This document shows positions 1-64,000 of a stretch of 64,000 nucleotides of DNA, piece after piece. Origin of the DNA: a virus. The translations under genes and the position numbers were made by a program. The DNA is taken from the IMG/VR virus record IMGVR_UViG_3300021493_000001, one strand, 5' to 3'. Each line of letters begins with the position of its first letter. The first letter of the stretch is position 1. The notes beneath the pieces were generated by a model that saw nothing but the letters and a program-made list of their open reading frames with translations, ran no database searches and was not told where the DNA came from.

Positions 1-574
1 CAATCTTAAATTCATCTGGCACTTCTTTAATATTTATCACTCTAAAAGTCCACCGCTTTCTTTCATACACAGTTCCATCTTCCGTGCTTACTTTCAATTT
101 TTCTTTAGGCATAGCAATTTCAGGCAATTTTACAGGTTCAATACCTTTTTCCTTGGCTTCTTTATTCAATTGTTCTTGCAGTCTTTTCCTTTCTTCCTCT
201 GCTTTCTTTTCCATTTCTCTTCTTTCTAGCTCAAGACGAGTTTTGTAGTCTTTCAGCTTTAATTTTATTGTCTTTTTTGAATTAGAAAGAGGCTTAACCA
301 CTTCATTAACCCTAGCTTTCACTTTTTTAATAAAAGTCTTGGGGACAGCTATCCTTTTCTCGCATTCCTCGTTAATCTTCTTTTCATATTTTGCTATTGT
401 AGCTAGTAATTCGGCGGCCTTCTGGCAACTTTCTTCATTTGTTATTTCCAGCGTTTTTACCTCTTCTTCTAATTGAGTAAATCTTTTCTTCCAGACCAAA
501 AAAGCGTTTTGAGCTTCTATTAAAGCCAAGTTAGCCCGAAATTCTGTAAATACTCCATTATTATTTTTTTTCAT
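1..574 (-). CDS. Partial coiled-coil phage protein of the type found beside exonuclease/recombination genes; runs off the window start
   Basis: Hand-translated from ATG at 574 (MKKNNNGVFTEFRANLALIEAQ...RWTFRVINIKEVPDEFKI); open to position 2; absent from the ORF track. Confidence 0.7.
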   Translation of the reverse strand, partial: MKKNNNGVFTEFRANLALIEAQNAFLVWKKRFTQLEEEVKTLEITNEESCQKAAELLATIAKYEKKINEECEKRIAVPKTFIKKVKARVNEVVKPLSNSKKTIKLKLKDYKTRLELERREMEKKAEEERKRLQEQLNKEAKEKGIEPVKLPEIAMPKEKLKVSTEDGTVYERKRWTFRVINIKEVPDEFKI

Positions 575-914
575 TTTTTATTCTCCTTTTAGGTTTTTCT
601 AATAAATTCGGATTTTCATAAATATTACCAATTATTTCTATTTCATCTTGAGGGAAATACCCCAATGGTTTTTGAAAGAGAACATGCCAACAACCCAAAT
701 CTATGACAACTTCACCAATTCCTTGAGGAGTTTTTACAATATCCCATTCATAGATTTCCTTACCATTTTTATCTTTGTAATTTGTATAAAGCATAAGAAT
801 AACATTTTTATAAAAGCAACCTTCTATACTTATTTCTTGGTGCTTTAACCATATAGCATCAGGGTATAACATTCTTCTATTCTTCTCATCCCAAGCCCTA
901 ACTTTAATCTCCAT
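561..914 (-). CDS. YopX family protein
   Basis: MEIKVRAWD...YKDKNGKEIYEWDIV...IEIIGNIYENPNLL matches the YopX pattern. Confidence 0.9.
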   Translation of the reverse strand: MEIKVRAWDEKNRRMLYPDAIWLKHQEISIEGCFYKNVILMLYTNYKDKNGKEIYEWDIVKTPQGIGEVVIDLGCWHVLFQKPLGYFPQDEIEIIGNIYENPNLLEKPKRRIKNEKK

Positions 915-933
915 TTTTTGCCTCCTTTAAAAT

Positions 934-1449
934 TTATTCCTTCAAATATCTCCACCCGTTTAAAAAATTTAAAAAAGCCTGAAAGCCTTTATTTAGGTCA
1001 TCAATAAAAATAGTGTCAACAATAGCAGGCTTACCGTCTTTTCTAAGCCTTACCGCCGCCACTTTATCAGGCTTCAATTCTTCAGGCAGAGCATAATAAT
1101 AAGCTCCCAACTGCATTATCCACGCCTTATTAGCTACCTCAGAAGTCTTTAAATCCCACAACCACTTTTCACCTTTCCACTCAACTATCATATCAGGATG
1201 TCCTTTATAAATAAATTGCTCATGTTTCACTTCAAACTCAGCTTTGATTAGTTTTACAGGTAACAAACTTCTAAAGGATTGTATATATCCTTCCAGCTCG
1301 CCGTATTCAGGCACAAACAAATCTTGCAATTCAGCCACACAATACTTATGAATTAGTTTGCCTCGTTCACAGGCTAACTCCAGCGTGTTACTTGAGACAG
1401 GGAATTCTAGAAAGGGAGATATAACTTCTGTAACTCTGGGATAATACAT
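934..1449 (-). CDS. PD-(D/E)XK exonuclease (Cas4/RecB-like phage type)
   Basis: YPRVTEVI, RGKLIH, YKGHPD...WDLKTS, MQLGAY motifs. Confidence 0.85.
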   Translation of the reverse strand: MYYPRVTEVISPFLEFPVSSNTLELACERGKLIHKYCVAELQDLFVPEYGELEGYIQSFRSLLPVKLIKAEFEVKHEQFIYKGHPDMIVEWKGEKWLWDLKTSEVANKAWIMQLGAYYYALPEELKPDKVAAVRLRKDGKPAIVDTIFIDDLNKGFQAFLNFLNGWRYLKE

Positions 1450-1452
1450 GGT

Positions 1453-1680
1453 TCACTCCACAAAACTATGATTACAAATAATGCACCCACTCACAGGTTT
1501 ATTAGACATAATAAATGCTCCACAACTAGGACAGGTATCCCAGTTAAACAAATCCCACTTCCTCTGCACCTTTTCAAGATGCCCTTGCTCCCATAACTCC
1601 ACCACTTCAGAAGCTTCTTTTTCAGTAAAACCCCTGAAATGATAGTCCATCCGCCGTGCTACTATCCTTCTTTCATTCAT
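1453..1680 (-). CDS. Hypothetical protein with C-terminal CxxC...CxxC zinc finger
   Basis: Probable start MNERR at 1680, overlapping the upstream stop; CPSC and CIIC. Confidence 0.6.
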   Translation of the reverse strand: MNERRIVARRMDYHFRGFTEKEASEVVELWEQGHLEKVQRKWDLFNWDTCPSCGAFIMSNKPVSGCIICNHSFVE

Positions 1681-2059
1681 TTTGGCCTCCCTGTAAGATA
1701 GATAATGATTTATCAAGAATTTGTTTGGCTTCCTCTTCCACTTCTTCTTTTTCTTCATCATCTAGGTCTTCAAAAAAATCAACAGAAAATATTGCAAATG
1801 ATAGCAAGTTAAGTAATTTAGATACGTCGTCTATCATTTCAGGTTGGTCTTCAAATAAAAAGAGAAAAGGGGCACAATTAGAAGACAAAACCAAACAAAT
1901 AACTCCCAAATCCCCATTATAGACCTCTTCTAGATAACTTTCTGCTTTTTCTATTTGTTCATCAGTATCAAGAGCTTCTATAGCATAATTCCGTATCAAC
2001 TGACACCTGTTTGGCAAATTTGCCAAATGTTTCTTGATTTGTTCAAAAGGTTTTTCCAT
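1673..2059 (-). CDS. Hypothetical acidic protein
   Basis: AAGGAGG ribosome-binding site upstream; packs with neighbours. Confidence 0.7.
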   Translation of the reverse strand: MEKPFEQIKKHLANLPNRCQLIRNYAIEALDTDEQIEKAESYLEEVYNGDLGVICLVLSSNCAPFLFLFEDQPEMIDDVSKLLNLLSFAIFSVDFFEDLDDEEKEEVEEEAKQILDKSLSILQGGQNE

Positions 2060-2075
2060 TTTGCTTTACCTCCTT

Positions 2076-2309
2076 TTAAATATAAACATCTAAAGCAAAA
2101 GTTTTTCCAAAATGTTTGTATTTGAATTTCTTGCACCATATATTCCCTTTATCCATCCAACCTAAATAACCTGCATCATGAGAATAAAGATAAACATTGA
2201 TTTTATGATATGATATCGGAACACTTATCGGTTCTTCCCAGTATAAAACTGGATAATAATGACAAAATATACCTTCTTCGTTAATTATAATGTTTTTTAA
2301 TTCATCCAT
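2076..2309 (-). CDS. Hypothetical protein
   Basis: GGAGGAG ribosome-binding site; first gene after a consensus promoter. Confidence 0.7.
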   Translation of the reverse strand: MDELKNIIINEEGIFCHYYPVLYWEEPISVPISYHKINVYLYSHDAGYLGWMDKGNIWCKKFKYKHFGKTFALDVYI

Positions 2310-2332
2310 CTTTCTCCTCCCTTTTTTTCTTT

Positions 2333-2361
2333 ATTATAAAACAGTTAAATTTTTTTGTCAA
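2333..2361 (-). promoter_or_regulatory. Sigma70 promoter
   Basis: TTGACA-17 bp-TATAAT, perfect consensus. Confidence 0.85.
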
Positions 2362-2396
2362 GAGGTAAATTTAATTTTCAAAACCCTTAAACTATC

Positions 2397-2425
2397 TTGC
2401 ACCTTGTATGCTGTTAAGTTATAAT
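2397..2425 (+). promoter_or_regulatory. Sigma70 promoter, divergent from the one at 2333-2361
   Basis: TTGCAC-17 bp-TATAAT upstream of gene 2475. Confidence 0.65.
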
Positions 2426-2474
2426 CAGCTTTTAAGTGTTCTACTATGTGCTTCTTATGGAGGGATAGAAAATC

Positions 2475-2750
2475 ATGCCAAAACGGCTTGTATACCGCAT
2501 TAAAACAGAAAAAAATGAAACTGTAACTCTGTATCCGCCAAAGCTTCATTCCTTTGAACAGATTTTGAATTACATTGCATCCATTTGCAAACAAATAGAA
2601 AAAGGATTTATTTCGGAAACTCAAGCAACAACAATTAAGGAATTGATTAGTGTTGCGATAGAGGCCGTGCGTAAAAAACAAGAGTTTGAGAAATATGATG
2701 AGGTAGTAAAGTTCAGAGAGAAAGATGAAGAGGAAGACGAGGAAGAATAA
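2475..2750 (+). CDS. Lone plus-strand helical protein with acidic tail
   Basis: GGAGG ribosome-binding site and its own promoter. Confidence 0.7.
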   Translation: MPKRLVYRIKTEKNETVTLYPPKLHSFEQILNYIASICKQIEKGFISETQATTIKELISVAIEAVRKKQEFEKYDEVVKFREKDEEEDEEE

Positions 2751-2773
2751 ATTTGTGTTGGCACTATTTAGCA

Positions 2774-3109
2774 TTATTTATCTTCCCTCCAAATTACCCA
2801 TATATTCGTTTTAACTGTGTATAAAATAGTAATCCGCTTTATCTTAGCCTGTTTGCATCTCTGCTTAACAAAGTATTGTGCTATTTTCATTGCATCAGTA
2901 GGAGATAAGTTTGGTTCAAGGGAAATGGAAGTCTTATAAGTGTTTCTGGTGATTTTTCTAGTAGCAACCCAATTTGCAGGCTCACTATTTGCTATTTGAG
3001 TGTCTTGGGGTGAAGGATTATGGGGCAGTTCTATTTCTTGCCAGATATGATAACCTATGGCAACCGAGGCAATCCATAAGGCAGTTAGTAAGATAATTAA
3101 ATCTTTCAT
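2774..3109 (-). CDS. Hypothetical membrane-anchored protein
   Basis: Hydrophobic N-terminus LIILLTALWIASVAIG. Confidence 0.65.
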   Translation of the reverse strand: MKDLIILLTALWIASVAIGYHIWQEIELPHNPSPQDTQIANSEPANWVATRKITRNTYKTSISLEPNLSPTDAMKIAQYFVKQRCKQAKIKRITILYTVKTNIWVIWREDK

Positions 3110-3300
3110 CTAACAAGCTCCCTTTGTAGTCTTTTGCACTGCTTATGTAAGGCACTTTCAACCTTTTTCCTGAATGCCTTATTTGCCATTACTCTTCTAA
3201 ATCCCTTTATATGCGACCTATGTCCACAACGGTTAAATCCTACCTTAGGCAGTTTCTTTTTTTGATATTTTTCTTTATACATTGCCAACCTCCTTTTCAT
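3106..3300 (-). CDS. Small basic hypothetical protein
   Basis: Overlapping start/stop with both neighbours; GGAGG upstream. Confidence 0.55.
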   Translation of the reverse strand: MKRRLAMYKEKYQKKKLPKVGFNRCGHRSHIKGFRRVMANKAFRKKVESALHKQCKRLQRELVR

Positions 3301-3908
3301 CTAAGCAAGCTAATAAACCTTTCATTTTTTGTTCTGTTACATTATTAACGGCTTCAAACTTAATAAATTTATCATATTCATCTTGATAAATAGAAATAGT
3401 AACAGGTTTATTTTTCTCATCATTAAACTTTTCAACTTGGATAGCTATTTCTTTTAAGAGTTTTGCATTTACAGTTAGTGATATAACTGGATTTCCTTTA
3501 GGATATACTTGGTCTGTTTTAGGATATGAAATATCTTTATCTTTTATAGACATAGTAAAGACATTTTTCTAAATCCGTTATTACTAGAATAGTTTTATCT
3601 TTTTTCTGAGATACCATAATATTTTCAATAATAGGAAAAGGAGAATTTTTAGGAATTAATTTTTGAATTTTGGCCACTTCATTTTTTGTAAGATAAAAAT
3701 CTTTGTCTTGTTTATATTCATGTCCAGTTTCGGGATATTCTTTATAAGATAAATTTGGTCTTGTTATTTCTATAAGTAAATGCCTTTCTGTAGCAATTGT
3801 TTTTTCCTTAGTTACTTTGATGACTTGTGAAATATCAAAATCATTTGAGATACAATTGCCTTCTTTTTCAAGCAAACTCGCTATTTGAAGATTATATTTA
3901 TTTAACAT
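3275..3908 (-). pseudogene. Sliding-clamp (DnaN)-like protein split by a +1 frameshift
   Basis: ORFs 3537-3926 and 3275-3553 join as ...TDLE-NVFTMSIKDKDISYPKTDQVYP... if one A is removed from the run at 3564-3568; IATERHLL and YP..QVYP resemble clamp motifs. Confidence 0.55.
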
Positions 3909-3922
3909 TTTATTACCTCCTT

Positions 3923-3997
3923 TCAATCATTTATCCACTTATAAATAATCCAGCCAATCAACCAAATTGCTATTAAAAAGCCAAAGAATTCAATCAT
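3923..3997 (-). CDS. 24-aa single-transmembrane peptide
   Basis: MIEFFGFLIAIWLIGWIIYKWIND, hand-translated; fills the gap exactly. Confidence 0.45.
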   Translation of the reverse strand: MIEFFGFLIAIWLIGWIIYKWIND

Positions 3998-4026
3998 TTT
4001 GTTTTCCTTGGTTTATTAAAAGTTGA

Positions 4027-4059
4027 TAACCCAATGAGCTAAAAAAGCCCATTGGGTTA
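4027..4059. terminator. 14-bp intergenic hairpin (terminator or processing site)
   Basis: TAACCCAATGAGCT / AGCCCATTGGGTTA with 5-nt loop; one G-U pair on the minus strand; weak U-tract. Confidence 0.5.
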
Positions 4060-4063
4060 GTAA

Positions 4064-4777
4064 TTATAAAGTTTCCCCTTCTTTTAACATTTTTTCAATA
4101 GGAAAAATGACTATTCTTAACTCTACATGTTTAACTGGGTTTTCATTTTCATCCAATATTGCACGATTAACATAATACCGCCTGACCATAATTCTAGACA
4201 CAAGTTCCTCTCCAGTATATTCGCCAGGGATTTTAAAATAACATACTACCCCTGGAAAAATTTTAGTAGAAACATGCCATCCAGGTTTGGATTTCGTGCT
4301 TTCAATAAATGGTTGCCCGTTCAAGATTTCTTCTTTCAGAGTGGAAATGGTGCGAGCATAAGAAAGTTCCACAACAAAGCTTGCGGGTTCATTGACTAAA
4401 ATCATTTTCTGCAATGTAGCCCCAAATTTCAGTTTCCCCGCTTCAATAATTTGTTCTTGGTTTTCCTTTAGCCAATTCTGAATAAAAGAAAGACCTTCAA
4501 GTGGAAAAAGCTTGAAATCAATCCCGCCATCGTAATATTTTTCCAATTCTTCCACTGTCTCAAATGTTAATGGAGCTTCAACTAATTTTCTCACATCCTC
4601 TGCATTCATTCCGATTTCAAATTTAAAAGTATCATCTTCATTTATTCCAAAGTGCTCAGAAATGAGGCTATGACTATCAGGATTTTGCCCTTGTGCCATA
4701 TACCGCATTCTTTCTGCACCTAGCAGAGCCAATACCTTCCCATCTTTAGTTACTGAAAAGCTGAAAAAATCGCACAT
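4064..4777 (-). CDS. Hypothetical phage protein
   Basis: MCDFFS...DSHSLI N-terminus typical of a recurrent phage family; GGAGG upstream. Confidence 0.7.
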   Translation of the reverse strand: MCDFFSFSVTKDGKVLALLGAERMRYMAQGQNPDSHSLISEHFGINEDDTFKFEIGMNAEDVRKLVEAPLTFETVEELEKYYDGGIDFKLFPLEGLSFIQNWLKENQEQIIEAGKLKFGATLQKMILVNEPASFVVELSYARTISTLKEEILNGQPFIESTKSKPGWHVSTKIFPGVVCYFKIPGEYTGEELVSRIMVRRYYVNRAILDENENPVKHVELRIVIFPIEKMLKEGETL

Positions 4778-4778
4778 T

Positions 4779-5303
4779 TTAAACCTCCTTAACTAATGGA
4801 TTGGCAGTGGATTTTAAGCGGTTTTCCGCACCAATCCAATGAGGCAATCCTGCCTTTTCTTCAATTGTTCTTTTGGTTTCTATGTTTAGGTATGTAGCCC
4901 ATTGGACAATAATTCGTTTCGCTACATGAAAAATAAAGCCTTTTGGATTTCTAAATTGCTTCCAATATTCTCTATTACGAGAATAAAGGAAATCCAAAAT
5001 ATAATCTACTAATTCAACTTGAGTTAATCTTGGTAAACCTAGAATAGATGCCCATCTTTCAACCATATTTGGGATTTCTTTGTATAAAAGATGCGCATCA
5101 ACTCCTATTTGATATTCCCAAATAGGAAATACTTTTCGGTGTTTCATATTCTTTTTATTTCCTACTTTTTCGCTATATCCATCTCCTTTTTTTAAAATTC
5201 TATATGCTACTCCTTTGTGGACACCAAGTATTTTACCTATTTGGGCAAAGGTCAGTCCTGCATCCCTTAGTTTTTTTACATCGTTGTATTCTATTTTTTC
5301 CAT
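4779..5303 (-). CDS. HTH DNA-binding protein with a possible sigma-region-2-like C-terminal part
   Basis: LRDAGLTFAQIGKILGVHKGVAYRILK helix-turn-helix. Confidence 0.65.
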   Translation of the reverse strand: MEKIEYNDVKKLRDAGLTFAQIGKILGVHKGVAYRILKKGDGYSEKVGNKKNMKHRKVFPIWEYQIGVDAHLLYKEIPNMVERWASILGLPRLTQVELVDYILDFLYSRNREYWKQFRNPKGFIFHVAKRIIVQWATYLNIETKRTIEEKAGLPHWIGAENRLKSTANPLVKEV

Positions 5304-5312
5304 TGCTTCCTC

Positions 5313-5807
5313 CTAATACCATCGGATTATTGTTGATGTTCTGGAAGAGATTGGACTATTAGCATTATTTGGGCATTGGCTATAATAGGTGACATTAGGA
5401 TGATTAGGGCAATAATTTTTATAAAATGGGTGTTTATCATACCATTGTGCAATATTTTTGGACCTTAAATATTCTCCACAAATAAAACAATAAAATTCTT
5501 GTGTATTCCAAGAAGGCTCAAACGGACGAATGACCAATACTTTGTCACTAAATTCAGCGAAAATATGGCAATTTCTACAAACAAAAATTTCTTTATCATT
5601 GGGAAGTCCGATAGGTGCTGGAATCCTTTTTATCTTTGCTGTATATATCACAGCAGGCTTTTTACAGCTAGGGCATTTTATATTACGCCCGTCTTTGAGT
5701 AGATATTCACCTTCTACTATTTGGTTATTATAATAAAATGGTAGTTCTAGTTCTACAAAAAATTTTCCTTTTGCTAACATAACCTTAATTTTCTTTACTC
5801 CATCCAT
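5313..5807 (-). CDS. Cys-rich zinc-binding hypothetical protein
   Basis: CPSC, CRNC, CFIC, CP motifs; GGAGG upstream. Confidence 0.65.
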   Translation of the reverse strand: MDGVKKIKVMLAKGKFFVELELPFYYNNQIVEGEYLLKDGRNIKCPSCKKPAVIYTAKIKRIPAPIGLPNDKEIFVCRNCHIFAEFSDKVLVIRPFEPSWNTQEFYCFICGEYLRSKNIAQWYDKHPFYKNYCPNHPNVTYYSQCPNNANSPISSRTSTIIRWY

Positions 5808-5837
5808 GATAACCTCCTTTTCACAAACAATTTAGTC

Positions 5838-6089
5838 TTATGGCCTATCCCATAACCAGTTTAGCCATTCTTGTTCATTGCTATTAAACACGGGACAACA
5901 ACTATTATATCTACAAATGCTACAAGGCCAACCGCCCATTATGAGTTCAAGTTGTTTTTCTTTTGGTGCAGTAGCAAATGCTAATAATTCTTTTTCTTCA
6001 TCAACTTTAAACAAGCCGGGTTGTTTAATAAAACATTCCCTAAACTTTTTAGTTTTTTGAATTAAATAAAGAGCATCTTTTTTATTCAT
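5838..6089 (-). CDS. Hypothetical protein
   Basis: GGAGG ribosome-binding site; packed in operon. Confidence 0.65.
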   Translation of the reverse strand: MNKKDALYLIQKTKKFRECFIKQPGLFKVDEEKELLAFATAPKEKQLELIMGGWPCSICRYNSCCPVFNSNEQEWLNWLWDRP

Positions 6090-6100
6090 TTTAATCCCTC

Positions 6101-6295
6101 CTATTTTAGTTCGTCCTCTGCACTATTAACTTCCATAATTTTGTCATGGATACGTTCACAGTAACAGCGTCCCTCTTCGTCTAGCCCAGAATTACAACAA
6201 GGAGAAAAACAACCCTGACAGTTTTCACAGGTAGGATTGAGGTAAGGGCATTTACCCTCTTGTATTTCTTGCCATAATTTTTCTATTTCTACCAT
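6101..6295 (-). CDS. Small Cys-rich hypothetical protein
   Basis: Eight Cys; GGAGG upstream. Confidence 0.6.
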   Translation of the reverse strand: MVEIEKLWQEIQEGKCPYLNPTCENCQGCFSPCCNSGLDEEGRCYCERIHDKIMEVNSAEDELK

Positions 6296-6321
6296 TTTTC
6301 TTTACCTCCGTTTATTATTAT

Positions 6322-6513
6322 TTATGGTTCTGAAGGATAAGTTAAGCCCACTTGAATTGCATCCTCTAACGCTTCAAACATATCTGGGTCATCTAGGTCT
6401 TCAACTATGAATTTGCTCAAGGCAATTCTAGCCTGCCTTCCTGATAATTTGCCTACCAATTCAAGTAATTTTTCTTTATGTTCTTTTGTTATGTCTTGCT
6501 TTGTTTCCCTCAT
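6322..6513 (-). CDS. Hypothetical protein
   Basis: Likely start MRETK at 6513 after GGAGG; the ORF-track start lies inside a terminator. Confidence 0.6.
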   Translation of the reverse strand: MRETKQDITKEHKEKLLELVGKLSGRQARIALSKFIVEDLDDPDMFEALEDAIQVGLTYPSEP

Positions 6514-6529
6514 CTTTTTTGCCTCCTTC

Positions 6530-6569
6530 AAAATAAAAAAGCCCGATGTTCCAAAAAGGAACACCGAGC
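6530..6569 (-). terminator. Rho-independent terminator
   Basis: 12-bp stem GCTCGGTGTTCC/GGAACATCGGGC followed by TTTTTTATTTT. Confidence 0.8.
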
Positions 6570-6597
6570 CTTTAAGTTAGGGTGGGTGTTTAAATTG

Positions 6598-7017
6598 CTA
6601 TTCTATATTCAGTGCTTGTTTAATCTTTTCAATCTTTTCTGCCTCTTCCTCAAATGTTTTCATTTTTGAGATATTTTCAAGAAATTCCTCAAGTGCAATA
6701 CTAGCGTCTTTTACATTTATATAAGTAAAATCAATAACATCTACAGGCACAACCCAGCCTAATGTTTCTACTACTGCTTTACCGTTTTTGAGTGCAAAAT
6801 CAACCGAGCCTCCACAATTACGTTGCCAGTTATGCCCATCCCAGTAATCATATTTGACAGTAAATTTTTGTTTAGTCTCATATCCCGTGACAGCGTCAGG
6901 CACTTGCTTTGATATCCAATCCAATATAACTTGTATATCCTCTTTCGCCTTCTGCGTAGCCCTTTCCCTCTTTTTCATCCGTTCAACGATGCTTACTATT
7001 TTTTGTATTTCTTTCAT
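6598..7017 (-). CDS. Hypothetical protein
   Basis: GGAGG ribosome-binding site; coiled-coil ends. Confidence 0.7.
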   Translation of the reverse strand: MKEIQKIVSIVERMKKRERATQKAKEDIQVILDWISKQVPDAVTGYETKQKFTVKYDYWDGHNWQRNCGGSVDFALKNGKAVVETLGWVVPVDVIDFTYINVKDASIALEEFLENISKMKTFEEEAEKIEKIKQALNIE

Positions 7018-7019
7018 TT

Positions 7020-7196
7020 TTACTTACCTCCTTTCAATAATTTCTCCGTCACCCGCTCAGCACCGATTAAGTGCCGGCGGAGAGTGGCCATTTCAGCCTG
7101 CAATTTAGCAAGGCATTGAGGGCATATACCGTGTGTAGTGCCCTCGCCTTGCTTTGTGCCCATTACTTTCTTGCACCATGCACACACTATTTGCAT
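7020..7196 (-). CDS. Small zinc-binding protein (CAWC...HGICPxC)
   Basis: Start MQIVCAWC after AGGAGGTGA. Confidence 0.7.
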   Translation of the reverse strand: MQIVCAWCKKVMGTKQGEGTTHGICPQCLAKLQAEMATLRRHLIGAERVTEKLLKGGK

Positions 7197-7216
7197 GACA
7201 TCACCTCCTTTCCTCC

Positions 7217-7265
7217 AAAATAAAAAAGGCCGAGCCAACAGGCGTTAAGCCTGTCAAACTCGGCC
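7217..7265 (-). terminator. Rho-independent terminator
   Basis: GGCCGAG...ACAGGC/GCCTGT...CTCGGCC followed by TTTTTTATTTT. Confidence 0.8.
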
Positions 7266-7296
7266 TTGCGTTGCTTAAAGCGGTGCAGTGCCGTTT

Positions 7297-7755
7297 CTAG
7301 TCTATTTTTACACCCAGTTGCTTTGCAACACTGAGAATTGTCTCAGCATTGCTTTTACGGAGGACATCCTCTACTCTTCGTCTTACTTTTTTAACTTTTT
7401 CAATCTCTCTTTTTTCTTCTTCAATCTTCCTAATAGCTTCTCTAACTTTCTCGGCAAACTCATTAGCCTTTTTCTCGGAAGAGAATTCACCAGAATACAT
7501 GTAGTAATCATCAGAACGAGTGCAATCAAGAAAGTGCTCATCTGGGCAGAACCCGTAATCCCGCAACCCCAATGCCTCGTTCAATTCATGAGAAGTAAAA
7601 GGTAATTGAACCGTGCCCCATCCTTCAGGATGTTTAGCCTCATTAACTTTCACTTTGTAAACCGTTTCCCCACTTCTATAAGGATTACTGCTAGAACTTA
7701 AAACCACTTCCACCTTAATCCCTTCAAATGTTTTTCCTTTGTTAATCCACCTCAT
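7297..7755 (-). CDS. Hypothetical protein
   Basis: GGAGGAG ribosome-binding site. Confidence 0.7.
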   Translation of the reverse strand: MRWINKGKTFEGIKVEVVLSSSSNPYRSGETVYKVKVNEAKHPEGWGTVQLPFTSHELNEALGLRDYGFCPDEHFLDCTRSDDYYMYSGEFSSEKKANEFAEKVREAIRKIEEEKREIEKVKKVRRRVEDVLRKSNAETILSVAKQLGVKID

Positions 7756-7861
7756 CTTTCTCCTCCTTCCCCTTCCCTTGCCTTTGGCATCGGCTTGGGA
7801 AGGATTGTTTTATTTCCCACCGTTGTTTTATTACCCGCCACGGTAGGCACGGCGGGTTAGG

Positions 7862-8371
7862 TTAATTTATTTTGAAAATTCTCTTTAATCTTAATATAAC
7901 CTCATCATCTAACTTTTTACATAACCAGCTTGACCCATATTTATAATTTCTATCTTCATAAAGACCAATTGATTTTAAATACTCAACTGCTTTATTATAA
8001 TTTTCTGCAAAAAGTAGAGATTTATCAGCTTTTTTTAAAGCTAACATTTGTTTTTTAGTGCCAGGCACGCAATCATTTAAATGCCACTCTTGCCAGATTT
8101 TTAAAAGCTCTTTTAAATTTGTTGGTATATTCCATTCTTGCCCTAGCTTCTTTAAACTCATATCTATTTGCCCGCTACTATTCCATGCAGGGCGTCCTTT
8201 ACCATTATAACTATAATAAAGGTCACCATCTAAAGATAAAACTACAACTTCTTTTTCTTTCAGGTCTTCCCAGTCTTTACCTATGCTTTTTTTAAGCTCA
8301 AGATTAATTACAGCTAAAAAATACCCATTAGACTTTTTGTTTTTGATTTTAAATTTTGTTGAGTATTTCAT
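7862..8371 (-). CDS. Conserved phage hypothetical protein (WxxWHLND motif)
   Basis: IWQEWHLNDCVPGTKKQ...YKYGSSWL. Confidence 0.7.
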   Translation of the reverse strand: MKYSTKFKIKNKKSNGYFLAVINLELKKSIGKDWEDLKEKEVVVLSLDGDLYYSYNGKGRPAWNSSGQIDMSLKKLGQEWNIPTNLKELLKIWQEWHLNDCVPGTKKQMLALKKADKSLLFAENYNKAVEYLKSIGLYEDRNYKYGSSWLCKKLDDEVILRLKRIFKIN

Positions 8372-8607
8372 TTTATCAACCTCCTTTCTTTATTTATTTC
8401 CTTTACTTCTTTACTTAATAATTCATATAAATACCCAAATTTAGGGTGATAATACCGTTGATAAACTCTAACCACTATTTTGGTAGGGTCTATAACTAGC
8501 TTGTGTTTTTCTACCAATTTGCCTCGTTTCTGGAGTAATTTTTTAGCCTTAGCAGGTAAAGTGCTTGTATCTATGATTTGTTTACCACTTGATGGTCTAG
8601 CTCTCAT
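8368..8607 (-). CDS. Basic hypothetical protein
   Basis: Probable start MRARP at 8607 after AAGGAG. Confidence 0.6.
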   Translation of the reverse strand: MRARPSSGKQIIDTSTLPAKAKKLLQKRGKLVEKHKLVIDPTKIVVRVYQRYYHPKFGYLYELLSKEVKEINKERRLIK

Positions 8608-8911
8608 TTCTTTTTTCTCCTTTATATTCAATATTTGCAAAGCAAGGTTTAATATTTTCAATTTCTAATATTCTTGCTTTTATTAGCTCTCCTAAAATTT
8701 CTTTCATTGCTTGAGATGTTAATCTTTGAGGAAACATCCTTGTTGCTATGCCATTAATATGTTCCATTCGTAATACTTTTATTTTAGATAATATTTTAAG
8801 AATAACTGTTTTAAGTTTTTTCTTTTCTTGTGAGTTTAAATTTGTCCATAATAATTCGTTAGAGGTTTCCCCTTTTTGAACCATTTCTTTAATTGTTTCC
8901 CATTGTTTCAT
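8597..8911 (-). CDS. Hypothetical protein, possible winged helix
   Basis: Probable start MKQWE at 8911 after AAGGAG. Confidence 0.55.
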   Translation of the reverse strand: MKQWETIKEMVQKGETSNELLWTNLNSQEKKKLKTVILKILSKIKVLRMEHINGIATRMFPQRLTSQAMKEILGELIKARILEIENIKPCFANIEYKGEKRNES

Positions 8912-8970
8912 TTCTTGCTTCTCCTTTATATAGTTTGATTGGCCTATACCAGCTACAAACAACCCAGATA

Positions 8971-9174
8971 CTACTCATATACTGTCCCTATAAATTTAAT
9001 TGTTTCTATTTTCACATTAGGCATTTGAGATTTAATTCTATTAACCCACTTATCCCAGTTTGAATAAATCACCATTGATAAATTGCCTTTAGGGATTTCA
9101 AAATCCATTCTCTTCGTATAATTATCCTCCGTCCGATACTCAAAAATTGCAAACCGTTTTTTCTTTGCTCTCAT
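8971..9174 (-). CDS. Hypothetical protein
   Basis: First gene after the promoter at 9207-9235. Confidence 0.65.
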   Translation of the reverse strand: MRAKKKRFAIFEYRTEDNYTKRMDFEIPKGNLSMVIYSNWDKWVNRIKSQMPNVKIETIKFIGTVYE

Positions 9175-9206
9175 TCCTTCTTTCCTCCCTTTCTCATGAT
9201 ACCTAT

Positions 9207-9235
9207 TCTATAGCATAGTTTAATTTTTTTGTCAA
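9207..9235 (-). promoter_or_regulatory. Sigma70 promoter with extended -10
   Basis: TTGACA-17 bp-(TGc)TATAGA. Confidence 0.75.
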
Positions 9236-9636
9236 GCCTTTTTATGAAAAAAATCACATTTATTTAAATTTCTTTAACTGCCCGATTTTTCAAAGGAAGT
9301 TGCTTATTTTGGCCTTTTTAACTGAAAAAAAATTTTTAAGAAAGTGAAAAAAAAGTTTCTGTGTTAGAGTGCCTTTGTGTGTAGGCTTCACTTGCTAGCT
9401 TATGCGTGAGGTTCTAGTTTAGTTGCTATTGAGTGCAGATATAGCAGAAAGGCTTGTTTGAGGTATTGAATGGCCTTAAATTGCTTAATTATCAAGGCTT
9501 TGAGAGAAACACGCACATATTTAGCCTGTGAGCAAGGTTTAAGCCTTAACAGGATATTTTATATGTCTTGGCCTTTAAAACTTGCTCACAATTGAAATAT
9601 GAAGGCGTTTTTTGCTAAGTGAGTGGTTTAAAACGG

Positions 9637-9689
9637 CTATTTTGCCTATTACGCTATTTTCCTATTCCACTATTACCCTATTGCCTATT
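9637..9689. repeat. Degenerate 8-bp tandem repeat, core CTATT x7
   Basis: CTATT at 9637, 9646, 9654, 9662, 9670, 9678, 9685. Confidence 0.75.
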
Positions 9690-9723
9690 GAAAAACCTCA
9701 AAAATGCCCAAAAATAGACCCCT

Positions 9724-10020
9724 TTGAAACGTAGGAATAGCAAGGGTTTCCGAGGTGCTTGGAAAGCCTACAGCCTCAAGGGTTTTAGAGGTATGCTCTA
9801 GGATGCAGGAATAATAAGGCTTTCAAGGGCATGGCTGAGACATAGAATTGACAAGGGTTTTAAGTGCGTGCTTGAAATGTAGAACTGGTAAGGCTTTCAA
9901 GGGCGGTTCTAGGATATAGGATTTACAAGGGTTTGAAAGGCACGGCTGGAAGGCAATACTGACAAGGCTTTCAAAAGGGTGTCTGGAAGGCAATAATAGC
10001 AAGGGTTTTAGGAGTGGATA
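9724..10020. repeat. Degenerate 37-bp tandem array, 8 units, core AAGG(G/C)TTT
   Basis: Core at 9742, 9778, 9816, 9853, 9890, 9927, 9964, 10001 (spacings 36, 38, then 37 x5). Confidence 0.85.
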
Positions 10021-10085
10021 GTTTGAGGTAGTTTTGAGGTAGGTGAGGCTAAGCAAGGGAAGGCCAAGACAGAAAATCAAGGCAT

Positions 10086-10114
10086 AAAAAAGCCCAGGCT
10101 GTGAGAACCTGGGC
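10086..10114 (-). terminator. Rho-independent terminator closing the small-gene cluster
   Basis: GCCCAGG/CCTGGGC stem followed by TTTTTT. Confidence 0.75.
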
Positions 10115-10130
10115 GGTAGGAATTGAAACA

Positions 10131-10322
10131 TCATTCCAAATCACAATCCCAAAGATTTTCAAGTCTGTCTTTCTGCTCTTGTGAAAGCTCAACAGAAACT
10201 AAGAATTCTGTCCCAAAACCAACATCCCTTGTTTGTCCTAGCCAGTTATATTCAATTTCCAAATCTTTCAAATCTTCAATACCGTCTTGATTAACCCAAA
10301 TTTCATAATCCTTCTTTGCCAT
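10131..10322 (-). CDS. Small acidic hypothetical protein
   Basis: TAAGGAGGTGATAAAATG junction. Confidence 0.75.
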   Translation of the reverse strand: MAKKDYEIWVNQDGIEDLKDLEIEYNWLGQTRDVGFGTEFLVSVELSQEQKDRLENLWDCDLE

Positions 10323-10334
10323 TTTATCACCTCC

Positions 10335-10673
10335 TTACAAAAGACCATAAATTAAAAGCCAAGATTTGTATCCGTGTTGACAAGTGCCGTCTGGTTCTAC
10401 ACGACAGCCGTCTGGAGTTCTAGCTATGCCTTCATTCTGCCATTTTATTAGAGTGCTAAACTCAGGTGCTACGCCGTCAATAAAGCCTTTGCTATATAAT
10501 TTTTGGATAACAGTTTCAATTGATGCTCCTTTCTTAATCCGTAAGTATCTCTTCCATCCATTAAAAGTTTTTCTTAAGATAATACCGTCTGACCTGATAG
10601 CAATAGATAATCCAGAATGAGGATTGACTAACCGCTTTATTACCCTAAAATCTTTACCGTTCAATTTAGCCAT
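10335..10673 (-). CDS. Conserved phage protein (CxVEPDGxCxHG...SWL motif)
   Basis: Motif at C-terminus; perfect ribosome-binding site. Confidence 0.8.
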   Translation of the reverse strand: MAKLNGKDFRVIKRLVNPHSGLSIAIRSDGIILRKTFNGWKRYLRIKKGASIETVIQKLYSKGFIDGVAPEFSTLIKWQNEGIARTPDGCRVEPDGTCQHGYKSWLLIYGLL

Positions 10674-10685
10674 TTTATCACCTCC

Positions 10686-10814
10686 TTAATCTTTCTTTAA
10701 AAAGCTTACAATGAGCATTTTTCGGTCATTGAATGCCCACCACATAAGAAAGTGCAACTCCTTGAGCTGCAAGCCTCTTGTTACCTCTGCTACTTCTTTG
10801 ATTTTCTCTAGCAT
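10686..10814 (-). CDS. 42-aa hypothetical protein
   Basis: MLEKIKEVAEVTRGLQLKELHFLMWWAFNDRKMLIVSFLKKD, hand-translated; AAGGAGGTGA upstream. Confidence 0.65.
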   Translation of the reverse strand: MLEKIKEVAEVTRGLQLKELHFLMWWAFNDRKMLIVSFLKKD

Positions 10815-10829
10815 TTTATTATCACCTCC

Positions 10830-10994
10830 TTACAATTTGATTTTTAAATTTACTTTCCTTTCAATTGTAGCCCAGAAAATTACAGCCCCTGAGTTCTCAG
10901 CCGATTTTAAAGCTTCTTCTAATGTCCAGCCATCTACTGAAAAGCCCAAAAAGCTCTCCAGTTGTGCCTTTAATTCCTTCAAATACTCTTGCAT
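10830..10994 (-). CDS. Small hypothetical protein
   Basis: Start MQEYL after AAGGAGGAGG; first gene after promoter. Confidence 0.65.
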   Translation of the reverse strand: MQEYLKELKAQLESFLGFSVDGWTLEEALKSAENSGAVIFWATIERKVNLKIKL

Positions 10995-11024
10995 TTTCTC
11001 CTCCTCCTTTCTCAATTTTAATCA

Positions 11025-11053
11025 ATCCTAGCATAATTAAATTATCTTGTCAA
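11025..11053 (-). promoter_or_regulatory. Sigma70 promoter with extended -10
   Basis: TTGACA-17 bp-(TGc)TAGGAT. Confidence 0.75.
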
Positions 11054-11180
11054 GAGGTTTTTCAAAGAAAAGTAGATTTTTTTCAGAAAAGTTTTTCAGT
11101 GCAAGTTGCCAATGAATCAAGGAAAGTGCGTTTAAGGCGTTTTGGATAGAAAAAAATATTTTTGGAAGTGAAAAAATTTT

Positions 11181-11420
11181 ATGGCCTGTATGTCCTGCTT
11201 ATGGCTTAGCTTGAATATCCTGTATCAACTAGAACGGCCTGTCTTGGAATATCCTGCATGAGTTTATGTTTGGTTATCACAATGTCCTGTATGAGAAAGT
11301 TTGAATGCCCTGCCTAAATAACTGCATGACCTGCATGACCAAATGGCCTGTCCTAGTTATCAGAATGACCAGCCTTAGACAGCTATGGCCTTATTTTTCA
11401 GGTCCAAATGGCCTAGCCTG
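11181..11420. repeat. Cluster of about 13 degenerate AAT(G/A)NCCTG(T/C) motifs
   Basis: CCTG-type cores at 11185, 11194, 11219, 11238, 11253, 11286, 11309, 11330, 11347, 11369, 11389, 11412, 11417. Confidence 0.7.
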
Positions 11421-11653
11421 AAATGTAGCAATATCAAGCATTCAAAGGCACTCATGAAACCCTACAATAGCAAGCGTTCTAGCCTTGTTTTAGAACCATT
11501 TTAAATCAAAAGCAATTCCTAGCTAATTTTAAGACAAGCTTCGGAATGAATTTAAAGCAGGCTTAAAGCTGGCCCCCCTCAAAATTTTTTTCAAATTTTT
11601 TTTATGATATAGCTATTTAACATTCATAGTTTAGCAAGTATACTGAAGCATAT

Positions 11654-12007
11654 TCACCACTCATCTACATCTACGATTTCTATGTTGTAGGGAATTTCTT
11701 TATACTCGGATTTTAGTATTGCTACTGTTCCATGTCTGTTTATAAACTCAATTAATTCTTCAAGTGTATTTATATTTATGACCCAGACATCAACCTTATC
11801 TTTACTTTCACCGACAAATAAATGTCCTTCTTTGCGTATATTTTTAGTTTTCTCAAAGAAGCCTTTAAGGTATTTATTCTTTTTAGCTTCTTCCAGAGTA
11901 TAAGGGCAAGACAAGGCCATTATTTTAGTAGCCTTATCTTTCACTGCTTCTTCACAAGGCTTAATTGCTCTTTGAATTAAAGAGGCTCTTGTAATAATGA
12001 ATTTCAT
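11654..12007 (-). CDS. Conserved phage hypothetical protein
   Basis: MKFIITRAS...KPCEEA...WVININTLEELIEF...IEIVD pattern. Confidence 0.75.
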   Translation of the reverse strand: MKFIITRASLIQRAIKPCEEAVKDKATKIMALSCPYTLEEAKKNKYLKGFFEKTKNIRKEGHLFVGESKDKVDVWVININTLEELIEFINRHGTVAILKSEYKEIPYNIEIVDVDEW

Positions 12008-12332
12008 TTTTCTTTATAATATCTATTACATCACCTAGGTGGAATGTCACTATGTCTCCAAGAGATAGGTTAGGAATGAGAACAGGTTTATTATCTAATT
12101 CACCATATCCATAAGTTTCAACTATTTTAATGACTTTAACTCACATTCTTTCTGTTTCAACTACCTCATCAGAACCAAAGATAAGTTTTACCAAATCACC
12201 TGGTTCAATATTAAGTAATTCTTCTCTAGTTGGAAGTTCAAAAGTTTCTAAGATAGGTGGTCTGCAAATGTAATATCCGTGGTATGGTGGTGATGCTGAG
12301 GTTGTTGCGGATTTGAATTCGTATTTATTCAT
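11961..12332 (-). pseudogene. DUF2314-like gene interrupted by an in-frame TGA
   Basis: PGDLVKLIF...ERM*VKV...YGELDNKP...LGDIVTF; the TGA at 12141-12143 sits where ERMWV is expected and the frame stays open to 11961. Confidence 0.7.
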
Positions 12333-12669
12333 TTGCAACTCCTTGTTCCGTATTCTCCAATTCTTTTAATCTTTCCTTGCAAAACTCAATCAATTCTTTA
12401 TATTTATCGGCTATATCTTTTGATGCTAATTCCAATTTTGACTTAAACTCCTTCTCTGTTTCTCTGACAGCTTTTTCTATGTAACTCTTTATAGCCAAAT
12501 CAACCAATGCTCCTATATCTCCTTCTACTCTTGCAATTTCAATAAATTTCTTTTCGGGATGTCTTTCCGTTTGCAAATAAACTTCCATAGTTCCAACCTT
12601 AATTATCTTCAGCGTTTCTCCTTCAATCGCAATCCAAATTTTCGGCACTACTGGTATTAACATTATCAA
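12325..12669 (-). CDS. Hypothetical protein with C-terminal coiled coil
   Basis: Packs in the minus-strand operon. Confidence 0.65.
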   Translation of the reverse strand: MIMLIPVVPKIWIAIEGETLKIIKVGTMEVYLQTERHPEKKFIEIARVEGDIGALVDLAIKSYIEKAVRETEKEFKSKLELASKDIADKYKELIEFCKERLKELENTEQGVANE

Positions 12670-12676
12670 TTTCCTA

Positions 12677-12880
12677 TTAAATTCCCCATCGTTGAATATC
12701 TGGTTCTACTCTTACATTCACATTTGGGTTGGGATGCAGGTATGAAGGATTATCACTTCTCAAGTGGAAGATTGCTTCTGCTTCTCTTCTGGCTTCCTTA
12801 TAAGCCTCTTTAATATCTTCTGCCTTTACAAAAAACTTAACTATATCTCCATATCCTGTTGCTGTAACATTATATGTCAT
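12677..12880 (-). CDS. Hypothetical protein
   Basis: AAGGAGG upstream. Confidence 0.7.
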   Translation of the reverse strand: MTYNVTATGYGDIVKFFVKAEDIKEAYKEARREAEAIFHLRSDNPSYLHPNPNVNVRVEPDIQRWGI

Positions 12881-13224
12881 TGTTTACCTCCTTCGTCTTG
12901 AGTTATCATCATTTTCCCTGTTAGATATTTTTTATACTGTCTAATCCAATATTCATTATTCTTCTTACCATTGATTTCAAAGCCAATATCAATGCACTTA
13001 CCATTAGGTGAACAAACATATACTTTATAACTATTTGGCGGAGCTGGGATAGTTCCTATGATTTGAGGATTATCTTCAAAGAAAGCCCAATCTATCATAC
13101 TGAAACCATCTTCATTAAAGGTTAGTGGAGAGCAAATAATTTGTCCTTCTTTGACATTCTTGAAAACCACAAAGCCAATTATTGCATCTCTTTCAACTGT
13201 AAAGTCTGAAAGGTTTACATTCAT
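12877..13224 (-). CDS. Hypothetical protein
   Basis: AAGGAG upstream; ATGA overlap with next gene. Confidence 0.7.
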   Translation of the reverse strand: MNVNLSDFTVERDAIIGFVVFKNVKEGQIICSPLTFNEDGFSMIDWAFFEDNPQIIGTIPAPPNSYKVYVCSPNGKCIDIGFEINGKKNNEYWIRQYKKYLTGKMMITQDEGGKQ

Positions 13225-13234
13225 TTTCTTCTCC

Positions 13235-13696
13235 TTATTGTAAAGATTTATTTGCCTGAATTATTCTTTCAATGACTGCTAATCTTTGGGTTAAAGCTAC
13301 ATTAGCATTACTTAATTTTTCCAACAAATCATAGACTCTTGAGAAATTTTTATATAAATCCATTACTTGTTTATCATAGACAGAAGTCTTATTTTGTTCT
13401 GAGAAGCCAGTAAGGAATGATTTAAACTGCTCATTAGTTGTTTGGTTTATTCTTAATATTAATTCAATTGCCTCATCCCTAGTAAATTCCTGCTTTATCA
13501 AATGTTTAAGCATCGTTCCATATAATTTCGCTTTCTTCTCAGATAAATTTATCAATCCATCTAAGGCTGAGTCTGTAATATTGTAAATAACATTTTTTAT
13601 TAACTGCCAGAATTCATCTATTAAATTTTTTATTTCTGGGTCATTTTTCAAACCTGTTAATACTTCCTTGACATCCTTTAAATCATTAGATTGCAT
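13235..13696 (-). CDS. Helical hypothetical protein
   Basis: Probable start MQSND at 13696 after GGGAGG. Confidence 0.65.
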   Translation of the reverse strand: MQSNDLKDVKEVLTGLKNDPEIKNLIDEFWQLIKNVIYNITDSALDGLINLSEKKAKLYGTMLKHLIKQEFTRDEAIELILRINQTTNEQFKSFLTGFSEQNKTSVYDKQVMDLYKNFSRVYDLLEKLSNANVALTQRLAVIERIIQANKSLQ

Positions 13697-14027
13697 TGTA
13701 ATCCTCCCGTATATTAACAATTTTGTAATACTTATTCCCTTGTTCATCTTCAGTCATTTCAAATTCAAAGATGTAATGAGGGATTTTAAACATTATTTCT
13801 ATTATATCACAGCATCGGAATTTTGGATGATAAGCTGTATATTCAATCGTTTCTTGCCAAGGATTATATTTTGCATCTATAACAATAACTTCAGAAAATA
13901 AGGTTTTTAGTTGCTTTAATAGTTCTTTATTTTCTTCATGAATTGCTTTGCGTAATATTTCTGTTGATACATGAAACTTACCAATTTTTAAATATTTTGT
14001 TTGGTGTTCTTTATCATTCATATTCAT
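13686..14027 (-). CDS. Hypothetical protein
   Basis: AGGAG upstream. Confidence 0.65.
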   Translation of the reverse strand: MNMNDKEHQTKYLKIGKFHVSTEILRKAIHEENKELLKQLKTLFSEVIVIDAKYNPWQETIEYTAYHPKFRCCDIIEIMFKIPHYIFEFEMTEDEQGNKYYKIVNIREDYNAI

Positions 14028-14031
14028 ACTC

Positions 14032-14490
14032 CTATTTCTGTTCTTGATTAATTACTGTTTCGCTATTTAACCATTCAGCCACATACCCTTTATATTTAAA
14101 AGCCAAGTCCTTGACTTGTTCTTTATTGAGGTCGCCACCATCACGGAATAAGGTATATATAATAAATTCAACTTTAGGATTAAAATAGTGCCATATCTTT
14201 GCAATATGATTTAGATAATGAAAATACTCATAGATATGTTTTTCATTATTCAGGTATTCAAAAACGCCTTCAATATCTTTTGGCCATGAGACCAAATACT
14301 CTTCTACAATACTTTGCCCTCTTAAAGGATAAGTAAAGACTGTTTTAATCCATCTATGAGTTTCACCTAACGCAACTATTATATCAGGCCCCCTTAAAGC
14401 TGTGATATAATCCCAGAGTGCTTCTTTGCTATGATTTTTACATTCTTCCATAATCTCTATAAAAGTCTTGTCTTTATTTTTCTTGCCCAT
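14032..14490 (-). CDS. Hypothetical protein
   Basis: Start MGKK after AAGGAG; a leaderless start at 14607 is also possible. Confidence 0.65.
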   Translation of the reverse strand: MGKKNKDKTFIEIMEECKNHSKEALWDYITALRGPDIIVALGETHRWIKTVFTYPLRGQSIVEEYLVSWPKDIEGVFEYLNNEKHIYEYFHYLNHIAKIWHYFNPKVEFIIYTLFRDGGDLNKEQVKDLAFKYKGYVAEWLNSETVINQEQK

Positions 14491-14614
14491 TTCCCTCTCC
14501 TTAAATTTAATATAGCGTGAAGGAGCTGATTGAGTAGTATGACTTTTGTCTTTAGATAGGTTTATTTTGATTAAATCAGGATGGTATGTGCCTTTATTCT
14601 GCACCATTAAAATT

Positions 14615-14643
14615 AAATTATCATGTCATTTCTTATTTGTCAA
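14615..14643 (-). promoter_or_regulatory. Leftward sigma70 promoter
   Basis: TTGACA-17 bp-(TGa)TAATTT. Confidence 0.65.
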
Positions 14644-14651
14644 GACCTAAC

Positions 14652-14680
14652 TTGACTTTTTCCTTGATTTGTGTTAACTT
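14652..14680 (+). promoter_or_regulatory. Rightward promoter heading the late operon
   Basis: TTGACT-17 bp-(TGt)TAACTT, ending 6 nt before the ATG at 14687. Confidence 0.6.
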
Positions 14681-14686
14681 TGATAT

Positions 14687-14938
14687 ATGGCAGGAAAGAA
14701 AGCTAAAAAAGACAACAAAGTTTCAAGTAAGCCAAAGCCCACAGTTTCTCCTTCTAAGCCTAAACCTCAATCTCAACCTCAGCCTAGACCGAAGCCTAGA
14801 CCTATTAAAACATTGGCTGATGCTTTGAATTATCTTAAAGTTTCAAGGAAAGATGTTGCAAGAGTGCATGAGTTTGAAGACCGATTTCTAATTGATTTGA
14901 AAGTTGGTGGGAGACAGGTTGTAGAGAAGACAAAATAA
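14687..14938 (+). CDS. Pro/Lys-rich small protein upstream of terminase
   Basis: SKPKPTVSPSKPKPQSQPQPRPKPRP linker; no ribosome-binding site, possibly leaderless. Confidence 0.6.
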   Translation: MAGKKAKKDNKVSSKPKPTVSPSKPKPQSQPQPRPKPRPIKTLADALNYLKVSRKDVARVHEFEDRFLIDLKVGGRQVVEKTK

Positions 14939-14946
14939 GATAGGGC

Positions 14947-16509
14947 TTGAGTGATTTAGAGGTGATTGAACTTAATTTTAACAGTAGAGGTTTAGCACCG
15001 TCTTTAAGAAAAATTTTTCAAAAGGACCCATTAATTTTTCCTGAGAAAGTTCTGGGAGTTACTCTTTGGGATAAGCAGAAAGAAATTTTTAGAGCTATCT
15101 ATGAGAATGAACGAGTTGCAGTGCCTGCGTGTAATCATGCAGGCAAAACTCATACCGCTGCATGTCTAACCCTTGCATTTCTTTTTACATATTATCCTTC
15201 TAAAGTTATTACAACTTCAGCATTCAAAGAACAAGTTAAGGATGCATTATGGAGTGAAATCAGAACTAGAGTGAGATATTCAAGAATATCGTTAATGGAA
15301 GAAAAGCATGTAACAACTATGGGAATAAATTTAGGTCCTGATTGGTATGCTGTGGGATTAAGACCTCAAGACTCTTCTCAAGAGGCTTTTCAAGGAAGGC
15401 ATAGTCCGAATATATTATTAATTCTGGATGAATCAAGTGGGGTAGGTGAGAATATTTGGGAATCGGCTGAAGGATTAATGACCTCTGCCAATTGTCATTG
15501 GCTTGCACTAGGCAATCCATTTGACCCACTTTCACCATTTGGAGAAGCTTGTAATAGTGATGAATGGGTAACTATACATATTTCAGCTTATGATACTCCC
15601 AATGTTAAGGCAGGAAGAAATATTTATCCTCGGTTAATGCCTTGGGATTGGCCTGAGAAAAAGAAAAAGCAGTGGGGTGAAGATAGTGCAAGATACCAAA
15701 TTAGAGTTTTAGGCCAATTTCCTGAAAGAGAAGAAGAAAAGTTAATTCCATATTCACTTGCAAAACAAGTATTTGAAAGAAAATATAATCGTTGCACTGA
15801 TGAGACATTGGTAATTGGTCTTGACCCAGCAGGATTAGGAAAAGATAAAACAGTTTGGGTTTTAAGACAAGGCTCATCCATTGTTACAATAAAATGGGTT
15901 TTGAATGCAACTGATGAGGCAATTGGAAGAAGAACTTTAGAATTAGCAGAGACTTATAGAAGTGCTAACAAACCAACGATTATTAATATAGATGGTGGAT
16001 GGGGAAAAGGGATATATGAATATCTCAGAAAACATGGTAATCCTGAAAAAGTGAAGATTAACCTAGTTTTTTTATCTTCTAAACCAGAAAATGATGAAAA
16101 TGAATATTATAATTTGAGAACTCAAGTTGGTTTTAGATTGAAAGAGGCTATAGAAAGAGGATTATGTTTATCTCCATCAGCTAGAATAGTAAAGGATGCT
16201 TGGCTATCTGATATAACTGCTATAAAAGTCATTGAAGACCCTAGAACTGGGAAAAGAAAGTTAGAGAATAAAAGAAAGCTGAAGAAGCGGTTAAAGCGTT
16301 CTCCTGATTTTTTAGATGCTACATTACTTAGCTTTGTTTCAAGTTATAGAACTCCTCCTGCTATGGTAACTGTTTCAGAATTTCAATATAAAGAAGCAAA
16401 TAAAGAAGTGATTGATAATTCTATGTTTCCATCTATGATGCACCAATTCAAGATTAAAAGAAGAAATCCAATATTCTTTTTCAGAAATAATATCAGGAGG
16501 TTCTCATGA
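14947..16509 (+). CDS. terL: Terminase large subunit
   Basis: Walker A ACNHAGKT, Walker B LILDES, ALGNP coupling motif, nuclease GLDPAG and PDFLDA; TTG start. Confidence 0.95.
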   Translation: MSDLEVIELNFNSRGLAPSLRKIFQKDPLIFPEKVLGVTLWDKQKEIFRAIYENERVAVPACNHAGKTHTAACLTLAFLFTYYPSKVITTSAFKEQVKDALWSEIRTRVRYSRISLMEEKHVTTMGINLGPDWYAVGLRPQDSSQEAFQGRHSPNILLILDESSGVGENIWESAEGLMTSANCHWLALGNPFDPLSPFGEACNSDEWVTIHISAYDTPNVKAGRNIYPRLMPWDWPEKKKKQWGEDSARYQIRVLGQFPEREEEKLIPYSLAKQVFERKYNRCTDETLVIGLDPAGLGKDKTVWVLRQGSSIVTIKWVLNATDEAIGRRTLELAETYRSANKPTIINIDGGWGKGIYEYLRKHGNPEKVKINLVFLSSKPENDENEYYNLRTQVGFRLKEAIERGLCLSPSARIVKDAWLSDITAIKVIEDPRTGKRKLENKRKLKKRLKRSPDFLDATLLSFVSSYRTPPAMVTVSEFQYKEANKEVIDNSMFPSMMHQFKIKRRNPIFFFRNNIRRFS

Positions 16510-16805
16510 ATAGTGATGATAGGTTATTGAAGATAGTAAAAGAAATGTTAAAAGAGACCATTCAAACTCATGTAGGATATATTCGTAAGGATTTAGAACG
16601 GTTTGATGGTAATTTCAAGATTTTATTTAAAAAGCATGATGATACCTTACAGCAAATTGCAAAGCTTAATGCTACAAAGAATAATCACGAGCAAAGAATT
16701 GGCAAACTTGAGAATAAAAATCGGGTTAATACATTTATTTCAGGTTTGTTTGGCTTTTTAGGAGGAGTGTTTTGGCAAGCCTCAAAGTGGTTTTGGAACA
16801 AATAA
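16506..16805 (+). CDS. Coiled coil plus C-terminal transmembrane protein (holin/XhlA-like)
   Basis: EQRIGKLE coil followed by FISGLFGFLGGVFW. Confidence 0.55.
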   Translation: MNSDDRLLKIVKEMLKETIQTHVGYIRKDLERFDGNFKILFKKHDDTLQQIAKLNATKNNHEQRIGKLENKNRVNTFISGLFGFLGGVFWQASKWFWNK

Positions 16806-16821
16806 ATTTAAGGAGGAAGAT

Positions 16822-17046
16822 ATGAAAAGGGCTTACACTGAAATGAGCCAAGAGGCATTTAAAGAAATTTTAAAAGATGCTTTACCTGAAGATGCACAGA
16901 TTTACGGTTTTGAGATAACGCCTAACACAGCAAGCATTCGTATTTATTTCTACTCAAATGAAGCTCCTGATATGCCTGAAACTACTATGGCGGCCTTTTA
17001 TTATCCAGTTACAGAAGAAGAGCCTAAGAAACAACGGAGGAGATAA
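16822..17046 (+). CDS. Hypothetical protein
   Basis: AAGGAGG upstream. Confidence 0.7.
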   Translation: MKRAYTEMSQEAFKEILKDALPEDAQIYGFEITPNTASIRIYFYSNEAPDMPETTMAAFYYPVTEEEPKKQRRR

Positions 17047-18357
17047 TTGCCATATTTTATCAAAAAACCAAGTCCCAAGCCTGCAAGATTTTTTGAAGCC
17101 ACCAAGCTTTCTTTGCCAGGCGGTGAAGAAACAAAAGAAGAAGATTGGGCTGGGTGGAGAAAAATCTCTGGTGTAGGATTGTTAAGAGAGTTACGCACCG
17201 ATGTATTTGTTAAGATGAGTCGTTTAGCCAAATGGCTTTATGACTCAAACCCCTTAGCCAAAAGGATAATTGAATACATCAAGAACTTTGTGGTAGGAGA
17301 AGGTATTTATTTTGAGACAACCGATAAACGAGTTCAAGAAGTATTAAATGCGTTCTGGTTTGATGATGTAAATAATTGGCCTCTTAAACAGCATGATAGA
17401 ATTTTAGAGTTATGTCTTTATGGTGAGTGTATTTGGCCTGTTACAGTAAACCCTGCTAATGGTCATGTAAGATTAGGATATATTGACCCTTTGGAAGTTA
17501 AAAAGGTTGTGCCTCATGAAGAAAATTGTTTGATTTTGGATAAGATTATTTTGTATGCTCCTCTCAATAAGAAAAACGGTAAAAAAAGAGAACTCAAGAT
17601 AATTCGCAGAGATGAAAATCCAAATAGCGATACTTATGGATACCTAACAGGTGAAACCTTTTTCTTTGCCATTAACAAAGTTTCAAATGCGACAAGAGGT
17701 GCAAGTGATTTGCTACCCTTGATAGATTGGATTGATTCTTATGACCAGTTTTTATTTACAAGACTTGAAAGGCAAATGAATATTAATAATTTCTGCTGGG
17801 ATGTAACTTTAGAGGGTGCAGATGAACATGAAATAAAACAATTCCTTGATAATTTACCACCTCCTTCGCCTGGGACAATCAGAGCACATAACGAGAAAGT
17901 TAAATGGGATGTAGTTGCTCCTAAGCTTGAAGCAAGAGATGCAAATCAAGAAAGCCGTTTGATAAGAAATCATATTCTAAGTGGTGCAGGTTTCCCACCT
18001 TATTATTTTGCAGATACAGAAGGAGTAAGGGCGGTTGCTTATGAGCAGGCTTTTCCTACCGAAAAGATGCTTATTACCAGACAGAAATATTTTAAAGCAA
18101 TGATTGAATATGTATTCAATTTTGTAATAGACCAAGCAATTCTTCATAAAAGATTACCAAGGAATGTTAATCGTAAGTTTGAAATAATTTTTCCTGAAAT
18201 ATCATTAAGAGATATAGAACGGTTGAGTAGAGCATTTAAGAATATCACCTTATCAATAGAGCATTTGAAACAAAATAATTTAATTTCAGATGAAGAAGCT
18301 AAAAAGATTATAAGGAATTTATTGAGCCAGATGGGTGTCAATATTGACAATGAGTGA
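17047..18357 (+). CDS. Portal protein
   Basis: 436 aa after terL; SNPLAKRII...VVGEG, LCLYGE, RGASDL, GAGFPPYYF patterns. Confidence 0.85.
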   Translation: MPYFIKKPSPKPARFFEATKLSLPGGEETKEEDWAGWRKISGVGLLRELRTDVFVKMSRLAKWLYDSNPLAKRIIEYIKNFVVGEGIYFETTDKRVQEVLNAFWFDDVNNWPLKQHDRILELCLYGECIWPVTVNPANGHVRLGYIDPLEVKKVVPHEENCLILDKIILYAPLNKKNGKKRELKIIRRDENPNSDTYGYLTGETFFFAINKVSNATRGASDLLPLIDWIDSYDQFLFTRLERQMNINNFCWDVTLEGADEHEIKQFLDNLPPPSPGTIRAHNEKVKWDVVAPKLEARDANQESRLIRNHILSGAGFPPYYFADTEGVRAVAYEQAFPTEKMLITRQKYFKAMIEYVFNFVIDQAILHKRLPRNVNRKFEIIFPEISLRDIERLSRAFKNITLSIEHLKQNNLISDEEAKKIIRNLLSQMGVNIDNE

Positions 18358-19195
18358 TATGAAAAAGAAATGTAATTATATATTGAGTAAGACTGATAAA
18401 GCAAATATTGTAAAGGAATATTTAAAAGGCTTGAGTTCAACCAAGTTGAGTTTGAAATATAATGTAACTCCATCAGCAATTTTGAGCATTCTCAAAAATA
18501 GAAAGATTAAGAGACGAAATAGGTCGGATGCTGCTCGAAAATTAAGTCTTGATATTAATGCATTTCAGAATTCAAATAATGAAGAAGTTGCTTATTGGGC
18601 TGGATTTCTTTTAGCAGATGGTTCAGTAATTAAGATTGATAATAGTTATCAAATTTCCTTAGTCTTACATCAACGAGATAGAAACCATATTGTAAAATTC
18701 AAAAGATTTTTAAAGTCAGAGCATAAGATTTCGAAAAATCGAGTCTTTTCTGTTTTAAATGTAAGGTCGAGAAAATTAGGATTAGACTTGATTAACTTGG
18801 GAGTTATTCCAAATAAGACTTATAAAGATAGCAAAATTCATAAACAGTTATTAAATAATCGGCATTTTTGGAGAGGAGTGGTAGATGGGGATGGCAGTCT
18901 TTGTTTTTGTAATAAATATCCTGTTTTAAATTTAATGGGAAGAGAGAATTTGCTTCGAGAATTTTTGATGTTTATTCAATATTTCTTTCCAATGATTAAT
19001 ACTAAAATTATACCGATTAAGAATGAAGTTTGCAGAATCTTTTTCCGAGCTAATACAGCAAAAAGGGTTACCTATCTTCTATATCATGAAGCAAATGTAT
19101 TTCTCGATAGAAAAATGGATATGGCATTGAAAATCTTAAATTGGGTAAGTAAGAAAAATCAAAATATGTTACTGAGCCAAATGGCGATGAGATAG
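18335..19195 (+). mobile_element. Free-standing LAGLIDADG homing endonuclease with N-terminal HTH
   Basis: AYWAGFLLADGS and HFWRGVVDGDGS; true start may be 18350. Confidence 0.9.
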
Positions 19196-19216
19196 AAAGG
19201 CGAGGGGCTTAAGCCA

Positions 19217-22200
19217 GTGCGTATAACTGAACTTCATTTAGAGCAATTTAAAAAAGAAGGGGTTGATTACGATATTAAACATGCCAAGACCAGATGGAGA
19301 GAATTGCTGGCGGACATTAGGTATCTTTTCAATAATGCTTTACCAAGGATTTGGAAAGGCGAGAAATGGGGTGATTGGCAGGAAGAAGATTGTTTAAGAT
19401 ATGGAGGTAAGATTATAGATGCCCTTCGTTCTGTTTATTTTCCTTTGATACCACCCTCTAAAGATGACCCAAGATATAATACAAGCTACTGGAAGGCTTA
19501 TCGTAAGGCTGAAAAGAAAGGTTATATCAAATCTAAACCACCTAAACTAGAAGAAGTATCTGAATGGGATAAGAAACGCAAAGAGATAATCAAAACCTCT
19601 TTAGAAGAAGCAGAAAGAAAAATAGATGGTCTTTATTTAACTTATCCACATGGAGAGTTATTTTGGACTAAAGAAAAAACTTTGTTAGTGAAGACTAGAA
19701 AGTTTGATTTATCCAAGCCTCACTATCTAATTGATGATGGCTTTTGCTATGGGATTATCTCGTTCAAAGAACCTAAAAGAATTACTAAAAAGCAGTTCTT
19801 TACAGAGGATTTAAAGAAAAAGCATCGCATCCTAGATACAGAAGCTTGGCAGTGGTGGAGAATGTCAAGAGACAATGCAGTTGAGCCTGAACTTTGGGCT
19901 TATGAGGTTAAAAAATTTGAACCGTTTGAAATACCTGAAAGAGTGAAAATACCAAAGGGAACACAGGTTATAGTTGATGCAGATAACATTGAATTTGTAG
20001 GAAAGGATGAAGAACAACCTGCAAGGATTGATTGGCCTATAATGGCTACCAAGGAAGCAAAGACTGATTACATTAAATTCTATGGCACTAAAGGATATAT
20101 AGAAGAAGAAAACAATGAACATAAATATCATACCTGTATTTTGTTATCCTTAAATGACACAAATATCTTATTGGATTATGGTGAGAGGCATCCTGAAGAA
20201 ATAAAGGAAAGAATAGATGTGATATTGAACTCGCATCGGCACATTGACCACATCTGTCCTGAAATATCAAGCTTTGCTTGTCCTTTATATATATCAAAAG
20301 AAACTTTGAATAGAGTGGATTTTTCTTTACCCGAAGATATAAGAATTTATGAAGCTAGAAAAGCATTTAGTATTGGTAATATAAAAATTATTACTTATCC
20401 AGTTTATCACTCCATCCGTGCTCCTATGCACATTTTCAAGATTGAGACAGATAACCTTGCAATTGGAGTAATGACTGATTTTTTAGCCTTTGAAGAAGTA
20501 GAAGATGAAGAGTTTTTCTATCCAAATCTAGACATAGTCATAATAGACGGTAGTAGCATTACGAAAGATTTAAGAAGATGGAAGGAAGACCATAACTTAA
20601 TATTTGGTCATAAAAGCGTAATTCACCAAATTGAAAGAATTAGAGATAGATGTGAAAAAAATCCAATAATAATCCTCACTCATATTGGGCGTGAAGGCAT
20701 AGAGTGGGGAGACTTACAAATATTACAATATTTACATGAAAGATTTGCTGGAATGCACATATATATTGCCAAAGATGGCAGTGTATTTGACTTAAAAACA
20801 AGGCGATTTACTGAGGCATTCAAAGGCGAGCAAATATGCAAAGATATTGTTGCAAATCTTCCTTCTTTTACATGGATACCTGAATTTACAAGCATTACAG
20901 GCTCTACCTTATTTACAAAAGACCATGCACCAAGAGACTTGGATGTAATGTGCAAAGCAGAGGAGATAAATGGAAAGTGGTATATTCCTATAGATACTTC
21001 TCTTTTGCTTAAATTGCAAAGAGCCTATCAATATGCAACAAAGAAAGTCTTAGGCAAGGCAATCAAGCCTGAGTTCCCACCTCCAGCATTGATTGGAGCT
21101 AATTGGAGTTCTATACCTGCTTATGATTTAAAGCTTGTGCCTAGAAAAAATCCAGAAGTAAGAAGGACAGGAGAAGAGGAGTTTGAAGAAAAGGTTTATG
21201 GAGTAGATTTTAAGGAAAAGTTAAGGTTACGCACCAAATCCAAAGATATTGAAAAAATGGCTCAGCAATCCTTAGAAGAGGATAAAGTCAAACCACTTCG
21301 TTTCTTTATGCCTCTTAAACCAATACGAGTTCAAGGAAAGCATGGAGAAAGGAATACACCAGAAAGGCTTGTAGAGTTATTTGAGCCACAGCATTACCCA
21401 GTTTATAACTCGGTAAAGAGAGATGGATTCAGGGTGCAAATTCATGCAGACGGGGATAAAGTTGTAATTTATTCAGAAGATGGCAATGATATAACAAAGC
21501 AATTACCTACAATTGTTGATGCAGTTAAAAGACTTAAAGCAAAATCAGTTGTTTTAGATGCTGAAGTTGAGTTATGGGAGAATGGATATCATCATCCACG
21601 AGAAGCAGCCATTGCTAAAATTCATTCTAAAGCAATAGATGATAAGGATTTGATTGCTAATTTATTTGATTGTATATATCTAAATGGCGAAGATTTGCAT
21701 AAAGAGCCATTTGAAAAGAGATGGAAAGCATCAAATTCTCTTGGCATCAAATATTCAAAAGAAACTAATTTAAACCCAGAAGAAAAACTTAATATTATTC
21801 CCCATATCTTATGCAAAACTCCAAAAGAATTGCTTAGAGAAACAGAACGCATGAGAAAGGTTAAATCAAGTGAAGGCTGTGTAGCTATTGCCCATAATGC
21901 AACCTATCCATTAGATGGCAAACCAGATGACAATTCATTTTGTAAGTTTCACAATAATGTAGTTATAAGGGGAATAGTAATTGAACCTGTGCAGACTAAA
22001 GTAAGCACGGTATATAATTTATCCTTTGGCTGTTTAGCAGGTAAGCATGAAATATTAAAGAAAGACCAGACAGAAGTAGGTCCTTATGAAAAAGTTTTAA
22101 CCATAGGAAGCACTTTTGCTGCACCTTATGTAAAACGAGGTAGTGTAATTGAGGTTGAATGTGAAACAATTAACCATATCATCCATGAAGACATTGAAGG

Positions 22201-24247
22201 CAATCCAGTAGAAATTACAGCTTGGGCACCTAGATTTATGCGGGTAGTGCCAGGGGCTAAACCAGATAGCATAGATGACATTCTTAGAAAAGCTAGAAAA
22301 GAAAATCATGTTTTGCAAGAGAAAATAATCAAATCAGACGGCACAGTAATATATAAGGAAGCAAGAAAAGAGCTTTATTGCTTTCTTACAGAAGAACCCA
22401 CATTAACAAGCAAGATTAGTGATAGATTTGGTGCAGCTAAGTATGCTATATTCTTTGAACCTGCTACTTATCATTTTGAAGCAATAGATTTGTCTAATTT
22501 TGTAACAGGAATTGAAATTACAGATTTAATAAAAGAACGCAGAGCTACAGAAGTTGTTACAAACCAGATAGGAAGATTTAGCAGAGAGGCGTTAGACAAG
22601 GCTGGAATTAAGATTGTTTTTGCCCAAGGAAAGGTTGAGGATTATTTAAATAAAAAACTAGGTGAAAGCCCGCTTTTAAAAGAAGCTATATTAAGAGAGC
22701 AAGACCCGTATATGCAATATTTTGACGAAGATAAAGAGCATAAATTTTGTGCCCAACATCATTACAGGTGTGCTTTGAAAGAAGTTTTAAAAGAAATAGG
22801 AAGAGAAGATTTATGGCCTAGAGAAGAACCGAGTCCAGAGGAATGGGCTAAATTATGGCCTAAGTGGTGGCCTGAAGTAAGAAAGGTATTGGAAGATTAT
22901 TATGATACCCATCCCAATTTTGAACATTCACCTAGTGTCCATTGTGATTTACGCATGGAAACAGATACTAAAGGCGTGTTAATTGGTTTTACTCTTAATG
23001 ACCAAATTAAAGACCGTCCACAATTTTTTCCTTTGAGATTGAGAAAATCTGAAGGTAAATATAGTGCAGAAGAATATGATGATGACCCTGAGAATTGGAA
23101 GATAAATTATAATACTGGTGAGTTTGCTAAAAGAGTTAAAAAGGGAGGAGCTAAAGCACCTGTTTCTTTGATAAGTGAAAGAAAGGCACAAGAACCAAGT
23201 AGTTGGTTAACTTACGAGGGCTTTCAATCTCCGAGAAATGTGGCTGCTACTAGATATGGCTATGCTTTATTGCATTTGATAAGGAAATTGGGCATTGTTG
23301 AGACGGGCATGCAGCTCAATTATTTCCATGAATATTTCTTACATTTCCCCAGAGATGGTAATAAGCCTCCATTTTATTGGAGATTGATGTTTAGGTATTT
23401 AAAGCGTCCTTTTAAGGAAGCAATTGAAAAGCAAGATTATGAAACATTATCAGAGTGTGTATATCTTGAAGATGGTGAGGATTTAGAAGAAGGAATTTAT
23501 TTAGAAGCAGAAAGAATTATACCTGTTTCAGAAGAGGGGTGGGGGCGAAATCAAGCAGGCTGGTTATGTATATATGGAGTTGATAAAACTCCTTACATTA
23601 TTTCAGACCGTGCAGTTAAGTTAAAACGCATGTGCCCTTATCCTTACAGTGCTTTACCTAGATATATCAAAAAACAAATACCGCCTGAGTTTCATTACTG
23701 GAAAGAAAAAGACATGAAAAAACGCATTGAAATAAGGGATGCTTTGGTCAAAGCTATCAAGGAAAAGAAAGTTATTTTGAAAGAAAGCATTGCAAGAGAT
23801 TATATCCTCCAATTGCATTACAGCGAGCCAGCCGAATTAATTAAAAGGAAGTCCCCAGCTCACAAACATTGGGATTTGAGAATTGATGGAGACCTAAAAA
23901 AGAAAACAGGCCATATATTTCATGCAGTTTTAGAATTAAACCCACTTGAAGTTGACTCTACCTCTGCATATTTAAAGAAGTGCAAAGGAGATGAAGGTGG
24001 AGTAAATTGGATGGAAGTTGGCAAAGATAAGACAGTTAAGTTTACTAAAGGATATGGAACATTTGAGAAAAACGAACCTGGGTATGTTAAAGCATTGGAC
24101 TGGGGTAGAGTATTAGTTTTAGAAGACTCACCCTTATTTAAAAAGTTTCAATTTAAAGGCAAACAATTAAAAGGAATTTGGATAATGCATAGAAGTAGTC
24201 CTGAAACTGATATTTGGACTTTTGAGAGGTCAAAGGACATTGGTTAA
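19217..24247 (+). CDS. 1676-aa multi-enzyme: ASCH-like + MBL hydrolase + nucleotidyltransferase + ATP-dependent DNA ligase + NifX-like + two LigD-phosphoesterase-like domains
   Basis: GLYLTYPH...YGII (aa ~136-255); SHRHIDH (339-345); TGS...DLD (561-576); KRDG (734) with DAE, FDC, EG and PRF; DRFG...QIG...GI (1069-1131); QHH...HCDLR and QLH...HWDLR. Confidence 0.85.
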   Translation: MRITELHLEQFKKEGVDYDIKHAKTRWRELLADIRYLFNNALPRIWKGEKWGDWQEEDCLRYGGKIIDALRSVYFPLIPPSKDDPRYNTSYWKAYRKAEKKGYIKSKPPKLEEVSEWDKKRKEIIKTSLEEAERKIDGLYLTYPHGELFWTKEKTLLVKTRKFDLSKPHYLIDDGFCYGIISFKEPKRITKKQFFTEDLKKKHRILDTEAWQWWRMSRDNAVEPELWAYEVKKFEPFEIPERVKIPKGTQVIVDADNIEFVGKDEEQPARIDWPIMATKEAKTDYIKFYGTKGYIEEENNEHKYHTCILLSLNDTNILLDYGERHPEEIKERIDVILNSHRHIDHICPEISSFACPLYISKETLNRVDFSLPEDIRIYEARKAFSIGNIKIITYPVYHSIRAPMHIFKIETDNLAIGVMTDFLAFEEVEDEEFFYPNLDIVIIDGSSITKDLRRWKEDHNLIFGHKSVIHQIERIRDRCEKNPIIILTHIGREGIEWGDLQILQYLHERFAGMHIYIAKDGSVFDLKTRRFTEAFKGEQICKDIVANLPSFTWIPEFTSITGSTLFTKDHAPRDLDVMCKAEEINGKWYIPIDTSLLLKLQRAYQYATKKVLGKAIKPEFPPPALIGANWSSIPAYDLKLVPRKNPEVRRTGEEEFEEKVYGVDFKEKLRLRTKSKDIEKMAQQSLEEDKVKPLRFFMPLKPIRVQGKHGERNTPERLVELFEPQHYPVYNSVKRDGFRVQIHADGDKVVIYSEDGNDITKQLPTIVDAVKRLKAKSVVLDAEVELWENGYHHPREAAIAKIHSKAIDDKDLIANLFDCIYLNGEDLHKEPFEKRWKASNSLGIKYSKETNLNPEEKLNIIPHILCKTPKELLRETERMRKVKSSEGCVAIAHNATYPLDGKPDDNSFCKFHNNVVIRGIVIEPVQTKVSTVYNLSFGCLAGKHEILKKDQTEVGPYEKVLTIGSTFAAPYVKRGSVIEVECETINHIIHEDIEGNPVEITAWAPRFMRVVPGAKPDSIDDILRKARKENHVLQEKIIKSDGTVIYKEARKELYCFLTEEPTLTSKISDRFGAAKYAIFFEPATYHFEAIDLSNFVTGIEITDLIKERRATEVVTNQIGRFSREALDKAGIKIVFAQGKVEDYLNKKLGESPLLKEAILREQDPYMQYFDEDKEHKFCAQHHYRCALKEVLKEIGREDLWPREEPSPEEWAKLWPKWWPEVRKVLEDYYDTHPNFEHSPSVHCDLRMETDTKGVLIGFTLNDQIKDRPQFFPLRLRKSEGKYSAEEYDDDPENWKINYNTGEFAKRVKKGGAKAPVSLISERKAQEPSSWLTYEGFQSPRNVAATRYGYALLHLIRKLGIVETGMQLNYFHEYFLHFPRDGNKPPFYWRLMFRYLKRPFKEAIEKQDYETLSECVYLEDGEDLEEGIYLEAERIIPVSEEGWGRNQAGWLCIYGVDKTPYIISDRAVKLKRMCPYPYSALPRYIKKQIPPEFHYWKEKDMKKRIEIRDALVKAIKEKKVILKESIARDYILQLHYSEPAELIKRKSPAHKHWDLRIDGDLKKKTGHIFHAVLELNPLEVDSTSAYLKKCKGDEGGVNWMEVGKDKTVKFTKGYGTFEKNEPGYVKALDWGRVLVLEDSPLFKKFQFKGKQLKGIWIMHRSSPETDIWTFERSKDIG

Positions 24248-24449
24248 GTTTAATTTTAAAAGATTTAAATGTCCAAAGGATAAGCACTTCTTATTTGCTG
24301 AAGACATTAAGGATGGTGTGATAGAGGTATATTGTAAATACTGTAAAACTACATACCGCATGGCTTTTAAAGAAGGTAAACTTATAAGTTTGAGTGAAAT
24401 TCAGCAAAAGAAAGTTGAGTGTCTTGACAAAATTAGAAATAAGGTTTAA
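24222..24449 (+). CDS. Com-like zinc-ribbon regulator
   Basis: FKCPKDKHFLF...IEVYCKYCKT resembles the Mu Com pattern; first CxxC is CxxD. Confidence 0.65.
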   Translation: MRGQRTLVKFNFKRFKCPKDKHFLFAEDIKDGVIEVYCKYCKTTYRMAFKEGKLISLSEIQQKKVECLDKIRNKV

Positions 24450-24452
24450 CAT
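24424..24452 (+). promoter_or_regulatory. Sigma70 promoter for the capsid gene
   Basis: TTGACA-17 bp-TAACAT. Confidence 0.7.
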
Positions 24453-24469
24453 AAAAGAAAACTAGAAAA

Positions 24470-24548
24470 CTGCCTCTCAATACGAGAGCAGAGAATCACT
24501 TGGGATTAAAGGCTCAGTAAGCAGGAGAGAGGCAAGCTTGCTGGGCTT
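24470..24548 (+). promoter_or_regulatory. Structured 5' leader of the capsid gene
   Basis: 11-13-bp stem 24510-24522/24536-24548; 24471-24478 complementary to loop 24527-24534 and partly to 24484-24491. Confidence 0.55.
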
Positions 24549-26882
24549 ATGGAAAATTTCAAACCAAGTGATTTTTTTGAAACCTTCCAAGGTAAGTTTC
24601 TTCCTTTACTTGAATCGGCCAGAGGTGATGAATGGGATGTTGTTTTAATTGAGGCAGGCCGAAGTAAGGGAGGAAGTCAAGGTCAAATCTTATATCCTGA
24701 AGAAGTCCTGAAAAGAGCAGTTCCTCTTTTTGAGAATGCCAAGTGTTATGCCTTTGAATTTAGTGGTCAAATTTATGACCATCTTCCAGAGAATATCAAA
24801 CAAGCAGTGCCTCAAGGTTTTGCGAAAAATCTTGTAGGTTATTTTACTTCTCCTAAATTAAAGAAACTTCCCAACGGGAAGAAAGGTATAGTTGCAAAAT
24901 TTCATGTCATAGCCGATTGGCTTAAATCTGCCCTTAAAAATGCTGGGAACAAACTACCCGAACTGCTGGGCTTTTCCATAGATGCAGAGGGAATTGTTGA
25001 TAGAAGTCAAGGCATGGCTTTGTCAATTGATAGAGTGGATAGTGTTGATTTAGTTACATATCCAGCAGCAGGAGGCAGATTTTTAAGAATGGTGGCATCT
25101 AGGCTTGCTGCCAGTATTGGAAAGCAAGAAGAGGGGCAAAAAGAAGGATTAAATAGAAAAGGAGGTAACAGCATGAACCCTATGTTACTGGCAATCAAAG
25201 GATGGAAAAGTGGTCTCCAAGAGGGACAAGCGGTAGAAGCTACTGATGATGTAGTTTCTGCAATCTTTGGCAATGTATTGGATGAGGAAATAATAAAAGA
25301 GTCTCGTGACGAATTAAAGGAGATTATTACTCAATGTGTTGGCTTTTTAAGTGAAGGAAAAGAGGAGCTAGCTGAAGCCCTTATTACAGGGATTGTTGAG
25401 GCTAAGAAGAAGAAAAAGAAAAAAGACGAGTATCCTACTCCTGCGGAAAAATATCCAGCACCTCAAAAGGCTTCTACTCAAAACGAGCCTAATGGTGATA
25501 TGGAAGAGGCTAAAAAGAAAAAGAAAGATGAATATCCTGCTTATCCTGAAATTCAGAAACAATCTCAAGACTTAGAAGCTCTCAAAAATGAGATTACCAG
25601 ATTGAAATTAGAAAAATACTTAGAAGAAGCTCTTAAAGAGTCTGGTTTGACCAGTGTATCTAAAGAGCAAATCAGAAACATGCAGTTTAGTTCTACTGAA
25701 GACATAGACAAGGCTATCGGAAATATGAAAGATTTAGAAGCCAAGTTTATGCAGGAAGCTGGAGTTTCAAGCAAGGTTGAAGCGGGCAATACAGAAGGTG
25801 AAAAAGTATTGCAAATGATTGAGGATGTATTAGAGGGTAAATCTCATAGCATCAAAGAGGCTTATATCAGGTTTACTGGTGATAGAAAGGTAACTGGTTT
25901 AATTAAGGAATGTGCAGGAAGGGGTAAAGCAAGGATTACTGAAAGCTTGACAACCTCTGATTGGGCAGAAGCTTTAGGCGATACTTTAAGACGGAAACTT
26001 ATAAAAGAATATAAGGTATCTGGATTAGATGACTGGAAAAAGATAGTATCTGATATTGTGCCTTTACCTGATTTTAGAGACCAGCACTGGATTAGATTAG
26101 GTGGGTATGGTGAGCTTCCTTCTGTATCTCAAGGTTCAACCTACACAGAACTTACCTCGCCAACTGATGAGGAAGTGAAGTTATCCGTAGGTAAATATGG
26201 TGGCCTTGAATCGGTCACACTGGAAATGATAAAGAATGATGACATTCTTGCAGTTAGACAAATCCCTAAACGGTTAGCAAGAGCTGCTGCACAGGCTCTC
26301 TACAATGCCATATTTGATGATATTTTAAAGGATAATGCAACCATTTATGATAATGTTGCTTTATTCCATGCTAGCCATAGTAATTTAGGTTCTACAGCTT
26401 TATCACCAACATCCTTTATGGCAACCAGAAAAGCGATGGGACAGCAGACTGCTTATGGAAATAGTGAGGAGTATTTAAATCTTTATCCTAAATACTTGAT
26501 TGTGCCACTTGACCTTGAAGATACAGCATTTAAGCTCTGTCATTCACCTGTGTTTGTAAACACTGCAACATATTATTCTGGTGGTGGTGCATCAGAAGCT
26601 GCAACTACTCCTAATATTGTGCCTCAGAAATTTAAAACTGATTATATCGTAGTGCCTAGATGGACAGATGCTAATGATTGGATTGCTGTGGCTGACCCGA
26701 ATATGTGTCCTACAATTGTTGTTGGTTTCTTGGATGGCAATGAAGAGCCTGAAATATTTATTCAAGACCAGCCTTCAGTTGGTAGCTTATTCTATGCTGA
26801 TAAAATTGTTTATAAAATCAGGCACATTTGGGGTGTAGCTGTATTTGATTATAGGCCATTTTATAAACATGCTGTAGGTTAA
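24549..26882 (+). CDS. Prohead protease-scaffold-major capsid protein fusion (Mu gpT-like capsid)
   Basis: FSID...DSVDLVTYPAAGGRF protease; charged scaffold; TLEMIKNDD, PKYLIVP, GFLDGNEEPEI...YKIRH capsid motifs. Confidence 0.9.
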   Translation: MENFKPSDFFETFQGKFLPLLESARGDEWDVVLIEAGRSKGGSQGQILYPEEVLKRAVPLFENAKCYAFEFSGQIYDHLPENIKQAVPQGFAKNLVGYFTSPKLKKLPNGKKGIVAKFHVIADWLKSALKNAGNKLPELLGFSIDAEGIVDRSQGMALSIDRVDSVDLVTYPAAGGRFLRMVASRLAASIGKQEEGQKEGLNRKGGNSMNPMLLAIKGWKSGLQEGQAVEATDDVVSAIFGNVLDEEIIKESRDELKEIITQCVGFLSEGKEELAEALITGIVEAKKKKKKKDEYPTPAEKYPAPQKASTQNEPNGDMEEAKKKKKDEYPAYPEIQKQSQDLEALKNEITRLKLEKYLEEALKESGLTSVSKEQIRNMQFSSTEDIDKAIGNMKDLEAKFMQEAGVSSKVEAGNTEGEKVLQMIEDVLEGKSHSIKEAYIRFTGDRKVTGLIKECAGRGKARITESLTTSDWAEALGDTLRRKLIKEYKVSGLDDWKKIVSDIVPLPDFRDQHWIRLGGYGELPSVSQGSTYTELTSPTDEEVKLSVGKYGGLESVTLEMIKNDDILAVRQIPKRLARAAAQALYNAIFDDILKDNATIYDNVALFHASHSNLGSTALSPTSFMATRKAMGQQTAYGNSEEYLNLYPKYLIVPLDLEDTAFKLCHSPVFVNTATYYSGGGASEAATTPNIVPQKFKTDYIVVPRWTDANDWIAVADPNMCPTIVVGFLDGNEEPEIFIQDQPSVGSLFYADKIVYKIRHIWGVAVFDYRPFYKHAVG

Positions 26883-26916
26883 AAATTAACGGCATAATTA
26901 ACATAAGGAGGTAACA

Positions 26917-27330
26917 ATGGCAAAAATAATAGCAGGTGATATTCCTTCTCATACACAATCGGTATTGTTTGAGGTAGCAAGTAGAGGCACGAATGCTGAT
27001 ACCGATAGTAATCTTATGTTTAGAGCACCTAATGATATGAAGGTGAAGAAGGCTTATGTTACTTTCAAGAGTGCTTTAACTGGTGCAGATACAAATTATT
27101 GCACTGTTAGGTTGAGGAATTTGGGCACAAATGGGAGTGGCACTACTGATATTGCAACTTTGGCTTTTACTTCGGGCGTGACTGCTTCTGCTAAAGTTCC
27201 CAAAGCATTAACTTTAGCATCTGATGTAACTGTGGATGAAGGTGAAGTTTTGGTAGCCCGTATTGACCATGAAGGTTCTGGTTTAAAATCAGATATAGCA
27301 ATATTACAAGTTGATTATACTTGGGAATAA
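26917..27330 (+). CDS. Capsid decoration/cement-like protein
   Basis: Beta-rich 137 aa directly after the capsid gene; AAGGAGG upstream. Confidence 0.6.
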   Translation: MAKIIAGDIPSHTQSVLFEVASRGTNADTDSNLMFRAPNDMKVKKAYVTFKSALTGADTNYCTVRLRNLGTNGSGTTDIATLAFTSGVTASAKVPKALTLASDVTVDEGEVLVARIDHEGSGLKSDIAILQVDYTWE

Positions 27331-27339
27331 TTAAAACGG

Positions 27340-27394
27340 AGTAGCCTAGTCTGGACTAATTGGCAAAGACCTCTAATAGCAGAACTAGGCTACT
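27340..27394 (+). repeat. 11-bp perfect inverted repeat with 33-nt loop
   Basis: AGTAGCCTAGT (27340-27350) / ACTAGGCTACT (27384-27394). Confidence 0.7.
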
Positions 27395-27437
27395 TCATAT
27401 AAACCAGGTTGGCTTTTTTAATGGCACTGGTGTGAAA

Positions 27438-28625
27438 ATGAATTTTGAATATATTAACCCTTCTCCAACTCTTTTCATTGTTACTGGATGTCCTCGTTCA
27501 GGAACTACCTTTCTAATTGAACAAATCAAAGAACATCTCAAAGTGCCAGTGTTGGGATATGACGACCTAGGTTTACACAGAGAGTGGAAGACTGCAATAG
27601 CAGCTAATTCCATTCTCTTAGGAGATATATTTGCAGATTTAAAACCAGAAATGCCTAACAATGTTAACATGGAAAAACAATTTGAAGAATTTAAAGAATT
27701 TCTTATATCTAGTAAGGATGAGTTTAGTGAACATCCAATGTATTTTTTTAAAGACCCAAGGATTTGTCACACATGGCCATTCTGGATGAGATTATTTGAA
27801 ATTAGAATTATTCATATAGTTAGAAAATTTGAAGGCGTTTTTAATAGTATTGACCAAGTAGATAATGTTGGTGGCAAAGAGGTTAGATTTAGATGGATTA
27901 AGCCTAAAAATCAATGGAAAGTAATTTGGGAAAATCATGTAAATAAAGCTAGAGAAAGCAATGAATATTTACCTTATTTAGAAATACCATTTGAAAGTTT
28001 TATTGAAAATCCTAAACCTTGGATTGAAAAGATTGCTAACTTTGTTAAAGCTCCTGAAAAATGTTTAAATTTAGGTAGTGGTTTAGCACCAAAAGCAGGA
28101 GAGGAATGGGTGAATTTGGATTACAATGCTGATTATATTCCACCTGCTAAATATGGTGTAAATGGAGTTGTTGCAGATTTGGAAAGTCCATTGCCTTTTA
28201 AAGATAATACCTTTAGTTTTATTCTTGCAAACCATATCCTTGAACATATCAAAAATTATGAACAATTGATGTGTGAGATATATAGAGTATTAAAAATTGG
28301 AGGCAGATTGATAATTAGAGTTCCTTATGCGTTTTGCCGTGCTGCAATAGCTGACCCATCGCATGTAAGACAGTTCGTTCCTGAGTCGTTCTTTCACTTT
28401 TTGCCTGATAATTTAGGGCCAGTTGCAAATCGTAAATTCTGGGGAACGTTTAAGTTAATTGATTTAGAAATAATTAAGCATGACAGACCAGGGATAGATA
28501 GGGGTGAAGTGGGTTCATTTTTCACAGAAATATATGTAGAGTTAGAAAAAATACCAAAGCAAGAGCCACCTAAACCAAAATGGATTGAGAGAGACGATGA
28601 GCAAAGGCAAGGCAATAATATTTAG
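27438..28625 (+). CDS. Sulfotransferase fused to class I SAM-dependent methyltransferase
   Basis: GCPRSGTT and FKDPRI; LNLGSG, DLESPLPF, HILEHI, RVLKIGG; ATG at 27438 preferred over TTG at 27360. Confidence 0.85.
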   Translation: MNFEYINPSPTLFIVTGCPRSGTTFLIEQIKEHLKVPVLGYDDLGLHREWKTAIAANSILLGDIFADLKPEMPNNVNMEKQFEEFKEFLISSKDEFSEHPMYFFKDPRICHTWPFWMRLFEIRIIHIVRKFEGVFNSIDQVDNVGGKEVRFRWIKPKNQWKVIWENHVNKARESNEYLPYLEIPFESFIENPKPWIEKIANFVKAPEKCLNLGSGLAPKAGEEWVNLDYNADYIPPAKYGVNGVVADLESPLPFKDNTFSFILANHILEHIKNYEQLMCEIYRVLKIGGRLIIRVPYAFCRAAIADPSHVRQFVPESFFHFLPDNLGPVANRKFWGTFKLIDLEIIKHDRPGIDRGEVGSFFTEIYVELEKIPKQEPPKPKWIERDDEQRQGNNI

Positions 28626-29622
28626 AGGATACATGGCCATAGGTGATGCACTTTATACATCTGCATTGCCTAGGTTAATGAAAGAGGATGGCTATGAGCA
28701 GGTAGATGTTGCTGTTTGGCAGTCAAACCAGCATGTATTTTGGAATAATCCTTATGTTGATAATATCAGAGTATTCCCAAATGATTTAACAGAAACGGAA
28801 TTTGAATATTATTATAATAAATGGAATGAAGAATATGATGTTATTGTGGATTTAAGGTGGACAATAGAAAGCAAATATTTATTTAGAACGGATGCTCCTT
28901 TACCACCGATAGAAGAAAGAAAAAAGAAAAATAAGGGTAAGAATTATTATAGAGTTACTATGGAAGTTGCAGGATACAAAGTAGATAAAGGCAAGCCTGA
29001 ATTATATTTATCTGATGAAGAAGAAAAGTTACTTAATGAATTTAAAAAAGAGAATCCTAAGTTTGTGATTTGGCAGTTATATGGCTCATCCAATGCGAAG
29101 CAATTGGTAAGAGCACCGATATGGATTACAGAGATTATGAAGCAAGTGCCTGATTGTAAACATTATTTAGTAGGTAATGCCCATTTTAGCACCAAGAGAT
29201 TATTTGGTTCAGATAATGTTAAATGTGTAGCAGGTATTTGGGGGTTAAGAACTTCTATGCTAATGTGTAAGTATGCCAATTTAGTAGTTGGGCCTGAATC
29301 CGCTATAACCAATGCTTCGGGTGCTTTTGATACGCCTAAGTTTATAATGTATTCAGGAGTATTACCTGAAAATCTTGGGGGTGATTTTGAAAACCATTAT
29401 GGTTTCTGTCCTAAATGTGAATGTTATCCTTGCTATAAAATCAGTATCAGCCCAAAAGAAGTCTGGAATTTGAAAAAGAGAAAACTTGCTTATGCAAATA
29501 TGGAAGAATGTAGAGTTAAAGACCCATTTGATTGTTATAGGTATCTAGGATTTAAATGCACATTAAGCCTTCCAGAACAAGAGATAATAGAGAAGGCTGT
29601 GGATATTTTAAAACATAGTTAG
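28585..29622 (+). CDS. Glycosyltransferase family 9-like
   Basis: MAIGDAL N-terminal motif; NPYVD; LVVGPESAITNASGAFDTP. Confidence 0.8.
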   Translation: MRETMSKGKAIIFRGYMAIGDALYTSALPRLMKEDGYEQVDVAVWQSNQHVFWNNPYVDNIRVFPNDLTETEFEYYYNKWNEEYDVIVDLRWTIESKYLFRTDAPLPPIEERKKKNKGKNYYRVTMEVAGYKVDKGKPELYLSDEEEKLLNEFKKENPKFVIWQLYGSSNAKQLVRAPIWITEIMKQVPDCKHYLVGNAHFSTKRLFGSDNVKCVAGIWGLRTSMLMCKYANLVVGPESAITNASGAFDTPKFIMYSGVLPENLGGDFENHYGFCPKCECYPCYKISISPKEVWNLKKRKLAYANMEECRVKDPFDCYRYLGFKCTLSLPEQEIIEKAVDILKHS

Positions 29623-29631
29623 GAGGAAGAA

Positions 29632-29937
29632 ATGATTGGTGGAGTAACCATAGAAGAATATGATGCTTATGATAAGGAAACAATTACTGTAGGCTCAACA
29701 GCAGTGGGCTTTACAAGTAGTAAAATTACCAACTGTAAAGTTGCCTTTTGCACTCTTGATACAGGTGGTGGAGCAATTAGATATTGGATTGATGGTTCAA
29801 CGCCAACTGCCACATCAGGGCATTATGTAGCTGCTGGAGATAGTTTTACCATTGTGGGAACTAATAATATTCGGAATTTTAAAGCAATACGAGTAGGTGC
29901 AGATGATGGCACATTACAAGTAACATACAAAAGGTAA
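29632..29937 (+). CDS. Small beta-rich virion protein
   Basis: IRYWIDGSTPT pattern; AGGAGG upstream; structural module. Confidence 0.6.
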   Translation: MIGGVTIEEYDAYDKETITVGSTAVGFTSSKITNCKVAFCTLDTGGGAIRYWIDGSTPTATSGHYVAAGDSFTIVGTNNIRNFKAIRVGADDGTLQVTYKR

Positions 29938-29942
29938 GAGAA

Positions 29943-30500
29943 ATGCGAATACCAGCTAAGTTAGAAAATATAAATAAAGTTTTAGAGCAAATTAAAGCAG
30001 ATATAAAAAATCGTATTCTAACAGCAGGGCAACGAACTACTGAGCAAACAACTCAATTAAGCTGGGAATTAATGAAAGAACATGCACCAGTGGCTTCTGG
30101 TAGTTTAAGAGGTTCAATAGGGAAGAGAGTTATTTATGGTTATCCAATAATGTTTGGCGTATCAATGACTGGATTATCACCAAGAAGAAGTAGTGGTGGA
30201 GAAGTTTCAACTGGATATGCACAAGCAGTTGAATATGGAGTGCCTGCTGGTGCTTATGGGTATGAGCAACATGGCAGGAATTATTCAGGAGTGCCACCTT
30301 GGGGTGAAGGCTCAAGATTATATGAATGGGTTAGGCTCAGAGGTTTATCTCCTGCTTTGGCTGTTTCTGCTAAGATTGCTCGTAAAATAGGACGGAGGGG
30401 GATTACGGCAAAGCATTTTATTAAGAAATCCCATTCAGTCTTAGTAGGTAGATTACCAGATGTAGTAAGAAGAATATTTGACAAACATTTGCATTTTTAG
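29943..30500 (+). CDS. Neck/tail-completion protein (HK97 gp10-like)
   Basis: APVASGSLRGSI, YAQAVEYG, IARKIGRRG motifs. Confidence 0.75.
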   Translation: MRIPAKLENINKVLEQIKADIKNRILTAGQRTTEQTTQLSWELMKEHAPVASGSLRGSIGKRVIYGYPIMFGVSMTGLSPRRSSGGEVSTGYAQAVEYGVPAGAYGYEQHGRNYSGVPPWGEGSRLYEWVRLRGLSPALAVSAKIARKIGRRGITAKHFIKKSHSVLVGRLPDVVRRIFDKHLHF

Positions 30501-30515
30501 AGGTAAGTTGGTGTT

Positions 30516-30965
30516 ATGAGTTTAAGCACGATTAGAAGTGAAATTAAGAGCATAATGGAAGATATTTCTGGAATAGGTAAAGTGTATGATTATTTGCGTT
30601 GGGATGAAAGTAGTTGGGAAGGCTTTTTCAATTTATTTAAAACTGATAGCACCAAACATGGTTGGATGATAACCAGAATAAGCACAACAGAAGATAGAAG
30701 ATTTGAGACAGAACATAATTTAAGGCATTATACTTTCAAAATAATTGGTTTCTATCCGTTGAAAGACAAAAGTGCTACTGAAAAAACTTTTCAAGATTTG
30801 ATTGAGACTGTATGTTCAACATTTAGGACAAATTATAATTTAAATGGGACTTGCTTAGACTCAGACCCACCAGAAGTAACTATAGTAGAAAATCGGATAT
30901 ATGGTTCTATCCTTGCACATTATACAGAAATTTTATTAAGAGTTAGAGAAAGAATTACTTTGTAA
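30516..30965 (+). CDS. Tail terminator-like protein
   Basis: Size and position before tube; IRSEIK...GKVYDY...NYNLNG. Confidence 0.65.
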   Translation: MSLSTIRSEIKSIMEDISGIGKVYDYLRWDESSWEGFFNLFKTDSTKHGWMITRISTTEDRRFETEHNLRHYTFKIIGFYPLKDKSATEKTFQDLIETVCSTFRTNYNLNGTCLDSDPPEVTIVENRIYGSILAHYTEILLRVRERITL

Positions 30966-30975
30966 GGAGGTAAAG

Positions 30976-31116
30976 ATGGCAAAACGATTAAGATTTCAAA
31001 GCAGAGCAGGAGGACATTATTCACCTACTCCTGCCAAGGCAGATAAAGAGGTTAAGATAACTAAGACAAAAGAACCTAAACAAAATATTAAAGGCAAAGG
31101 AGGTAAAGAGAAATGA
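30976..31116 (+). CDS. 46-aa basic protein
   Basis: Hand-translated MAKRLRFQSRAGG...; AAGGAGG upstream; ATGA overlap with tube gene. Confidence 0.6.
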   Translation: MAKRLRFQSRAGGHYSPTPAKADKEVKITKTKEPKQNIKGKGGKEK

Positions 31117-32087
31117 GCTTATTACTTAGAAGGAGCGTTTTATTAGGCAAGGTTGAAGATAACTACGGAACGGATGCCTCTCCTACAACTGCGGATGCAA
31201 TTTTATGTGCAGCTCCTACTGTAACTCCAGCAGGTGATTTATTAACGAGAGACTTTGTTAGGTCTTCAATTTCACCATATCCTCATGTCATTGGTGCTAA
31301 AACAGTGGAAGTAACTTTTGACACAGAAATTAAAGGTTCAGGCACAAATTCAAGCACATCTACTAGTGCAATCATTCCTGAAATTGGAGTGTTATTTAGG
31401 GCATGTGGATTAAGTGAGACTGTAACTTGGGGTTCTACTTCTGGCACACCTACCACTTATAATGATTTAACTGCATCTTATCAACCTGTATCCACTAATT
31501 TTGAAAGTGCTACAATTTATGTTTATTTTGACGGAGTGCTTCATAAAATAGTTGGATGCAGAGGTAGTGCTGTATTTACTTTAGATGCAGGTGCGTTTCC
31601 TAGGATTAGCTGGACTTTCAGAGGATTTTATCAGGATGTTGTAGATGCAAGTATGGTATCGGGTGTTTATGATGATACCAAACCGCCAATTGTTGAGTCT
31701 ATCAGTTTAGTATTAGGTTCTTACTCGCCTAAAGTGCAATCAGTGAGTATTGACCTTGCAAATACTATTGCAGAGATTAGAGATGTAAATGCTTCGGAGG
31801 CAATGAGAGAAATCGCAATCACAGCTAGAGATACTAATGGAAGAATTAATCCTGAAATGGATTTAGTTGCTAATTATGATTTCTTTGGTATCTGGAAGAA
31901 TGCCACTGAAAAAGCTATGAGTTGCACAATTGGAAGTTCAGGTGGAAATCGTGTAATCTTCTCTTGTCCATCAATTCAAGAAAGTAGTTTAGCTTATGGT
32001 GATAGAGAAGGAATTAGAGTATTGGACATCCCGATTAAGTTAGCAAGTGAATCTGGAGATGATGAGTTAGTAATTAAGTTTACTTAA
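31113..32087 (+). CDS. Tail tube protein
   Basis: LGKVEDNYGTD, LFRACG, TIYVYFDG, YGDREG motifs; position. Confidence 0.8.
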   Translation: MSLLLRRSVLLGKVEDNYGTDASPTTADAILCAAPTVTPAGDLLTRDFVRSSISPYPHVIGAKTVEVTFDTEIKGSGTNSSTSTSAIIPEIGVLFRACGLSETVTWGSTSGTPTTYNDLTASYQPVSTNFESATIYVYFDGVLHKIVGCRGSAVFTLDAGAFPRISWTFRGFYQDVVDASMVSGVYDDTKPPIVESISLVLGSYSPKVQSVSIDLANTIAEIRDVNASEAMREIAITARDTNGRINPEMDLVANYDFFGIWKNATEKAMSCTIGSSGGNRVIFSCPSIQESSLAYGDREGIRVLDIPIKLASESGDDELVIKFT

Positions 32088-32110
32088 TTTTAAAATTAAA
32101 GGAGGTAAAG

Positions 32111-32542
32111 ATGGCAGCACAAGGATTTGACCTCTCTTTGGATGAGGATGTTATTAGTTTGGTAGATTATCAGCATGGTGAGGAGTTTCAGTTAAAACAC
32201 TATGTAAGAAGGCCAACGACCTCAGAATACAAAGAATATAGACGCAAGATTTCTGAATTTAAAGGTGGATTTAGGCGTTTTAAATGGGAAGATAGAGGTG
32301 CAGAAGCAGCCGAATGGTTATATGAAAAGATAATTCAGAGAGTAGAAGGATATACCTTCAAAGGTAAAAACATTATGTCTGTTACTAAAGAAGAATTGGA
32401 AGAGCTTGGTAATAAACGAGGTGAAAAATACTCTAGTTGGAAATCGTTAATTCCAATCAGGCATAAGATATTTGTAATTGATAAGGTTGCTGGATTAATA
32501 CTTGAAGGTGAGACAGAGATGGAGGAAGGCTTGGGGGAATAA
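32111..32542 (+). CDS. Tail assembly chaperone (G)
   Basis: Between tube and tape measure; ends at GGGGGAA slippery site. Confidence 0.75.
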   Translation: MAAQGFDLSLDEDVISLVDYQHGEEFQLKHYVRRPTTSEYKEYRRKISEFKGGFRRFKWEDRGAEAAEWLYEKIIQRVEGYTFKGKNIMSVTKEELEELGNKRGEKYSSWKSLIPIRHKIFVIDKVAGLILEGETEMEEGLGE

Positions 32543-32838
32543 TTAGGCAATTCTTAAAGCATAGCTGTAATCCTGCGACTTGTGATGCTTATAAGATTTC
32601 GCAAGGAAAGGCTTGTGAGGGTTGCCCAGATAATCCTGATAACTGGCAGAAAGAATTTGAACCTGAATTGCTTACATTTTCAAATCATATAATTTGGCTG
32701 CATACTTTGAGACTTTCGGGATGTGGATTTCAAATGGATGACCTTAGTCTTACCGAATGGAAAGGGTTAGAGATACTGGAAAGAGAGTTAAAGAGAAAGG
32801 AATTAGAAGATATTGAAGAAATGAAACGCAAGAGGTAG
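32536..32838 (+). CDS. Tail chaperone -1 frameshift extension (GT)
   Basis: G-GGG-GAA at 32533-32539; the -1 frame is open for 100 codons with no start codon and ends 5 nt before the tape measure. Confidence 0.75.
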   Translation, partial: GIIRQFLKHSCNPATCDAYKISQGKACEGCPDNPDNWQKEFEPELLTFSNHIIWLHTLRLSGCGFQMDDLSLTEWKGLEILERELKRKELEDIEEMKRKR

Positions 32839-32843
32839 GACAA

Positions 32844-35800
32844 TTGGCAAAGGGCTACGATGTAAGTATCACCATAACTACTCAATGGAGGGAGGGTGGC
32901 AAACCACCTTCCCCTCAAAAGATTGAACGAATTAAAAAGCCTATTCGGGATTTAAATACTGAAATTCGCAAACAACAAGGATTATTATCTAGATTTTATA
33001 ATAACTGGAAAAGCACTTTTGCTGTTTTTGCTGCTGGATATGCCTCAGTTGTATTATTCTTGGGAGCTATGAGAGCTTTAAGCAATACAATTACAGGCGG
33101 AATTAAAAAGATTGCTGAGTTTGAAGCTTCAGTAGCTTCCTTAACCGCTAGATTAATATCATTAATCAGAACCAAACCAGGAGAGAGTTTGTCTGCTGGA
33201 TGGGAACGAATATCTAATTATGTAAAGGATGTATATACCTGGGCTGTCAAATTAGATGCTCAATTCATTGGAACGGCTGAAGAATTAATGGAAGCATTCA
33301 AGGCTTTAGCTGACCAAGGAATAATTTTAAATGTTCAATCTGAAGAACATCGTAAAGCGTGGCTTGCTATTGCTGCTGCTGCTAAAGCAGCCAATCCTCA
33401 TATTCAAAGACAAGGACAAATATATCAGGAAATCAGAGGTTTTATTCAGCATATCACAAGACAGGGAAATGAACTTGCAAGACAAGCAAAAGCAATGATT
33501 CCGAATTATGAAAAACAAGTTGAACTTCTCTCAAGTGCAGATGAGTGGGCTAAATTCTTAAATACTCATTTCTTAGGCTATTTGGTCTTATCTCAAAAAA
33601 TTGGTCAAACTTGGGATGCCATTGTTGCTACATTTGGAAGTTATTTTAGTTTACTACAAAGGTTTGGATTGAGGCCATTATTTGAAACCTTAAAAAATAT
33701 CATTCTGGATATGGCAAATTATTTAAGAGAACACCTCGTGCCTTTAAGTGCTAATTTTGCCATAATTTGGCGTGAAATTTCTCCTGCTATTCGTTTAGTT
33801 GCTGATATATTTGGGATAATATTCAAGACCATTTCAGCTATATCTCCTGTAATTGCTGCGATTTCCCATGTCATTGGCACACTAGCATCCTTATTTAGAG
33901 TGCCACTTAAATTGTTTTCTCTAATGCTAGATAAGCTTATAGATTATGAAGGACAATTAATTAGAATAGAAAACCAACAGAAACGGACATTCACAATTAC
34001 AGAAACTGAAAGAAAACTACTGGAACTCAGAAAAAAAGAAGAAAAAATTGATTTAGCTAAACCATTGCAATTAGCTAAAGAAGCGGAGTTTGAGTTATTA
34101 GCAGCAGCTAAAAGTGCGACTTATGCAAGACTTGAATTAAAACGTCGTGAAATTAAAGCTGAGATGGAGAAAACAAAGACAAAAATTAAAATGTTACTAG
34201 AAGAAAGGCAATTAGAACAGAAACTAGCACAAGAAAGAAAAGAAGAAGCAGAAAAAGAACGAAAAAAATGGGAGAGTGATTATAACAAATGGGTTAAGCT
34301 CAATTCAGAACTTAGCCAATTGCAACAGAGATTATACAGGATGCCTCTTGGAGGTGGAGCTGAAGCTGGGGAAATAATGTCCCGAATTAATCAAATTAAA
34401 CCAAAAATATTAGAGCTATCAGAAAGCCTTAATAAGTATAACAAAGCTCAGGAAGATTATACTAAAAATTCTGAAAAAGCTAAACAAGCTGAGCAAAAGA
34501 TTGTGGAGCTTAGAGGAAAGTTAACAATATTAAATAAATATCTCGCACTTGTTACAAAACAATTAACTGAAGAGGACGAACGTTTAAGAAAAGAAAAAGA
34601 AGAAGGAACTAAAAAAGAAATAAGTAATATTCAAAAAATCCGTGATGCTTACAATGCTTTGTTAATGGATTATGAAAGATATGAAAGCCAAAGAAAAGAA
34701 ATTTCTCAAGAAATGGCTACTGAGAGATTAAGAATTGAGGCTAAGCTTACAGGTAGTCTGGAAGACCAATATAAATATCGTATGAAACAAGTAGAAGAAT
34801 GGGAAACTCAAAAATTGAACCGAGTTTTATCTATCAGAAATGCAATGCTGAAAAAGATTGAAGCGATGGCAAGAAGAATTAGAGAAGAAGCAGCGAAAGA
34901 AGGCAGAACATCACTTGACCAATTGACACAAGAAGAATTAAAAATGCTTGTTAACTTGGTTAAAAAACGAGTTCAAGTAGAAAAAGATGCTGAAGATGCA
35001 ATAAATGCAATAAGAAGAGCAGGAGCAGATAAAGGAAAAGAAATCTTTAGAGATATATATACTTATTCTATAGATTTAGCACAAACTTTTCAAAATACAA
35101 TTTCAGATGCTTTTGAAGGCATAGTATTAGGAACTCGGAAACTTTCAGATGTTTTTAAGGCTATGCGAGATGCTTTAGTGCGAGAGTTTGCAACGGGTTT
35201 AGCTGGAATGATTACAAAGAAAATTGAATGGGAAAAAACCTTAATTGGAAATTTAGAAATAAACTTACCTAAAGCATTTGGAAACCCTTTAGAAAAGATA
35301 AAATCCATTTGGTCTTCTGCTATGGATTGGCTTAAAGGCTCAACAGGTAAATTGCTGGGAGCACTGGGCACTGCTACATATGGCATTGCTGGAATGGTGG
35401 GAAGTGAACCTTGGCGTGCTATTGGTGGTGCTGGTGCAACAGCAGCCTTGTTTACAGGCCATCCTGTAATTGCTATGGCAACAATCACAGCAGCAGAAAT
35501 TGGAAGAGCAATCTTTAAAGGTAGAGTTGAATGGGTAGGTGTTGGTGCTGGTGCAGCGGGGATACCAATAACTCAGATTGGATTGAGAAGAGGAATTCCT
35601 ATGAGACCCATTTTAGGAGCGGGTATGTTAGCTGGTGGAGCATTGGGTGCAATTGGAGGTCAAACTTTGGGAGCTGTGGGTGCAGCTTTAGGTGGAACTG
35701 GTGGAACACTCGGTGCGATGCTAGGTGGGGCAGCATTTGGTGCTGGTATAGGTCTTGCTGTAGCTGGCATAGTTTCTTTATTTACCTCAATGTTTAGCCG

Positions 35801-37988
35801 TAAATGGCCAACTATCCGTGGAACAGCAGAGATATCATTAAAAGGTTTAAGTGATAGTCTAGATTATGTTGAAGGGTATATGAGGGAGATTGAAAAATAT
35901 CTGGATGAACATACTGAAATCTATGCAATGTATAAGACTAAGTTTGCTAGAATCACAATAATGGAAAAGAGAGATGTCAAAGGAAGCATGGATGAGATTA
36001 CACAGGCATTTGGTAGTTTTGTAGATGATTTGGTTGATTTTTACCAAAGTATTCTTCCTTCAACAATGAGATTTGAAGAATTGCCTAGCATTAAAATGAC
36101 TTTTGGTGCTGGTAAGAAAAACATGGAAAATCTAGCTAAGCAGTTTGTTAATGAACTGGTATCACAAACATACAATGCTTGGGCAGTGCCAATTGTAGAA
36201 GAATATAATAGATTGCTTGGTATGGATTTATTTGAAAAATTTGGTTTACCTAAAATTGGCGAACTAGTTGGTGGGATTGGACATCGCTGGAATGAGCAAA
36301 TGAAAAAGTTATATGAGAGACTTAGCAGAGAAGTATTACCATCATTAGGAGTTGCTTTCACTTATGCCAAAACAATCATGAACCTAGTGGATAAATATGG
36401 AGAGGGATTGGTTGGTATATATAAGGATGAGATTGCTAATGAACTCGTAAATATGTTAGAGAAATATAAAGGTGAAGTGCAGGGGCTAAAGGAAGAAGAA
36501 GTAAAAAAGAAAGCAGAGGAGTTTGGACAAACTGTCAATGAATACCTGTCAACAGTGGTTTCTATCATTGGTGAGATAGAAGATATTATTGCTCAATATA
36601 CTTTGAGTTCATTTGAGCAGAATTTACGAGAGATAAGAAGCTGGTATCAGGAAAAACTAGCTGAGCTTACTTCTTTGGGCTTGTCCACAGAGAGGTTGCT
36701 GCTTGCTGTCACATTGAAGATTAAAAATCTTATAGAACAATCAGTAATTGCACCTCTTAAATCTTTATATGTCTCCATTCAGCAATTTAGATTGCCTGAG
36801 CCTGCTTTTGTTTCATGGCAGGTTGCACAATTAGAAACTAAATGGGGGCCAATCTGGGGTGATATTGATGCCTTGGCAGGTAGATGGGATGAGTTGATTG
36901 CAGATGCCTCAACATATTTTAGCTTATTACAGAGACAGTTTGAATTTGAGGCACAAGCCATTAGGGCAAGGGCAGAAGAAAGAAAAGCACAAATCAGGAC
37001 TGAAGCGGAAGCACAAAGAGCAGTGATGCAGGAGAGGCTGAATGGAATACAAGAAGAAACCTCAGCACTCCGAGAACAAAAGAGAGAGTTAGAAAGCATT
37101 AAAGAACAATGGAAAGGTGTGATAGATAGTATAAAGCAAAGGCTACAAGAATTACAGTTTGGCCCTGAAGCACCAGTGCAGTCTTGGGCTGCCTATCAGG
37201 TCAAATGGGCTGAACTAGTGGAAGCAGCAAAGACTAGTCCTGAAGCTGCACAAGAGCTAATTGAATTTTCAAAGAGGTATTTAGAAATAGCTAAGATATA
37301 TGCACCAAGTCAATACCTAGACATTTGGCAACAAGTAGTAAGCACCTTACAGGATGTTGAAAATAATGCGGTTTCTGAAATAGATTTATTACAGACACAG
37401 ATTGATGCAATAGAAAGGCAGACAGAGGCACTAGAAAATAGGGCTAGAGATATTGAGCGTTCAATGAACAATATTGGCAGTGATTTATCAGCACGGTTAG
37501 CTGCAATAGATGCCCAAGCAGAGCAACAAATTACATTGCTAAGACAAGAGTATGCCAACAGGATGATGGCAATCCATGACCGTCTAAGAGAAGTGGGTGA
37601 GTATCTTGCAAAGCAGATAGAAGAGCAAATGCCAGAAGATATTAGACTGCTTACAGCAACAGCAAACTGGCTAGAGAAAATATACAATTATTTAACTGGC
37701 GTTCCATCGGCACAAACAGGTGGAGTAACTACAAGAGAGGGTCTATATCATCTCCATGCAGGGGAAACAATATTACCACGTAATACAAATATTAAGGTTG
37801 AGATTGACAGTGATAAACTAGGTAAGTCAATTGCATCATCATTACTAAGTGCTGGTGTAACTAGTGGGTCTGGTTCTCAATCTATCCATCTGCATATAGA
37901 CGGTAGAGAAATAGCAACAGTTACAGCCGAGCAAATGAGGCGAGGTCACTCTGAACTGATTAAGCAAGTAAGGAGGGTGTCGCACTAG
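32844..37988 (+). CDS. Tape measure protein
   Basis: 1714 aa, long coiled coils, Gly/Ala hydrophobic segment, C-terminal LHAGETILP and LHIDGREI. Confidence 0.9.
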   Translation: MAKGYDVSITITTQWREGGKPPSPQKIERIKKPIRDLNTEIRKQQGLLSRFYNNWKSTFAVFAAGYASVVLFLGAMRALSNTITGGIKKIAEFEASVASLTARLISLIRTKPGESLSAGWERISNYVKDVYTWAVKLDAQFIGTAEELMEAFKALADQGIILNVQSEEHRKAWLAIAAAAKAANPHIQRQGQIYQEIRGFIQHITRQGNELARQAKAMIPNYEKQVELLSSADEWAKFLNTHFLGYLVLSQKIGQTWDAIVATFGSYFSLLQRFGLRPLFETLKNIILDMANYLREHLVPLSANFAIIWREISPAIRLVADIFGIIFKTISAISPVIAAISHVIGTLASLFRVPLKLFSLMLDKLIDYEGQLIRIENQQKRTFTITETERKLLELRKKEEKIDLAKPLQLAKEAEFELLAAAKSATYARLELKRREIKAEMEKTKTKIKMLLEERQLEQKLAQERKEEAEKERKKWESDYNKWVKLNSELSQLQQRLYRMPLGGGAEAGEIMSRINQIKPKILELSESLNKYNKAQEDYTKNSEKAKQAEQKIVELRGKLTILNKYLALVTKQLTEEDERLRKEKEEGTKKEISNIQKIRDAYNALLMDYERYESQRKEISQEMATERLRIEAKLTGSLEDQYKYRMKQVEEWETQKLNRVLSIRNAMLKKIEAMARRIREEAAKEGRTSLDQLTQEELKMLVNLVKKRVQVEKDAEDAINAIRRAGADKGKEIFRDIYTYSIDLAQTFQNTISDAFEGIVLGTRKLSDVFKAMRDALVREFATGLAGMITKKIEWEKTLIGNLEINLPKAFGNPLEKIKSIWSSAMDWLKGSTGKLLGALGTATYGIAGMVGSEPWRAIGGAGATAALFTGHPVIAMATITAAEIGRAIFKGRVEWVGVGAGAAGIPITQIGLRRGIPMRPILGAGMLAGGALGAIGGQTLGAVGAALGGTGGTLGAMLGGAAFGAGIGLAVAGIVSLFTSMFSRKWPTIRGTAEISLKGLSDSLDYVEGYMREIEKYLDEHTEIYAMYKTKFARITIMEKRDVKGSMDEITQAFGSFVDDLVDFYQSILPSTMRFEELPSIKMTFGAGKKNMENLAKQFVNELVSQTYNAWAVPIVEEYNRLLGMDLFEKFGLPKIGELVGGIGHRWNEQMKKLYERLSREVLPSLGVAFTYAKTIMNLVDKYGEGLVGIYKDEIANELVNMLEKYKGEVQGLKEEEVKKKAEEFGQTVNEYLSTVVSIIGEIEDIIAQYTLSSFEQNLREIRSWYQEKLAELTSLGLSTERLLLAVTLKIKNLIEQSVIAPLKSLYVSIQQFRLPEPAFVSWQVAQLETKWGPIWGDIDALAGRWDELIADASTYFSLLQRQFEFEAQAIRARAEERKAQIRTEAEAQRAVMQERLNGIQEETSALREQKRELESIKEQWKGVIDSIKQRLQELQFGPEAPVQSWAAYQVKWAELVEAAKTSPEAAQELIEFSKRYLEIAKIYAPSQYLDIWQQVVSTLQDVENNAVSEIDLLQTQIDAIERQTEALENRARDIERSMNNIGSDLSARLAAIDAQAEQQITLLRQEYANRMMAIHDRLREVGEYLAKQIEEQMPEDIRLLTATANWLEKIYNYLTGVPSAQTGGVTTREGLYHLHAGETILPRNTNIKVEIDSDKLGKSIASSLLSAGVTSGSGSQSIHLHIDGREIATVTAEQMRRGHSELIKQVRRVSH

Positions 37989-38473
37989 TGGCTAAGTCAT
38001 TTTTCTCTTGGCAATGGGCAGATGGTTGGGAATGGGGTGATGGATGGCAGTGGTGCAGTATTTCAGGCAAAATGGCTGATTATTTACCTCACAAAGAACC
38101 AGATTATGATGCAGAGTTTCCTGATTTACCTGTGGAGAGTTTGTCTGAGAATATAGATACAGAGTGTAGGATAGTTGAGACAGAAGACAATGATGAGGAA
38201 AGGGTGGCTATGAGTGAACCATTTTTTATAGTCACACTGAACTTCCCTCAACTAAGTAAAAACCAGATTGCAACACTGTTTGATTTTTATTTTAATGAAA
38301 ATAAGGCTAATGGTAGGATTAATTCTTTCAAATGGACACATCCCACAGATAACTGCACTTATGTAGTGCGGTTTGATACGGATTTAGAGAGTGGTCTTAA
38401 AAGAGGATTTTATGCTGATAGTTTTTCAATTGATTTACGAGTGTTGGGGTGGGATACATTAGATTTAGATTGA
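37988..38473 (+). CDS. Distal tail (Dit)-like protein
   Basis: Follows tape measure; SFKWTHPTD...YVVRFD; Trp-rich N-terminus. Confidence 0.7.
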   Translation: MAKSFFSWQWADGWEWGDGWQWCSISGKMADYLPHKEPDYDAEFPDLPVESLSENIDTECRIVETEDNDEERVAMSEPFFIVTLNFPQLSKNQIATLFDFYFNENKANGRINSFKWTHPTDNCTYVVRFDTDLESGLKRGFYADSFSIDLRVLGWDTLDLD

Positions 38474-38485
38474 AGAGGTTAGGGT

Positions 38486-39709
38486 ATGGCAGATAAACGA
38501 GTATATTCATGTGTTGCGTTAACTGGCGGGGCTTCAGGTGCTCTTGATGCTTTGCCATATAATTCATTGCAAGACGGCGAGTTAGCATTCACTGTGACAG
38601 ATGATTATATTTATGTTCATGTCTTTGATGCTAGTAGCTCATCCTCAGAAAGCTCACCAGATGTAATTACACCTGATGACGTAGGCTCAAACACAGGGCG
38701 ATGGTTGCTCAGGCTTAGTTTTCTTGAACCATTATATGTAGATAGGACAAATAGTAGGTTAGGGCTGGGTAAGAGTCCTAGTTATCAACTTGATATGACT
38801 GGTAGTATAAATCTAGAGAACACCACTCATGCCAATCAGTATGGGATTATATACAAAGAAGGGACTGCGTTTTTTCATAACTTTAATTATGGTGATAATG
38901 GAACTGTAACCACTGTTGGGCATAATCTCTTTATCGGTGAGAATGCGGGTAACCTCACTATGGGGTCAACAGCAACTCAAACTTACCATAGTAGCTATAA
39001 TATTGGGATAGGAGATGATGTGCTTCATGCCAATACTACTGGTTATCAGAATGTAGGGATTGGCCCGTTAGCTCTTAGCTCAAACACTTCTGGAGTTGAA
39101 AATTCAGTAGTGGGGTATAATGCACTTCATGCTAATACTACTGGTAGGTATAATTCAGGATTAGGAACACGAGTGCTTTCTTACAATTCTAGTGGTGATT
39201 ATAACTCAGGATTAGGAAATCGGGCACTTGGAAATAATACTACTGGAGATTACAATGTAGGGATAGGATATAATGCAGGACGATATATTGCTAACGGCTC
39301 TGACCCTAATCAAACTTCTAATCAATGTATTTTTATTGGTTCTGATACCAAAGCATCTGCTGATGGTGTTACTAATGAGATAGTAATCGGTTATGATGCG
39401 ACTGGAAAAGGAAGCAATACAATAGTATTAGGGAATGATAGTATTACAAAGACATTTTTAAAGGGTAGTGTTAGCATAGGAGTAGCAGACCCTGAAGAGG
39501 CAGTCCATGCGTCTGGAAAAGGTTATTTTACCGAAGGTGTTAGAGTAAGAGAGGATGTAGATGATTATGGTGGTAATTTCACAAATTATACCCCTCCAAC
39601 TGGTGCTAGTGCCTTGATTATTTTAGCAGCAGACACTAATGCGTCTAACCCAGGTCAAAGGCTTTATGCTTATGTAAATGGAAGTTGGAGATATGTAGAT
39701 TTAACTTAG
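38486..39709 (+). CDS. Tail fibre with 17-aa Asn/Gly repeats
   Basis: Five to six NxGxGxxALxxNTTGxx repeats at 38999-39280. Confidence 0.75.
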   Translation: MADKRVYSCVALTGGASGALDALPYNSLQDGELAFTVTDDYIYVHVFDASSSSSESSPDVITPDDVGSNTGRWLLRLSFLEPLYVDRTNSRLGLGKSPSYQLDMTGSINLENTTHANQYGIIYKEGTAFFHNFNYGDNGTVTTVGHNLFIGENAGNLTMGSTATQTYHSSYNIGIGDDVLHANTTGYQNVGIGPLALSSNTSGVENSVVGYNALHANTTGRYNSGLGTRVLSYNSSGDYNSGLGNRALGNNTTGDYNVGIGYNAGRYIANGSDPNQTSNQCIFIGSDTKASADGVTNEIVIGYDATGKGSNTIVLGNDSITKTFLKGSVSIGVADPEEAVHASGKGYFTEGVRVREDVDDYGGNFTNYTPPTGASALIILAADTNASNPGQRLYAYVNGSWRYVDLT

Positions 39710-39718
39710 GAGTTTTGA

Positions 39719-39970
39719 ATGGGTAGATTTATTAAGTTTAAGAAACCAACCAGAAAACAGCTTTTGGAACGGATTGTTTTACTTGAGGGGGAGATTAGAA
39801 AGGTAAGAACTGAAACATTAAAGATAGTGGAACAAGAATTGAATACTAGAACTGCACAATTGCAAGATTTGTTAACTGAAATAACTGCATTGGTTGCTCT
39901 TTTAAAAGATAAAGGAGTAGCTACTCAAAAAGAAATAAACGAATGGTTAGAAAAGAAGAGAAATGGCTAG
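39719..39970 (+). CDS. Small coiled-coil protein
   Basis: AGGAG upstream; heptad pattern. Confidence 0.65.
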   Translation: MGRFIKFKKPTRKQLLERIVLLEGEIRKVRTETLKIVEQELNTRTAQLQDLLTEITALVALLKDKGVATQKEINEWLEKKRNG

Positions 39971-42020
39971 CTATTATGTAGATGCAACTTTAGGTGATGA
40001 CAGCAACCCTGGGACACAAACCCAGCCTTGGAAGACTGTATCTAAAGTAAACTCTATTAGTTTTAGTGCTGGTGATAATATATATTTTAAAAGAGGGGAA
40101 GTTTGGCGAGAAACTTTAACCGTTCCTTCTTCTGGTTCAGATGGAAATCTTATTACCTTTGGAGCGTATGGGAATGGTGATAAACCTAAGATAACAGGGG
40201 CAGATATTGAGACAGGTTGGACAGGACCAGATGAAAATGGTGTTTGGCAAATTAGTGATAGTATATGGGAACACCAGATTCTATTGGAAGATGGTGAAAA
40301 ATTGTATAGGTTACAATCTTCAGACCCTGCTGATTTAAGTCTAGGTCAATTTGGCGGTGACTCCAACCATATTTATTATAAACCAACTTCAGGCACTCCT
40401 GATGACCATGTTCTTGAATTAGGGGTTAGAAAATATCCACTTTATATCAATGGGAAATCTTATATAAAAGTGGAGAATTTGAGGTTTGAAGCAGGGGCTT
40501 ATACATCTGCTGACCCATATAAATCTCGCACCGTGGTGGCAATTCATGATTGTAATTCTTGTAAGATTTCCAATTGTGAGGTTCATTTTGGAGGATTTTT
40601 CGGAATAAGTCTTAATAATGCTACTAATTGTGATATTGAAAACACTGAAGTTACATATATTGGAAGGCGTGGGATTAATATTGGTGCTGATTGCTCAGAT
40701 ATTACGATAAGTTATTGCCATGTCCATCATATTGGGAAGAAAGATACTCTCAATTCAGAAGGCATTTCTACAGGGGATAAAGAGGGAATCGCTATATCTG
40801 CCTTTAGTTCAGAAGGTTCTCAAGAGCCTTACAATATTACGATTGAATATAATGAAATACATGATAATGGGACAGATTATGCAGAAAAAAGCACAAATTG
40901 TAAAGGGATTTGCATCTCTCAAGGTGGAGCTGATAGTGGAAATATAACTAATGTTACAATTAGATATAATAAAATTTATAACTGTGATGGTAAGGGAATT
41001 TCACTGGAGGGAGTAAATGGAGACTATGAAATTTATTATAATATTGTCTTTAATAATGGGATAGGAGAACAGGATAGTGGGACTTCTCCTTGGGGTGGCC
41101 TTATAATGGGCACTGCTACAGGGACTGCAAATGTTAAGATATTCAATAATGTATTTTGGAAAAATGATGGAGGACCTGGAACAGGTGTAAAGACAAATGT
41201 TCGTATTAGTGTGGGTTCGGGTTCAACTCTAGCTCTTTCCTTCAAAAATAATATAGTTGGCCTTTTCCAAGATGCCAATGGTTATGATTTATATTTTGCT
41301 TCTTCAGGCACTCTTAATCTGGATTCTGATTATAACCTGTTTTATGAAGACTCAGATAGTAAGAATTGCATATATTGGAATGGCGACACTTATGATTATG
41401 CACATATTCTTGGGAGTGAGTCGGGTTATTGGTCTCATGACCATTCACAAGACTCTCATTCTTTATGTCAAAATCCACTCTTTATAGATGCAGATAATTA
41501 TGACTTCCATCTCCAAATTTCTTCCCCCTGTATTGATACAGGGATAGGTGTTGGATTGACGGAAGATTATGAAGGTAACTCTGTTCCAAGAGGTGAAGGG
41601 GTTGACATTGGTGCTTACGAGAGGATGACAGGTGAAATGTGGAACTATCTGGATTCTTTAACACCTGATTATGATTACTCTTTGCCCATAGAACCACAAG
41701 AGACAATGGTGGAAGATGGCGAACCTTGGCAAAAAATATTGCTAGGTAGTGGATTTGATGAAAAGCGGATAGAGCTAGGGGATGTAAAGTTTTATGTTAC
41801 CTTAAAATGGCCTACATTGACAAAAAGTGAAAGTAATGAATTGTTTAGTTTTTATTTAGGGGTGGAGAAGACAAAGACCTTTAAATGGCAAAATCCTAAA
41901 GACAGCCATGACTATGTAGTGCGATTTGATACAAAAATGAAAAGGACAATAGCAGCAGGAGGATTATACTCAATTGACCCAGTGCGATTGAGAGTTTTAG
42001 GTAATTATTCAGAGGGATAA
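39963..42020 (+). CDS. Parallel beta-helix protein with C-terminal Dit-like domain
   Basis: YYVDATLGDDSNPGTQTQPWKT; beta-helix repeats; VDIGAYE; C-terminal TFKWQNPKD...YVVRFD. Confidence 0.8.
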   Translation: MASYYVDATLGDDSNPGTQTQPWKTVSKVNSISFSAGDNIYFKRGEVWRETLTVPSSGSDGNLITFGAYGNGDKPKITGADIETGWTGPDENGVWQISDSIWEHQILLEDGEKLYRLQSSDPADLSLGQFGGDSNHIYYKPTSGTPDDHVLELGVRKYPLYINGKSYIKVENLRFEAGAYTSADPYKSRTVVAIHDCNSCKISNCEVHFGGFFGISLNNATNCDIENTEVTYIGRRGINIGADCSDITISYCHVHHIGKKDTLNSEGISTGDKEGIAISAFSSEGSQEPYNITIEYNEIHDNGTDYAEKSTNCKGICISQGGADSGNITNVTIRYNKIYNCDGKGISLEGVNGDYEIYYNIVFNNGIGEQDSGTSPWGGLIMGTATGTANVKIFNNVFWKNDGGPGTGVKTNVRISVGSGSTLALSFKNNIVGLFQDANGYDLYFASSGTLNLDSDYNLFYEDSDSKNCIYWNGDTYDYAHILGSESGYWSHDHSQDSHSLCQNPLFIDADNYDFHLQISSPCIDTGIGVGLTEDYEGNSVPRGEGVDIGAYERMTGEMWNYLDSLTPDYDYSLPIEPQETMVEDGEPWQKILLGSGFDEKRIELGDVKFYVTLKWPTLTKSESNELFSFYLGVEKTKTFKWQNPKDSHDYVVRFDTKMKRTIAAGGLYSIDPVRLRVLGNYSEG

Positions 42021-44981
42021 ATGAGAAGTCTGGACAGCACACAAAATTATTTACTAGGTAAAACTTATAAATCAGCCATTTGGCTGTTTGATATAACGGA
42101 TAAATATGATAATTCATACCACTGGTCAACTAGGGAATACACATACAATTCAACCACTTACTCTTTTAATATAGTAGATTTCCCTGGTATCACTTTAAAC
42201 CGAAATCAATCAGAAGCAGGTATCATCGCACCTAATGAAGTGAGAATTGAAATAGGAAACAAAGACAATGCTTACACGGCAGACAATTTTATAGATGGCA
42301 GTGTTTTAATTTACTTATTGATAGATGATACTCTGATTGCCAAATGGAAGTTTAACATTATAAGGGCTTATGGAAGCTATCAATCAATTACTTTAGAGTG
42401 TGAAGACTTCTTACAAAAGTATTTAGAAGGTGCATATCCTAACACGCAATATGTAAAAGCCTTATTCCCAGACAATTATTATGAAGATGAAGACCTTTGT
42501 GTGCCTGTATGTTTTGGCACTGCATACATTCCTTTACGGCCTGTGGAGATAGATGGGGATAGATATTACTTGCTCGGTTCTACTGACAATACTTATACAA
42601 TTGCCGAGGTTCATACACCTGCTGAATGGGGCATAAAACAGTCATGGTCTTCCTCTAGCTATACTTTTACTCAATCCACTAAGACAGACCAGTTCGGTAA
42701 CTCTTGGCGGGTGTTTCAGCCTATCATAGCTGATTCTAATTTAGATGGCACTCCAGATGCTTGTGGCGTATGGATTAGTGGGCAAAAGATACTGGATATG
42801 CCAACTAAATTTAGCTACAACACTACTACCAACCCAGCAAACATTATAAAAGAGATACTAAAAGATTTTGGTGTGCCTGATGATGAGATAGATGATGATT
42901 CATTTACCAGTGCAGCCTCTACTTTTACTAGTTGGGGTTTGGAGTGGAATGGTGGTTTTTGGAAAAAATCAACTAGACAGTCTATGCTATCCACTCTACT
43001 AAATATGTGCCATGCTAGAATACTGGTTAGAGATAAACTAGTGCTGTCTGTCCTATCTAAGACAAGCCAAAAGACAATTACCACTTCATTAGTAGTCAAG
43101 GAAAGCTTTGATTACTCCAAACTATCAGAGGAGCTATCTGATAGTGGGTATGTGGCATGGCAAAAAGAGGACGAGCCACAGGACAATATGCTTAAAGCCT
43201 TAGTCCCAGGTAAAGGTTCTACCACTGATTATATTAGCGATGAAACAGTATTTATTCCTTGGGTTCAAAATGCAGTTCATGTCCAAAAGCTAGCCTGCTT
43301 AGTGTTTCAGCGTAAGTTTTTCAAAGTTGCTCAAATATCTTTTACTGGTAGAAGTGAATTGCTGGCACTTGAACCAGGGGATGTAATCACAATAAATGGA
43401 GATAACTATGGTGGTGAGTATAAAGTAGTCATAGACAGTATAGAGATAGGTAGTGATTTACTGGTCAAGGTGACAGCTACCCGATACTCCATTGAGCTGG
43501 ATGATTGGGACGATTTAACTCAGTTTAGTGATATAACCATTTATACCACCGTCCCCTCTGCATGGGAAAACTTGCCTTCAGGTTATGGTTATGGGTTGCG
43601 CTGGGATAGAGACCAAGCTACCTTGTTTGTAGCGGGCACAGTTAGAGTTACTGGTGGTTTTATTGCTGATGCTGGTGGTTTTATCCGTTCGGGGCAAACT
43701 GCTTTTGATACAGGCACAGGGTTTTTCCTAGGTGCAAATGATAGTGGCACTCCACTGTTCTCTGTGGGTAGTTCTAGTGGGAAAAAGATTACATGGAATG
43801 GCACAACATTGACAATCAAAGGGGACTTAGTATTTGACAGCTATAATTACTGGTATCCTGGGGGGAATTTTAGAGTTGGTTCTAGCAGCCATTATTTGTA
43901 TTGGGATGGCTCAACCTTTACTGTTCAAGGCAAACTGGTTGCACAGAGTGGCTCTAGTATTCATGGTGCTTATATAACAGATGCTACCATTACCAATGTC
44001 AAGATTTCTGATATATCGGCTACAAAAATCAATGCAGGATATATTGTTACTACGCAGTTGGATACAGGCTCTCCCCCTTCTACTGGATGTATTTTAGATG
44101 GCAATGGCTTACGAGCTTATAAATCAGGCACAATGGTAGTGGATATAAGTGAAGACCCATATTTTAGAGGTGAAGCTCATTTGGGGGATGATAATGATTT
44201 TGTGCAAATTGGTGAGCAAAATACTCTTTGTCAGGTTCGTTTTTATGCAGATGGAGTGTTGCAGGGCCGTGTTTTTTCTTTAGCTTATAACACAGGCGAT
44301 ATATATGTTGAAGCTAATGATAATTTAATTTTACAAGCAGGCACTGGAGGCGATGTTTCTATCAAAGCAAATGCTGAAGCTAGATTGAAGATTTCTAGTG
44401 ACATCACTATTTATAGGTCGGTAAAACCGTATTCAAATATTACTTATGACCTTGGGAGTAGCTCTTATGCATGGAACAATATTTATGGGAAAAATGTTCG
44501 CACTGATGAGTTGTATGATAAGGGCACAGGTAGAATAGATTTTCATTGCAGGATAGCACCTTCATCGCATATTACCTATGATAATGGATTGAGTAACTAT
44601 GCTTGGAACAATGTTTATTATTGCACAGCAAATGGTGTTTGCTCACTTGGAATGGTGGAAGAAATAGCAGACCCGCTTGAACTACTCAAAAATATTAAGG
44701 CTAGCAAAGACAAATACACAACAAAGGAAATTCCCAAAGCAGATTATAAGACTTTACCCAAATTCATTAAGACAATAAAATACAGTGATTTAAAGAAAGA
44801 TGAAGAAGATTTTGAAGAGCATTTACAAAGTATTTTATCCAAAAATGCAGAAATAACTTATGAGGATGATAAAAAAGTAACGGTGAGAATAGAAGCATTG
44901 GATGTGACAGCTACTTTAAGCCTGTTGTTAGGTGCTATAAGGCAATTAAGTAAAAAGATAGAAGCGTTAGAAGGACATTAA
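42021..44981 (+). CDS. Tail tip/hub protein with S74-like intramolecular chaperone end
   Basis: Follows Dit-like domain; two TYDxGxSxYAWNNxY repeats; LLLGAIRQLSKKIEALE terminus. Confidence 0.75.
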   Translation: MRSLDSTQNYLLGKTYKSAIWLFDITDKYDNSYHWSTREYTYNSTTYSFNIVDFPGITLNRNQSEAGIIAPNEVRIEIGNKDNAYTADNFIDGSVLIYLLIDDTLIAKWKFNIIRAYGSYQSITLECEDFLQKYLEGAYPNTQYVKALFPDNYYEDEDLCVPVCFGTAYIPLRPVEIDGDRYYLLGSTDNTYTIAEVHTPAEWGIKQSWSSSSYTFTQSTKTDQFGNSWRVFQPIIADSNLDGTPDACGVWISGQKILDMPTKFSYNTTTNPANIIKEILKDFGVPDDEIDDDSFTSAASTFTSWGLEWNGGFWKKSTRQSMLSTLLNMCHARILVRDKLVLSVLSKTSQKTITTSLVVKESFDYSKLSEELSDSGYVAWQKEDEPQDNMLKALVPGKGSTTDYISDETVFIPWVQNAVHVQKLACLVFQRKFFKVAQISFTGRSELLALEPGDVITINGDNYGGEYKVVIDSIEIGSDLLVKVTATRYSIELDDWDDLTQFSDITIYTTVPSAWENLPSGYGYGLRWDRDQATLFVAGTVRVTGGFIADAGGFIRSGQTAFDTGTGFFLGANDSGTPLFSVGSSSGKKITWNGTTLTIKGDLVFDSYNYWYPGGNFRVGSSSHYLYWDGSTFTVQGKLVAQSGSSIHGAYITDATITNVKISDISATKINAGYIVTTQLDTGSPPSTGCILDGNGLRAYKSGTMVVDISEDPYFRGEAHLGDDNDFVQIGEQNTLCQVRFYADGVLQGRVFSLAYNTGDIYVEANDNLILQAGTGGDVSIKANAEARLKISSDITIYRSVKPYSNITYDLGSSSYAWNNIYGKNVRTDELYDKGTGRIDFHCRIAPSSHITYDNGLSNYAWNNVYYCTANGVCSLGMVEEIADPLELLKNIKASKDKYTTKEIPKADYKTLPKFIKTIKYSDLKKDEEDFEEHLQSILSKNAEITYEDDKKVTVRIEALDVTATLSLLLGAIRQLSKKIEALEGH

Positions 44982-45023
44982 GGAAAGAGGGTAAAATGAG
45001 TATAATAATATGGAGGGTAAGTA

Positions 45024-45608
45024 ATGAATAAGAGATTGGCTGAAGGGAGTTTATTGTTATTAGGGGTTTTTATGGTAGGGATTGTTACCATCCCACATCA
45101 TTTTACTTTCAGAAGTGACCCCTTGTTTAAAAGGGGTTTTGATATTCAAGGAGTATGGAGCTACTATGAGATGCGACTGCAAACAAACAACCGAGCAATT
45201 CCTACCTGTATTGGAACCACCAATGGGTTCTTGAAGTTTGATGTGAAAGAGAATAGATATGAGTATAGAATTGAGGGGGATAATGTGGATACGCATGGAG
45301 ATTATTTTTATGAGACCTCTTCCTACCCAGCCACTGTATATTTTGATGACATGGATTTATCTCATTGGCCTGTTGTTAATGTTAGGTTAAGTAGTGCTGA
45401 TTGGCTTCGTCTGAAAGTTGTAAATGAAAACTGTATGATGATATTTTTTTGGTTAGATGAACATAAGGTAACTATAACTTCAATGTTATATAGAACTAAC
45501 CAAGGTTATTTTAAAAGGCCATTTTATAGTTGCCCAACAATGCAAAAATATTACAGAGTTGAAGAGGGCTTAAACATATTGGACAATTGTGCAAGGGAAA
45601 GCAATTAA
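45024..45608 (+). CDS. Hypothetical protein with N-terminal hydrophobic anchor
   Basis: LLLLGVFMVGIVTI; GGAGG upstream. Confidence 0.6.
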   Translation: MNKRLAEGSLLLLGVFMVGIVTIPHHFTFRSDPLFKRGFDIQGVWSYYEMRLQTNNRAIPTCIGTTNGFLKFDVKENRYEYRIEGDNVDTHGDYFYETSSYPATVYFDDMDLSHWPVVNVRLSSADWLRLKVVNENCMMIFFWLDEHKVTITSMLYRTNQGYFKRPFYSCPTMQKYYRVEEGLNILDNCARESN

Positions 45609-45624
45609 AGGAGGGGCAATATAG

Positions 45625-46029
45625 ATGAAAAAGAAAGTAAAAGTAAAGAATGTGTTTTTTGAGAAGTTCGCTGTTGAGGCACAAAAACTCCAGCAAAAAC
45701 AGTTGCCTATGGTTCTCTCTTTTTGGATTACCCGTAACTTTGACAAAATAGGGAAAGAGGCTGAACCATATTTTACTATGAAGCGAAAGCTGGCAGAGAA
45801 ATACAGCGTGAAAGATGAAAAAGGCAAATTTAAAGTAGATGCTCAAGGTAATTATCAAATTGAAAATATATCTAAGTTTATTGAAGAGCTTAGGGAGCTA
45901 CAAGAGCAAGAGATAGAGATGGAGCTGGATGTAGTAAAAGTCAAACTAAAGGATTTGCAAAAGATAAAGGTAGAGATAACTCCAGCAGAGATGTCTTGTT
46001 TAACGCCGTTCTTAGAAATTGAAGAATAA
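45625..46029 (+). CDS. Conserved tail-module protein
   Basis: KLAEKYSVKDEKG...LQEQEIE...ITPAEMSCLTPFLE pattern. Confidence 0.7.
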   Translation: MKKKVKVKNVFFEKFAVEAQKLQQKQLPMVLSFWITRNFDKIGKEAEPYFTMKRKLAEKYSVKDEKGKFKVDAQGNYQIENISKFIEELRELQEQEIEMELDVVKVKLKDLQKIKVEITPAEMSCLTPFLEIEE

Positions 46030-46039
46030 GGAGGATTGA

Positions 46040-46285
46040 ATGGCAGAGATAAGTGAAGAAATCATAAGTAGCGAGTTATTAAGAAAGAAAAGGCGAGTGC
46101 AGTTTAAAGCACCTTCTGCAAGCACGGATGATACAATTGTATTAGGAGATTATACGACTGTTCATGGTTGTTGTCTTATGAAAGAGGATGGGACTTCAGT
46201 TGCTTGCACGGTATCAGGTAATGAAATTACAATAACAGGCAGTGCTAGCTCAGAAGATTTATACGGATTTGCCATTGTAAGTTAA
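46040..46285 (+). CDS. Small beta-rich hypothetical protein
   Basis: GAGG upstream; late operon. Confidence 0.65.
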   Translation: MAEISEEIISSELLRKKRRVQFKAPSASTDDTIVLGDYTTVHGCCLMKEDGTSVACTVSGNEITITGSASSEDLYGFAIVS

Positions 46286-46286
46286 A

Positions 46287-46478
46287 TTGAAATGGAGAGT
46301 AGAAAAACATGCTGATGAGTGGTGGATTAGAATTAAATATAATATGTTCCAGTTAAGAGAGACAGAGATAGTGATGGTAGAGGTAGAAGACTTGCTTTAT
46401 GCAGGTTCAAATAAAAAAGATGAAAATAAAATGGCTAAATTATTTAGAAAAATATATGGTAAGGAGGTTCAGGAATGA
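46287..46478 (+). CDS. Hypothetical protein
   Basis: Fills gap; ATGA overlap downstream. Confidence 0.5.
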   Translation: MKWRVEKHADEWWIRIKYNMFQLRETEIVMVEVEDLLYAGSNKKDENKMAKLFRKIYGKEVQE

Positions 46479-46885
46479 GAAAATTAATTACTACATTAGC
46501 TTTTGTATTAATGCTTTTACCTTTATTGGCTGGTGCTGTGGTTCATACCTACATCATCGTTCCAGAGGCTACAGCAATGGATTTTATAGCTCGGTGGGGT
46601 TATGACTGTCCTGGCTGGGAAACAAAGTTTGTCTTGTATTTGAAAAATCCAGACGATACTTGGACACAAATACAGGAGTTTACCTCTAAATGCAGTGATG
46701 GTGAAACAGGCATGAAGAGTTTTGAAGAGGCTTTTACTTATGATGTTATCTCAGTTGGACAAAATTACACATTTGGTTTAAGCGCGAAGAATGCAGATAA
46801 TGAAAGTGGCAAAACTGAGGTAACAATCTATATTCCCTATCCAGTGCCTGAAGTTCCTCAAAGCTTTCAAGTGGAGGTTCAATGA
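46475..46885 (+). CDS. Signal-peptide protein with fibronectin-III-like body
   Basis: MRKLITTLAFVLMLLPLLAGA; YTFGLSAKNADNESG. Confidence 0.65.
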   Translation: MRKLITTLAFVLMLLPLLAGAVVHTYIIVPEATAMDFIARWGYDCPGWETKFVLYLKNPDDTWTQIQEFTSKCSDGETGMKSFEEAFTYDVISVGQNYTFGLSAKNADNESGKTEVTIYIPYPVPEVPQSFQVEVQ

Positions 46886-47403
46886 TGCCTGCTGAATTGC
46901 TTGTAAAAGCTTGTGATGCAACCCACAGCAATGAAGTAAAAGACCTGCGGGGTTGCTATAAAAAAGGCTATGTGGTTGTAATTAAGCCTGATGGTTGGAA
47001 ATGGGGTAAGGAAGAACTAAACAAAGAAAAGTTCTATATTATCCGAGTTAAGGATGCTGAGCCAGAGGATTTGGTTCATCTTCTTGATTTTCATAAAATA
47101 ATTATTGGCTCTAGGTATCATGCTGTATCAGATAAACTTGGTGTTCTTGTTACAAGCACAGACAAAGACACTGCACAAAGTGAATGCCTGAAAAAATGTA
47201 AACTAGTGGCTCAAGAGTTAAGTCATTTTGGAGTAACAGTGAATGAGCCAGACTACAATATCAAAGTTGAAGAAGAACCAGAAATCCATACAATAGCACG
47301 GAGGCGGTATAAGATTGATGTTAGTGGAATAGAGGATAGTTTAAAGAAAGGCATAGTTGAGGTAAGTGCAAAAGATTTAAAAATCGTTGACCAGAGGCAA
47401 TAA
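46882..47403 (+). CDS. Conserved hypothetical protein
   Basis: YKKGYVVVIKPDGWKWGKEE pattern; tight overlaps. Confidence 0.7.
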   Translation: MMPAELLVKACDATHSNEVKDLRGCYKKGYVVVIKPDGWKWGKEELNKEKFYIIRVKDAEPEDLVHLLDFHKIIIGSRYHAVSDKLGVLVTSTDKDTAQSECLKKCKLVAQELSHFGVTVNEPDYNIKVEEEPEIHTIARRRYKIDVSGIEDSLKKGIVEVSAKDLKIVDQRQ

Positions 47404-49448
47404 TGGCAACTGAGAGTGTTAAAATAGTTGACCCAGACAATGGTGCAGGGACGGATTATACCAGCTTGAGTGCTTGGGAAGCAGGAGAACAAAAGGATTT
47501 GGTAACAGCTGATGAGATAGCTGTTGCTAAATGCCGATGCACGGGTGGAAGTGCAGACACTTCTTATGTAGATATTGATGGATGGACTACTGATGAAACT
47601 CATTATATTAAGATTTGGACTGACCCAAGTGAAAATTATAGGCATGATGGGAAATGGAATACGAGTAAATATCGGTTGGACGGGACTACAGCTTGGAATC
47701 TTTTTACAATAGATGAAGCTTACGTCAAAGCAGAAGGCATCCAAGTTGGCCTTAGTAGTAGCAATAATCGAAGAGGTATCAATATTGGCCCAAATGCTAG
47801 CGGTAAGATTGATGTTTCCTATTGTATCGTAAAAGCGAGTGTAACTCTGAATAGTTACGGATATGGCATTCGTGTTGGTGCCCCATCTGGGTCTATTGTG
47901 AGAATATGGAATAATTTAGTATATGATATTGTAAATTCGGATGGAGATGGAACAGGTATTAGTTCAGGTAGCTATGAAGCTTATGTTTATAATAATACAG
48001 TTATAGATTGTGGTGAATATGGTATTTTTTGTGGGGGTTCCAACTCAGTCGTAAAAAATTGTTTATGCAAAGGTAATGGCACTGATTTTGCGGCTTGGGG
48101 GGATGATTGGTCTACTAATTCTGATTATAATGCTTCCTCAGATGGAACAGCACCTGGAGCTAATTCAAGAACAAACCAAACCTTCACCTTTGTTGATGAA
48201 GCAAATGATAACTTCCACTTGGCTTCCAATGATGCTGGGGCAAAGGATTACGGCACAGATTTATCCTCCGACCCAAACTTAGCCTTTTCAGATGACATAG
48301 ACGGTGAGACACGAAGCGGAACTTGGGATATTGGAGCGGATGAGTATGTGGCGGCTGGAGGAGCAATAACTAAGATAATGGATGAAACTATCTCAGTATC
48401 TGAAACTCTAATAAGACGGCTTTATGCAAATCGTTTTATCGGAGAAACAGTTGCAATTACTGAAACTATGCCAAGGAGAGGGTATTCAAATCGTTTGATG
48501 GACGAGACAGTTTCTATATCTGAAGGAATATTAAGAAGACTAAGGTCAAATAGAATTATAAACGAGACAATATCAATTGCTGAAGCATTATCTCGTAGAG
48601 CATTCTCAACTAGAGTTATAAATGAAACACTAAGCATAACTGAGACAGTGCTTAGGCGATTAAGAGCTATAAGGATTATCAGTGAGACTATATCCATATC
48701 TGAAAGCTTGGTTAGAAGATTACGGTCGGTAAGATTAATCAATGAAACGGTTAGTATAACAGAGAGCTTTGTCCGTTCATGTGTTAGCACGGTAGTTAAG
48801 ATAATGAGTGAAACAGTGTCTATAACAGAAACTTTAGTAAGACGGTTGCATTCAAGGAGAATAATGGATGAGACACTATCAATCTCTGAAGGAATTTTGA
48901 GGCGTCTTCGTTCAGTTAGAGCTATGGCAGAGAATATCTCCATAAGTGAGGTATTAAGTCGTAGAGCATTTTTGACTAAGATAATCAATGAAACTGTAAG
49001 CATTACTGAGACTTTTGTTCGCTCTTGTATAGCGGGTATTGTAAAAATAATGGATGAGACAGTTTCTATAACGGAAGGTTTAATAAGAAAATGCACTAGC
49101 AATAGAATAATGCAGGAAACATTGAGCATTCTTGAAATTTTGAATAGAAAATGTAAAATGTCAAAGATAATGGCTGAAACAATGTCTATTGCAGAAACAA
49201 TTGTTAGAAGATGTAGAGCAACCAGAGTTTTAAATGAAACTGTTAATATTACTGAAACAGTTGTCCGTTCTTGTGTTGCTACATTAGTAAAGATTATGAA
49301 TGAAGTCATAACAATTTCAGAAGGTTTAGTCAAAATTACAACCTTGGTAAAACTAGCAGTTGGTAAAATCAGTTTTCAAGCTCACCGTGCATCAGTAAGT
49401 TTCAAAAAGTTTATGGCTAAAATAAGCTTTTTAAGAAAAGGAGATTAA
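47403..49448 (+). CDS. Beta-helix head plus 16-repeat shaft (fibre/adhesin-like)
   Basis: DYTSLSAWEA start; DIDGETRSGTWDIGADE; 20/22-aa repeats at 48375-49352. Confidence 0.75.
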   Translation: MATESVKIVDPDNGAGTDYTSLSAWEAGEQKDLVTADEIAVAKCRCTGGSADTSYVDIDGWTTDETHYIKIWTDPSENYRHDGKWNTSKYRLDGTTAWNLFTIDEAYVKAEGIQVGLSSSNNRRGINIGPNASGKIDVSYCIVKASVTLNSYGYGIRVGAPSGSIVRIWNNLVYDIVNSDGDGTGISSGSYEAYVYNNTVIDCGEYGIFCGGSNSVVKNCLCKGNGTDFAAWGDDWSTNSDYNASSDGTAPGANSRTNQTFTFVDEANDNFHLASNDAGAKDYGTDLSSDPNLAFSDDIDGETRSGTWDIGADEYVAAGGAITKIMDETISVSETLIRRLYANRFIGETVAITETMPRRGYSNRLMDETVSISEGILRRLRSNRIINETISIAEALSRRAFSTRVINETLSITETVLRRLRAIRIISETISISESLVRRLRSVRLINETVSITESFVRSCVSTVVKIMSETVSITETLVRRLHSRRIMDETLSISEGILRRLRSVRAMAENISISEVLSRRAFLTKIINETVSITETFVRSCIAGIVKIMDETVSITEGLIRKCTSNRIMQETLSILEILNRKCKMSKIMAETMSIAETIVRRCRATRVLNETVNITETVVRSCVATLVKIMNEVITISEGLVKITTLVKLAVGKISFQAHRASVSFKKFMAKISFLRKGD

Positions 49449-49667
49449 ATGTTTAAAAAATTAATACAAAGATTTGATTATCTGCATGATAAATTATTTG
49501 AAAGATTAATTAATCAGAAATGGTATAGACGGATTTTTGGTCGTTATTTCACTTCACTTTATATAACTAAAGATAATATTAAAGGAAGTGTAGAATGGTG
49601 CTTAGTGAAAGGTTTTGATAAGGAAGGTGGATACATAGCGAGATTTAAATTCAGGAAGCGGGATTAA
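49449..49667 (+). CDS. Hypothetical protein
   Basis: Directly abuts upstream stop; AAGGAG upstream. Confidence 0.55.
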   Translation: MFKKLIQRFDYLHDKLFERLINQKWYRRIFGRYFTSLYITKDNIKGSVEWCLVKGFDKEGGYIARFKFRKRD

Positions 49668-49708
49668 GAATATTGGGCAATGTTATATATTTAAGGAGAA
49701 AATGTAAA

Positions 49709-49843
49709 ATGCTTAAAAGACTACTCAGAAAAATCTTACGATATGTAAGAGAAAAAATGATAAGGGAAAAAATTGATATTTCAGATAATATGATTGTGGT
49801 TTTAAATCCAAAGAAGGAGGGAAAGAAGAATGTTACTCGGTAA
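49709..49843 (+). CDS. 44-aa basic hypothetical protein
   Basis: Hand-translated MLKRLLRKILRYVREK...; AAGGAG upstream. Confidence 0.4.
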   Translation: MLKRLLRKILRYVREKMIREKIDISDNMIVVLNPKKEGKKNVTR

Positions 49844-50402
49844 GAAGATTAAGTTGGGTAGGTTTGGAAAGATTTGGGTGCCATTAAGGGTAATGTTTGA
49901 TGAAGAATTAGCTTTACTGTCTGATGCTCTTGTTGTTCTTGTGAACGAAAAGACAGCAGACCGTATTATTATCCCTGGACGCAATATTGTAACCGATGCG
50001 GGTGATACATATTATGCTCAAAAGGCTTGTGGTGAAACTCCAACCAATGATTTTAATTCCCTTTATTTAGCAACAGCAGGCCCTGACCCAGTTGGCAAAT
50101 CAGATGATTATGATGATTTTACAGTAGCTAGTGGCAGTGAAAAAGCCGTAAGCACAGGTTATCCTAAAACTAATGATGATGACAGTGATAATACAGGTAG
50201 TGGTGTAGATGTCATAACTTGGAAATTTGAATATTCAACTAGTGATGGGCCTTTTAGTAGCATAACTCATTCATTTATTTCAGTAGCTTCTGCTAGCAGT
50301 GGTAGTGCAATATTGAATAGTTACAAATGGGCATCTAGCTGGGATAAAGATGGCTCAACCTCTTGTAAAGTATTTGCAAACCATACTGAGAATGGGACAT
50401 AA
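49830..50402 (+). CDS. Conserved virion-associated protein
   Basis: RNIVTDAGDTYYAQ pattern; Ser/Thr/Asp-rich. Confidence 0.65.
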   Translation: MLLGKKIKLGRFGKIWVPLRVMFDEELALLSDALVVLVNEKTADRIIIPGRNIVTDAGDTYYAQKACGETPTNDFNSLYLATAGPDPVGKSDDYDDFTVASGSEKAVSTGYPKTNDDDSDNTGSGVDVITWKFEYSTSDGPFSSITHSFISVASASSGSAILNSYKWASSWDKDGSTSCKVFANHTENGT

Positions 50403-50405
50403 GCA

Positions 50406-50759
50406 ATGCCAATAGATTTAGAATTTAGCATTACTGAAAAAGGTAGTGTGGCAATTCAGGCTAGCTTTACTGATGAGGATGGCGATGCTATCTCGGCTAG
50501 CCTGATAAAATCCATTAAATGGACGCTGAAAGATGTATTTACTGGCAGGATTGTAAATAATAGAGAGGATGTTTCTGTTGATGTGGATAATCCTGTTTAT
50601 ATTTTCTTATCAGATGATGATTTGAAAATTATCAATAGGCGAAATGAAACAGAACAAAAGGAATTGATTGTTGATGTTATTTATGACAGCAAATATAAAA
50701 CCAATGCGAGATTACATGAGTCATGTTTATTTAAGGTTGCTAGATTGACTTCTGGTTAG
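50406..50759 (+). CDS. Beta-sandwich hypothetical protein
   Basis: FTDEDG...IKWTLKD...GRIVNNRED pattern. Confidence 0.6.
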   Translation: MPIDLEFSITEKGSVAIQASFTDEDGDAISASLIKSIKWTLKDVFTGRIVNNREDVSVDVDNPVYIFLSDDDLKIINRRNETEQKELIVDVIYDSKYKTNARLHESCLFKVARLTSG

Positions 50760-50791
50760 TTGGTGTAATAATAAGTTAGAGGTTTTTTTAA

Positions 50792-51466
50792 ATGACCAAA
50801 GAAGAATTTTTAAAAAGAATAGATAAAGAATTAAAGGATACGGCTAAATTTCTTAATGACCCTGATAAATCTCAAGCCTTGGATGATGCAATTTATCAAT
50901 ACTCAAAGGACAGACCCAGAATTAGAATGAAAGAGTATGATGGTGATGGTAGTAGCTATGATTTCTTATTGCCTGATGATTTCATTGGAACTTTCAGTTG
51001 GATAAAAATGGTGGAATATCCAGCAGGAAAGCAAGAACCTAGAATTATTAAAGAAGAGAAATACGCTGTTTATTTCAAGAATGAACTTTATTATCTCCGT
51101 TTGAAGTATGATACTCCGTCTTCCAGTGAGAGTTTAAGAGTATGGTATACTACTTTACATAACGAGGGAACAATCCCAGAGAGTGATACAAGACTGGTTG
51201 TTAAATTGGCTACTTCTTATTGTTTTAGAATGTTAGCGGCTAGATTTGCTCAATCCAAAGACAGCACCATTGATGCTGATGTAGTGGATTATAGAAGTAA
51301 AACAAGTCAATATACAGCTTTAGCAGATAAGCTTGAGAATGAATATAACCGAGTAATCGGAAGAGGGAAAACAGGACACACTCCTGCATTTTCATTCAAG
51401 GATTGGGATAGAACTCTAAGTGAAGGCAAAGGCAAGTTCCTTTTCCACAGACCTCTGTATAGATAA
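50792..51466 (+). CDS. Head-tail adaptor-like protein
   Basis: ALDDAIYQYSKDRP...LATSYCFRMLA...LADKLENEY pattern. Confidence 0.6.
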   Translation: MTKEEFLKRIDKELKDTAKFLNDPDKSQALDDAIYQYSKDRPRIRMKEYDGDGSSYDFLLPDDFIGTFSWIKMVEYPAGKQEPRIIKEEKYAVYFKNELYYLRLKYDTPSSSESLRVWYTTLHNEGTIPESDTRLVVKLATSYCFRMLAARFAQSKDSTIDADVVDYRSKTSQYTALADKLENEYNRVIGRGKTGHTPAFSFKDWDRTLSEGKGKFLFHRPLYR

Positions 51467-51654
51467 TGGCGGTTGAAATATTCAACATAGAGAAGGCATT
51501 AAAAGACGAGATTAAACGATTACGCAAGGCTAAAACTGAAACTGTGAATAATTTACATGAAATTTATATGGGTAAGAAGGGTAGGCTTAAAACTAAATTA
51601 CGAAAAAGGTTAAAGGAAATTTTTGATTTATATAAAGAGGAGAAAGATGATTAA
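51466..51654 (+). CDS. Small basic protein
   Basis: Tight overlaps on both sides. Confidence 0.55.
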   Translation: MAVEIFNIEKALKDEIKRLRKAKTETVNNLHEIYMGKKGRLKTKLRKRLKEIFDLYKEEKDD

Positions 51655-52642
51655 AACATTACACAAACAGCTTAAAGAAAAGAGAGGATATATAGGCCAT
51701 TCCAATACACTCTTACCAGTAATAGAAAAAGGAAAAGAAACAGAGCAAAGGGGCATCAGAGTATATGTGAAAAAGAAATTGCCTTTAGATTATGTGAGCA
51801 AGAAGGATTTAATTCCAAGATATCACAATGAAACAAGATTAGATGTTGTTGAGATTGGCGAGGTGAATGCACTAAAAGTAGATAAGACAACTAAAACTCG
51901 TCCTGTTAGTATAGGGCTTAGTATAGGAAACTGGCTCATTTCTGCTGGAAGCTTGGGAATATTTCCTGTTTATAAAGAAGATAAAATTTTAGTAGCTTCT
52001 AATAGTCATGTTCTCTGTCCTGATGCTAGTTTAAGTCCTGAAGAAATTAACGAAAAACGGATTTTACAGCCTGGAGCATATCATGGAAAACAGAATCCAG
52101 ATAATGTAGTAGGGGAGTATTATTGGCATAAACAGATTGTTCCAATGGATATAGGATGTCCAATTGGTAACTTTATTGTTAAAGTGCTTAACTTCTTAGC
52201 TAAGTTACTTGGGAGTTCAAGCAGACTTAGTTTATCCAGAGATAATGTAAATCATATTGACTTTGCTGTTTATGAACCATCAGTAGAACATATAGCAAAA
52301 ATTGCTGATGGTTCATTTGATGAAGATTTACCATTTATTGGTTTACTGTTTGCTGGAAGTGAACAAGTAGGAGTGATATGTAAAGCAGAGTATATGGTAA
52401 AAGAAGGATATAGTTTTGCTGTCCCAATAAAGAAAGTGAAGGAAAAGGATGAGGTAATTGGGTGCTCGTTTTGGTGTAATTACAAAACGATTGTAACAGA
52501 CCCATCTGCTACCATTCAAGTTGGTTACAAAAACTTTCAAGCTTTATTTGATGATGTAATACTGGTAAAAAATGAAAAAGTAATAAAGGGAGGATGGAGC
52601 GGTAGTGGTTGGAGATTGGTAAATAAAGGAGAAGACAAATGA
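51647..52642 (+). CDS. NAL1-like trypsin-fold serine protease
   Basis: GIRVYVKKKLP...DVVEIG prodomain; RPVSIGLSIG; triad SNSHV, IDFA, GWSGS. Confidence 0.75.
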   Translation: MIKTLHKQLKEKRGYIGHSNTLLPVIEKGKETEQRGIRVYVKKKLPLDYVSKKDLIPRYHNETRLDVVEIGEVNALKVDKTTKTRPVSIGLSIGNWLISAGSLGIFPVYKEDKILVASNSHVLCPDASLSPEEINEKRILQPGAYHGKQNPDNVVGEYYWHKQIVPMDIGCPIGNFIVKVLNFLAKLLGSSSRLSLSRDNVNHIDFAVYEPSVEHIAKIADGSFDEDLPFIGLLFAGSEQVGVICKAEYMVKEGYSFAVPIKKVKEKDEVIGCSFWCNYKTIVTDPSATIQVGYKNFQALFDDVILVKNEKVIKGGWSGSGWRLVNKGEDK

Positions 52643-52956
52643 GCAAAGTAATAGCAGAAAATGAGAACTGGAGAATAAGGCAAGCTGAAGGTGATAATTA
52701 TGCTCTTACTTGTGGGAAGGGGCATTTTACATTCTATATCAAAGGCAAGAATGAAAAGTTAGTATTTTATAATATGCTTAAATCAGTAGAAGCAAAAATT
52801 AAGGATGTAGCTTTTATTACCTTTGGTGGCTGGTTTGCTTTATATCTAACAGTGGAAGATATAGCATTTCTTTTAGAAAATCTCCCTATGACTGATGCAG
52901 AGAAAGAGGCAAGTATGAGTGCTGAAATGGTGGACGAAAAAATAACCATTCAGTGA
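52639..52956 (+). CDS. Hypothetical protein
   Basis: AAGGAG upstream; ATGA overlap. Confidence 0.6.
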   Translation: MSKVIAENENWRIRQAEGDNYALTCGKGHFTFYIKGKNEKLVFYNMLKSVEAKIKDVAFITFGGWFALYLTVEDIAFLLENLPMTDAEKEASMSAEMVDEKITIQ

Positions 52957-52957
52957 G

Positions 52958-53611
52958 ATGGAAAATAAAAGAATAATTTGTATTAGTGACCTTCACATTC
53001 CTTACACCAGCCAATACTTCATACCCTTTGCCGATTATGCCTGTAAAGCTGATAAGGTAATTTTTAATGGTGACACCTTTGACTTATTAAAATGTTCTGT
53101 AAAGGAAATTAAAAATTGCTACATGGGGCAAGAGTTAATAAAGGCAGTTAAGAAAGTTGTAAAGAAGACTGAGGCAATTTTTATAGTAGGTAATCATGAT
53201 GAAGAACTAGATGAGAAACTTCCTAAGTTATTAGACATGGAAGTCATCACATTTCCATTCTATCGCATGGGCAGGATAGGCTTTGTGCATGGTTATCAGT
53301 TTGACCCTCTTTGCAAGCATTGGAATTGGCGATTATTATCAAAGTTTGCACCTTGGTTTTTCAACCCACCCAGTGAATGGAAGCTAAGAGATAGGGAAAA
53401 ATGGAAAGAAAAAATCGGACAGATATATGCTGAGGCCTTTTCTTTCTTAGAGAAAGCTCATTGGTGTAGAATATTAGTTATAGGGCATACTCATTATCCG
53501 TCTGTTCATACTTTGGAAACAGGCCAGAAATTGGCTGATTGTGGAGACTGGTTAGATAGTAGAAGTTGGATAGAGATTGAAAGAGGTAAAGTAGAAGTTA
53601 AGACATTATGA
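52958..53611 (+). CDS. Calcineurin-like metallophosphoesterase (LpxH-like)
   Basis: SDLHI, NGDTFD, VGNHD, VHG, GHTH, DCGDW. Confidence 0.85.
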   Translation: MENKRIICISDLHIPYTSQYFIPFADYACKADKVIFNGDTFDLLKCSVKEIKNCYMGQELIKAVKKVVKKTEAIFIVGNHDEELDEKLPKLLDMEVITFPFYRMGRIGFVHGYQFDPLCKHWNWRLLSKFAPWFFNPPSEWKLRDREKWKEKIGQIYAEAFSFLEKAHWCRILVIGHTHYPSVHTLETGQKLADCGDWLDSRSWIEIERGKVEVKTL

Positions 53612-53790
53612 ATAAACAAGAAGTAGAGGCAAGAAGACTTGTTACTTTAATTAAGCAGTGGGCATTAGAGGCTAGAACTAGATGCCCTGAAACAGAAGAC
53701 CCAGAAGAATGCCAAAGGTGTATAAAACAACTACTTAAAGCGTGTAAAAGATTTGAAAGGTTGATGATTTTAATTGGAGGTTTAAAATGA
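53608..53790 (+). CDS. Small hypothetical protein
   Basis: ATGA overlaps on both sides. Confidence 0.6.
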   Translation: MNKQEVEARRLVTLIKQWALEARTRCPETEDPEECQRCIKQLLKACKRFERLMILIGGLK

Positions 53791-54158
53791 AAAAATTATC
53801 TATTATTTTTCTTTGTTTCATATTACTAGGTTGTGCTGGTATGAGTAAGCTTACTGAGAATTATGATAATTTTATGAAACAGGCTGATGAATTAGCCATT
53901 GTTCTTTGCTCGCATAGTGAATTCTCCACTTGTTACTGGCAAGCTGCACTGGGAGATGATATAAATAAGCTACCTGCTGAAGCTTTGAATATACTGGATG
54001 AGATTGAACAAACAGTGAAAGGAAAAACAGCAGATGAGTTAACGGAGTGTGAGAAGGGTAAATTATTAGGATTATGGCAGAGGTTTGGTTCTTTGGTAAG
54101 TAAGGATATAATAGAAAGAGTTGTGCCTTATATGATTAAGTTTGTGGGGGCTTTGTAA
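53787..54158 (+). CDS. Lipoprotein
   Basis: MKKLSIIFLCFILLG-C lipobox; GGAGG upstream. Confidence 0.75.
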   Translation: MKKLSIIFLCFILLGCAGMSKLTENYDNFMKQADELAIVLCSHSEFSTCYWQAALGDDINKLPAEALNILDEIEQTVKGKTADELTECEKGKLLGLWQRFGSLVSKDIIERVVPYMIKFVGAL

Positions 54159-54355
54159 TGGATGCCAATCAAGCTTATTTCTGGACAAAAGAATGGCAGG
54201 AAGCAGAAAAAGAAGCTTCAGAAGACATAAAGCAAGGCAGATTGTCACCTGTCTTTTCTTCAGCCCAAGAAGGGGTTAAGTATCTCAGGGATAAAGCAAA
54301 CAAGCTTAAAAATAAAAACAAAATAGGAGAGCATCATGCCAGTCAGAAAGTATAG
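54158..54355 (+). CDS. Stand-alone antitoxin C-terminal-like domain (AbrB/MazE-associated)
   Basis: QAYFWTKEWQEAEKEASEDIKQGR...FSS. Confidence 0.65.
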   Translation: MDANQAYFWTKEWQEAEKEASEDIKQGRLSPVFSSAQEGVKYLRDKANKLKNKNKIGEHHASQKV

Positions 54356-54629
54356 AAAAAAGCCAGTCATAGTAGAGGCAATACAATGGACTGGAGATAA
54401 TTTAAGGGAAGTTATTGACTTTACAGGGCTTCACCCATCAGCAGGGAAATGGACTTGGGAAGAGTTTGAGGAAGTGGTAAAAAAGAAAGGGCTTAAAATA
54501 TTTACACTTGAAGGAGTGAAAAAGGCTAGTGTAGGAGATTACATAATTAAAGGTGTTGAAGGCGAAATTTACCGATGTAAGCCCAGTATATTTGAAAAAC
54601 TTATGAGTTGGTGGAATAAAAAATGCTAA
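54336..54629 (+). CDS. Conserved phage protein (KKPVxVEA...GDYII family)
   Basis: YRKKPVIVEAIQW...TLEG...GDYIIKGVEGE...CKPSIFEK. Confidence 0.85.
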   Translation: MPVRKYRKKPVIVEAIQWTGDNLREVIDFTGLHPSAGKWTWEEFEEVVKKKGLKIFTLEGVKKASVGDYIIKGVEGEIYRCKPSIFEKLMSWWNKKC

Positions 54630-54662
54630 TTAAATTCCTTGCTTAATTAAATTAATGTAAGT

Positions 54663-54872
54663 CTAATATTCTGCTTTCTCCTCCTTTTCCATCCAAACTC
54701 TAAATTTCCAACCGCATTCGCAATCAAAAGTAATTGAATTTTTGGAAACATCCTTTTCTTTTGGGCAAGAGAAAGTCATTGTAAACTCATCCCCTTCTGG
54801 CCAATGAACAAATGCATATTTCTTACCACATTTAGGACACTGCCAATTAAGACTACAAAGTTTTTCTTTCAT
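54663..54872 (-). CDS. Zinc-ribbon protein
   Basis: CPKC and CECG; last gene of the minus arm. Confidence 0.65.
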   Translation of the reverse strand: MKEKLCSLNWQCPKCGKKYAFVHWPEGDEFTMTFSCPKEKDVSKNSITFDCECGWKFRVWMEKEEKAEY

Positions 54873-55060
54873 ATCTTCTCCACCTCACTCAGCAATAAAT
54901 AAAACTTACCCCTATTTGGCACTTCCACCCTCACTTGCTTAGGCTCGTCATTACATACATGCACTACAATAGCCTCCTCTCCACATATATTAAGCTCCTT
55001 GGTATAGAAATTAGGTAAAATTCTTACTTTATCACCGACCTTGAAATTGGTTTGGGTCAT
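54869..55060 (-). CDS. Small KOW/SH3-like protein
   Basis: FKVGDKVRI. Confidence 0.7.
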   Translation of the reverse strand: MTQTNFKVGDKVRILPNFYTKELNICGEEAIVVHVCNDEPKQVRVEVPNRGKFYLLLSEVEKI

Positions 55061-55585
55061 TGTTTTCCTCCATCTCTAAAATTTTATCAGCAATTACTTT
55101 GGCTGTTTCTTTTGGCCTGTTCTCAATTATATCTATTTCTTCAAAAGACAATTTAAAACGCACCAATATTTTTCTAACTGCCTCAGTTACTTCAGCATCT
55201 TCTCTTTTCTAGACCGCATAAAGAAAGTATATAAATTAACTCCATGAAAATCTAACAAAGAAATTGTATTCAATGGCAATCCAGCTAATAAACGATAAGC
55301 ACAATTATCAACTATGCCTCTGTCTGCTACAATTATCTTGTCTCTATGCATCAGATAACTAGCAATAGTGCAGAAGTCTAGTGCATTTTCAAAGTAATTG
55401 TAGGCTGAGTGATTAGTAAAGATTTTTTCCTTCCAAGTATCTCTTATGCCCATTTCCACCAATATCCAATGGGCAAATTCACCTACAAAGGCAAATTTTT
55501 CAGGTGGTAGGAATTTTTTAAGATAAACAAAAGTAGTTGTCTTGCCAATACCATGGCTTCCACTTAATGCGTAAACTTTAATCAT
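55032..55585 (-). pseudogene. NadR/AAA_28-like nucleotide kinase, frameshifted near the 3' end
   Basis: GSHGIGKTT Walker A; ADRGIVD; the -1 frame from ~55207 continues EDAEVTEAVRKIL...ADKILE to 55032. Confidence 0.7.
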
Positions 55586-55811
55586 GAGTTAAGTTCCTTC
55601 ATTCCAATTTTATAAAGTTTCTCTATTTCTTCTTTAGTTAAAGGCCAACCAAAATTATTTACTTCTTCAGATATAGTAGCTACCTTTTTCACCGTTTTGA
55701 TAAATCCTAGCTTCATTCTCCTCTTTTTCATACACTAGTAAAATTACAGCATCTCCGTTTGCCTGTGAAAGTAGTTTATTTATTACCCATTCAACCTGTT
55801 TTTTAACCTTG

Positions 55812-56030
55812 TCATTCATTGATTATCCTCCTTTTCTTTCCTTTTCTTTCTCTAGCCTTCGCATAACACTCCTCATTACAACAGTGATAGGGACCGTAAC
55901 AAGTTAAGATAGACCGTTCAAGATGAAAATCTTTAATATAATCTTTTCCGTCACTAGTCCATGAAATAATACCTTCTTTTCCGCAACCATCACATTTACC
56001 AAATTTTATCCCTCTTATCCTTTTCGCCAT
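55812..56030 (-). CDS. Cys-rich hypothetical protein
   Basis: CDGC, HCCNEEC; AAGGAG upstream. Confidence 0.6.
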   Translation of the reverse strand: MAKRIRGIKFGKCDGCGKEGIISWTSDGKDYIKDFHLERSILTCYGPYHCCNEECYAKARERKGKKRRIINE

Positions 56031-56145
56031 TTTAACTCCTTGCTTTATAACTAATTCCCCATAATAGCAAGTATAATGAGAAATAAAATAATTCCAATGA
56101 AATATGAAAATGCAACAAAATTATCTTCCATTGTTCTCCTCCTTT

Positions 56146-56370
56146 TTACCACTTAAAAGCATTCTCTATCAGCCTTACTCTTGTTACTAGCCTAGGATAA
56201 TCTTCCTTGAATAAAGCTATTGCCTCATAGGTCATTAAAAAACGGTTAAATCTTTCTACATCCTCCAATTTAATAGAGCTACGAACCAAGGCAATAATTG
56301 AATCAACCTGATTTGCAATACGTAACCAATATTCTTCATCTGGCTTTGTTTGAGTTACTTTTTCTGGCAT
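56146..56370 (-). CDS. Hypothetical protein
   Basis: AAGGAG upstream. Confidence 0.65.
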   Translation of the reverse strand: MPEKVTQTKPDEEYWLRIANQVDSIIALVRSSIKLEDVERFNRFLMTYEAIALFKEDYPRLVTRVRLIENAFKW

Positions 56371-56384
56371 AGTTTACTCTCCTT

Positions 56385-56645
56385 TCAAATAAATCTTTTG
56401 CTGACTTTGTTTGACATAAATAACATCTTACATTCTCTTTCAGCCTCTTTGTAAAGTTTAGCTACCAGCTCTATTTTCTCTAATTCCCTATCTCCTGCAT
56501 GTTCAAACCCCAAGTCTTGATTATCTAAGAAATTCCTATAAGTTTGATAAGCATCATCCAAATTATCAGATATAACATAAACAGTTTTATATTGACTACC
56601 AAAAAACCCTTTAACTGTTACTTTAAAAAGACAAAGTGTGTTCAT
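56385..56645 (-). CDS. Hypothetical protein
   Basis: GAAGG upstream; operon packing. Confidence 0.65.
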   Translation of the reverse strand: MNTLCLFKVTVKGFFGSQYKTVYVISDNLDDAYQTYRNFLDNQDLGFEHAGDRELEKIELVAKLYKEAERECKMLFMSNKVSKRFI

Positions 56646-56672
56646 TGTTTACCTTCTTTATCTTTTAAAATA

Positions 56673-57212
56673 CTAAAAATTCTCCCAAACTATTTTAGCC
56701 CTTTCCTCACCAAATTTGCTTAAATGGCATGTAATTTCTTCTTCTGCTTGCTTTAGTTCTATTTCAGATATTGGAATATATTCAATCTTAAATTCTTTCT
56801 CCTCTTCCTTAGTAATCTCATTAAAATAATGCAATGCCAACGCTGAGGCATCCCGTCTTAATGGTGCAAGCATACTGGCACTTGAAAGAGCACATACAAT
56901 CTCTGCTTTTGTGAGTGGTTGCATTAGGTCAAAGATTTGCTTCTTACTCCATCTCTTTCCAACTTTTTTCAGTCTGTCTGCAATCTCTTTGCAGTGAGAA
57001 CGGAAAATCCAAGGTGCAAAATCGGGTCCAATGAGCTTTGAACGAAAAGCTAAAAAACACTTATCTACAAGAGGATAATCTTCTTTATTTTCTTTTATAA
57101 CTTCCTCTGCAACTTTTATTTGAGCAAAGGCTGATACACCATAATTAAGAAAATCGTCACTAATGAGATTATTTATTAAATTTAACTTTCCACTTTCTCT
57201 TTTCTCTATCAT
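56673..57212 (-). CDS. Hypothetical protein
   Basis: Long ORF in coding direction. Confidence 0.65.
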   Translation of the reverse strand: MIEKRESGKLNLINNLISDDFLNYGVSAFAQIKVAEEVIKENKEDYPLVDKCFLAFRSKLIGPDFAPWIFRSHCKEIADRLKKVGKRWSKKQIFDLMQPLTKAEIVCALSSASMLAPLRRDASALALHYFNEITKEEEKEFKIEYIPISEIELKQAEEEITCHLSKFGEERAKIVWENF

Positions 57213-57696
57213 AATAATACCCCTGTTTATTTAAATATTGTAATAAACAAGAAACAGAGAGTTTACAAATTTTACTGAATTTTGTTACACTATATTGTTT
57301 CAAAACTGCTTCTATCCCACCATATTTTTCAAATGCCTCACTCGCCAAACCATGTGGAGCGTTATTATATATTGGTGGTTTAATTTCAATTCCTATCCTC
57401 CGTAACCCTTCCTGTATTGTATGATAATCAAATCCCCATCGCTTCCCCATTTCTATCGTGCCCTTTTCTTTATACTGTTTCCTTAATTCTTCCTTTACTC
57501 TTTCAGCATCACATCCATAATAATAAAAAGCATTCCAAAGAAAAGACCCATTAGAGCATCTAGATAAAGCACAAGCAACTGCACTCTTAACTTTTTCAGC
57601 AAGAGTAGGATTAAGTTTATCAGCCCATTCAAATAATTCTTTGCCTTCTTTGTTTGAGATAAATAATCTAAGTTCCTTTCCATGATACTTACTCAT
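57169..57696 (-). CDS. Protein with tandem HTH-like segments
   Basis: TIEMGKRWGFDYHTIQEGLRRIGI and SVTKFSKICKLSVSCLLQYL. Confidence 0.6.
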   Translation of the reverse strand: MSKYHGKELRLFISNKEGKELFEWADKLNPTLAEKVKSAVACALSRCSNGSFLWNAFYYYGCDAERVKEELRKQYKEKGTIEMGKRWGFDYHTIQEGLRRIGIEIKPPIYNNAPHGLASEAFEKYGGIEAVLKQYSVTKFSKICKLSVSCLLQYLNKQGYYYDREKRKWKVKFNK

Positions 57697-57860
57697 TTTT
57701 TATCATCTCCACTCTTAAACCAAATCCTCTCTTGGGTAGCCATTCAGTTCCAATAAATTTCTTTATCTTTACCGCTCTTGGCGTTTCCTCTATAACTTTT
57801 ACCTCTTTAGTTATAAACCACAAACCAAGATTAAAATCTTTTCCCAAATTAATGCTCTTT

Positions 57861-58172
57861 TCATTCTAATTCCTTACTTATTTGCTCTGTATCTATAGGC
57901 CCATACACAGTGAAAGGTGAAGAAGGTTTATACTCAATCTTATTTTTCTTTTCCCAATCTTCATTCACAAGCAACTGTAATGCCCTAACAGTTTTTGAAT
58001 TTTTAAACTTTACAGGCTTTTTCCTTCTGCTAGCATACCTGATGTATTGATTTAGCCAACACCTCACACAATATTTACTTTTTGGAATAGCAGGTTTCCC
58101 ACAGATGATACACCTACCCTCCTCCAACATTTTCCTTTGCCATTTTAACTGGCGTGAGATGATTTCTTTCAC
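57861..58172 (-). CDS. Zinc-finger protein
   Basis: GRCIICGKP...YCVRC; GGAGG upstream. Confidence 0.7.
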   Translation of the reverse strand: MKEIISRQLKWQRKMLEEGRCIICGKPAIPKSKYCVRCWLNQYIRYASRRKKPVKFKNSKTVRALQLLVNEDWEKKNKIEYKPSSPFTVYGPIDTEQISKELE

Positions 58173-58812
58173 GATTGCCTCCTACAATTATTAACAATTT
58201 AATTACTAACAATTCAACATACCTATCCCATACTTTCTTTCTCCTAAGATGGTGGTAACAAACGGTGCATAATCCTGCACTATGATGCTTTCTCAATCTC
58301 TTACAATGGGTGCAAATTACTTTGTTGCCTCTTGTTACTTCTCTTATTCCGTATTTTATCTTTTTGTCTCGTTTAAGATACCCATAACAATGAACACACA
58401 ACCCTTTACTTTTATGAATACGCATCTGTCCGCATCTTTTGCAGATAATAAAACGGATATGTCTTCTTCTAGGGTCATTAAAAAGAACTTCCTTGAAATA
58501 GTATTGAGGCTCACCAAGTAATATGGCAAAGAGATATGTTTCATTCTCAATTATCTTAGGTATCAATGCCAATTTATCATCAAATGACATCTTTTTAATC
58601 TTATCAACCATCTTGTTTATCAGCATCACTTTATTATGTTTTCTCGTATTCATTCCAATAAACTTAATCCGTGTCCATAATTCCATGATTTCTCCGCTAA
58701 CTCTTTTCTCTAATACCCAATCCAACTGCTTTTCAGTGAAACATGCCTTTACTGTGCTCAGGTCAAGAGGTGCATCAAGTTGTAATTGTATTGAAGGTTG
58801 GGGGTAAAACAT
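58114..58812 (-). CDS. Protein with two CxxC-x9-GLCxxC zinc fingers
   Basis: CKRC...GLCVHC and CTHC...GLCTVC. Confidence 0.7.
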   Translation of the reverse strand: MFYPQPSIQLQLDAPLDLSTVKACFTEKQLDWVLEKRVSGEIMELWTRIKFIGMNTRKHNKVMLINKMVDKIKKMSFDDKLALIPKIIENETYLFAILLGEPQYYFKEVLFNDPRRRHIRFIICKRCGQMRIHKSKGLCVHCYGYLKRDKKIKYGIREVTRGNKVICTHCKRLRKHHSAGLCTVCYHHLRRKKVWDRYVELLVIKLLIIVGGNRERNHLTPVKMAKENVGGG

Positions 58813-58815
58813 TGC

Positions 58816-59031
58816 TTACTTATAATCATTTATATCGTTTAAGACACCTCTGATTTTTTCCTTAATGTATTTTGCCTTTTCCAATATCGTTTTGAGATGG
58901 GAAATAACTATACCAATACAAATCAAGAAAAAGCCAAAATCATTCAAGGAAGAACGAACAATTGTTACTGCTGTAATTTTCCACCCCAAGTAACAAAGAA
59001 GAAATCCAACCAAAAAATAGAGAGCATTCAT
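58816..59031 (-). CDS. Two-transmembrane small protein
   Basis: Two hydrophobic segments; AAGGAG upstream. Confidence 0.6.
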   Translation of the reverse strand: MNALYFLVGFLLCYLGWKITAVTIVRSSLNDFGFFLICIGIVISHLKTILEKAKYIKEKIRGVLNDINDYK

Positions 59032-59093
59032 TTTCTACTCCTTTTTGTTTTTATATTCTTTCTTTAACTCCTTATAAGCCTGCCTTCTTGCAT

Positions 59094-59351
59094 TCATATT
59101 TCTTCTTTATTAGGTTTCTTTTGTAGTTCAATTGGCAAACGATTAGGAGGCCAAGATGGCAAAGAAAGAGAAAATTCATCATTTTCTTCATAAACTATTC
59201 GTCCCGACATACTATGCGTATGCCTTAATAACTTATTCAATTTTTCTACTTCTTCTATTAAAATAACTATTTCTCTTCTCAAAACTTCTAACTTTTGTGT
59301 ATTACCCATTTCATCCCAATACGGTGGTCTATTTGCTACACACTTTTCCAT
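59094..59351 (-). CDS. Hypothetical protein
   Basis: AAGGAGG upstream. Confidence 0.65.
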   Translation of the reverse strand: MEKCVANRPPYWDEMGNTQKLEVLRREIVILIEEVEKLNKLLRHTHSMSGRIVYEENDEFSLSLPSWPPNRLPIELQKKPNKEEI

Positions 59352-59373
59352 TTTTACCTCCTTTGTTTATAAT

Positions 59374-59721
59374 TTACTTGGCCTTTTCTATATAATCTTC
59401 GCTTCCAAAATCTTTGTCATTATCCTTTTCTATTGCAATATTAGGTGCTATATCTGCAACATCAATATCATATATAGTAACAACATTTACATTATTCTTT
59501 GGCTCAGGAATATCTAAACCTCTTTCAAGACTGACTTCTATCCATGCTCTCTTTGCCTCTTGTAATTTTCTAAGAGCCTCTTCTCTAGTTCTACCTTCAG
59601 CTCCACAACCAGGTAATTCAGGTATTTCTGCACCAAAATATTCCTCGCCATCATGGTCAAAGTCTTTTTTAATTACGATATGATAAGGTAAACTGAGATA
59701 GTATGATAAATTCTTCTTCAT
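59374..59721 (-). CDS. hicB: HicB-like antitoxin (orphan)
   Basis: YYLSLPY...AEIPELPGCGAEGRTREEAL...AWIE...DIPEP. Confidence 0.85.
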   Translation of the reverse strand: MKKNLSYYLSLPYHIVIKKDFDHDGEEYFGAEIPELPGCGAEGRTREEALRKLQEAKRAWIEVSLERGLDIPEPKNNVNVVTIYDIDVADIAPNIAIEKDNDKDFGSEDYIEKAK

Positions 59722-59937
59722 GTTTTAACCTCATTTATTCTTTTATTCCATTCATCATTAAAAAATATCATACAGCTTATTAAACATTTGGTGTGCCCAT
59801 TCAAACAATCCTCGTTTTCTTAATTCCTCTTCCAGCTTTGTAGCATTATCATCATCGGCTTCGGGATAACTGAATATATACACTCGCTAAATTTTTTATC
59901 ATCATAATTGCTATAATCTATATTCATTTGTTACCTC

Positions 59938-60231
59938 CTATAAATTACTTTTATCGGTGGACTTAAATTGCGAGTTTTTTTCTAATAAGAAGTAATTTTC
60001 TTTATCAATTATTTTACTTAGTAATATTCTAGTTTCACAATCAGATAGAGTTTCCCAACTCTGATATTTATACATTGCACGAAATTGTTGTGCCTTACCA
60101 CACTTTTCACATATTCTAAATCCTGCTTTTATTAAATTGGAACACTTTTCTCCCAAAAATGTATATGTGTTATTTGAATATACATATTTCCACTTATGCC
60201 AACAAAGATTGAATTTTTCTAAAATTCCCAT
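59938..60231 (-). CDS. Hypothetical protein with CxHxW and CxxC motifs
   Basis: LCWHKW...RICEKCGK. Confidence 0.6.
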   Translation of the reverse strand: MGILEKFNLCWHKWKYVYSNNTYTFLGEKCSNLIKAGFRICEKCGKAQQFRAMYKYQSWETLSDCETRILLSKIIDKENYFLLEKNSQFKSTDKSNL

Positions 60232-60653
60232 ACCACACTCTCCCCCTTATAAAACTTCCTTCTAATTATCTTCCCAATCAAATGTAAACTATCACATCCC
60301 AATATAAAGATATCCACATGCCCGTCTTCTCTTTTAACCCATACCTGCACCATGTCTTCTTTGCCCCAAGGCACTATTTGCAAGGCTTTCTTTTTCTCAC
60401 CCACTCCTGTATGTAATGTAGCTTGTATCCATAAAGTAGGCTTGTTTTCTTTCTTAGCAATTAAATCTACACAACCAAATACATCATTTCTTTGGCTGAT
60501 ATAAATCGTTTTTATTTTTTTAGTTTTCTTATCTTTTATTTTAAGCATTCTCCCTACAGGCTTTTGATTATGAACAATCCAGCCTAATTCTTTAAGCCAA
60601 TCCTTAACCCATTTTTGAAACCTTAATCCTTTTTCTCTGCGAGTATCTTTCAA
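60219..60653 (-). CDS. PD-(D/E)XK endonuclease, Holliday junction resolvase-like
   Basis: KGLRFQ...LKELGWIV...DVFGCVDLIA...WIQAT. Confidence 0.75.
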   Translation of the reverse strand: MKDTRREKGLRFQKWVKDWLKELGWIVHNQKPVGRMLKIKDKKTKKIKTIYISQRNDVFGCVDLIAKKENKPTLWIQATLHTGVGEKKKALQIVPWGKEDMVQVWVKREDGHVDIFILGCDSLHLIGKIIRRKFYKGESVVWEF

Positions 60654-60654
60654 T

Positions 60655-61182
60655 TTATTCTCCTTTACACAATTTTTCTTTTAAAGCTTGATAATCTTCA
60701 TCAGAAACTTCAATCTCTACACCATCAATGATTATTGTATGCTTTTTAGGAATGGGGCGGGCATATTTCCATGACATAATGCTAAAACTGTTACCCTTTT
60801 TAAATTCATTTAGGCTATTATCATCTGAATATACACATATATAAGGGTAATCGCTACCATCAATATAACCTACATAAATTCTTTTTTCCCATTTATTCCC
60901 AGATTGACTGACTTCAATAAGCTCTCCAAATTTAAAGGCGTAACCTTCAAACATTTCATCAGTCCAACAATATTGTCCATCATCTTCTTCAATGTAGTAA
61001 TAATTGTTCCAGACTTCTTTTATAGTAACAATCTGTCCGCAAAATTTTCTATTTGTCTTAGGAAATGTGAATGGAGTTCCAAGAAAGCTAATACTATTAC
61101 ATACCAATTTATTCCCTCTTAACATTGCCTCCCACTGACGGACTCTTACTTTGTCTCCTTCTTTGTAACGCATTTTACTCAT
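60655..61182 (-). CDS. Tandem SH3/KOW-like conserved phage protein
   Basis: YKEGDKVRVR...WTDEMFE...FGELIEV...SWKYARP. Confidence 0.7.
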   Translation of the reverse strand: MSKMRYKEGDKVRVRQWEAMLRGNKLVCNSISFLGTPFTFPKTNRKFCGQIVTIKEVWNNYYYIEEDDGQYCWTDEMFEGYAFKFGELIEVSQSGNKWEKRIYVGYIDGSDYPYICVYSDDNSLNEFKKGNSFSIMSWKYARPIPKKHTIIIDGVEIEVSDEDYQALKEKLCKGE

Positions 61183-62137
61183 CCTCCTCTTCTTCTCCTT
61201 GCCTTAATATTTCCTTCAATTGTCCTCTATGATGACAATCCTCTAAATGAACCAAACGGCCATTTTCTTCAAACTTTAAATAAATCTCTTTGCCTTCTGT
61301 GTAATATTCACTTTGCCGAACTTTTGTAAATTGCAAAATTGGATATTCTTTCCGTTTATCTTCACCATCATACAGGATTTCAAAACCGTAAGCAGGCCGT
61401 TGGAGTGAGCTTTCCCTGCCATAAGGTTTTAACTTCCCGTATTCTTCTTTGGCTTGCCAAAATAAAAAGATTAGGTTTTTATGTCCTTCTTGTAGTTTGC
61501 GAATGAACTTGTTTACTCTGTCATACCTGCCTGTCAAATCCGCCCAGTCCCAGATGATTATGCTGTTTTTACTTATTGCAAGGGGTTTCATAAATGGGTC
61601 TGTAATAGGGATAAACCTAATCTTCCCTTGTTCTTCCCATTCAATCATTTGTTCTACATCAACTAACTTAGCAAACCTGTAAGCAATATTTTCTTTGCAT
61701 TCAGAATAGTAATAATGAACAGGCAATCCTTTTTGCAGGTAAAAAAGAGCTATGTTTATAGCAAAGTAACTCTTACCCTGCCCATAACTCGCATAAATTA
61801 AGATGATGTCTGATGGAAACAACAAACATTTATATCCAATGCCAAATGGTAAGGGTATCTTTAATTCAGGTTTTAACATATCTTGGAAGGAAGTGGGTGT
61901 GGTATGCTTGATGATGCGATAATCCCTTGAATTGACTTTCTCTACTTTGCCAAACTCAACAGCCTTGTTCAATATCTTATATGCCGTTGAATATTGGTTG
62001 CTACTTAACCCAAGAGTTTGCATCATCTCTTTTATAGTAAAAACAAATTCACCGTCATAGTCTTGGAAACTGTCTAAATACTCCAAGACCAACTTTAAAA
62101 CAGAACCCTTCTGCGCCGTTCCAGACTTAATGGACAT
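61175..62137 (-). CDS. Winged-helix plus RecA-fold ATPase (replication helicase/initiator-like)
   Basis: N-terminal wHTH; YASYGQGKS Walker A; IIIWD Walker B; FWQ. Confidence 0.7.
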   Translation of the reverse strand: MSIKSGTAQKGSVLKLVLEYLDSFQDYDGEFVFTIKEMMQTLGLSSNQYSTAYKILNKAVEFGKVEKVNSRDYRIIKHTTPTSFQDMLKPELKIPLPFGIGYKCLLFPSDIILIYASYGQGKSYFAINIALFYLQKGLPVHYYYSECKENIAYRFAKLVDVEQMIEWEEQGKIRFIPITDPFMKPLAISKNSIIIWDWADLTGRYDRVNKFIRKLQEGHKNLIFLFWQAKEEYGKLKPYGRESSLQRPAYGFEILYDGEDKRKEYPILQFTKVRQSEYYTEGKEIYLKFEENGRLVHLEDCHHRGQLKEILRQGEEEEDE

Positions 62138-63175
62138 TTATCCTTCCTGTCTGGTTGAGGAGACGGATTGCTTCCTAGCTACTCTCTCGGCAAGAAGTTT
62201 GATATTAATTGCTCCAATTATATCAGCATCTTCCTTATGCCCACAGCCAATACAATGAAACAATTCTCCTTGCCGATTCGCTTTATCAGTTAATCCACAT
62301 AACGGGCAAGTAATGGAAGTATTACATGGATTAACCTTTATTACCCCAAAACCTTTGAGGCTTGAAAGCTCCATCAATTTCTTTGCCAACCATTTATATG
62401 GCCAATTATTATTATCTCTCCTAAATTTTTTAGTTCTATTTTTCTTGCCTTTAAACAATAAATCCTCAACAGCAAAATCAGTATCAGGATAAAGCTTTAT
62501 TAGCTCTTTAGCATAGTGATTAAGCCATTGTTTAGTAGGTGATAAACAATGCTTATAAGTCCTCCATTTCGTTCTTATTTTTAAGCCTTTCAATTCTTTA
62601 CCTAAAACTTTACCATCAGAAGTTACAATCGGTTTATTTAAACCTACATCAATGCCGATAATATTTTTATTCTCTTGTTTAATTTCGGGAAACTCCACAA
62701 AGCATTGCATATAATAATTGCCATTGATTTTCAATAATTTAAAGCTCCTTCTTAATTTTCCTTTATTAACTGCTTCGTTAAAGATTTTAGTCCGTTTACA
62801 AGGCAGAATTATCCTTTTTCTTGGTGTAGTAGAAATTACTTTAAACCAAATATTGAACTCCTTTGTTTTAAATTCAGGAATAATATAGGCACTAAACTGA
62901 TTTAAATCTATTTCCTTGCCTTTGAAATATGGCCTTTCCTTTTGTTTGGTTTTTTTTGCACCTTTAACTATTTGCCAAGCTTTTTGAGAAGCATCCCTAA
63001 CAAGTCTTCCACCCCTGCAATATTCTTTAGGAGGATATGAACCTTTTATGTCTTTAAATGTCCAAAACAGCTTTATTTTGTGATTTACTTGGTCTTGCCA
63101 AAAAGCAATAAGTTTATTTAGTTCCTTGATTTTATTTTTATTTGCATAAATTTTTAGTTTGTAAGATTTAATCAT
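62138..63175 (-). mobile_element. tnpB: TnpB RNA-guided endonuclease (IS200/IS605 family), no TnpA
   Basis: RuvC GIDVG, AVEDL, DADIIGAINI; zinc ribbon CPLC...CIGC; 345 aa. Confidence 0.9.
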
Positions 63176-63242
63176 AATTTACCTTACTTGATTATAAAAT
63201 TAATAAATGTTTTAACCATTCAGTTCAAGCCCAGATGCCACT

Positions 63243-63395
63243 TTAGTCTTTGATTTTAAAATACTGCTTCAATGCCTGCCTGATTATGTAGCTCCGATTG
63301 ACATCTTTCTTTTCGCACTCCTTGTCAATCCTTACCAAGTAATCAAGAGGTAAGGAAACAGTTACCGTGGTATTTCTTCCTCGTTGCATTTTCAT
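63243..63395 (-). CDS. Ribbon-helix-helix (CopG-like) protein
   Basis: Hand-translated ...VTVSLPLDYLVRIDKECEKKDVNRSYIIRQALKQYF; ATGA overlap. Confidence 0.8.
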   Translation of the reverse strand: MKMQRGRNTTVTVSLPLDYLVRIDKECEKKDVNRSYIIRQALKQYFKIKD

Positions 63396-63778
63396 TTTGT
63401 TCCTCCTGTAAATTGTTTTATACTAAATATACCAAAATGGTATGCTTGTCGTATATGGTGTAATTGTCTTTCATCCAATACCATTAAGAACTTCCCTGTG
63501 TCTGTATCAAAGTCTGTATCAAACATTATACCTTTCAATGTTATATCTGCAATTTCCCATACTTCAAATCCATTTTCTTCTATTTCTTGAGCAATTAGTT
63601 TCATAATCTCATACAATATTTTTACTCTTGTCGCACGCTTTATTTCTTCTTCAAATTGTGCATACACATATTTATTGAATGTTTCTATTGTTTTAAGAGC
63701 AAATATTCTTTCAATACTAACACCAAAACTTTCATCTCTAATTTTCAAATCCAAATAATCATCTATTTTCTTACTCAT
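63392..63778 (-). CDS. Hypothetical protein
   Basis: AAGGAG upstream. Confidence 0.65.
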   Translation of the reverse strand: MSKKIDDYLDLKIRDESFGVSIERIFALKTIETFNKYVYAQFEEEIKRATRVKILYEIMKLIAQEIEENGFEVWEIADITLKGIMFDTDFDTDTGKFLMVLDERQLHHIRQAYHFGIFSIKQFTGGTK

Positions 63779-63859
63779 AAACTCTCCTTTATTGAAATAA
63801 GTTTTTCTTGTATTTCAAGTTTGCTTAATAAATTGAAATAATGTTTATTCTTCATCTCC

Positions 63860-64000
63860 TTATCCCTTAATTTTCTTTAACTCCATTGGATGCAAATAAA
63901 ATACATTATCACCTATCTCTACTTTAACTTTGACTACTATGTTAGAAAAGGACAGAAGTTGAATTACTTTTGCCGTTTTCCCTACAATATCAAATGTTTC
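63860..64000 (-). CDS. Partial small protein resembling 54869-55060
   Basis: ...IVGKTAKVI...VKVEIGDNVFYLHPMELKKI resembles ...ICGEEAIVV...VRVEVPNRGKFYLLLSEVEKI. Confidence 0.5.
   Translation of the reverse strand, partial: ETFDIVGKTAKVIQLLSFSNIVVKVKVEIGDNVFYLHPMELKKIKG

Follow-up and report, generated by a model that had tools for sequence, protein, structure and literature searches.

Why would a tailed virus encode, among its head genes, one protein of 1676 residues that is largely made of nucleic-acid enzymes? The source virus is uncultured and comes from hydrothermal-vent sediment; the window, i.e. the whole stretch of DNA analysed, covers 64,000 nucleotides. A preliminary description of this sequence had reported a single unbroken 1676-codon ORF on the plus strand and read it as a multi-enzyme repair and counter-defence protein delivered with the virion. 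The ORF is real. It starts with a GTG codon, with a purine-rich GAGGGG 9 nt upstream, and a 95%-identical relative has an ATG at the same position. The order of the domains is as described, and nearly every named domain is borne out by Pfam, PDB, profile or fold. Profile or structure identifies the ASCH, metallo-beta-lactamase (MBL), ligase-OB, NifX-like and both 3'-phosphoesterase (PE) domains, whereas the Pol-beta-type nucleotidyltransferase is recognisable by its motif only. Two elements had been overlooked: a strongly conserved region of about 90 residues separating the two PE domains, here called Mid, and a helical insertion of roughly 55 residues in the first of them. The interpretation as a whole is partly supported, in that the domain calls and the position in the head module stand, while the reading of the MBL domain as Apyc1-like finds hardly any support. 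The features are as follows, with residue numbers referring to the giant protein.

17047-18357, plus strand: portal protein gene, the upstream neighbour (PHROG 10963, E 1e-39)
18335-19195, plus strand: free-standing LAGLIDADG homing endonuclease (PHROG 4645, Pfam LAGLIDADG_3)
19217-24247, plus strand: giant ORF (P0001), predicted polyprotein of 1676 aa, with homologues
19217-19609, plus strand: Trp-rich N-terminal helical domain, aa 1-131, from a predicted model
19619-19969, plus strand: ASCH/PUA-like domain, aa 135-251, by fold match
20063-20806, plus strand: MBL-fold hydrolase, aa 283-530 (Pfam PF13483/PF12706, PHROG 392)
20849-21181, plus strand: Pol-beta-type nucleotidyltransferase-like domain, aa 545-655, by conserved motif
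21284-22336, plus strand: ATP-dependent DNA ligase, adenylation and OB domains, aa 690-1040 (Pfam, PDB)
22400-22663, plus strand: NifX/NafY-like domain, aa 1062-1149 (Pfam Nitro_FeMo-Co, PF02579)
22709-23410, plus strand: PE1, LigD-type 3'-phosphoesterase-like domain with the helical insertion, aa ~1165-1398, by profile
23420-23506, plus strand: acidic low-confidence spacer, aa 1402-1430 (pLDDT below 50, model residues 243-276)
23507-23785, plus strand: Mid region, aa 1431-1523, strongly conserved among family members
23786-24244, plus strand: PE2, LigD 3'-phosphoesterase fold, aa 1524-1676, by fold match
24549-26882, plus strand: protease-scaffold-major capsid fusion (PHROGs; Pfam Phage_capsid_4 at aa 453-773)

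The part of the protein that defines its family lies at its C-terminus. PE1 was identified by profile (3p4h, E 5e-5) and aligns with PE2 in hhalign with 80% probability (E 1.3e-5). Its H-x-D-x-R motif, formed by H1242, D1244 and R1246, is retained in 120 of 120, 122 of 122 and 120 of 122 relatives, respectively. The acidic spacer that follows is bordered by FKEA and YLEA motifs, and Mid itself exhibits a set of conserved residues, namely W1449, P1459-Y, S1478, P1481, W1495 and R1507. PE2 is assigned by its fold, with VIA Z-scores of 15.7 to 3p43 (rmsd 2.1 Å, 120 aa), 14.9 to 3p4h and 13.2 to 3n9b; the rmsd over these LigD-type structures ranges from 2.1 to 2.4 Å, and the seven top Foldseek hits are all LigD PE domains. 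Its triad, H1551, D1553 and R1555, was aligned by HMMER with 3p4h and 3p43 and is less uniform, being conserved at 32-59% across the family. The second-shell histidine (His84 of Pseudomonas LigD) and Tyr88 look substituted, as judged by eye and not by a residue-level structural alignment. Pfam LigD_N (PF13298) had no match at E<=1 in the giant protein, and three relatives score 24.8, 24.5 and 18.3 bits against a threshold of 31.1, the best relative reaching an E-value of 7.3e-9. The closest structural matches of PE2 are the stand-alone archaeal PE proteins 3p43, 3p4h and 5dmp (Z 12.2 for the last; 20-23% identity), which are also the only PDB sequence matches of the C-terminal profile. Those proteins are cellular, single-domain and ~120-170 aa long, whereas in the giant protein the fold is duplicated, decorated and placed within a predicted viral polyprotein.

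Upstream of this tail, the ligase is the domain with the clearest assignment. Pfam PF01068 scores 73.4 bits against a threshold of 26.2, 4eq5 aligns over residues 694-1024, and the closest solved structures are archaeal replicative DNA ligases (PDB, E 1e-15). Motif I, KxDGxR, comprises the nucleophile K734 together with D736, G737 and R739. The further motif residues are E783, F817-D818, E886-G887 and K910, and motif VI (RFxR) lies at 1006-1009, with R1006-F-x-R1009 and K1015-x-D1017 invariant among close relatives. K734 is retained in 84 of 87 relatives, E886 in 92 of 96, G887 in all 96 and K910 in 93 of 95. Motifs IV and V had both been regarded as diverged. This holds for motif IV, in which the lysine found in 88 of 95 relatives is replaced by I891, an unusual loss that counts against the explanation proposed below, but not for motif V, where K-x-H is normal for the family (46 H and 45 K at this position among 96 relatives).

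The nucleotidyltransferase-like domain exhibits the residues G562, S563, D574-x-D576, K599, R602, G627 and D637. Among 22 diverse relatives, the GS...DxD signature (general form hG[GS]-x9-13-Dh[DE]h) is well kept (G562 and D574 in all 22, S563 in 20, D576 in 20 with Glu in the others), and D637, conserved in 20 of the 22, is a candidate third carboxylate. The domain as a whole gave no Pfam, NCBIfam, PDB-profile or atlas match, and its alignment recovered only close relatives when searched against IMG/VR. The corresponding domain of one relative, P0092, matches DUF6932 at 5e-4 and DNA_pol_B_palm at 0.06; a DUF6932 scan of one relative's genome found nothing. The NifX-like domain passes its Pfam threshold (28.5 bits against 26.3, aa 1064-1146; PDB 1rdu, E 0.005), and its homologue in G001 scores 27.6 bits. 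It is an accessory domain, present in only 8 of the 159 sequences collected.

The N-terminal third is more variable in its occurrence. The helical domain is modelled with a pLDDT of 85-94 across residues 30-120 and occurs in 22 of the 159 sequences; its fold matches did not rise above helical background (all with Z below 5), and a PDB sequence search returned no match. The ASCH domain had no Pfam match (PF04266) in the giant protein and was assigned by its fold, with VIA Z-scores of 10.0 to ZmASCH (5guq) and 9.4 to YqfB (9kyf); Foldseek returned 2dp9 at E 2.6e-6, ZmASCH and many more ASCH entries. The MBL domain is found by Pfam Lactamase_B_3 (PF13483; 27.2 bits, cut-off 24). It has the metal motif H340-x-H342-x-D344-H345 and, in the alignment of relatives, an invariant downstream series of H, D and H. 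As only 18 of the 159 family members carry it, and as it is degenerate in P0009, we regard this domain as an accessory and not as the core of the system. Inteins commonly occupy functionally important sites. In the relative P0004 an intein interrupts the MBL motif at HxH|xDH, and in G001 a LAGLIDADG intein lies between W630 and S631, in the GxNW motif of the nucleotidyltransferase; this suggests that both insertions mark functionally important residues.

With regard to the location of the gene, the preliminary description had placed it between the portal and a prohead protease. The head module is correct, but a LAGLIDADG gene, absent in the relative L002, intervenes on the portal side, and the presumed protease is a protease-scaffold-capsid fusion. 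In every informative context examined, the gene lies within the head module, mostly directly after the portal gene. This applies to four close relatives (L002, L005, L006 and G001/L019) and also to the contexts of the 38%-identical P0009 and of P0099. In L007, a Pfam-confirmed portal gene precedes an MBL-ligase gene, after which comes a gene joining the PE module to Peptidase_S78, and in one relative context a stand-alone PE module lies immediately 5' of the S78 protease and capsid genes. In ANMV-1, Pfam identifies the gene annotated as a 'MutT-like hydrolase' as a portal gene (E 3e-22), and a gap of 7 nt separates it from the ligase-PE gene that follows. The slot after the portal had been compared with that of MuF and SPP1 gp7 minor head proteins. 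The position is indeed shared, but Pfam Phage_Mu_F had no match at E<=1, and the N-terminal domain of the giant protein has no recognisable fold relative. As a separate observation, the head module of Methanosarcinales virus vir525, the nearest relative by TerL, is devoid of such a gene.

A closer tie to the capsid is provided by protein fusions. At least 100 residues extend beyond the PE1-Mid-PE2 module in 53 of 154 family members, and of 41 C-terminal extensions scanned, 24 contain Peptidase_S78_2 and one S78, so that a prohead protease is part of the chain in at least 25 of the 154. In the virus studied here, it is the capsid protein, and not the giant protein, that is joined to the protease. 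Because such fusions to the capsid protease are frequent in the family, we consider it probable that the giant protein is loaded into the head; packaging is thus deduced from gene position and from protease fusions in other viruses.

The linkers of the giant protein are consistent with such a fate. The motif [LIVMFYT]-x-E-[AS] occurs ten times, nine of them within seven of the eight inter-domain linkers (binomial 7e-8; none of 5000 composition-preserving shuffles was as extreme). The linker limits were drawn after inspection of the sequence, but a conservation-based test, which is independent of these limits, places all ten motifs in windows of low conservation (Mann-Whitney 2e-4). The motif is kept at eight of eight sites in P0003 and at six of eight in the 49%-identical P0006 (P 2e-4), and at only two of eight in P0008 and P0009. 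Across the wider family the motif is not enriched (0.89 versus 0.61 per 100 aa, equal to a reversed control motif), and the cleavage claim is therefore restricted to the clade of the giant protein. The capsid fusion exhibits the same motif, within S-[IL]-[KR]-E-A-Y-I-R, at aa 434-441, 12 residues before the capsid fold and invariant in four relatives. The prohead proteases of T4, phiKZ and SPN3US all cleave after Glu (PMC5694885). In the relative L006, a natural split of the gene falls on the boundary between PE1 and Mid, which is the point of the acidic spacer. Taken as sequence motifs, those in the linkers and at the capsid site fit a polyprotein that is cut by a protease.

The architecture had not been recognised as a characterised one. 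The family is indeed uncharacterised, but the giant protein is no orphan, since its ligase-PE core belongs to a large viral family. A profile of PE1-Mid-PE2 retrieved 926 clusters (50% identity) with a cut-off of E<=1e-3 and 237 with one of E<=1e-30, and a ligase adenylation domain lies directly upstream of this tail in 100 of the 159 sequences collected, i.e. in about two thirds of these top members. Judged by sequence, it is the PE1-Mid-PE2 tail that defines this family. Relatives also carry DNA methylases (Dam and C5) and a glycosylase for pyrimidine dimers, and because of these accessory domains we read the substrate as DNA rather than RNA; a 2H/LigT phosphoesterase match or a weak match to RNA_ligase occurs in a few relatives. 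Among 50,697 deposited phage and virus genomes, the sole carrier of the ligase-PE module is ANMV-1 (KP703175), a virus of ANME-1 archaea. Its protein AJP62006.1 is 26-28% identical to the giant protein over ligase and PE, but is an 866-aa ligase-PE core that lacks the N-helical, ASCH, MBL and NifX-like domains and is annotated only as a ligase. The host hints differ, as the P0009 contig has a bacterial-looking SLT lytic transglycosylase and ANMV-1 is archaeal.

Magroviruses of groups A and B exhibit an ATP-dependent DNA ligase in the structural module (Philosof et al. 2017, PMC5434244), which also contains a LAGLIDADG homing endonuclease (PMC5434244). By this description they resemble the virus studied here, which likewise has a ligase and a LAGLIDADG gene among its structural genes, but that paper gives no function for the ligase and reports no PE domains, protease fusions or multi-enzyme chain (PMC5434244). 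Apart from these magrovirus ligases, our literature search found no mention of the family. It returned nothing on the ANMV-1 ligase or on LigD or phosphoesterase in a viral capsid context, and nothing relevant on archaeal Caudoviricetes ligase and portal.

The closest functional parallel is cellular. Bacterial LigD has the order POL-PE-LIG and works with Ku in non-homologous end joining; structures of its PE domain include 3n9b, 3n9d and 2lj6. Like LigD, the giant protein joins an ATP-dependent ligase, a PE of the same fold with the H-x-D-x-R motif and a nucleotide-adding module, and by analogy both would be expected to follow a common logic of adding, trimming and sealing. The differences are several. 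No LigD_Prim-Pol or other AEP match was found in the giant protein, which has, instead of a primase-polymerase, a small domain with a Pol-beta-type motif. It has two PE domains, the Mid region, the 55-aa insertion in PE1 and four extra domains, and its gene is viral and located in a head module. Ku (PF02735) was not found at E<=1 in the records of three relatives, which are 50-88% complete.

Based on these observations, we propose that the giant protein is a precursor, organised as beads on a string, of a DNA heal-and-seal kit packaged in the head, a reading to which we give a probability of roughly 50%. The precursor of nucleic-acid end-processing enzymes would be made late, along with the head proteins, and would enter the procapsid. 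There the capsid protease would cut after Glu in the h-x-E|[A/S] linkers and yield about eight pieces, with the nucleotidyltransferase and the ligase remaining joined. The pieces would be ejected with the DNA, whereupon the PE domains could clean 3' ends by removing 3'-phosphates or ribonucleotides, the nucleotidyltransferase could add nucleotides and the ligase could seal. As a result, the ends of the linear genome would be joined, or nicks and breaks of environmental origin or made by host nucleases would be repaired. Delivery of this kind has precedents: the internal proteins and Alt of T4, Dar of P1 and the ejection proteins of phiKZ and SPN3US are loaded into the prohead, trimmed by the protease after Glu and ejected with the DNA (PMC5694885). 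The likeness concerns the proposed mode of delivery; those cargoes include no set of ligase, PE or nucleotidyltransferase enzymes and share no sequence similarity with the giant protein.

The same enzymes could also serve in the cytoplasm, as a late quality-control factor that is not packaged, heals and seals replicated concatemers for packaging by the terminase and may dock at the portal or the terminase. The position between portal and capsid genes would ensure late co-expression, ligase, PE and nucleotidyltransferase suit nick and gap repair, T4 needs ligase for efficient packaging, and in this virus the giant protein itself carries no protease fusion. We nevertheless consider a cytoplasmic role unlikely, given the covalent joining of at least 25 members to prohead proteases, which act inside the procapsid, and the match between the linker motif and the predicted capsid maturation site; moreover, such a factor would have no need to track the portal gene across very distant viruses. 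The giant protein could also be a structural or scaffolding head protein whose enzyme-like domains are non-catalytic relics, and the variable PE2 triad, the degenerate MBL domain of P0009 and the atypical motif IV of the ligase could be read in that way. Such decay is very hard to reconcile with the 90-100% conservation, in distant relatives, of the PE1 H/D/R residues, of ligase motifs I, III, IV and V and of the G-S/D-x-D residues of the nucleotidyltransferase, or with inteins occupying two catalytic motifs, and we give this explanation almost no weight.

Two further alternatives were considered. The protein could be an RNA (tRNA) repair kit that counters host anticodon nucleases or RNA-cutting defence effectors, in which PE would remove 2',3'-cyclic or 3'-phosphates, the nucleotidyltransferase would rebuild 3' ends in a CCA-like manner, the ligase would seal, and the MBL (RNase Z/J-like) and ASCH domains would handle RNA. 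The PE domain of Pseudomonas LigD acts on 3'-ribonucleotide ends, and among the relatives of ASCH are the ribonuclease ZmASCH and YqfB, an amidohydrolase of RNA bases. The MBL domain shows a weak resemblance to RNase Z, RNase J and CPSF, and the few 2H/LigT or RNA_ligase matches among relatives point in the same direction. This is improbable, since the ligase is a member of the DNA ligase family that has both an OB domain and motif VI and whose nearest solved structures are archaeal replicative enzymes, and since the accessory domains in relatives are mostly DNA-specific; nor has tRNA repair an obvious tie to the head module. An injected counter-defence set, centred on the MBL domain as an Apyc1-like phosphodiesterase of signal nucleotides with the repair domains undoing defence nicks, had been part of the earlier interpretation. 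That the catalytic motif of MBL harbours an intein suggests that the domain matters, the Apyc1 chains 7u2r and 7u2s are matched at E 0.066 and 0.27 by the PDB profile, and Pfam Anti-Pycsar_Apyc1 gives a faint match in one relative only, P0008. The similarity is confined to the generic N-terminal HxHxDH region, the top match is to a metal hydrolase of generic type (7t28, 1.2e-4), and the sporadic occurrence of the domain likewise makes this role a poor candidate for the function of the whole chain.

Extending the proposed packaged heal-and-seal kit to the family, we suggest tentatively, and at less than even odds, that many uncultured archaeal and bacterial tailed viruses carry in the capsid a DNA end-joining and repair machine released by the protease, which would immediately heal and circularise the incoming DNA, or repair damage acquired outside the cell. 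Its parts would be a ligase, a two-barrel 3'-phosphoesterase, a Pol-beta-type transferase and variable extras, entering the cell with the genome, and a pre-adenylated ligase could act without ATP.

If the enzymes are packaged, they would constitute a new class of phage-head cargo, a ligase-based repair and end-joining kit, and would explain why abundant marine archaeal viruses have a 'second ligase' among their structural genes, a peculiarity pointed out, but not explained, in 2017. As a virion-borne DNA ligase or NHEJ-like system the kit would be the first of its kind, and the 1676-aa protein would be its most elaborate version on a single chain. Also of interest are the modules for ligation, phosphoester cleavage and nucleotide transfer, which are compact and probably thermostable, the protease code predicted as h-x-E|A and the two intein insertion points that appear to mark functionally important residues. 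As the family comprises hundreds of clusters at 50% identity and is nearly absent from cultured phages, it would therefore mark a widespread, unstudied step of infection in the viruses of vents and sediments.

The window is a segment of a tailed-virus genome, in which the gene encoding the giant protein lies among the head genes:

14947-16509, + strand, large terminase (TerL)
17047-18357, + strand, portal
18335-19195, + strand, free-standing LAGLIDADG endonuclease gene
19217-24247, + strand, giant ORF, 1676 aa
24549-26882, + strand, protease-scaffold-capsid fusion, 777 aa, preceding the sulfotransferase-methyltransferase gene and then the tail genes

The sulfotransferase-methyltransferase fusion (27360-28625, + strand; Pfam Sulfotransfer_3 and Methyltransf_11), which follows the capsid gene directly within the block of virion genes, is conserved in L002, the locus of a 95%-identical relative of the giant protein. 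The rightward late block ends with a calcineurin-like metallophosphoesterase gene (52958-53611, + strand; Pfam Metallophos, E 3e-7), just before a switch in strand and GC skew near 54 kb. A 345-aa ORF (62138-63175, - strand) exhibits a Cas12f1-like, TnpB-like TNB domain (E 1e-13), which suggests that the virus harbours either an RNA-guided nuclease or an element of the IS200/IS605 type.

The giant ORF is uninterrupted, as stated in the preliminary description. It starts with GTG, with GAGGGG 9 nt upstream, the equivalent codon being ATG in the 95%-identical relative, and full-length homologues with 95%, 77%, 49%, 46%, and 38% identity are present in other metagenomes. A chance origin of a 1676-aa ORF in 35% G+C DNA is ruled out. 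Several studies of hydrothermal vents and marine sediments yielded metagenomes that contain near-identical DNA. TerL is closest to that of a Methanosarcinales virus (32% identity), followed narrowly by bacterial phages.

The LAGLIDADG gene is wedged between the portal gene, whose end it overlaps, and the giant gene. It is absent from L002, where the portal gene overlaps the start of the giant gene. In magroviruses, a LAGLIDADG gene is likewise present in the structural module (PMC5434244). P0004, a 94%-identical relative, exhibits an intein within the HxH|xDH of its metallo-beta-lactamase (MBL) domain, and in the G001 homologue (L019:3550-9660, IMGVR_UViG_3300021498_000001), W630 and S631 of the nucleotidyltransferase GxNW motif are separated by a LAGLIDADG intein (Cys...Asn|Ser). 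Additional intein or homing-endonuclease domains are found in other relatives. This shows that homing elements, including the free-standing gene, move heavily through this head module. The intein sites are consistent with a functional importance of the HxHxDH and GxNW motifs.

Most of the domains previously read from the sequence were recovered. Residues 1-131 form a helical domain in the predicted model (pLDDT 85-94), for which no relative was found in the PDB. Residues 135-251 correspond to the expected ASCH/PUA-like domain (Foldseek E 2.6e-6; VIA Z 10.0 to ZmASCH and 9.4 to YqfB), residues 283-530 to an MBL fold with HxHxDH and conserved His/Asp ligands downstream, residues 690-1040 to an ATP-dependent DNA ligase with its OB domain (Pfam, 73.4 bits), and residues 1064-1146 to a NifX-like domain above the Pfam threshold for Nitro_FeMo-Co. 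The C-terminal module (residues 1158-1676; pLDDT 85, from a 35-sequence alignment) comprises both LigD-type phosphoesterase-like domains, PE1 and PE2. In the predicted model, the last 153 residues, PE2, superpose on all solved LigD phosphoesterases (Z 15.7, 14.9, 13.2, and 12.2). PE1, which forms the first barrel, can be aligned to 3p4h at the profile level via H-x-D-x-R and matches PE2 in a profile-profile comparison (80% probability, E 1.3e-5). For residues 545-655, the proposed Pol-beta nucleotidyltransferase remains putative, at the motif level, Pfam, PDB, and atlas searches having given no match: G562 and D574 are present in 22/22 diverse relatives, S563 and D576 in 20/22, and K599, R602, G627, and D637 are near-invariant. 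The closest solved structures to the ligase are Thermococcus ligases, and motifs I, III, IIIa, IV, V, and VI were all found. Of the two motifs described as diverged, only motif IV, which lacks its lysine, is unusual for the family, whereas K-x-H in motif V is characteristic of it.

The architecture is not an orphan, as its ligase-PE core represents a large viral family. A profile of residues 1158-1676 recovered 926 clusters (formed at 50% identity) with E≤1e-3, of which 237 reached E≤1e-30. Among about 145 distant members in the 150 matches listed, counted where aligned, PE1 retains H1242 (120/120), D1244 (122/122), and R1246 (120/122), and the PE2 triad is conserved in just one third to one half; Mid, the region between PE1 and PE2, is strongly conserved. 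In a set of 159 sequences, comprising the top profile matches and other proteins from this analysis, the ligase is directly upstream of the module in 100, and the complete nine-part chain is limited to 6-8 close relatives. The family core is therefore ligase-PE1-Mid-PE2, of which the giant protein is the most decorated form. ASCH occurs in 36 of these sequences, the nucleotidyltransferase in 27, the N-helical domain in 22, MBL in 18, and NifX-like in 8; further accessory domains of relatives comprise DNA methylases (Dam and C5), 2H phosphoesterases, and a pyrimidine-dimer glycosylase. ANMV-1, a virus of ANME-1 archaea, is the only one of 50,697 deposited phage genomes with the ligase-PE module, and Philosof et al. 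2017, which mentions a structural-module ligase in magroviruses, is the sole paper found touching on it. The joining of nine domains in one chain, both intein sites, and the putative gene split in L006 are new, as is a statistically supported linker code common to the giant protein and the predicted capsid maturation site.

This code consists of ten hydrophobic-x-E-[A/S] motifs, nine of which lie within 7/8 inter-domain linkers (binomial 7e-8; reached by 0/5000 composition-preserving shuffles). All ten fall within the third of the protein with the lowest conservation (Mann-Whitney 2e-4, a test independent of linker limits). The sites are kept 8/8 in the relative P0003, 6/8 in the 49%-identical P0006 (P 2e-4), and just 2/8 in P0008 and P0009; no enrichment was found across the whole family. 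In the capsid precursor, S-[IL]-[KR]-E-A-Y-I-R, 12 residues ahead of the capsid fold start, is invariant in four relatives, as is [IFY]-[VL]-E-A-[KR] further upstream. The scaffold part of this precursor (24549-26882, + strand) also contains a KKKKKKK run and a second KKKKK block, flanking a stretch found only in this virus and L002. In T4, phiKZ, and SPN3US, cleavage by head proteases after Glu is the rule (PMC5694885). In the 46%-identical L006, two ORFs (4045-8055 and 8043-8792; 1336 and 249 aa; 13-nt overlap) meet at the PE1/Mid boundary, where the break may be genuine or may reflect a frameshift or faulty assembly; at exactly that point, the giant protein has FKEA and a predicted disordered spacer. 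The single linker without the motif separates the nucleotidyltransferase from the ligase, which would remain joined as a 515-aa product.

The gene is in the head module in all readable contexts, in the order TerL-portal-giant-capsid in L002, L005, L006, and G001. In L007, a Pfam-confirmed portal precedes an MBL-ligase gene and a PE-module-Peptidase_S78 fusion. In another relative, a stand-alone PE module is directly upstream of the S78 protease and capsid genes. The ligase-PE gene of P0099 follows a TerL-like gene and a 486-aa gene, and the product of the next gene weakly resembles head cement (decoration) protein families. In ANMV-1 (KP703175), the ligase-PE gene starts 7 nt past gene 1913-3193, annotated 'MutT-like phage hydrolase' in GenBank, which most likely encodes the portal protein (Phage_portal_3, E 3e-22). 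At least 100 aa extend beyond the module in 53/154 members, and 41 of these extensions were scanned: 24 match Peptidase_S78_2 and one S78.

We favor, at a probability of about one half, a head-loaded DNA heal-and-seal kit whose domains would be freed by the protease; we infer packaging, cleavage, and all activities. The kit would act like LigD, with the Pol-beta-type transferase replacing the polymerase; no Ku was found in the incomplete records of three relatives. Of the virion-delivered repair and counter-defence toolkit proposed earlier, the head-module position stands, and delivery and activities stay conjectural. A late DNA quality-control factor for packaging, not itself packaged, would also suit a gene among head genes, but is rather unlikely: as head proteases work inside the procapsid, no other indirect evidence speaks for packaging as strongly as the protease fusions. 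An RNA repair kit would equally use healing and sealing domains and is improbable, the ligase resembling Thermococcus enzymes. A counter-defence set centred on MBL has a similarly low probability; the fold is present, but its subfamily is not assignable, the top PDB profile match being a generic hydrolase and the suggested Apyc1 reaching only E 0.066. A purely structural relic could accommodate the limited conservation of the PE2 triad across the family and is very improbable next to the nearly invariant PE1 residues.

The cultured Rhizobium phages RHph_TM16 and RHph_Y1_11 have an annotated 'DNA methyltransferase/prohead protease' fusion. These phages may serve as a model, amenable to culture, of enzyme cargo joined to the protease of the head.

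Follow-up and report, generated by a model that had tools for sequence, protein, structure and literature searches.

A candidate maturation-protease code in phage head proteins recurs in the linkers of a giant multi-enzyme protein

The 64,000-nucleotide stretch of DNA in IMG/VR record IMGVR_UViG_3300021493_000001 (hereafter, the window) comes from an uncultured tailed phage and contains its head module, with genes for terminase, portal, a homing-endonuclease insert, a 196-kDa giant protein and a protease-scaffold-capsid fusion (Table 1). This arrangement raises the question of whether the protease that matures the head also cuts the giant protein, as the original prediction proposed from tetrapeptides shared by the giant, the capsid fusion and the portal. 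We defined a strict motif, hydrophobic-x-E-[AS], and a looser one, E-[AS]. Re-translation found every predicted tetrapeptide at its stated residue and added strict sites that had been overlooked, LGE/S 1150 in the giant and LIE/A 35, LAE/A 276 and WAE/A 474 in the capsid fusion.

Table 1. Coordinates of head-module features and candidate cleavage sites in the window (a slash follows the Glu of each motif).
Feature	Position	Strand	Support or remark
Portal protein, 436 aa	17047..18357	+	phrog_10963 1.1e-39
Portal N-terminal FFE/A	17089-17100	+	
LAGLIDADG-type homing endonuclease gene, between portal and giant genes	18335..19195	+	phrog_4645 1.3e-35, LAGLIDADG_3
Giant multi-enzyme protein, 1676 aa, 196 kDa	19217..24247	+	Pfam, PHROGs
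LEE/A, E131, N1/N2 junction	19601..19612	+	inside AF2 low-confidence segment 126-134
TKE/A, E280, N2/MBL linker	20048..20059	+	inside AF2 low-confidence segment 263-284
FTE/A, E533, MBL/nucleotidyltransferase border	20807..20818	+	PHROG MBL match ends at 530
YKE/A, E1048, ligase/FeMo-Co-like border	22352..22363	+	confident AF2 domain from 1051
LGE/S E1150 and LKE/A E1156, linker after FeMo-Co-like domain	22658..22687	+	Pfam domain ends 1146
FKE/A E1401 and YLE/A E1430, in variable 50-aa insert	23411..23509	+	retained in L005, L004
LKE/S, E1523, ahead of C-terminal domain	23777..23788	+	border least independently defined
Prohead (capsid maturation) protease domain of 777-aa fusion	24549..25172	+	phrog_15531 2e-10
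Scaffold/delta-like region, residues 209-465	25173..25943	+	dense in hydrophobic-x-E-[AS]
Scaffold-region site IVE/A	25392-25403	+	
Scaffold-region site MEE/A	25500-25511	+	
Scaffold-region site LEE/A	25620-25631	+	
Scaffold-region site DLE/A	25731-25742	+	
Scaffold-region site IKE/A	25851-25862	+	
ITE/S, from end of scaffold region	25935-25946	+	
HK97-fold major capsid domain	25944..26882	+	Phage_capsid_4 3.7e-47, residues 453-773

The protease domain has candidate catalytic residues H78, S143 and D167, and its DH, GFSID and SVDLVT segments are invariant. It matches the capsid maturation protease of Arthrobacter phage Molivia (tblastn 6e-8), its nearest ESM clusters are Peptidase_S77 (T4 gp21) and S80 (phiKZ type) at 0.95, and alignment to T4 gp21 with hhalign gave E=0.066. 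The domain is probably an assemblin-fold serine protease nearest to T4 gp21, an assignment that we treat as a lead. Unlike the T4 gp21 and phiKZ enzymes, it gave no match in a Pfam search, S77 and S80 included, and it is fused to a scaffold and a Phage_capsid_4 HK97-fold capsid. That proteases of these types cut after Glu, as the original prediction stated, agrees with published work on T4 gp21 (MEROPS S77) and the phiKZ and SPN3US enzymes, which read a three-residue context: LIE conforms to the gp21 cleavage logo, and SPN3US sites follow A-x-E with Ser favoured at P1' (PMC9026906, PMC10052503).

Within the capsid fusion, the predicted enrichment of the motif was borne out. The strict motif occurs 12 times against 3.1 expected overall, and 10 times against 1.5 under local shuffling in residues 209-475, where Ala follows Glu in 11 of 38 cases; residues 476-777 of the capsid contain zero strict sites. 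E284, E397-A398 and E437-A438-Y439 are invariant in five lineages. Among 64 diverse fused homologues, E465 in the context R-[LIM]-x-E-[SA]-L is kept in 59, with Ser or Ala at P1' in all 64, and E437 in S-[FIL]-[KR]-E-[AC]-Y is kept in 49, with a small P1' residue in nearly all. The related cyanophage Mae-JY22 retains both sites. In L002, whose capsid protein is 99% identical, Ala replaces E465. Molivia has LKE/S at the 465 position, and residue 1 of its unfused capsid protein aligns near 428. The mature product is likely the capsid domain from near S466.

The FFE/A predicted at the portal N-terminus also held up: F15, E17 and A/S18 are invariant in six of six portals (45-98% identity) within an N-terminus that is otherwise variable and rich in indels. 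From this pattern of conservation, hydrophobic-x-Glu followed by Ala or Ser is most likely the cutting site of the capsid-maturation protease in the capsid and portal proteins.

The giant protein begins with two domains, N1 (residues 2-~128) and N2 (~138-261), whose limits were set from 675 profile matches. These are followed by a metallo-beta-lactamase (MBL) fold (285-530), a pol-beta-like nucleotidyltransferase motif (~545-650), an ATP-dependent DNA ligase (~676-1035, with PDB ligase matches at 3e-18), a Nitro_FeMo-Co-like domain (1051-1148) and two regions with an H-x-D-L-R signature (1163-1398 and 1527-1676). There is a weak match to the LigD phosphoesterase 3p4h (E=0.003, PDB), and LigD_N in the relative P0025 falls below threshold. 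AF2 was confident only for N1, N2 and 1051-1150, in models with pLDDT of 51 and 47. Among the best 150 relatives of N1/N2, 17-18 carry a C-terminal Peptidase_S78_2, usually directly after N1; partner domains in the family include ligase, MBL, methyltransferase, DprA and NADAR, and relatives P0021, P0022 and P0036 have a polyvalent architecture with a C-terminal prohead protease.

The polyvalent proteins of Iyer et al. 2017 (PMC5512222) are multi-enzyme proteins of phages and conjugative elements that are predicted to be packaged and injected, and some from phages end in assemblin-like peptidases with a predicted role in processing proteins as the virion assembles. The giant matches this class, with several enzymatic domains in one chain and a gene that sits with the virion genes in a phage of the portal-terminase type. 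It differs in that its protease is encoded separately, by the following gene, as a fusion with scaffold and capsid. Its MBL fold, pol-beta-type nucleotidyltransferase, ATP DNA ligase and possible 3'-phosphoesterase form a coherent end-healing and sealing kit, not an assortment of unrelated weapons. In the passages of that paper covered by the search, the only ligase is an RNA ligase, and the paper describes no defined linker code.

Across the giant as a whole, the motif shows no enrichment. There are 14 E-[AS] where 16.0 are expected (p=0.75) and nine strict sites where 5.3 are expected (p=0.07-0.09), while the control hydrophobic-x-K-[AS] exceeds its expectation by more (11 against 5.6). The terminase has a higher motif density than the giant (5 against 1.7, p=0.03). 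The original prediction named a lack of enrichment over background as evidence against itself, and background is the level at which the giant's count stands.

The placement of the motif is a different matter. Eight linkers that make up 9.8% of the giant's length hold eight of nine strict sites and nine of 14 E-[AS], although these linkers were delimited by hand after the motif positions were known. Of 32 Glu in linkers, 9 precede Ala or Ser, compared with 5 of 134 Glu in domains (Fisher p=1.3e-4), and the folded domains hold one site against 4.3 expected. By comparison, linkers contain one of 26 hydrophobic-x-[KRDQNT]-[AS] controls and 15% of cases of Glu followed by another residue. Tests blind to the motif gave weaker support, with p=7e-4 to 0.02 overall: indel-proximal zones covering 32% of the length hold eight of nine sites (p=7e-4; 0.003-0.012 at other settings) with flat controls, and a flank-conservation rank test gave p=0.012-0.018. 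By lineage, linkers hold 8/9 strict sites in the window, 9/12 in L005, 9/10 in L004, 3/9 in L006 and 4/13 in L012, again with flat controls. Mapping onto AF2 low-confidence segments, limited to residues 126-134 and 263-284 of these poor models, agreed with the prediction for E131 and E280 but not for site 1156, since 1152-1162 is modelled as a helix.

Conservation of the individual sites is uneven. The E131 motif lies near the N1/N2 junction in four of five lineages, reads LEET in relatives at 89-94% identity, and is missing from 15 of 20 wider family members; in most of the wider family this junction is short and motif-free. An E-[AS] stands 5-9 residues ahead of the conserved MBL start in all five lineages, at shifted positions. 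E533 is retained in L005, shifted in L004 and missing from P0012 and the L006 clade, whereas E1048 keeps a strict motif in four of five lineages. The 1150/1156 linker has a 75-aa insertion in L004, and its motif stays within 10 residues of a conserved DPY in four of five lineages. The L006 clade has a deletion of residues 1399-1448, and the P0012 protein stops at about 1404. E1523 is retained in L005, appears as LKEA in L004 and is missing from the L006 clade. Most giant sites are restricted to the window, L005 and L004 and lost in the most distant clade, L006, which lacks 533, 1401, 1430 and 1523 while its capsid fusion retains the code; no giant site is common to all five lineages.

The giant could instead be head cargo that remains intact, or is shortened only at a terminus, with its linker motifs arising from Glu-rich, partly helical segments and not from selection for cleavage. 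Linkers are 19.5% Glu against 8.9% in domains, and hydrophobic-x-E-A fits readily into an amphipathic helix, so the motif could come from helical linkers rich in Glu, such as the one modelled around site 1156. The background-level count fits this account, as does a turnover in which most sites are conserved about as well as overall sequence identity predicts. That the motif can have a purely structural role is seen from IVE-A at position 768, which four lineages conserve within the folded ligase domain. Enzymes for healing and sealing DNA ends are also often single polypeptides, as in LigD. Against this, shuffling within linkers still gives 0.9 expected strict sites where eight are seen, and no linker bias appears for Glu before residues other than Ala or Ser, or for Asp, Lys, Arg, Gln, Asn or Thr before Ala or Ser. 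The L006 clade also bears VQE-S, IKE-A, LTE-S and IYE-S at the same borders in other alignment columns. We consider an uncut cargo rather unlikely, though the most serious of the alternatives.

A second alternative places the giant outside the virion, as a cytoplasmic repair or replication enzyme that the prohead protease never meets and whose position beside the portal is incidental. MBL, ligase and nucleotidyltransferase domains are commonly those of genes for replication and repair, searches of the giant revealed neither a MuF/gp7 domain nor a known capsid-targeting sequence, and in the L006 clade the capsid gene is 12 kb away with replication genes in the gap. However, the giant always follows the portal, and lies directly 3' of it in three lineages of 38-95% identity. 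This adjacency persists over identities of 95% to 34%, in many cases with the stop codon of one gene overlapping the start of the other, and the two genes overlap in L002, L004 and L005. In L002, which is 95% identical, this overlap occurs where the homing endonuclease gene is missing; that gene is an insertion outside the cleavage system. A MuF-type head-morphogenesis protein occupies the giant's slot in Mae-JY22, and relatives of the N1/N2 module are fused to prohead proteases. A cytoplasmic giant is accordingly improbable. Least probable of all is that the capsid and portal sites alone are genuine and the giant's pattern is chance plus selective reading of a degenerate 4-mer, for which the strict count, the hand-picked linkers and the excess in terminase, not a protease substrate, can be cited, but which sits poorly with the motif-blind zones and with a bias seen again in L004 and, to a lesser degree, in the L006 clade.

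Cutting of the giant as a polyprotein inside the capsid is, from its sequence, plausible but tentative: the code in head proteins, the linker bias and the head-gene slot speak for it, and the lack of enrichment and the loss of sites in L006 against it. The whole account, a head code plus a packaged giant cut at its linkers, is our best explanation, at a little under an even chance.

Known systems offer partial parallels. Proteases of the gp21, phiKZ and SPN3US type shred scaffolds and propeptides through multiple cuts. They also trim the portal of giant phages and act on enzymes that are packaged and injected, Alt among them; their substrates include IPI-III, Alt, gp22 and gp23, and SPN3US gp53/54 and portal gp81 (PMC9026906, PMC10052503). 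The known T4 and SPN3US cuts remove terminal propeptides or scaffold and split no polyprotein enzymes, and 13 of 14 SPN3US sites are N-terminal (PMC10052503, PMC9026906). Like the giant, minor head proteins of the MuF/SPP1 gp7 type directly follow the portal gene and are predicted to lie inside the head and to bring enzymes into the host, but the giant has the uncharacterised N1 and N2 at its N-terminus and no detectable MuF domain. Bacterial LigD of NHEJ likewise joins an ATP-dependent ligase to end-processing domains in one chain, although the giant's phosphoesterase-like signal is weak; in place of an archaeo-eukaryotic primase-polymerase the giant has a pol-beta-type nucleotidyltransferase motif and an MBL-fold domain, and its context is a phage head module.

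In the mechanism that we favour, the protease would cut after Glu, between a large hydrophobic residue, any residue and Glu on one side and Ala or Ser on the other. As conservation suggests, it would shred the scaffold-like middle of the fusion, free the capsid domain near E437 and/or E465, and trim the portal of about 17 residues. The giant would be head-associated polyvalent cargo, produced in step with the portal and presumably packaged, its N1-N2 module belonging to a large family found elsewhere directly ahead of a C-terminal prohead protease. Since the giant's inter-domain linkers are where this code is concentrated, the protease probably cuts the giant at some of them within the prohead. 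The pieces would be roughly 12-59 kDa, with nucleotidyltransferase and ligase uncut from each other, and could exit with the DNA and, if their predicted activities hold, heal or seal DNA ends in a new host.

Gene content places this region of the window in the head module of an uncultured tailed phage, with the gene for the giant multi-enzyme protein flanked by terminase, portal and capsid fusion genes that were assigned with Pfam and PHROGs. The portal-giant adjacency is kept in six related loci (L002, L004, L005, L006, L011 and L012), and in L002, L004 and L005 the 3' end of the portal gene and the start of the giant gene overlap. The 95%-identical relative L002, with its overlapping portal and giant genes, has no homing-endonuclease gene there, so a mobile element appears to have entered a translationally coupled gene pair recently. 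The giant gene still adjoins the portal gene in a clade at 34-38% identity (L006, L011, L012, L014), where the protease-scaffold-capsid gene lies ~12 kb downstream and replication genes in the opposite orientation, for a primase-polymerase and an exonuclease, are found in between. The head module is split in this unusual way in L006 and L018, which are on the same 40-kb contig. In the L006 clade, a 742-aa protein encoded ahead of the portal was considered as the capsid fusion and rejected. In the cyanophage Mae-JY22, a MuF-type head-morphogenesis protein occupies the slot equivalent to that of the giant protein.

Features of the head module and assigned domains of the giant protein
Feature	Window position (nt)	Residues in giant protein	Remarks
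Large terminase	14947-16509
Portal	17047-18357
LAGLIDADG homing endonuclease gene	18335-19195		Between portal and giant genes
Giant protein	19217-24247		1676 aa
Metallo-beta-lactamase (MBL) fold		~290-530	Pfam, PHROGs, PDB profile search
ATP-dependent DNA ligase		~680-1030	Pfam, PHROGs, PDB profile search; E down to 3e-18 against archaeal ligases
Nitro_FeMo-Co-like domain		1064-1146	Pfam, PHROGs, PDB profile search
Capsid fusion	24549-26882		777 aa; head-maturation protease, scaffold-like region and HK97-fold Phage_capsid_4 capsid domain

Beyond these domains, a PDB profile search gave a weak match to 3p4h, a LigD-type 3'-phosphoesterase (E=0.003), near residues 1591-1630 of the giant protein. 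By our own reading of the sequence, there is a candidate pol-beta-type nucleotidyltransferase motif at ~560-580 and there are two putative H-x-D-L-R signatures; the two H-x-D-L-R regions show no significant likeness to each other (hhalign, E=0.22), so that speaking of two phosphoesterase domains is a guess. Pfam searches with isolated segments (N1-N2, the nucleotidyltransferase region and both C-terminal regions) returned no match. AlphaFold2 models of residues 1-1160 and 1040-1676, built with 7-8 homologues, reached mean pLDDT values of 51 and 47 and are usable only for N1, N2, the first two linkers and the FeMo-Co-like domain; nearly all Foldseek matches of the large model among viral structures were ligases.

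Relatives of the giant protein also carry insertions. In L005:9977-16087 and L008:2230-7647, 360 residues inserted after the position of residue 630 of the window's giant protein interrupt a conserved G-A-N-W stretch in the nucleotidyltransferase-like region, and Hint and LAGLIDADG domains are present in relatives P0011, P0014 and P0025. The family thus appears to be a target of inteins, an argument for the functional importance of the sites that they interrupt. The L004 protein (L004:2374-7608) has a 75-aa insertion at the linker around E1156 (~residues 1150-1240) that resembles a duplicate of the Nitro_FeMo-Co-like domain, and the motif copies LRE-S, YPE-A and LQE-S flank both copies.

The N-terminus of the giant protein consists of a helical module, N1 (2-~130), and a beta-rich module, N2 (~135-261). 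Residues 1-284 (window 19217-20068) matched nothing in Pfam or PHROGs, and neither did residues 1-288, in which no MuF (Phage_Mu_F) domain was detected either. A profile of residues 1-284 recovered 675 relatives among 1.84 billion representatives, in which N1 and N2 are separable, found on their own and, within large proteins, at many different positions. Among the best 150 of these 675 relatives, 17-18 carry Peptidase_S78_2, an XkdF-type prohead protease, at the C-terminus, usually directly after N1, and other partner domains include ligase, MBL, D12 methyltransferase, DprA, NADAR and LigD_N. N1 and N2 may thus form a prohead-targeting or protease-docking device. The junction between them is short and lacks the motif in 15 of 20 members of the wider family.

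A passage in Iyer et al. 2017 places assemblin-like peptidases at the C-termini of polyvalent proteins and holds that they probably process proteins during virion assembly (PMC5512222). Like those proteins, the giant protein combines several domains (MBL, ligase, Nitro_FeMo-Co-like, N1 and N2) and is encoded among the virion genes of a portal-terminase phage, whereas the activities of the type examples are more disparate and those of the giant protein all appear aimed at nucleic acids. A C-terminal peptidase of prohead type is found in some of its N1/N2 relatives, whereas the window's own protease is encoded outside it, by the next gene. Two other systems differ in domain content: the SPP1 gp7 type of minor head protein has a MuF domain, none of which is detected in the giant protein, and LigD-type end-joining enzymes join a ligase, a 3'-phosphoesterase and a primase-polymerase, whereas the giant protein has a ligase, a weak phosphoesterase signal and no primase-polymerase domain detectable with Pfam. 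As far as sequence comparison goes, synteny, the N1/N2 relatives and the Mae-JY22 slot together fit the pattern that Iyer et al. 2017 describe for polyvalent proteins, and the giant protein is very probably a head-associated polyvalent protein.

The candidate processing enzyme occupies residues 1-208 of the capsid fusion, which match PHROG head-maturation proteases and, at 6e-8, proteins of Arthrobacter and Streptomyces phages that are annotated as capsid maturation proteases; Pfam gave no match for this segment in three lineages, even at E<=10. Membership in Peptidase_S77 (T4 gp21 type) or S80 (phiKZ type) is indicated only by an ESM-Atlas feature search, in which these were the nearest clusters (0.95), and no family profile matched significantly. 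Direct hhalign comparisons fell below significance both with XkdF-type proteases (E=0.21) and with T4 gp21 (E=0.066 over 32 columns), where the aligned stretch, Y-P-x-x-[IV]-L-x-[KR]-A-V, ends just before H78. A search for shorter stand-alone relatives yielded one uninformative match. All five lineages share D77-H78, G141-x-S143 and D167 without exception, and H78, S143 and D167 are candidates for a catalytic triad comparable to that of T4 gp21. The enzyme probably works like gp21, with family membership serving as a lead. For T4 gp21 and the phiKZ and SPN3US proteases, the cut falls after Glu in a three-residue context, and SPN3US prefers Ser at P1', the residue that follows; proteases of this type shred propeptides at several sites, and the portal is trimmed in giant phages (PMC9026906, PMC10052503).

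The capsid fusion and portal carry the clearest trace of such a specificity. The strict motif, hydrophobic-x-E-[AS], occurs 12 times in the capsid fusion against 3.1 expected, and residues 209-475 hold 10 strict sites against 1.5 expected when that segment alone is shuffled, with 11 of its 38 Glu residues followed by Ala. None falls in the capsid domain. Coiled-coil heptad periodicity as the sole source of the motif in the scaffold-like region was rejected, as the sites are unevenly spaced and conservation extends to the Glu residues themselves. E284, E397-A398 and E437-A438-Y439 are invariant in five capsid fusions (46-99% identity), within the least conserved region of these proteins. Among 64 diverse fused capsid proteins, Glu is present in 49 at the S-[FIL]-[KR]-E-[AC]-Y site and in 59 at R-[LIM]-x-E-[SA]-L, directly before the capsid N-arm, where all 64 have Ser or Ala next. 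Both sites are kept in Mae-JY22, and LKE-S stands at the latter position in the capsid protein of Arthrobacter phage Molivia, which is unfused. In the portal, F-x-E-[AS] at residues 15-18 is kept in 6 of 6 proteins (45-98% identity) whose N-termini are otherwise variable and gapped.

These capsid and portal patterns are the expected trace of a maturation-cleavage code, and a predicted hydrophobic-x-E-[AS] code in these two proteins is well supported; the conserved motif before the capsid domain and at the portal N-terminus lends indirect support to the predicted cleavage C-terminal to Glu by the window's protease. E465, the Glu of the R-[LIM]-x-E-[SA]-L site, is Ala in the 99%-identical capsid protein of L002, so this site is dispensable there. 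The JBD30 paper contains no capsid cleavage-site data. Within window 25160-25175, a strong Shine-Dalgarno sequence, AAAGGAGGT, is spaced 6 nt from a downstream ATG, which is codon 209 in the capsid fusion frame and comes directly past the protease domain, so a nested scaffold-capsid product without the protease is possible. In the tail module, a 1714-aa protein (window 32844-37988) has only 3 strict sites against 8.7 expected from composition, a number reached or undercut in ~1% of shuffles.

The original prediction extended this code to the giant protein as a protease-cut polyprotein. Every tetrapeptide it listed is present, yet the frequency test it had set for itself went against it: E-[AS] occurs 14 times against 16 expected from composition. 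The strict motif is found 9 times against 5.3 expected (p ~0.08), and the control hydrophobic-x-K-[AS] is more over-represented (11 against 5.6). Motif density in the terminase, a protein that a prohead protease should never meet, exceeds that in the giant protein.

Placement at domain borders fared better. Eight linkers totalling 164 residues (9.8% of the protein) were delimited from the envelope ends of the 675 hits for the N-terminal modules, from Pfam, PHROG and PDB domain limits, from large inter-lineage indels and from the usable AlphaFold parts, with the sites already seen. They contain 8 of 9 strict sites and 9 of 14 E-[AS], compared with 1 of 26 for hydrophobic-x-[KRDQNT]-[AS] and 15% for Glu followed by another residue; Ala or Ser follows 9 of 32 Glu in linkers versus 5 of 134 in domains (Fisher p=1.3e-4), and shuffling within linkers gives 0.9 sites versus the 8 observed. 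Since the linkers were drawn after the sites were seen, the test was repeated with motif-blind rules. When zones were set to reach 6 residues from every indel at least 5 residues long, they covered 32% of the protein and took in 8 of 9 sites (p=7e-4, and 0.003-0.012 under other settings); the controls were flat. A flank-conservation rank test gave p=0.012-0.018. Mapped onto relatives, the linker bias holds in L005 (9 of 12) and L004 (9 of 10) and is weaker in the L006 clade (3 of 9 and 4 of 13; p=0.02-0.04), with 2 of 6 in P0012. Folded domains hold 1 site against 4.3 expected (p=0.06). Taken together, these results give the placement claim moderate but real support.

As originally noted, the border between nucleotidyltransferase and ligase lacks a site in the window. 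Residues 664-667 (window 21206-21217), between these two regions, read D-[FL]-K-E in all lineages, followed by Lys in the window, Ala in L004 and P0012, Ser in L012 and Gly in L006; this may be a conserved site of cleavage at which P1' is relaxed, or else a folded element of the ligase N-terminus. Use of all sites would yield fragments of 15.9, 17.9, 29.8, 58.7, 12.3, 29.5, 3.4, 11.1 and 17.7 kDa, the 58.7-kDa one comprising nucleotidyltransferase plus ligase.

Several observations speak against cutting of the giant protein, the main alternative being a cargo protein that stays whole and whose linkers are rich in Glu and Ala. The linkers are Glu-rich (19.5%), at least one is modelled as helix, and the motif can be purely structural, since IVE-A at 768 is conserved inside the ligase fold. 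No strict site is common to all five lineages, most being confined to the clade of the window, L005 and L004, roughly as overall identity predicts, and site 131 reads LEET in ~90%-identical relatives. The L006 clade retains the code in its capsid fusion yet has none of sites 533, 1401, 1430 and 1523; at four borders it has new motif copies (IKE-A, VQE-S, IYE-S, LTE-S) in other alignment columns. Known gp21-type cuts remove propeptides and do not separate enzymes (PMC9026906, PMC10052503). We regard an uncut cargo protein as rather unlikely, and dicing of the giant protein at its predicted linker sites as plausible but short of probable.

In a fuller, tentative scenario that we consider doubtful as a whole, a phage of temperate rather than jumbo size would load its prohead with a 196-kDa polyprotein for DNA end healing and sealing by way of a portal-linked N1-N2. 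A gp21-like protease, fused to scaffold and capsid, would then dice this protein at a hydrophobic-x-Glu|Ala/Ser linker code into ~8 separate enzymes, to be injected with the genome and to repair or circularise it before phage genes are expressed. Confirmation would provide a concrete instance, open to testing, of the polyvalent-protein processing predicted in 2017: in a phage with an ordinary HK97-type head, a capsid-maturation protease would double as a polyprotein processor whose linker code can be read. It would further mean that DNA end-repair enzymes can travel in capsids, in addition to anti-restriction or transcription factors. Two results are usable for annotation now: the conserved R-[LIM]-x-E|[SA]-L as a predicted maturation site across the fused Phage_capsid_4 family, and the widespread N1/N2 modules that accompany prohead proteases.
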